From Candidatus Hadarchaeota archaeon (lineage in GTDB: Archaea > CAYQAE01 > CAYVLA01), in NCBI GenBank assembly GCA_964621445.1, contig CAZUNO010000034.1, forward strand, positions 1 to 20,249: 20,249 nucleotides of DNA. Direction: 5' to 3'. A program made the position numbers and the translations under genes. Numbering within the stretch: the first letter of the stretch is position 1; the number at the start of each line of letters is the position of its first letter. Shown here in pieces: positions 1-20,249 of this stretch. Under the pieces are notes generated by a model, which saw only the letters and a list, made by a program, of their open reading frames with translations, had not been told where the DNA came from and made no database searches.

Positions 1-224
1 TCAGCTGGGAAGCTCCCGCCTGCGGTTAGGGAGTATAGCTGTGTCTCGGTGTGGCTGTTGCCGTTCAGTTCGACGATCCATTCGGATACGCCGTCCTGGT
101 CGACGTCGCCCCACCAGCCACCGTTCTCCTGCCTCCTGTTCACCGCGATATGCTCGTTCAGGTAGTAGTACTCTAGGGCACCGGTTGCTGCCCCTTTCCT
201 CCATCCGTTTCCGGAAATCCCGGA
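1..224 (-). pseudogene. Gene fragment running off the window edge, FG-GAP-like motif, no clear start codon
   Basis: Manual translation of a minus frame not in the ORF track: SGISGNGWRKGAATGALEYYYLNEHIAVNRRQENGGWWGDVDQDGVSEWIVELNGNSHTETQLYSLTAGGSFPA... It is closed upstream by TGA at 227-225. The only canonical start is GTG at 143. Confidence 0.4.
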
Positions 225-280
225 TCATGAAATACTTAATAGAGAGTACAGAGCCCCCAGAACGTTCCCGGGCCCTGTTC

Positions 281-1534
281 TTGAGGATATTGGTTATCTG
301 CGTTTTTTCTGTTCTCTTTATTATTCCGATATCCCTGGGTGCCCAGGAGATGGCTTCCAAGAGAGTCCCGGTTCTCTATCTTGGTGATCCTCTTCACGGG
401 TTCACTCCCTTTGTGCCCCTTAATGAGGATGCCATAATCGAGGTCGATCCCATAGCGGCTTATCATCACGGCGGCTACGCCGTCTCTTTGACCAACATCA
501 GACGCTACATCCGGATCTATATGCCACGTAGCTATGACCAGTATCTGGAAAAATACGACGTAATGATCATCTCCAACGCCTATCAGGCATCCATCCACCA
601 CTCCCATCAGATCTGGTTCAGGGACGGTGTCCTGGAAGATGGGATGGGGTTGACCATGATCGCGGGACAGGATAGCTTTGGGGCCTCCAGTAGCCGACCC
701 GATGCCAGCTGGGCAGGGACTCCGGTGGAGGAGGTTCTCCCGGTCAAGATTCCAACCGGTCCCCAGGTAATCGAACATAACTGGATAAGATGGAAGACCA
801 TGCAGATTGTGGATCACCAAAATGAATTCATATCGAGCCTTCCCTATCAACCAAAACCCGGGTACATGAAGATGCCCGTTAATGGTCAGCTCGTTGGGTT
901 GAAGGAGGGGGGTAGGATGCTGGCCCGTTGGATATATCCCGAACTTGGAAATCCACCACTTTACGCAACCTGGGACATCTCATCGGGCAGAACCTACGCC
1001 ATGATGCATGAGTGGGCAAATCCCGGTACCCAGGGAGGGGGCAGGTACTTCTCTCGCTGGGAATACCTACCGGATTATGCCATCAACCTGGTTCTATATC
1101 TAGCGAAGAGGGAGTTATCCCCGGATTACCTCGCCCTCCATCAGTACAGGGAGCTTGTGCACCGTCTATTCATAGGTAGAAACACCCTGATTTCCCTGAT
1201 AGATTTCGTGGAGAGCTTCGGGGGCAACTCCGGGGAGATATACGAGGAAGTGGAGAACCTGGATATCATGGTGAGAGAGACGGAAGAATACTACATAAAC
1301 CAGGACAGCGGTGCCGCTCTTGAGGGGATACGGACCGCTGTGGATAAACAGGGTCAGATCGAGGAGCTTGCCATCGAGGTAAAGGACCGAGCCCTCCTAT
1401 GGGTCTACATCACGGAATGGCTGAGCGTCATGGGGGTAATGCTGCTTTCGGGCTCGATCCTATGGAACCTGATGGTTCGCAGGCGATTATTTAGGGGAGT
1501 CAGCCATACTAGACTTCGGAAAGCCTCCGATTAA
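281..1534 (+). CDS. Membrane-anchored GATase1-like (PF07090/DUF1355-like) protein, paralog A
   Basis: Signal-like LRILVICVFSVLFIIPISLGA; motifs VLYLGD, YDVMIISN, GMGLTMIAGQDSFG..WAGTPVEEVLPV, PLYATWDISSGRT; C-terminal TM plus RRR. Start placed at TTG 281 because a TATA-like AAATACTTAAT lies at ~230-240. ATG 227 is an alternative; GTG 41 is unlikely. Confidence 0.85.
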   Translation: MRILVICVFSVLFIIPISLGAQEMASKRVPVLYLGDPLHGFTPFVPLNEDAIIEVDPIAAYHHGGYAVSLTNIRRYIRIYMPRSYDQYLEKYDVMIISNAYQASIHHSHQIWFRDGVLEDGMGLTMIAGQDSFGASSSRPDASWAGTPVEEVLPVKIPTGPQVIEHNWIRWKTMQIVDHQNEFISSLPYQPKPGYMKMPVNGQLVGLKEGGRMLARWIYPELGNPPLYATWDISSGRTYAMMHEWANPGTQGGGRYFSRWEYLPDYAINLVLYLAKRELSPDYLALHQYRELVHRLFIGRNTLISLIDFVESFGGNSGEIYEEVENLDIMVRETEEYYINQDSGAALEGIRTAVDKQGQIEELAIEVKDRALLWVYITEWLSVMGVMLLSGSILWNLMVRRRLFRGVSHTRLRKASD

Positions 1535-1666
1535 GGATTCTTAGCACCTCTATCAATGAGTCCAGGTAAGGCATGGATTGATCATTACAGGGATTCAACC
1601 CCAGGGAGAGACCCAAACACATTTCCCAGGGGATAATTCCATGTTTCAGGAAAGGATAGATGCGAA

Positions 1667-3118
1667 ATGGCATTGATCGATATTGGTTCCCAAAAGCAGC
1701 TTCTGTTCGACGATTACCTGATGGAGAGTATTACAGACACCAGGCAGGTCCTAAACCGGGCCAGGAAGGTTGTTGATAATCCGGTACTCGCTACCGATCG
1801 TCCCTGGGAGGGCAACGACCTTCGTTTGGGGCAGGTGATTTTTGACGAGCGGGAGGGTATCTTCAGGATGTGGTACTCGGCCACGGAATGTTGGGCTCAC
1901 CAGGGAGAGGATGGTGTTGTGGTGGAAGGGGGAGAGAACAGCTTCATATGCCTGGCAAATTCGGATGACGGAATAAACTGGGAGAGGCCGGAGTTAGGTC
2001 TAGTCGAGTTCGAGGGTTCCTGTGCCAATAACATCCTGCCCGAAGAGATGTATATGCCATACCTCTTTCAGGACCTGCACGAGGAGGACCCTGAAAAAAG
2101 GTACAAGGGTCTCAGACGGACCAGTGGAGAAGACGGCATGCGTTTCGACCTCTACTACTCACCCGACGGATTTGAGTGGTCGCCTTTCCCGAACAACCCG
2201 GCCATCGACACCTCTAGCCTGCCCGGGCGGTGGGGACCTACCCACTTTATGGGCTGGGACCCGATCCGTGAGGTGTACGCGGTCCACATGGAGAACTGTC
2301 ATCACCGACATTGCCCGCTGGGCAAGCGGGTTATAGGAAGATCGGAGAGCCCGGATATGTTGGATTGGACGGAGCCGGAAACCATCATCATTCCCGATGG
2401 GGAGGACTACCCCGACACCCAGTTCTACGCCATGCCGGCCACTACATATGAGGGTGTCTATATAGGCCTACTCTGGAACTTTCGAACAACGAACACAACG
2501 CACTATCCGGAGGTGGTGTTCAGCCGGGACGGTATACACTACCAGCGCAGGTACCGGAAGCCGTTCATCGTCCAGGGAGGTCTGGGGGACTTCGACGCCG
2601 TAAGCATATACGTCCAGGCTCCAGTCATTCACCAGGAGGAGATACTTGTGTACTATACGGGCGTTAACTGGAGGTCCCCGGAGACCCTTCTGGAACTGGG
2701 AGACCGGGCAAGGGCAGGGATCGGCCTGGCCAGGCTGCCGATCGATGGATTCGTGTCCCTGGATGGAAAGATAGGAAAGCCCCCGGCGGTGCTCACCGGC
2801 CAAAAGGGACCCGCGAGCTTCAGCCGTGCGGTCACTCGTTCATTCTCCTTTTCCGGTAGCAAGCTTTACCTAAACCTGGAATCTGCCCGCCAGCAGTGGG
2901 GGGCAGGTCCGTGTGATGTCAGGGTTGAGATTCTGGACTCCATCCATCGCCCAATCGAGGGGTTCACCTTTCAGAATGCCGACCCTATAACCAGTACGTC
3001 TTCATCCCACATCGCCTCCTGGGACGGTGAGCCGGAGGTCGGGGAACTCCAGGGAAGACCGGTTAGGCTCCGGTTCTACTTCAAGAACGCGAAGCTCTAT
3101 TCCTTTCAGTTCAGGTAG
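1667..3118 (+). CDS. Five-bladed beta-propeller glycoside-hydrolase-like protein with C-terminal beta-sandwich, cytoplasmic
   Basis: 483 aa; NPVL..DRPWEG, FRMWYS, SDDGINWERP, YSPDGFEW, SRDGIHYQR repeats; C-terminal GRPVRLRF..NAKLYSFQF. Substrate unknown. Confidence 0.8.
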   Translation: MALIDIGSQKQLLFDDYLMESITDTRQVLNRARKVVDNPVLATDRPWEGNDLRLGQVIFDEREGIFRMWYSATECWAHQGEDGVVVEGGENSFICLANSDDGINWERPELGLVEFEGSCANNILPEEMYMPYLFQDLHEEDPEKRYKGLRRTSGEDGMRFDLYYSPDGFEWSPFPNNPAIDTSSLPGRWGPTHFMGWDPIREVYAVHMENCHHRHCPLGKRVIGRSESPDMLDWTEPETIIIPDGEDYPDTQFYAMPATTYEGVYIGLLWNFRTTNTTHYPEVVFSRDGIHYQRRYRKPFIVQGGLGDFDAVSIYVQAPVIHQEEILVYYTGVNWRSPETLLELGDRARAGIGLARLPIDGFVSLDGKIGKPPAVLTGQKGPASFSRAVTRSFSFSGSKLYLNLESARQQWGAGPCDVRVEILDSIHRPIEGFTFQNADPITSTSSSHIASWDGEPEVGELQGRPVRLRFYFKNAKLYSFQFR

Positions 3119-3152
3119 GGTTCATGTCTACACTACAGTAAGAGGGATGGTT

Positions 3153-3620
3153 CTAACGCCACCCGATGATGCCCGATGCCCATGAAACAGCGCGTTCCAG
3201 CTCTCCTTCCATCAATGGGCCCTCCCTGTCCTTCACGTAGAAGCCCTCGGGTTCGGCAGCCGGGACACCCCCCTTCCTGCGAAGTTCCTTGTCGATACGA
3301 GGGGCGGCATAGCCGCCGATCTTCATGAATAGACGCAACCCCCTTCCTACCTCCTCGCCGGAGATCCTGGTGTCGAAGGCCGCCACCTTCACCTCCTTAA
3401 GGGCGGAGTTGGGGATATCGCTCAGGAATTTTCTAGTTGCATCCGAGGCCCTGAAGGCGCGAGTTGGTGAACCCACGATTAGGAGGTCCAGGGGTTCCAG
3501 CCCCCGTGCATCGATTTCCCCGACTTTGTGCATGACGACTTCATCGATGGCGCCGGTAATGGCCTCGGCTACCTTTTTCGTATTACCGAAAAAGGAGTCA
3601 TAAAGTACCAATCGGTTCAT
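3153..3620 (-). CDS. Flavodoxin family protein
   Basis: YDSFFGNTKKVAEAI FMN loop, LIVGSPT, VAAFDTR, GPL..GELERA..W; SD GGGGTG 5 nt upstream of ATG. Confidence 0.93.
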   Translation of the reverse strand: MNRLVLYDSFFGNTKKVAEAITGAIDEVVMHKVGEIDARGLEPLDLLIVGSPTRAFRASDATRKFLSDIPNSALKEVKVAAFDTRISGEEVGRGLRLFMKIGGYAAPRIDKELRRKGGVPAAEPEGFYVKDREGPLMEGELERAVSWASGIIGWR

Positions 3621-3654
3621 CTGTACACCCCATGAAATTCTGCCAGTAAGCCTT

Positions 3655-3909
3655 CTATTCCGAGTTATCGGCCTCCATGGTCAAAGCGACGAAAGCACCA
3701 ATGGCGCCCATGACGCCGCCAATTATGACCATGACTATGGTATCGCTGATCACGAACCCAATCATGCCTGGTCCTTCATAGTAGAAAATGGATCCCCACA
3801 TTACCGGGGCAATTATGAGCCCAGCAATCAGGTGATGGAGAAGGGCTACCGTTGCTCCCAGGGCGCTGCCGCCTAGGATCTTCTCCATATCCATGCTCTG
3901 AGGATCCAC
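3655..3909 (-). CDS. Small 2-TM membrane protein (downstream half of an apparently split 4-TM protein)
   Basis: Gly/Ala-rich TM helices (GGVMGAIGAFVA). GTG start immediately follows the in-frame TGA of the upstream ORF, with GGGGGTGA 4 nt upstream. Confidence 0.65.
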   Translation of the reverse strand: MDPQSMDMEKILGGSALGATVALLHHLIAGLIIAPVMWGSIFYYEGPGMIGFVISDTIVMVIIGGVMGAIGAFVALTMEADNSE

Positions 3910-4119
3910 TCAATCACCCCCCAGTATCCTGGCCCTAATGGGGTCCCCGTTTGCCCATGTGTAGCCCGCATAGCCGAGTATAGCGAGCTTGATGGCCCAG
4001 AAGAGGCTGGACCCCCCGGGAGCCATGTTCCAAACTATCTCAAGTAGGACCAGCGCGATGACAGGGCACATGGCCGCCCTGAGCACGGCACAACAGTCGA
4101 TACCAAGGATATCCACCAT
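3910..4119 (-). CDS. Small 2-TM membrane protein (upstream half)
   Basis: Two hydrophobic segments (PVIALVLLEIVW; LFWAIKLAILGYAGY). Start ATG 4119 or GTG 4128. Confidence 0.65.
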   Translation of the reverse strand: MVDILGIDCCAVLRAAMCPVIALVLLEIVWNMAPGGSSLFWAIKLAILGYAGYTWANGDPIRARILGGD

Positions 4120-4469
4120 ATATATCACGGTGAAAAGGCGATACTTGTTGAAAAGCTTTGCCGGGCTGCCAATTGCTAGGAATATTAAAGGATTTGAAAT
4201 ACCCTATCCTCTAATTATGGGATATGGCATGCCTGGATGGTTTTCCTGAATAGAAAGTAGACCCAATGGGGTGATAAGCATGTGTTTTGGGGAGTGGGAC
4301 ACTGATGGACTTGGTGCTTTTGCCCACCAGATCTACAAGTTGAGGACCTAAATTGGTAAAAAGGAGAAGCGGTGGGCACCCTGTCATTCATCGATGGGTG
4401 GTCGCGACCGAGATGAAGTAATTTCATCCTGTCCTTCCTGCTTCTGTTGATATGGTGGTATGTTTACTT

Positions 4470-5768
4470 CTAGGAGTCGAAGGTGGTCGTTTTGGTCTCC
4501 TGGTAGAGCTTGCCCCTTATCATGATTTCCCAGACCAGAAAACCGGTTAGGACCGAGGTCCCCGCAACCGACAACCATTCTATGATATACACCCAGGTCA
4601 GCGCCCGGTCCTTGGCCTCTAGAGCCATTTGCATATTCCCTGAAATGGAGGTAATCGATTTTCCGAGCTCTTCCAAGGCCATCCCGTATTCCCCGTCCAT
4701 CCAGTGGTCGTCAGCCCGGTTACGAATCCCCTCGGTGATTGCTAGATGCTCATAGAGCTGGTTGGTGTTGGCGCCGAAACCCTCCGCAAATTCTATAACT
4801 GACAGGAGGAGCGTCATTTGTTGGTTGTATTTGGTTATCAACATGCGGAGTTCGTGCGTCACCGCTACCTCTGGTATACTGGCCCTGGCAGGGAAGTAAA
4901 CCATCCTGGCGATTACATCCTTCCAGTACTCCCAGCGGTAGAAATCTATCATTCCATGGCCAGCCCAGTTGAAGATGAATGCCAGGGTCCTTCCCTTCCC
5001 CACATCCCAGTAAACCAGCGCGGGATCGTCCTTCGGGTCCGAGGGGTGGGTCTCGTCCGTGGTCACTGCGACGGTGGTTGAGCCGGACTTGGGGTGAGGC
5101 CTGTTGGTCGACCATATCATGGGCATGTCCTCCCAGTCTATACCGCCGGTTAGGGGGCTTTGGGTTACGGGCCTCAGCCTGAATAGGTGATCCCGGTAAC
5201 TGGCATGGTCGGTTCCCTCAACCGGCAGTAGCTGGCCGATTGGTGTGGGGTCCCAGGGCGATCCGGGCTTAGGTGTCCAGGCCGTGGAGGTGGTTCCAAA
5301 TGACGTCGCGTCATCGGCCATCAACAGACCGAACCCGTGGTCCTCAACCGCTGCTTTGGTCCAGACATGGAACCTGGCTTTCAGATCCTCCGAACGGATC
5401 CCGGCTATTATCAGCATGTCGTATTTCTCAACCATGTCATCTTCGCTTCTAGGTAGGTAAAGGCGCAGCCACCTCTGCATGCTCCGGTAACCCGTGGCCC
5501 AGCTGGTGCCTATCTCGGCCTCGATCCTGGTCAGCTGTATCTTTGGGTCCTCTATCATGGCCGGGGCCGGGTATCCGGGACCGAGATCGGAGTCACCTAT
5601 GTACAGAACCCTTATTCTCCCGGTCTTGGCGTCGGTTCTCGCACCACTTGGGGGCAAGAGCATAATCAGGAATATGAGGGAAAGAAGGATCGCCGGTGTT
5701 AGCGGCCCAAGAATCGGTATTTCCGTTATGTCTGTACGGTTCATCGAGGTGTGGCACTGCAAAGGCAT
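4470..5768 (-). CDS. Membrane-anchored GATase1-like protein, paralog B
   Basis: Signal-like AILLSLIFLIMLL; RVLYIGD, RLYLPRS..EKYDMLII, GFGLLMADDATSFG..WDPTPIGQLLPV, PALVYWDVGKGRTLAF; same C-terminal TM motif as paralog A. Confidence 0.88.
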   Translation of the reverse strand: MPLQCHTSMNRTDITEIPILGPLTPAILLSLIFLIMLLPPSGARTDAKTGRIRVLYIGDSDLGPGYPAPAMIEDPKIQLTRIEAEIGTSWATGYRSMQRWLRLYLPRSEDDMVEKYDMLIIAGIRSEDLKARFHVWTKAAVEDHGFGLLMADDATSFGTTSTAWTPKPGSPWDPTPIGQLLPVEGTDHASYRDHLFRLRPVTQSPLTGGIDWEDMPMIWSTNRPHPKSGSTTVAVTTDETHPSDPKDDPALVYWDVGKGRTLAFIFNWAGHGMIDFYRWEYWKDVIARMVYFPARASIPEVAVTHELRMLITKYNQQMTLLLSVIEFAEGFGANTNQLYEHLAITEGIRNRADDHWMDGEYGMALEELGKSITSISGNMQMALEAKDRALTWVYIIEWLSVAGTSVLTGFLVWEIMIRGKLYQETKTTTFDS

Positions 5769-5800
5769 GGCCCCCTTTCCCTATAATTATTGGATGGAGA

Positions 5801-5816
5801 TACTTAAATTGGTTTG
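5801..5816 (-). promoter_or_regulatory. Putative archaeal BRE/TATA promoter of paralog B
   Basis: Minus strand CAAACCAATTTAAGTA, about 32 nt upstream of ATG 5768. Confidence 0.5.
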
Positions 5817-5843
5817 AAATCCTATGGGGCATGCTATTATACA

Positions 5844-5951
5844 CTACTTCTTGGATTTCGGCTTATCCCCTTTTTTCTTCTTGTGATCATTCAATTCTTT
5901 TTGAGTATCGAAATCCAGACCGCATGACTTGCACTTGTATTTTTCCGACAT
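5844..5951 (-). CDS. 35-aa C2H2-like zinc-finger microprotein
   Basis: MSEKYKCKSCGLDFDTQKELNDHKKKKGDKPKSKK* matches Y-x-C-x2-C-x3-F-x5-L-x2-H. It has its own TATA-like box ~30 nt upstream and is below the ORF-track size cutoff. Confidence 0.8.
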   Translation of the reverse strand: MSEKYKCKSCGLDFDTQKELNDHKKKKGDKPKSKK

Positions 5952-5980
5952 CCTAGATCGATCGGAGGATTGTGGAAGGA

Positions 5981-5994
5981 GATAAAGGGGTTTC
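5981..5994 (-). promoter_or_regulatory. Putative BRE/TATA promoter of the zinc-finger gene
   Basis: Minus strand GAAACCCCTTTATC, ~30 nt before ATG 5951. Confidence 0.5.
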
Positions 5995-6079
5995 CATTCT
6001 CCATCCGGAGATACCGAATATTGCCCCTGGTACCGGTAGAATACATTGGGGGAGGATTAGATTTCTGGCTGGGTGATTT

Positions 6080-7318
6080 TTACTCCTGGGATAGCCTGGT
6101 GATGGTTACCTCCCTGTACAGGCCCCTCCTGACCATCAGCCACCACAGGGTCACCCCGGAGACCAGGGCAACGGCGGTGGTGGCCAGCCACTCCGAGATG
6201 TAGATCCAGGTAAGGGCGCTGTCCTTTGCCTGGTTGGCCTGGTCCATGGCCATGTTGGCAAGTTCCAGGGCCTCCTCCATCTCCTCGCTGGCCTCCTGGT
6301 ATCTGTGTTCCAGATAGTCTAACTCGGCCTGTTCCCTGACCTCGTAGGCATCGGACAGGGTTTCATGCGCCCGGTTGGTATTGGCCCCGACCCGGGAAAC
6401 GAAGTCGGTTACGCTGTGGAACATGGAGGCCATGTCCAGGAAGTACTGGAACTGGACCTTTACGTTCTTGGCGTTCACCGCTTGATCCAGGGTAAAGGTA
6501 TCCCATTCCAGGGTATGAAAACAGATGTTGAGGAATATGAGCTCCCACCATTCCCCGGCTCTCTGCCACTGGGGTCTATCGTAGCCCGGGTGGATCCCGA
6601 AGGACCAAGCTTCGGATTCGCCGTAGGGCCAGGAGATGAATGCGGGGGCCTCGGGTTCCCAGGCCGGGCCGTTGATCATGTATATCCATATCGTTGCTCC
6701 CTCCTTGGCATAACAGGGCCGACATGTCCTATAAATTGGGTCGTCGAAGATACCGGTCTCCTCAAAGGTGGTGAACACTGGGGAGCGGTCCGACGCCAGT
6801 CTTAGGGGTCTGTTGGGCCACCACTCGGCAAATCCAGATTTCTTGGATTCGGCCACGTACCTCTCGTAGTCGATGGGGAAAACGTCCGACAGCGGGCTGG
6901 CCAGCCAGGGGTCCTGGACCTCGGCCCAGGTGCTCAGAGGGTATCCAAAGGACACCTTCCCCTCCATACCTACAAAGTTGACCATCATCTGCTGCTGCTC
7001 CATGGTAAAGAGGTCCATCTTCGGAGCGTTTATGAACAGCACCTCATACTCCAGGAGGCTGTCCCTGTTTCTGGGAAAGTATATCCTGATCTGGCGATGG
7101 AGCTGTTCATCGGACAGTCCGGCAAAGAAGGCCCTCCCAGGGGCCAGAGTGACATCGACACCCGGTTCGGCATCGCCAAGGTGGTTCACCCAACTGCGCA
7201 GATTGCCAACGGTAAGAAATTCCAGCAACCTTTCCTGCTCAGGGACTGCGGCAAAGGCGACCTGATTGAGGATTACCAGGGTCATCAGGATAAGGAGTAG
7301 CTTTCCGTGAAAGGACAT
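6080..7318 (-). CDS. Membrane-anchored GATase1-like protein, paralog C (most diverged)
   Basis: Start re-placed at MSFHGKLLLILMTLVILNQVAFA (ATG 7318, preceded by GAGGGGG and a TATA-like TTTTTATC at ~7343-7350); RQIRIYFPRN; PWLASPLSDVFPI; conserved stalk and TM motif. Confidence 0.85.
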   Translation of the reverse strand: MSFHGKLLLILMTLVILNQVAFAAVPEQERLLEFLTVGNLRSWVNHLGDAEPGVDVTLAPGRAFFAGLSDEQLHRQIRIYFPRNRDSLLEYEVLFINAPKMDLFTMEQQQMMVNFVGMEGKVSFGYPLSTWAEVQDPWLASPLSDVFPIDYERYVAESKKSGFAEWWPNRPLRLASDRSPVFTTFEETGIFDDPIYRTCRPCYAKEGATIWIYMINGPAWEPEAPAFISWPYGESEAWSFGIHPGYDRPQWQRAGEWWELIFLNICFHTLEWDTFTLDQAVNAKNVKVQFQYFLDMASMFHSVTDFVSRVGANTNRAHETLSDAYEVREQAELDYLEHRYQEASEEMEEALELANMAMDQANQAKDSALTWIYISEWLATTAVALVSGVTLWWLMVRRGLYREVTITRLSQE

Positions 7319-7725
7319 ATGATGGCCCCCTCGACTTCGATAGATAAAAAGATTGTAGTCCGAGTTGAAATATTGATCTTTTAGCATGTATCCATCTGAT
7401 TGTTCGATGCCGGATAGCTTTCAGGTCCCTGGGTCCGTTACTTTTTGGTTTATCTTTCAGAGTCTTCAGGAAACCGTTGGGCCATATGGAGAGAACCATA
7501 TTCAATATAACCCCAACGGCTACCATGAATTCCCAAAAGAGCGATTGAGTTAAGTCTGGGATTTTCAGGAGAAGAATTTTGCACGTTGTTAGGTTACGGG
7601 ACAGATTAAGAGAATGACCGATCAATAAAGTGTCCCTTTAATCTAAAAATGGCTGATTATAGGGGCCTCCCACGGATACATGTGTACCTTTTTGAAATGT
7701 GGAGACATAACTGGTCTAGATAAGG

Positions 7726-8292
7726 ATGTCTGACACGATAATTGAGAAATGGTCAACAGTGGAACCCCCGCCAGCACCGGACCTGGAGCGGGTAAGGCTT
7801 ACCCCGAGCGAGACGGCCCTCCTGGTGCTGGATATTCAGTACGGAAACTGCAACCAGGATAGGAGACCTCGATGTCTGGAAACGCTTCCCGGAATCCGTC
7901 ATCTGCTCACCGAGGCCAGGGCCAATGGGTTGTTAGTGGTTTACAGCCTCACCCGGAATGCGGATAGGTCGGATATTCGGGAGGAGGTCGCTCCTCTGGT
8001 GGAGGAGAAGGTGGTCCGGTCCAGCGTGGACAAGTTCCAAGGGACAAAGCTGGGTAGAATTTTGGATGAAGAGAAAATAAACACGGTCATCGTGGCGGGT
8101 ACCTCCGCCCAAGGTGCAGTCCTTCACACGGCTACGAGAGCCGCCTTGAGGGGGCTTAGGGTGATAGTGCCTGTTGACTGCATCTCCTCGGGAGACCTTT
8201 ACCCGGAGCAGTACACGGTATGGCACCTGACCAACGCCCCGGGCAGCAGAAGGCATGTGGTCCTAACCCGATCCGATCAGGTATCGATCTAG
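7726..8292 (+). CDS. Isochorismatase/cysteine-hydrolase family protein
   Basis: TALLVLDIQ, VIVAGTSAQGAVLHTA, GLRVIVPVDC. Confidence 0.9.
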   Translation: MSDTIIEKWSTVEPPPAPDLERVRLTPSETALLVLDIQYGNCNQDRRPRCLETLPGIRHLLTEARANGLLVVYSLTRNADRSDIREEVAPLVEEKVVRSSVDKFQGTKLGRILDEEKINTVIVAGTSAQGAVLHTATRAALRGLRVIVPVDCISSGDLYPEQYTVWHLTNAPGSRRHVVLTRSDQVSI

Positions 8293-8394
8293 GAAATATG
8301 CATCTCAAATGTCTTTGACCAGTTCTCAATGAGATTGGATGACGTGGGAGAATCGGTCCCTGGCCCCGGAAAGAGCTTTTAGCCTGATCCGGAT

Positions 8395-9276
8395 GTGAAT
8401 ACCCGCTTGTTTGGACCCGAGCTGGATAGAAAGGCAAAAAAAGCATCTCTGATAGGCATCGTGGGGAATTCCTGCCTGGCCGTCTTCAAGCTGGCGGCGG
8501 GATTATTCTCCGGGAGCCTGGCGGTTATAGCGGATTCCCTCAACTCCTTATCCGATCTCCCCGGGTCTCTGCTCGTATGGTATGGGTTAAGAAAGGCCAG
8601 GAAGCCGCCTGACACCAAACACCCCTTCGGACACGGGGATGTGGAGGCCCTGATTGGCCTCTTCGTGGCGATCTCGCTGGTGATCGTCGCCTACGAGCTC
8701 GGGAAGCAATCCGTATTCCGTTTGATCCAACAGAGGTACGGAACGGTAGGCTGGCTGGCTATACTGGCCTCCGGGGTTTCTACGGTCGTGAAGATCGCCC
8801 TCGCTCTCTACACCTCTAAACTGGGGGAGGAGGTCCATAGCCCGGCTTTACAGGCCCAGGCCTGGGACCACAAGAGCGACGCTCTAAGTTCGGCGGCGGT
8901 GATGTTCGGGGTCACCGGCGCCCATCTGGGAGTTGGGGTCCTGGACCCCTTGCTGGCCTTTTTAGTGGCCCTGGTCATCGGGTGGATGGGGATCAGGGTC
9001 GGGAAGAGCAACATCGAGAACCTGATCGGAACGGTTCCCGACCTCGAGATGGTTGAACGGATCGAGGAGATCGCCTCCGGGGTCAAGGAGGTCAGGGAGG
9101 TTCATAAAATTAGAGTTCACTACTTCGGTCCCTACGCGGAGGTTGATATGCACGCCATCATGGACCCCTTCCTCACCATCGAGAGGAGCCACGCGGTGAC
9201 CGATCATATGATAGAGAGGATCAGGAACGAGATACCAGAGATCCGCTACGCCACCATTCACGTGGAGCCAAGGTAG
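8395..9276 (+). CDS. Cation diffusion facilitator (CDF) transporter
   Basis: SGSLAVIADSLNSLSD, KPPDTKHPFGHG, AWDHKSD, LDP, C-terminal domain ending IHVEP. Confidence 0.95.
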   Translation: MNTRLFGPELDRKAKKASLIGIVGNSCLAVFKLAAGLFSGSLAVIADSLNSLSDLPGSLLVWYGLRKARKPPDTKHPFGHGDVEALIGLFVAISLVIVAYELGKQSVFRLIQQRYGTVGWLAILASGVSTVVKIALALYTSKLGEEVHSPALQAQAWDHKSDALSSAAVMFGVTGAHLGVGVLDPLLAFLVALVIGWMGIRVGKSNIENLIGTVPDLEMVERIEEIASGVKEVREVHKIRVHYFGPYAEVDMHAIMDPFLTIERSHAVTDHMIERIRNEIPEIRYATIHVEPR

Positions 9277-9320
9277 TGAAAATAAAAGTTTGCATGTCTT
9301 GGCGACCGGAGATATATCTG

Positions 9321-9326
9321 ATATAA
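9321..9326 (+). repeat. Target-site duplication ATATAA (left copy)
   Basis: Identical 6-mer abuts both IS ends. Confidence 0.85.
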
Positions 9327-9346
9327 CTCATCTTTGACAGTTTGGT
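9327..9346 (+). repeat. IS terminal inverted repeat (downstream of transposase)
   Basis: CTCATCTTTGACAGTTTGGT. Confidence 0.8.
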
Positions 9347-9433
9347 TTGGCCGTTATTGGGGTGTGGTGAGGTTTTTGTTTGGGTTGTAGAGTTCTGAGG
9401 TTCCTTCTTTTTTTGGGGGGGGTTTTTCTGCCT

Positions 9434-11071
9434 CTACATTTGCTTTGTCAGTATCTTGGGGGGTTTCTCGACGTTCAGGTTTTTGAGGGTTTCTTGTTGT
9501 GTTTGGTTGATTTGGTTTCTTTGGTAGATTTGCTGGCCTTGAATCTCTATGATGTTTACCTTGATCTGTTCTAGTTTGTCCATGATCTCTCGGAATGTTT
9601 GCCCGGTTTTTTTCTCCATCAATCTTCTTATCAGGAGGGCTAGGATGCATATGAAGATGTGTCCTTTCACCCTTTTGTCGGTGTGGTGGTAGATTGGCCT
9701 CAGCTTTATCAGGTTTTTGAGTTCGTTGGAGGCTTTCTCAACGTCTTTCAACTCTTTGTAGGAGTTCATGGCTTGTGACGGCTCGAGATTGGTGGTGGTG
9801 ACCAGTAGGAATTTTCCGGCGATGGCTCGCTCGTACCGCCACGCCTCCTGGTTGAGTTGGCACTTGACTGTGTCGTCGATGTCGACATCGAACAGGCGTT
9901 TGTTTTTGCCGAGGATCTTTTTGACTTGGTTCATGGCTCCCTGCTTGGTCATGGGACGTCCGCGTTCTTCTCCGCTCCGGGATTTCTCGAATCTCGCCCT
10001 CAACTCTTGGAGCTCTTCCTCCGCCTCCTCTTTCACTTTTTTCAGGGTCTCCAGTCTAGCTTTGCGTGTTTCCTGGTCCAGGCAGAGGATGTATCGACGT
10101 GTCGCGCCGTCGATCTCCTCGCGGTGAACCTCGTTCGCCCTCACCTTGCCCGAACCCGCCGAGTCGGGGACCTCTCTGGCCAGGAGCTTCTCGGCGAGCT
10201 TGTTCTTCCGGCGCCTGGTTGAGAGTATGTACCTGTAATTTTCCTCGAGCTTGTCCAGGTTCGGTAAAGAGATAACTCCCCTATCCGCTACAAACGCTAC
10301 CTTTTCTATCCCGAATCTTTTCTTCAGATCCGTCACCAGCTTCTCCAAGGTCGATTTGTCCGCGGTGTTTCCCGCCCACACTCTGTGGTAGATTGGAATC
10401 CCGTCCGCCATAACCACCCCCAGAACGAGCTGCTTCCTGTCAGGCCGGTGATCCCTGGAGTACCCGTACTCAGCCAGCCCTGGTCCCTCTCCCTCGAAGT
10501 AGGTGCTGGTCAGATCGTAGAGCACCAGGTCCAGCGACAGGTCCAGGGACTGTTTGAGGTTGTGGAACATATTCTCCTCGATCCTGTCTTTCTCCTCAAC
10601 CAGCACGTCCAGCGATCTGTAGATCCACTGCCTCTCCACCCTGACCGGGGTGTAAGCCTTCTCGTTAATCCACCTGCACGCGGACAGATCGCTCGACGGG
10701 TCATACAACCGGTTGACCGTGAGGAGAAAGATAACCCTCTCCAGGTCGAACTCGCACCTCCTCCCGGCGAAAGAACCGGCCAGAGCTTCTCGAACCCTAT
10801 CCTTTCTCCAAACCTCGTCAGCCGCCCACAAAACCCCTAGCTCGAGCTGACGCTTAATCTCGAGCTCCTTCAGCTTCACCAGCTTCTCTCCCTTCTCCAT
10901 AGCCTCTAGAACCGATTCAGCCCACTCCCAATCCTCCTCGCTCTCCATCCTTCCCAAACTCTTTATCACTTTTTGAGTAGTTTGCCCATCCTCCCTTCTC
11001 ACCGACCGTACAATCTGAGCGTACTCCCGCGTTTCCCCCTTGTACCTAGTTGTCGCTTTCTTCAGGTGCAC
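9434..11071 (-). CDS. IS1634-family DDE transposase
   Basis: LYDLTSTYFEG, YGYSRDHRPD..Q, GNTADKSTL, VADRG, Y..L..VE....LK, LRPIYH...RVKGHIFIC. Confidence 0.96.
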   Translation of the reverse strand: MHLKKATTRYKGETREYAQIVRSVRREDGQTTQKVIKSLGRMESEEDWEWAESVLEAMEKGEKLVKLKELEIKRQLELGVLWAADEVWRKDRVREALAGSFAGRRCEFDLERVIFLLTVNRLYDPSSDLSACRWINEKAYTPVRVERQWIYRSLDVLVEEKDRIEENMFHNLKQSLDLSLDLVLYDLTSTYFEGEGPGLAEYGYSRDHRPDRKQLVLGVVMADGIPIYHRVWAGNTADKSTLEKLVTDLKKRFGIEKVAFVADRGVISLPNLDKLEENYRYILSTRRRKNKLAEKLLAREVPDSAGSGKVRANEVHREEIDGATRRYILCLDQETRKARLETLKKVKEEAEEELQELRARFEKSRSGEERGRPMTKQGAMNQVKKILGKNKRLFDVDIDDTVKCQLNQEAWRYERAIAGKFLLVTTTNLEPSQAMNSYKELKDVEKASNELKNLIKLRPIYHHTDKRVKGHIFICILALLIRRLMEKKTGQTFREIMDKLEQIKVNIIEIQGQQIYQRNQINQTQQETLKNLNVEKPPKILTKQM

Positions 11072-11093
11072 AATACAGCAAGAACAACAAAAC

Positions 11094-11124
11094 TATAAAA
11101 ATATTATGCCTCCTATATGCCTCC
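11094..11124 (-). promoter_or_regulatory. TATA box of transposase (probably leaderless mRNA) with adjacent 9-bp direct repeat
   Basis: Minus strand TTTTTATA 22 nt upstream of GTG 11071; TATGCCTCC at 11105-11113 and 11116-11124. Confidence 0.55.
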
Positions 11125-11171
11125 ACAAATGTGAATTAAAGCACGCTAAAACCTTTACTCCCCAAACAAAG

Positions 11172-11191
11172 ACCCAACTGTGAAAAGTGAG
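11172..11191 (-). repeat. IS terminal inverted repeat (upstream of transposase)
   Basis: Reverse complement CTCACTTTTCACAGTTGGGT. Confidence 0.8.
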
Positions 11192-11197
11192 ATATAA
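11192..11197 (+). repeat. Target-site duplication ATATAA (right copy)
   Basis: Matches 9321-9326. Confidence 0.85.
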
Positions 11198-11212
11198 GGA
11201 GAATATCTGGGC

Positions 11213-11325
11213 ATGGGACCCAACATCGTAATCTTTCTGGCAGATGACCTGGTTATGACGACCTTTCCTGCTATGGAAGCAAATCCCACAGAACGCCCAA
11301 CATCGATGCCCTGGCCGAGGAGGAG
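11213..11325 (+). pseudogene. Frameshifted N-terminal fragment of a sulfatase
   Basis: AAGGAG SD then MGPNIVIFLADDL / (1-nt loss at ~11251) GYDDLSCYGSKSHRTPNIDALAEE, a classic sulfatase N-terminus. No CxPxR motif follows. Confidence 0.85.
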
Positions 11326-11994
11326 GGGAAAAAGATAATCGCGTTTCACCTCGGTTCCTGCGTGGTGAATGACAAGTACGGGCGAAGCCGCGATCCCCTG
11401 GAATGCGAGAAGCACATCAGGACCCAGATGGAGGCCCTGGACATGGATTTCGCCCCGCTGGTCAATGTCCACTACGTTTCAAACGTCAAAGCCTGGAAGG
11501 ATATCAACCGCAAGGGAATATTCGACCTGGCCCTAGAGCTGAGGAAAAGTGGTCTGGCGGATGGTATCTCGGTAAGCACCCACGACCCGGGGGTCATGGT
11601 TCTGGCGGCGGAGGCGGGAGCTGACACGGTGATGTACCAGGTAAATGCCTCTAATGACGGGTATGAGGCCAGGGACGATGCCCTGGTTACCTGCCGCGAT
11701 CTCTGCGTCGGGGTGGTGGCCATGAAGCCCTTCGCGGGAGGGCATTTGCTTGGGGCAGGGAAGAAGGTCAGAATCCCGGCCTACAAGACGGGATGGAGGG
11801 CCAGGACCTTGAGGGTTCCCCCGTCCGTGACGACCGTGAACCTCCTCGGATACACCCTCAGACAGCCCGGGGTGTGCACCGCGGTAACCGGGGTGTCCTC
11901 GACAGAGGAGCTGGTGGCGGATCTCGCCTACCTGAAAGCATCGGAGAAGGAGAGGGACCCCTCGGGAATCGTAAAGGAAATGGCTGAGGAGTAG
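11326..11994 (+). pseudogene. N-terminally truncated aldo/keto reductase (ORF 11362-11994), fused in frame to the sulfatase fragment
   Basis: GISVSTH, VGVVAMKPFAGG, L.Y.L.QPGV....GVSS.EEL are present. The N-terminal LG.TG..VS.IGLG and catalytic-Asp region is absent. Confidence 0.75.
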
Positions 11995-12050
11995 TCTACC
12001 CTATTCCCGTTTGCTGCCCAGGTTCGCATTTTCAAGTATAGCCAGGCTGC

Positions 12051-13442
12051 TTATGGTAGGTAAGCCCCGTGTTCCTTCAGCCTTCTCCTGAGTTCCCAGG
12101 TGTCCACCTCGTGCACATCGACTTCGTCCTGGTCCTGGATGGCCATGGCGGCCGCGATCCCCGCGGCCTCACCGGTGTTCAGGCAGCAGGGCATTATCCG
12201 TATGGAGCCGTTGACCTGTCTGTCGCTTGATATGCAGCGCCCGGCCACCAGCACGTTTTTCAGCCCCTCGGGTGTCAGGCATCGGTAGGGAACGCCGAAG
12301 CTCTCTCCCTTACCTAGCTTGGCCATGCTCTTCTTTACGGATTCCTTCATTTCCTCCACCGATTTGCCGGCCAGGGACTTGGCACTCTCTCTGGGGGAAT
12401 GCACATCAATTCCGTAGGCGTTCCGGCATATTTCGTCAGGGAAGCTCCTACGGTAGAGGTAGTCCTGGACGGTCAGGTAGTAATCTCCCATGATCCTCCT
12501 GGTCTCCCGGGCTCCGATTAAACCGCCGGTGGCCACAAGGTGTGAGTTGGCGAATGCAGGGTGGTGCTCTGAGAATGCCTGGTGGTACTGGGCCGCGATC
12601 TTTCGTCCCCTGACCAGGTTGCTGGAGACGGATTGAGGATCGGTGTTGTCCAGGCCGTAGACGTGACCGGTGTTGAAACCGTAGGTTCCGGGTCCGATCT
12701 TGATGTTGCAGGAATGGAGGTCGATTATATCCGGGTACTCATCGGATCGTATGGCCTCGTGGACCGGGCTATCCGGGTCGTAGAAGTGGATGCGAGGCCC
12801 CTTTGCCAGGGCTTCCTCGTCGATGTTGGAGATCATGAAGCACAGGGAGCCGGGCTGCATCCGGCCGTCCTGGTCCCCCTTCTCGAATTCGGCTCCCGCC
12901 CAGGCGGCGAGGTCCCCATCTCCCGTGCAGTCCACGTAGGCCTTGGCCGTAATGGCGGTTAACCCGTTCTTGTTGGAGACGATCAGGGCATTGACCCTTC
13001 CATCGGCGGACTCGACTGAGGTAAGCCGGGTGCAGAAGAGGACATGCGCCCCGAGCTCGCCGACCATGTGGTCGTAGACCCTCTTCAGCAGCTCGGGGTC
13101 GATGGCGGGCGTTGCCAGGGGGTTCTTCTCCATCTTGGCCTTGAGATGGGGCATGCCGTCCCTGCATTCCTCTAGCACCCGCTCTGCCAGTCCCCGGGCG
13201 ATGATCTTCTCCCCGTCGCTATAGCCGCAGAACCAGGGGACCAGGCCCATGGTACCCATGCCTCCCAGGGCACCGGTGGCCTCGATGAGCAGGGTCTTTG
13301 CCCCCTCCCGGGCGCAGGCCGCGGCCGCCGCACATCCCGCGGGCCCCCCGCCGACCACCACCACGTCCCAGGAATCGTCCAGGGGTAGCTTCCGTTCCTC
13401 CATGAGGTAATCATTCACTTTCAATACCCGGTTGGGTAGCAA
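12051..13442 (-). CDS. FAD-dependent oxidoreductase (PF12831 type)
   Basis: VVVVGGGPAG, LGGMGT, VDCTGDGDLA, RETRRIMG, VPYRCL, VAGRCIS, GEAAG. Start may be GTG 13418. Confidence 0.93.
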   Translation of the reverse strand: MLPNRVLKVNDYLMEERKLPLDDSWDVVVVGGGPAGCAAAAACAREGAKTLLIEATGALGGMGTMGLVPWFCGYSDGEKIIARGLAERVLEECRDGMPHLKAKMEKNPLATPAIDPELLKRVYDHMVGELGAHVLFCTRLTSVESADGRVNALIVSNKNGLTAITAKAYVDCTGDGDLAAWAGAEFEKGDQDGRMQPGSLCFMISNIDEEALAKGPRIHFYDPDSPVHEAIRSDEYPDIIDLHSCNIKIGPGTYGFNTGHVYGLDNTDPQSVSSNLVRGRKIAAQYHQAFSEHHPAFANSHLVATGGLIGARETRRIMGDYYLTVQDYLYRRSFPDEICRNAYGIDVHSPRESAKSLAGKSVEEMKESVKKSMAKLGKGESFGVPYRCLTPEGLKNVLVAGRCISSDRQVNGSIRIMPCCLNTGEAAGIAAAMAIQDQDEVDVHEVDTWELRRRLKEHGAYLP

Positions 13443-13561
13443 TGGCCGGGTTATTATCTCTTAAGGCTAGATCACTCGGGTTAGAGTTTACTCGTTACTG
13501 CAAATATTTTACACATTACCTGCATCCCAATTTGCAGGCTCAGAGCTATTAGTGATCGACC

Positions 13562-15349
13562 ATGATCTCAGCTATGGATAAGAGAACCCTGATTATCACC
13601 TTGTCAGTGGTATTAGCGGTAGGGATTTGTTTTGGGGCGGAGGAATTCGATTTTACGAGGGCTATTTACAATTCCCTGAATTACAGCGAGGATGTTAGCT
13701 TTGGGCTGAATACGGAATACACCAGAAATAATTGGTTCCGCATGGGGCCAGAACAGGCTATTGAAAGATTGAAATCCAATAGCCTGAGGGCGGCTGAAAA
13801 CAATATGACCCATATCGCGGGTCTATATTACCTGCAAGCAAAGCCCGATTTCGAATACGCCAGGGCGATAAATGAGAATGGTCACGAGGAGGAAAATACC
13901 CCTTCACCGGTTGACAGGACATACTGGCTGAGGGTGATCCATGAACCCGCATTGAAGGTTGCCAATTTGTCGCTCCACTATTCGATATCGGCGCTGGTTT
14001 TTGATTTCGAGCTTTATTATGCATCTAAACACGATACCGGCGAGGACCATAAATGGCGTCGAAGCTTCTATACCTACGACACGGCTGCGCTGAGGGATTT
14101 CGCGAACTACACCGGCATTGAAATTCCCGAGATGGAGGCTGACGAAAGGCATGATTGGCTGACATCGAAAGGCCTCATTCAGGATTATATGAGTTGGCAG
14201 GAGGAAGTGGTTTGGGAAATGGCCAGAGAGACGGAGAAAGCTGTTCATTCCATCAACCCTAACCTTTCTCTTGGTGTCCTGGGTTTCAATGATTTTTGGC
14301 TGGATTGGAGTACTCTGGAAGGTTTCTTCAATGGTGTCACGGTTACCCTTTGGACCGAAAAGACGTACGGTGGTTACGAGGAGAAAACGGTAGAATACTT
14401 GCGTAATCAATCCCGCGTTCATGGTCTTGATTGCCAGGTGCTCCCTGGGCTATGGTGTCAGGCCATGAAACCATGGGTCCTGATCGAGGACATGGAACGG
14501 GTAACGAGGCATAATGGGGCCTTCTGGATCTATAGACAGAACAAGGAGCAAGCCTACAAACTTGCTGAGGAGGAAGAATATGGAAAGGCATTCCGATTAT
14601 TCAATCGTTATGTATTAATGGATCAATCGCAGGCCGAACCTCTCCCCTCTTTTTACCTCCACCCGGGAATCGTCGCGCTGCCCTACATGGGGTCGAATGG
14701 GGTATCGGTTCTCATGAAGCCAAAAATCCAACTGGATCCAAACGATGAGGTTTACCTAATCACCGGTGCCCAGGAGCTAGAATACGTCGGCATGAATCTA
14801 AGCGTGCGGAAAATCTCATCGAGAAGAATTGCCGCCGTCGATCTCCCATGTTTTATGTACGGTTTTGAGGAGAGGGATCTGTTAGCAACTGAAGCATGGT
14901 CCTTGATCCTGGAACTTAGGAGCCTACTTGAGTCATATGGCGACCTTGGGTTGCTTGTAATGGAGGATCTGGAGACGAAGCTATCTAATGCGCTTCTGGA
15001 TTTCGAGGCCGGGAGATATAGTGAGGTTAAAGCGACTCTGGATCCTCTTTCGGAGTCTGGTTACTCTCAGGTTTTTAAGTCAATCTATCCCTCAGTGCTG
15101 GAGGCTTTGGAGAGCCCCAGGGAGTCGGATATCCCCCTGGGATCTATACGAGAGATATTGAACGCGGAAAAGCTATATGGATCAGGGAGAACCGCTGAGG
15201 GCAATACCTACCTTGTGCGGGGCCTCAGGTCTTGGTCCTTGGCAGTTAGTGAGTTTCCTCCGGGGCTGTCTGTGTCGTTGCTGGTCTTGTTTGTCCTGGT
15301 TACCGGTTCTGGCCCATACCATTTTTGCTGCCAGGATGGTGGGTACTAG
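13562..15349 (+). CDS. Secreted, C-terminally anchored protein with putative glycoside-hydrolase-like TIM barrel
   Basis: Signal peptide KRTLIITLSVVLAVGICFG; ALVFDFELY, YD..ALRDF..Y, HSINPNLSLG; helical C-terminal domain; VSEFP plus hydrophobic tail. The GH-like call is tentative. Confidence 0.75.
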   Translation: MISAMDKRTLIITLSVVLAVGICFGAEEFDFTRAIYNSLNYSEDVSFGLNTEYTRNNWFRMGPEQAIERLKSNSLRAAENNMTHIAGLYYLQAKPDFEYARAINENGHEEENTPSPVDRTYWLRVIHEPALKVANLSLHYSISALVFDFELYYASKHDTGEDHKWRRSFYTYDTAALRDFANYTGIEIPEMEADERHDWLTSKGLIQDYMSWQEEVVWEMARETEKAVHSINPNLSLGVLGFNDFWLDWSTLEGFFNGVTVTLWTEKTYGGYEEKTVEYLRNQSRVHGLDCQVLPGLWCQAMKPWVLIEDMERVTRHNGAFWIYRQNKEQAYKLAEEEEYGKAFRLFNRYVLMDQSQAEPLPSFYLHPGIVALPYMGSNGVSVLMKPKIQLDPNDEVYLITGAQELEYVGMNLSVRKISSRRIAAVDLPCFMYGFEERDLLATEAWSLILELRSLLESYGDLGLLVMEDLETKLSNALLDFEAGRYSEVKATLDPLSESGYSQVFKSIYPSVLEALESPRESDIPLGSIREILNAEKLYGSGRTAEGNTYLVRGLRSWSLAVSEFPPGLSVSLLVLFVLVTGSGPYHFCCQDGGY

Positions 15350-17943
15350 TCAAGGGAATCTTGTTCCGTTTTTTCATCTCCGCCTGCCATGGACTTCCGG
15401 ATGAGGACTAGCGCTATTAGCGCAAATAGAACCATTACACCGATGATTAAATGTCCTAGGTAGGGGCGGATTATGGGTGGTGTGTAGGGTAGTAGTGGGG
15501 GGAGGATTGGGAGTAGGAAGTTGAGGTTGTTCTCAAACCACTTGGGGAGTTCCATTTCCCAGTTCACCACGTTTTCGCTGATGTTAAGGGCACCTTTCTC
15601 TATGGTGATGTTCCTGGTGTGGGTGGTGTCCTCTTGGATAACCGCCTCTATGGTCGTGCTGTCGATGATTTCGGCCTCTCTGATGGTGGCCGTGTTTATG
15701 GTGTATGGTTCCTTGGCCTCCTCCATGCTGGTTCCATCGACGACAAACTCGAAGTCCACTACACTTGGTGGGAGTAAAATGGCTTTGGTCCCGTTCCTGT
15801 AGTCTATATAGAAGCTGTTGGGTATTCCTATCTCTATCTGGTTCCTGTTGTGATCCGCTATGGAGGGATTGTATCCCACGTGTCGCCCGTGGGTGTCGTA
15901 TACGTGGGGGTAGAGCTCGTGGGCGGGATGGAGCAGTGTGAGCGCGGTAACGTTGGCGGGGAGTGAATTGGTGAAGTCCTCCAGGAAGGCCCGCCAGGCC
16001 GTGTCTTTAGCAAATTCCGTTTGGTCGTAGTAGTGGAGGTACCGATTGTAGATGGTAGAGGGCCTTGTCCCGGCGGAAAAGGCATAGTCGTATCCCTGCC
16101 TCCATATCAGTGTGGCCAGGCCATTGAATCCTGAGGGTTGGCGGTGTCCGGTTCCGTTGAACCATACCTCGATGTTGGCCACCACCGCTTTTTCTGTGGT
16201 GGTGATGGTTTCCAGGGCCGCCTTTCTTAGGTTTTTGTTTGCGAGGCTGGGGTCGGCGAGGAGGTTTTGGGCGAGGTCCACTATGTCCGTGTAGGGTTCA
16301 CCCTCGGCTTCCCAGGACTCGTATACCGTCTTTGAAATGGTGCGGTTGAAGGATGCCCTGCCGGCGGTGTAGTTTGCGTGCAGTATCTTGGTCAGGTCGT
16401 CCATCGCCGAGGCCACATCGCCGAGCTTGGAGGAATCGATGCCTGACAGGGTGCAGTTGGACCTGTACAGGGATCCCGGGGAGCCGTCGTACCTTGCTTC
16501 GAAGGGGCTAACTATGGCCTTCACGTAGTCCAGTGCCGACATGCCGGGATTACGGGTAAGGTTGGTCAGGAAGTCCTGGTATGCGTATCCGTAACCTGGT
16601 ACGGGGAGCTCGGAGCAGGTGAAGTAATCTGTCACATCCCTAAGGTGGTATAGGATCTCCACCTGGGCCATCAGGCAGGCGTCGAAGCTGAGTATGTCGG
16701 GCTGGTGGTCATTTAGTGCGGCCTTCAGGGGGCTGAATTTCATTGGCCTGTCGCCCTGGTGAAAGTCCCAATCTATCCCCCTTATCCCAGCTCCGTGGTC
16801 GGAGAGGATGAGGTGGGTATTCTTGCTTGGTATTCCGGTCGTCGACTCCTCCAAGAATCTTTCAAGGATAGCATCTGAGCTGAGGTTGGATGGCCCCCAA
16901 TCAGGCCCTACCTTGACCAGGCTGCCGTTAAGGATTTGGTAGAACTGGGCGTTATTTCCGGGGAGGGAGGTCGATCCAATGGCGTCTTTTTTCCACAGGT
17001 CGATCAACGCGGTCATGCCCACCTTTGGGGTGCCGGTGGCGTCGGATACACGTTGCATGTCCTGTACATTGTCGAGCATGTATTTTTGGAGGTCGGGCTT
17101 GGTGTCGGCGCAAAGGTAGAGCATGACCAGCCATTCCGCCTTTCTAAGATTTAGGGTCATCTGGGAGGTGGCTTGGTGGCTCCCGCTGCTTGCCTTGATC
17201 CTGATTTCTCGTTGGCGTGGTAGTTTCAGGTCGGGGTCCTGTGAGCATTTGAGGGTTACGTTTAGCTTGGTGCTGGTGATGCCCGTGTTCGAGGGCCCAG
17301 TTGATTGGGGTTCGAAGCTAATTTCCAGGTATGGAGGCATCTCTCCCTGGACCTCGAACTCGACCTGTTCGGAGAGCTCCGCGCCTCGATGGTCCAGCTC
17401 CAGGACCGTGGAGTTGGGCTGTGTGGGATAGATGTCGAGGGACCGGGGAAGGTTGAGGGTGAGGTCCTGGGGTTCGCTCCGGCCTTCCACACAGGCCAGG
17501 ATTCTATCGATCTTTTCAAATACGTCATCCTTGGTCACCCCCCGTTCCACAATACCTGCATAGATATGCCCGACGAGATTGCCCTTAATGAAATATCCTC
17601 CCTCGCACCAGCACTGACCACCACCACAAATTGGGCACTGCAGACTATCCATTTCCCTCCTGTAATGATCTCGGACGACCGGGTCTACCAGATCCAGAAA
17701 TTCATCACTCTCCCCCTTTTCAAACCGGTAAAAGGCCTCCGCATCCTCTGCTTTTTCAAAACAGTAGTAATGGATGGTGAACCTATCCTCGTACTCGCAT
17801 GCGAGGTGTTGACTGTTGCCTTCGTAGCCCAGGAGTCCGGGAGTTTCCAGTTCGGAGTCCACGAGATTCCCGCAATCGGGACACATCGATTCATCCAGGT
17901 TGCAGTCCGCGCAACCCGCCTTTAAAAAGAGAAGTAGAAGCAT
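15346..17943 (-). CDS. Cell-surface clostripain-family (C11) cysteine peptidase, multidomain
   Basis: WLVMLYLCAD, LILSDHGAG (catalytic His), ILSFDACLM (catalytic Cys); N-terminal Cys-rich and Ig-like regions; HVYDTHGRHVG domain; C-terminal TM plus RK. Confidence 0.92.
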   Translation of the reverse strand: MLLLLFLKAGCADCNLDESMCPDCGNLVDSELETPGLLGYEGNSQHLACEYEDRFTIHYYCFEKAEDAEAFYRFEKGESDEFLDLVDPVVRDHYRREMDSLQCPICGGGQCWCEGGYFIKGNLVGHIYAGIVERGVTKDDVFEKIDRILACVEGRSEPQDLTLNLPRSLDIYPTQPNSTVLELDHRGAELSEQVEFEVQGEMPPYLEISFEPQSTGPSNTGITSTKLNVTLKCSQDPDLKLPRQREIRIKASSGSHQATSQMTLNLRKAEWLVMLYLCADTKPDLQKYMLDNVQDMQRVSDATGTPKVGMTALIDLWKKDAIGSTSLPGNNAQFYQILNGSLVKVGPDWGPSNLSSDAILERFLEESTTGIPSKNTHLILSDHGAGIRGIDWDFHQGDRPMKFSPLKAALNDHQPDILSFDACLMAQVEILYHLRDVTDYFTCSELPVPGYGYAYQDFLTNLTRNPGMSALDYVKAIVSPFEARYDGSPGSLYRSNCTLSGIDSSKLGDVASAMDDLTKILHANYTAGRASFNRTISKTVYESWEAEGEPYTDIVDLAQNLLADPSLANKNLRKAALETITTTEKAVVANIEVWFNGTGHRQPSGFNGLATLIWRQGYDYAFSAGTRPSTIYNRYLHYYDQTEFAKDTAWRAFLEDFTNSLPANVTALTLLHPAHELYPHVYDTHGRHVGYNPSIADHNRNQIEIGIPNSFYIDYRNGTKAILLPPSVVDFEFVVDGTSMEEAKEPYTINTATIREAEIIDSTTIEAVIQEDTTHTRNITIEKGALNISENVVNWEMELPKWFENNLNFLLPILPPLLPYTPPIIRPYLGHLIIGVMVLFALIALVLIRKSMAGGDEKTEQDSLD

Positions 17944-18103
17944 TAGCAGGACGGTTTTCCTGATGAATTACACCCGCAGCATGAAAAAAGTGGTAGACAT
18001 AAAAATCCTCCGGAATTAAAGCGTTCCCGGAAAACCATTTCCATATGGAGTCCGTTCGTAGACTAAAGGGGCCTCACAGAGAAGTATTTCTGATTCGCCG
18101 CTG

Positions 18104-18115
18104 CAATCATTTAAT
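18104..18115 (+). promoter_or_regulatory. Putative TATA promoter of the MBL-fold gene
   Basis: CAATCATTTAAT ~35 nt upstream of ATG 18151. Confidence 0.4.
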
Positions 18116-18150
18116 GCCCCTCATACCTATTCAGAGCCGTTGGGAGCGAG

Positions 18151-18834
18151 ATGGGGAAAGTGAATATATACACCGTTGATTTCGGTTTCAATCAGTGCTA
18201 CATTATTCGCTCCCAAGGAGTCATCATGGTGGACGGAGGGCTACCGAACAGGAGAGGTGACTTCCTGGAGGCCCTGCAGAGGCTCCCGATAGAACCCCAG
18301 GATATACAACTGGTGGTCATAACCCATGGACACTTTGACCACATGGGCTCGGCAAGGGACATAAGGGAGGTCACCGGGGCCAGGATCGCCATGCACCGTC
18401 TGGACAAGGATTGCCTGGAGAAGCCGCTAAATCGTTTTCCCAGAGGAGTCGGCGTGTGGGGCGGGCTGCTTCGAGGGGTACTCCCGATTCTCAAACCATT
18501 TATCCATGCACCGCCATGCGAGGTTGACATCGTTCTGGATGACGACGGAATGTCGTTGACCGACTTCGGGATCCCGGGCAGGGTGGTCCACACCCCGGGC
18601 CACACCACCGGTTCGGTCAGCGTTGTTCTGGACTCCGGCGATGCGTTCGTGGGGTGCATGGCACAAAACAAGTTCCCGCTGCGGCTGAATCCCGAGCTCC
18701 CGGTACTGGCCGATGATTTGGACCTTGTTAAGAAAAGCTGGAAACACCTGCTTGAACTAGGCATGCAGACCATCTACCCGGGACATGGAAAGCCATTCCC
18801 GGCCGCCGTCATACGTGATTCTCTGGAGACATAG
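18151..18834 (+). CDS. MBL-fold metallo-hydrolase
   Basis: MVDGG, THGHFDHMG, TPGHTTGS, IYPGHG. Confidence 0.94.
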   Translation: MGKVNIYTVDFGFNQCYIIRSQGVIMVDGGLPNRRGDFLEALQRLPIEPQDIQLVVITHGHFDHMGSARDIREVTGARIAMHRLDKDCLEKPLNRFPRGVGVWGGLLRGVLPILKPFIHAPPCEVDIVLDDDGMSLTDFGIPGRVVHTPGHTTGSVSVVLDSGDAFVGCMAQNKFPLRLNPELPVLADDLDLVKKSWKHLLELGMQTIYPGHGKPFPAAVIRDSLET

Positions 18835-19160
18835 TTACCCTCGCCCGTGTTCTTTAGAGGTCAGCTCCGGAGATGGAGGTGCGGGGAGCGGACTGGACCT
18901 GGAGTGATAGGTTTGGGCTGTGGCCGGTCTTGGTCCTTATCCGGAAACCGGTTTTGCTTCCCTTACCATTACTATGCTGTCACGATCCGTGATTTCAAAG
19001 CCAGACGGTCCTTCAAACCTCCAGTCATAGGGGACGGGTAGCCAGGCAATACTTTTCTGGTAGGGCCTCAAGAGCCGTGAAGATGTTGAGATGGCCGGCC
19101 CAGCCCAGGTTCTTTTGGCGTTGTTTGCATCGGCCCTAATTGATAAGGAGGAGAGACCTT

Positions 19161-20228
19161 ATGTCTGAAATCTTGCCGTGGCACAGCGATGTATTCGTGA
19201 CCGGGGAGAACGGCGTCCACACCTATCGAATCCCGGCAATGGTCCAATCGTCCCGGGGGACGCTGCTAGTTTTCTGCGAGGCGCGTAAGGAGAGCCAGAA
19301 GGATGCCAGCCCCACCGACATGGTGCTCAAGCGAAGCCTGGACGGTGGACGGACTTGGCTCCCGATAAAAACGCTGGTTCGCGGGGCAGGCACTGATGCG
19401 GTCATGAACCCGGTGGCCGTGGTGGACGGGAAGAGGAGCGTCATACTGCTGGTATGCTGTGTGGTTGATCGTGAAACCGGCGAGGAGCACCGGCAGCACC
19501 TGATGCTTTCCAGCCGGGATGAAGGACGTTCCTGGACCACCACAGTGGACATGGGCCAGTTGATCTCGGACTACGATGATACCTTCGTGCCGGGGCCCGG
19601 TTGTGGCATCCAGACCAGAACGGGGAGGCTGGTGGTTCCTGGGTACACCTGCTCGGGTAGGGTGGACGGGAATGACGGGAGAGGTCTACGATCGCGGGTG
19701 ATATACAGCGACGACCACGGGGACAGCTGGTGCATGGGGGAACCGGTCGACGAGAATACCAACGAATCGCAGGTTATAGAGCTGTCCGATGGCCGGCTCA
19801 TGTTGAATATGCGTCAACGCGCCGGTCGGGGGTGCCGTGCGGTTGCCATCAGCGAGGATGGTGGAGAATCCTGGGGCCCGGTATCCTTCGATAGCAGGTT
19901 GAACGAATGCCCATGCCAGGCCAGCTTAATACGCCACCCCCATGCAGACAGGGAAGGAAAGGCCCTGGTTCTATTCGCAAATCCCGATATATCGGGAGAG
20001 AGTTACGGCGACGCAAGACGGAGGAAAATGACTGTCCGCGTGAGCTATGATGAGGGGGCAACTTGGCCCGTTAAGAAGCTGGTGCATCCCGGGCCCTCCT
20101 CTTACTCTGGACTGGCCGGTCTCCCGAACGGGGACGTGGGTCTGGTCTTCGAGGGGGGATACGGCCATCGCCGGGAGTGGATACGGTTCACCCGCCTGCC
20201 GCTTGCCTGGATTACGGATAACCAGTAG
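19161..20228 (+). CDS. Sialidase/BNR-repeat exo-alpha-sialidase (GH33-like), no signal peptide
   Basis: YRIP motif, five Asp boxes (SLDGGRTW, SRDEGRSW, SDDHGDSW, SEDGGESW, SYDEGATW), NE, MR, SYS; SD AGGAGG upstream of ATG 19161. Confidence 0.92.
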   Translation: MSEILPWHSDVFVTGENGVHTYRIPAMVQSSRGTLLVFCEARKESQKDASPTDMVLKRSLDGGRTWLPIKTLVRGAGTDAVMNPVAVVDGKRSVILLVCCVVDRETGEEHRQHLMLSSRDEGRSWTTTVDMGQLISDYDDTFVPGPGCGIQTRTGRLVVPGYTCSGRVDGNDGRGLRSRVIYSDDHGDSWCMGEPVDENTNESQVIELSDGRLMLNMRQRAGRGCRAVAISEDGGESWGPVSFDSRLNECPCQASLIRHPHADREGKALVLFANPDISGESYGDARRRKMTVRVSYDEGATWPVKKLVHPGPSSYSGLAGLPNGDVGLVFEGGYGHRREWIRFTRLPLAWITDNQ

Positions 20229-20249
20229 TTTTTCGAGCGGTCATCGGGT

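Follow-up and report, generated by a model that had tools for sequence, protein, structure and literature searches.

Three genes on the 20,249-nucleotide stretch of Candidatus Hadarchaeota DNA analysed here (the window) encode members of a large, lineage-specific archaeal family of cell-surface proteins, in which an extracellular α/β head of about 250 residues, homologous to the GATase1-like proteins of PF07090, is followed by a helical pedestal, a highly conserved transmembrane (TM) helix and a short basic tail. The interpretation that we favour, and regard as evenly poised, is that these type-I surface proteins make up a repertoire particular to the lineage, in which diversified heads that probably bind ligands (possibly glycans) sit on an unvarying module for positioning and assembly, and that this module acts as a permanent anchor.

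Three homologous genes and their relatives

Paralog A (435 aa) occupies positions 227..1534 of the forward strand, and paralogs B (432 aa, 4470..5768) and C (412 aa, 6080..7318), the latter being the most divergent of the three, lie on the reverse strand. Pairwise BLASTP comparisons (A vs. B, E 3e-55, 28% identity; B vs. C, E 1e-22; A vs. C, E 4e-19) bear out the proposal of a preliminary description of the window that these are three real and mutually homologous ORFs, and the family HMM scored A at 413.5 bits and C at 327.5 bits. The same description had started paralog A at TTG 281, which lies in frame but 18 codons inside the gene; ATG 227 is the most likely start. The database copy of paralog B begins two codons downstream of the start used here. 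The ORF of paralog C is open as far as 7387, ATG 7318 being nevertheless preferred, with GAGGGGG at -14 to -8 and a resulting N-terminus that fits the family.

The motifs quoted in the preliminary description were all recovered in A, B and C. The R..R[IL]Y.PR motif lies at residues 93-101 of A (R..RIY.PR, 503..529, forward strand), 99-107 of B (RWLRLYLPR, 5448..5474, reverse strand) and 75-83 of C (RQIRIYFPR, 7070..7096, reverse strand), with R102, Y104, P106 and R107 (B numbering) conserved in at least 90% of 59 sequences. A turn of the form [DE]F....G[AG]N, whose F and G are invariant across the same 59 sequences, connects pedestal helices 1 and 2 and corresponds to DFVESFGGN in A (residues 326-334, 1202..1228, forward strand), EFAEGFGAN in B (326-334, 4767..4793, reverse strand) and DFVSRVGAN in C (305-313, 6380..6406, reverse strand). 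The gap-free tail consensus, KD.AL.W[VI]YI.EWL-x8-[ST]G-x3-W..M[VI]R..L[FY]-x5-T.[LF], closes all three proteins.

A tail HMM retrieved 412 representative proteins at E<=1e-3, and in the best 150 of these the tail was C-terminal without exception, in proteins of at most 442 aa. The anticipated genome-wide expansion was confirmed: three MAGs carry 24 full-length copies between them at 14 loci, in tandem sets of up to four, and each of two related archaeal MAGs encodes at least 10, frequently as tandem neighbours. Theionarchaea (phylum Methanobacteriota) was the sole organism name among the relatives. Six cross-MAG sister pairs received 96-100% ultrafast bootstrap support and, judged from this phylogeny, the copies are old, expanded paralog lineages. 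The outcomes that the preliminary description had named as counting against it (a C-terminal region matching an already characterised family, a mere few copies, or equal conservation of head and tail in a larger alignment) were none of them observed.

The head domain

Assignment of the head to the PF07090 group, already suspected from the sequence, is supported by profile and structure comparisons alike. The family profile matched the Planctomyces limnophilus protein (3rht), STM3548 (2gk3) and STM1381 (3soz) with E-values of 1e-15 to 4e-18 (3.9e-18, 6.1e-17 and 1.3e-15, respectively), and the same three chains were the top Foldseek matches for the AF2 models of both B and C (E 3.6e-10 and 5e-7 to 2gk3), with TM-scores of up to 0.72 on the target. 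Pfam searches gave 16.4 bits to PF07090 for A (sub-threshold), a score under the cut-off for B and no match for C, and several relatives exceed the cut-off (e.g., 62.6 and 61.2 bits). The three homologues share with the family the motifs YD.iil, G.GLlM.G..SF.G, evLPV and G.Gr..a. They are, however, soluble cytoplasmic proteins of about 250 aa that lack the signal peptide, R..RLY.PR, pedestal, TM helix and tail. Paralog C had been thought to have lost the SFG segment, but it still reads ...GKVSFGYP..., the diverged part being G.GL.M only. No PF07090 protein, 2gk3, 3soz and 3rht included, is known to have an assigned function, and STM3548 is described as unstudied in passages of PMC13432705.

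The Cys nucleophile of true amidotransferases is not conserved in the head, with Cys present in at most 13 of 59 sequences in any column, and it is this missing nucleophile that motivates reading the head as a binding domain. The conserved polar residues are Ser156, His305, Asp284 and Asp300 (48, 53, 57 and 54 of the 59 sequences), which could form a non-canonical catalytic site.

The same fold was found with lower Foldseek significance (E 1e-6 to 5e-3) in other non-catalytic domains, namely ThuA (1t0b, 4pxy), the middle domain of GH42 β-galactosidases, the Agd3 N-terminal domain and the GIFT domains of IFT52/GldG, several of which reside inside carbohydrate-active enzymes. None of these domains has the pedestal and anchor of the family, whose sequences were without match to Pfam ThuA, Glyco_hydro_42M and ABC_transp_aux. 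Another parallel is offered by P0239, a bacterial protein of 763 aa with a PF07090 domain (39.7 bits) and, as in the family, terminal hydrophobic segments. The family profile match to P0239 is confined to the head (E 1.8e-8); the protein is much longer, with N-terminal hydrophobic segments and extra domains, its C-terminal hydrophobic segment lacks the KDRAL/EW/LYREV motifs, and the FGAN hairpin is absent from it altogether.

Membrane topology and the fixed-length hairpin

Paralogs A, B and C each have just two hydrophobic segments, at the N-terminal and C-terminal ends (in A, residues 13-44 and 389-417 only), and the TM helix is followed by 7, 3 and 4 K+R residues in the three proteins, respectively. 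The order of N-terminal hydrophobic signal segment, head, pedestal, TM helix and tail is thus that of a type-I membrane protein, an architecture of which we are highly confident; on the strength of AXA-like sites in relatives, the signal peptide is assumed to be cleaved. In the AF2 model of B (pLDDT 89.9, pTM 0.85), head strands and helices span residues 52-291 and are followed by helices 301-330, 336-357 and 361-418, whereas the model of C (pLDDT 87.1) places the corresponding helices at 277-309, 315-336 and 340-397. Helix lengths are equal in the two models (30, 22 and 58 residues), and the final 58-residue helix passes unbroken into the membrane to end in a short Arg-rich tail.

Between the turn and the tail motif lies a hairpin made up of helix 2, a three-residue loop and the beginning of helix 3, variable in sequence and fixed in length. 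It covers 1229..1381 in A (forward strand; helix limits transferred from the models of B and C), 4614..4766 in B (reverse strand; helix 336-357, loop, helix 361-385) and 6227..6379 in C (reverse strand; helix 315-336, loop, helix 340-364). The exact 51 residues reported between the N of the turn and the K of the tail motif hold in all three proteins, with the K of KD 54 positions beyond the G of FG; among 225 relatives this spacing is 54 in 217 and 55 in 5, the other 3 lacking one end. Among the top 30 covarying pairs by MI-APC, 11 have i+j of 71-77, about 1.3 being expected by chance (binomial P 2e-8), an antiparallel set to which the FGANT Thr and the KDR Arg belong as a pair. Such covariation supports an antiparallel pairing between helix 2 and the N-terminal half of helix 3 that would fix the spacing, a support not fully independent of the AF2 models, since both draw on the same alignment information. 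The hairpin would thereby bring the FGAN turn next to KDRAL, right at the outer face of the membrane, as a conserved "collar", a geometry that would account for the requirement of exactly 51 residues, and the head would be held some 4-4.5 nm off the membrane in a fixed orientation.

Past the hairpin, the collar segment, TM helix and tail occupy 1382..1531 in A (forward strand; KDRAL, W..Y..EW...G...W.LM and a cytoplasmic RRRLF....TR), 4473..4613 in B (reverse strand; KDRAL, E397/W398 at the outer edge of a 399-417 core and a short basic tail) and 6083..6226 in C (reverse strand; KDSAL, a 377-396 core directly after E376 and RRGLYREV..TR). The charged Glu noted previously in the TM segment is indeed conserved, all 59 aligned sequences having it, but it would lie at the outer margin of the hydrophobic core and not in mid-bilayer.

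Conservation of the anchor

Over 351 pairs of 27 copies, mean pairwise identity was 0.53 in the turn and likewise in the TM helix plus tail, against 0.25 in the head and 0.21 in the stalk helices. The predicted conservation peak in the TM helix and tail was therefore upheld; the stalk, by contrast, previously called conserved, is the least conserved part, with only its length and the FGAN turn fixed. Information content follows the same trend (2.7-3.2 bits in TM helix and tail vs. 1.7-2.7 in the head), and of six close pairs, five had their lowest dN in TM plus tail and five their highest in the stalk. Among 159 tails, W7 is present in all, E12 in 154, and the cytoplasmic Thr and Tyr in 156 and 145, respectively. 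Conservation along the TM helix showed no one-sided moment (p = 0.19), and conservation all round the helix would imply packing against other helices.

Possible roles of the family

In the favoured reading, collar, TM helix and tail would form the constant positioning and assembly module, with TM helices packing against their own copies or against an unlinked common membrane component; this assembly role is plausible, if slightly on the doubtful side. The heads would have diverged into old paralog lineages binding different extracellular ligands, with no amide transfer, and the tail would be a permanent anchor rather than a cleaved sorting tag. The preliminary description had raised, among other possibilities, a new C-terminal sorting signal. 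Were it of the PGF-CTERM/PEP-CTERM/LPXTG type, the C-terminal ~45 residues would be recognised and cleaved by a dedicated archaeosortase-, rhomboid- or sortase-like enzyme and the head then joined to lipid or cell wall. Superficially the tail has the tripartite look of those signals (motif, hydrophobic helix, Arg cluster), it ends the protein 46-55 residues past the K of KDRAL and, like them, recurs in many proteins of one genome. Yet of the 145 newly listed proteins among the 150 best matches, the 65 that are full-length all carry the same head, none of 66 longer candidates scored, and in an atlas search with the tail the only other match at >=0.9 was a 150-aa archaeal cluster. Since, in addition, NCBIfam and Pfam CTERM models gave no match at E<=10, we can say with good confidence that the tail is not a generic sorting signal. 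Known sorting signals have a short outer-edge motif as their conserved part, whereas here conservation is highest in the TM residues and in the cytoplasmic LYREV..TR; the tail is moreover modelled as an unbroken, high-confidence helix continuing rigidly from the stalk without flexible linker, and neither sortase-like nor rhomboid genes were found among 181 ORFs of 15 loci. A cleaved tail is accordingly very unlikely. Less likely still is an accessory-subunit role in a transporter or in a MoxR/vWA (Bat-type) membrane complex, comparable to GldG or to membrane-bound bacterial PF07090 proteins such as P0239. A Foldseek match to the IFT52 GIFT domain (5fmr, E 4.5e-5) and an archaeal DUF4350/GIFT cluster scoring 0.82 in the atlas point that way, but ABC-transporter, MoxR (AAA_3) and DUF58 matches are missing from the 181 ORFs of the 15 loci, PF09822 was unmatched, the single VWA protein is 8 kb distant from a partial family copy, and the C-terminal segment of P0239 has no KDRAL-type motif.

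Two further explanations are improbable too, but less so. The heads might be extracellular enzymes with a non-canonical site, such as hydrolases of the Ser/His/Asp kind whose substrate is a cell-surface or environmental polymer, with the pedestal serving as a molecular ruler for how far from the membrane catalysis takes place. Ser-nucleophile peptidases are among the proteins with a class I GATase-like fold, the four polar residues above are conserved, the SFG motif is shared with 2gk3, 3soz and 3rht, and a fixed stalk length and the CAZyme-like neighbours found at some loci would suit such a role. However, His305 and Asp300 would lie in pedestal helix 1, absent from the cytoplasmic homologues, which makes an ancestral triad unlikely; the nucleophile-elbow equivalent is Gly or Asp, and no PF07090 member is known to have an activity. 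Slightly less probable are single-pass receptors whose variable heads couple through the Glu/Trp TM helix and the LYREV..TR tail to a shared, unlinked signalling partner in the membrane or cytoplasm, in the manner of the charged-TM assembly of immunoreceptors with DAP12/CD3; a receptor repertoire and a common membrane partner had both been raised in the preliminary description. The near-invariant Glu, Thr and Tyr, the TM helix conserved all round and the retention of old paralogs with diversified heads would agree with this. Against it, the Glu lies at the boundary of the hydrophobic core and not at its centre, so that pairing with a buried charge is not required; the cytoplasmic tail has only ~15 residues, two-component and kinase genes are absent from the neighbourhoods, and no recurrent linked partner gene was found at the 15 loci, all-against-all clustering of 183 ORFs giving eight other recurrent sets, one of three and seven of two.

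As to the ligands of a binding head, non-catalytic domains of GATase1-like fold occur in GH42 enzymes and in Agd3 (PMC7229062). CAZyme-type neighbours (apiosidase-like, Abhydrolase_7/AXE-like esterases, GH39/10/42-like, FG-GAP/carrageenase-propeller and BNR) occur at 5 of 15 loci and are absent from the other 10, a raw count without background control. Together with the fold likeness to Agd3 and GH42, these neighbours may be taken as a weak hint of glycans, binding of which by the heads is rather unlikely.

The same MAGs encode a second membrane-anchored family (L004:2804-3907 and L007:5103-6155), whose genes adjoin family members and whose products combine a signal segment, a ThuA/GATase1-like head (Pfam ThuA sub-threshold, E 0.0044) and a C-terminal helix with TM anchor. 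It lacks the helix 1/helix 2 hairpin, the FGAN turn and the KDRAL/EW/LYREV motifs, and an hhalign probability of 69% (E 4.3e-5) to the family profile makes a distant relationship borderline.

The three paralogs and their relatives

An ORF search of the window placed the three paralogous genes, here called A, B and C, at 2/227-1534 (plus strand), 4470-5768 (minus strand) and 6080-7318/7387 (minus strand), respectively. Their products can be aligned over their full length, with BLASTP E values of 3e-55 for A and B (28% identity), 1e-22 for B and C and 4e-19 for A and C. The sequence features on which the preliminary description was built recurred in this alignment in all three proteins, namely the motifs R..R[IL]Y.PR and [DE]F....G[AG]N, the gap-free tail KD.AL.W[VI]YI.EWL-x8-[ST]G-x3-W..M[VI]R..L[FY]-x5-T.[LF] and the constant 51-residue stretch that separates the N of G[AG]N from the K of KD (a G-to-K distance of 54). 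Some details needed revision. The start assigned to A (position 281) is an in-frame TTG, the ATG at 227 being more likely, and the GL.M...SFG segment thought to be lost from C retains its SFG tripeptide, only the preceding G.GL.M having diverged. Each protein carries exactly two hydrophobic segments, one per end, the C-terminal one being followed by 7, 3 and 4 Lys plus Arg residues in A, B and C. Two terminal hydrophobic segments with an Arg/Lys cluster are the signature of a predicted signal peptide combined with a type-I membrane anchor. A search for an upstream DNA motif common to the three genes returned only the Shine-Dalgarno-like octamer AGGGGGCC, located just before the B and C starts (window 5769-5790 and 7319-7335, minus strand); no such element precedes the ATG of A at 227.

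Proteins of this family are already deposited in databases, as hypothetical or PF07090-containing proteins. A search with B yielded 78 clusters at E<=1e-3 (from 4257 candidates), nearly all of 400-440 aa, and the only names found on these relatives were 'hypothetical protein [Theionarchaea archaeon]' and the JGI label 'uncharacterized membrane protein'. An HMM built from the C-terminal 110 residues of the three paralogs was searched against 1.84 billion representative proteins and produced 412 matches at E<=1e-3 (367 at E<=1e-10), far more than a few copies. In all of the best 150 of these 412 matches the tail reached the C-terminus, and none of those 150 exceeded 442 aa. When a head-only HMM was applied to 145 of them, the family head was present in every protein of at least 370 aa (65 of 65) and in 35 of the 80 shorter ones. 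Most of the remaining 45 headless proteins begin within the pedestal region (the three helices following the head) and look like N-truncated fragments or gene calls. Two short database relatives, P0123 and P0218, have a truncated AP_endonuc_2 or FAD_oxidored fragment ahead of the tail; they were considered as alternative heads and judged instead to be chimeric or frameshifted gene calls. A tail-restricted search of 66 longer candidates (757-2160 aa) scored none of them.

The taxonomic reach of the family appears narrow. A profile search scoring the 8000 most word-rich candidates recovered the same family plus one distant PF07090 protein of 763 aa, and gained no wider reach among those candidates. 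In the ESM atlas, 21+8 look-alike clusters were found at 0.9 or above, which among the matches listed were 100% archaeal, with Methanobacteriota (the phylum to which NCBI assigns the Theionarchaea) as the commonest phylum. The tail alone as query retrieved only a 150-aa archaeal cluster, at 0.90, which probably consists of truncated family members.

Genomic distribution and paralog history

The presence of three copies within 7 kb had been taken as a hint of a genome-wide expansion, and this proved correct. Two strict peptide patterns derived from the three-sequence tail alignment were used to scan 185,579 species genomes, and the 66 matching stretches were reduced to 14 loci in three MAGs, whose records are labelled Hadarchaeota or Thermococci. 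Among 1378 ORFs of at least 70 aa from these loci and the window, hmmsearch found 38 matches, 27 of them at >=250 bits. At this level the window holds three copies and the three MAGs at least 10, at least 10 and at least 4; these numbers are lower bounds, because the strict patterns miss many family variants. Tandem sets reach four copies (L007, L008). Decayed copies were also seen, one frameshifted and split over three reading frames (L010:8505-9647) and another reduced to a 40-codon remnant with only the KDRAL...TM part, ending in a stop (L013:9980-10102); each is a pseudogene or else a product of misassembly.

In an IQ-TREE phylogeny, the 27 full-length copies fell into two major clades (100% and 92% support), with C in one and A and B in the other. 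Six sister pairs joined copies from different MAGs at 96-100% support, indicating paralog lineages older than the divergence of these organisms, and one recent within-genome duplicate was found. The family can thus be described as a lineage-specific, expanded set of type-I surface proteins, each combining a diversified PF07090 head with a constant module of pedestal, collar (the KDRAL motif) and TM helix.

Predicted architecture and conservation

Monomer models built by AlphaFold2 from family alignments were of good quality (B, pLDDT 89.9 and pTM 0.85; C, 87.1 and 0.81). In both, an alpha/beta head is followed by helices of 30 (B) or 33 (C), 22 and 58 residues, spanning 301-330, 336-357 and 361-418 in B and 277-309, 315-336 and 340-397 in C. 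The FGAN motif forms the turn between helices 1 and 2, and the 58-residue helix contains both KDRAL and the entire TM segment. Covariation analysis (MI-APC, 195 sequences after filtering at 80% identity) placed 11 of the 30 strongest pairs on an antiparallel diagonal (i+j = 71-77), against 1.3 expected by chance (P 2e-8), and one of these pairs links the Thr of FGANT to the Arg of KDR. A hairpin made of helix 2 and the initial 25 residues of helix 3 would accordingly bring the FGAN turn beside KDRAL, at the outer face of the membrane; such an arrangement would explain why both motifs are conserved together and why the 51-residue spacing does not vary. Since an alpha-helix rises 1.5 Å per residue, helix 1 (30 residues) would lift the head by about 45 Å. 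The most hydrophobic 19-residue window begins just after the conserved Glu (B 399-417, C 377-396), so this residue is likely to sit on the outer margin of the membrane core and not in its middle.

Conservation is distributed very unevenly along these proteins. Across 74 sequences, information content was 2.7-3.2 bits per position in the last 50 residues, 1.7-2.7 in the head and 1.7-1.8 in the two stalk helices, that is, the hairpin region between the FGAN turn and KDRAL. Mean pairwise identity among the 27 full-length copies from the window and the three MAGs (351 pairs) was 0.25 in the head, 0.24 in helix 1, 0.53 in the turn, 0.21 in the stalk helices and 0.53 in KDRAL, TM and tail. Head and tail are therefore not equally conserved, as the preliminary description had anticipated; the stalk, which it had also called conserved, is so in length and not in sequence. 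In 225 sequences the distance from G to K was 54 in 217 and 55 in 5, the other 3 lacking one end. F327, G332, W392 and E397 (B numbering) are invariant in a 59-sequence alignment, and in 159 tails W7 occurs in all, K1 in 158, M31 in 157, T43 in 156 and E12 in 154 (the others having four Gln and one Asp).

The comparison of dN/dS between head and tail was made on six closer pairs, in which dS was above 1 or undefined in nearly all regions; owing to this saturation the ratios are unreliable and only the dN ranks are usable. These ranks partly bore out the expected constraint on the C-terminal region, with TM plus tail lowest and the stalk highest in five of the six pairs. The recent duplicate in L014 opposes the trend, its dN being higher in TM plus tail (0.20) than in the head (0.12).

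The head: fold and possible activity

The proposed resemblance of the heads to PF07090 was substantiated by profile comparison, the family profile matching the structures 3rht (3.9e-18), 2gk3 (6.1e-17) and 3soz (1.3e-15), with the next match at E 0.064. The B and C models have a class-I-GATase-like alpha/beta fold, and for both the top Foldseek chains were 2gk3, 3soz and 3rht (2gk3 at E 3.6e-10 for B and 5e-7 for C), followed by GH42 middle domains, ThuA-like proteins, IFT52-N, Agd3 and true amidotransferases. The window paralogs miss the Pfam gathering cut-off for PF07090 (27 bits), with 16.4 bits for A, 17.8 for B and no match for C. Relatives in other loci exceed it (L002:9113-10342, 62.6 bits; L008:16653-17972, 61.2 bits; L011:9128-10348, 55.1 bits), and about one third of the database relatives carry a precomputed PF07090 match. 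Of the structures concerned, 3RHT was termed uncharacterised in the available portion of PMC7229062, and for STM3548 no studies were found according to the accessible part of PMC13432705.

As to what the heads do, the mature A, B and C proteins have 1-3 Cys each and no alignment column contains more than 13 Cys in 59 sequences, meaning that the nucleophile of the Cys-His-Glu amidotransferase triad is absent. The same 59 sequences show conserved polar residues in the head and helix 1 (R99, R102, R107, D117, S156, D284, D300, H305 and R308), and a non-canonical enzyme is a serious rival to the reading that we prefer, in which the heads would have a binding role, possibly for glycans. This preference is based on the missing nucleophile, on the fact that the fold is often non-catalytic in carbohydrate-active enzymes and on a weak signal from the gene neighbourhoods.

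The PF07090 domain is widespread; three crystal structures are available, and its function is not known. In the archaeal branch the domain would stand outside the cell, carried by a rigid pedestal whose membrane helix is exceptionally conserved, and in at least 10 old paralogs per genome. This provides a concrete handle on its role, be it binding or catalysis at a set distance from the membrane.

Gene neighbourhoods

When 181 ORFs from 15 loci (167 neighbours and 14 from the window) were annotated with Pfam, no constant neighbour gene emerged among them. The same survey detected no ABC transporter, archaeosortase/exosortase, rhomboid, MoxR or DUF58 protein. The sole VWA protein (L006:8261-9892) lies about 8 kb from a partial family copy and, as AAA_3 and DUF58 are without match in the 15 loci, no Bat/MoxR-vWA operon (MoxR ATPase, DUF58 and vWA) is present there. 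Regarding GIFT-domain proteins, the likeness to IFT52 is only at fold level (Foldseek E 4.5e-5), and there was no PF09822 match (GldG / ABC_transp_aux) to accompany the lack of ABC transporters in these loci. In all-against-all clustering, eight other neighbour sets were the only ones to recur, one with three members and seven with two. CAZyme-type genes occur in 5 of the 15 loci, as a raw count, and comprise apiosidase-like proteins, Abhydrolase_7/AXE-like esterases, a GH39/10/42-like TIM barrel, FG-GAP/lambda-carrageenase-propeller proteins and a BNR protein.

Genes of the URO-D family (uroporphyrinogen-decarboxylase/methyltransferase-like) lie near family members in 3 of the 14 loci (L002:460-3312, L008:19665-20318 and L013:5452-6498), with no functional link evident. 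Two further genes located beside family members, L004:2804-3907 (minus strand) and L007:5103-6155 (plus strand), encode a second type of protein with signal peptide, head, single helix and C-terminal TM segment. Its head shows distant similarity to ThuA/GATase1-like domains (69% probability and E 4.3e-5 by hhalign against the family profile; E 0.0044 for Pfam ThuA); unlike the family, this type has neither the FGAN hairpin nor the KDRAL tail.

Role of the membrane module

A new C-terminal sorting signal had been suggested as one explanation for the conserved tail. NCBIfam searches with the whole A, B and C proteins matched no sorting model, nor did any appear at E<=10 with the C-terminal 60 aa (NCBIfam) or 110 aa (Pfam) of the three paralogs as queries. 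A tail shared by many unrelated families was not seen either, whether in the 145 proteins tested among the best 150 of 412 matches or in the 66 longer candidates. Considering the single head family, the absence of a curated model, the rigid helix and the conserved cytoplasmic tail, a generic sorting signal is unlikely. Both the TM helix, on all its faces, and the LYREV..TR tail end are strongly conserved, which would call for specific helix packing, either by self-association or against a common partner that would be genomically unlinked. The conservation is not biased to one side of the TM helix (moment p = 0.19 at 100 degrees), and this suggests contacts on more than one face. A two-copy complex prediction for B residues 45-432, in which the controls were not folded, scored 0.00 (mark 0.42) and weighs neither in favour of self-association nor against it.

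In its most developed form, the receptor idea would envisage a modular archaeal surface system in which at least 10 variable GATase1-like ectodomains per cell use the near-invariant Trp/Glu/Gly TM helix and the LYREV..TR cytoplasmic stub to plug into a single common membrane partner, unlinked in the genome, or into mixed paralog hetero-oligomers. Such an archaeal analogue of charged-TM receptor assembly, sensing or capturing different extracellular polymers, is a scheme to which we assign a low likelihood. If the TM helix did mediate assembly with a common partner, it would represent a new principle of archaeal envelope organisation.

The family itself is real and structurally well defined, and among uncultured sediment archaea of the Theionarchaea type it probably makes up a major class of proteins at the cell surface. 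No published description was found in searches of the literature on PF07090, GATase1-like membrane proteins, Theionarchaea, STM3548/STM1381/2GK3/3RHT/DUF1355 or COG5426/IPR010768, and the accessible part of a paper on Theionarchaea (PMC9258230) does not mention it. Neither Pfam nor NCBIfam contains the pedestal-plus-TM module; it could be introduced there as a new domain, to the benefit of the annotation of several hundred protein clusters.

Other genes in the window

A transposase gene of the IS1634 family (9434-11071, minus strand; NCBIfam NF033559, 353.5 bits) lies between two imperfect 36-nt inverted repeats (9371-9406 and 11139-11174). The next ORF, for an aldo/keto reductase (11362-11994), is N-terminally truncated, its match being confined to positions 86-275 of the 291 in the profile; the insertion may have disrupted it. 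A 595-aa protein (13562-15349, plus strand) has an N-terminal hydrophobic segment and a different C-terminal one, and gave no Pfam or NCBIfam match; with a homologue directly adjoining a family member (L004:10375-11157), it may be, from its sequence, another uncharacterised membrane-anchored surface protein. It adjoins an 865-aa protein with a clostripain-type peptidase C11 domain (15346-17943, minus strand; PF03415, E 3.3e-37).

A hint of sugar metabolism comes from a 483-aa protein without Pfam match and with a weak NCBIfam match to beta-1,2-mannobiose phosphorylase (1667-3118, plus strand; E 0.012), a PF12831 FAD-dependent oxidoreductase (12051-13442, minus strand; E 7e-109) and a BNR/sialidase-like repeat protein (19140-20228, plus strand; PF13088, E 3.7e-31). 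A partial ORF running off the left edge (3-143, minus strand), which starts ...GGWWGDVDQDGVSEW... and has no Pfam match, resembles an FG-GAP/VCBS-type repeat by eye. Family members in L004 and L005 likewise have large FG-GAP propeller proteins as neighbours.
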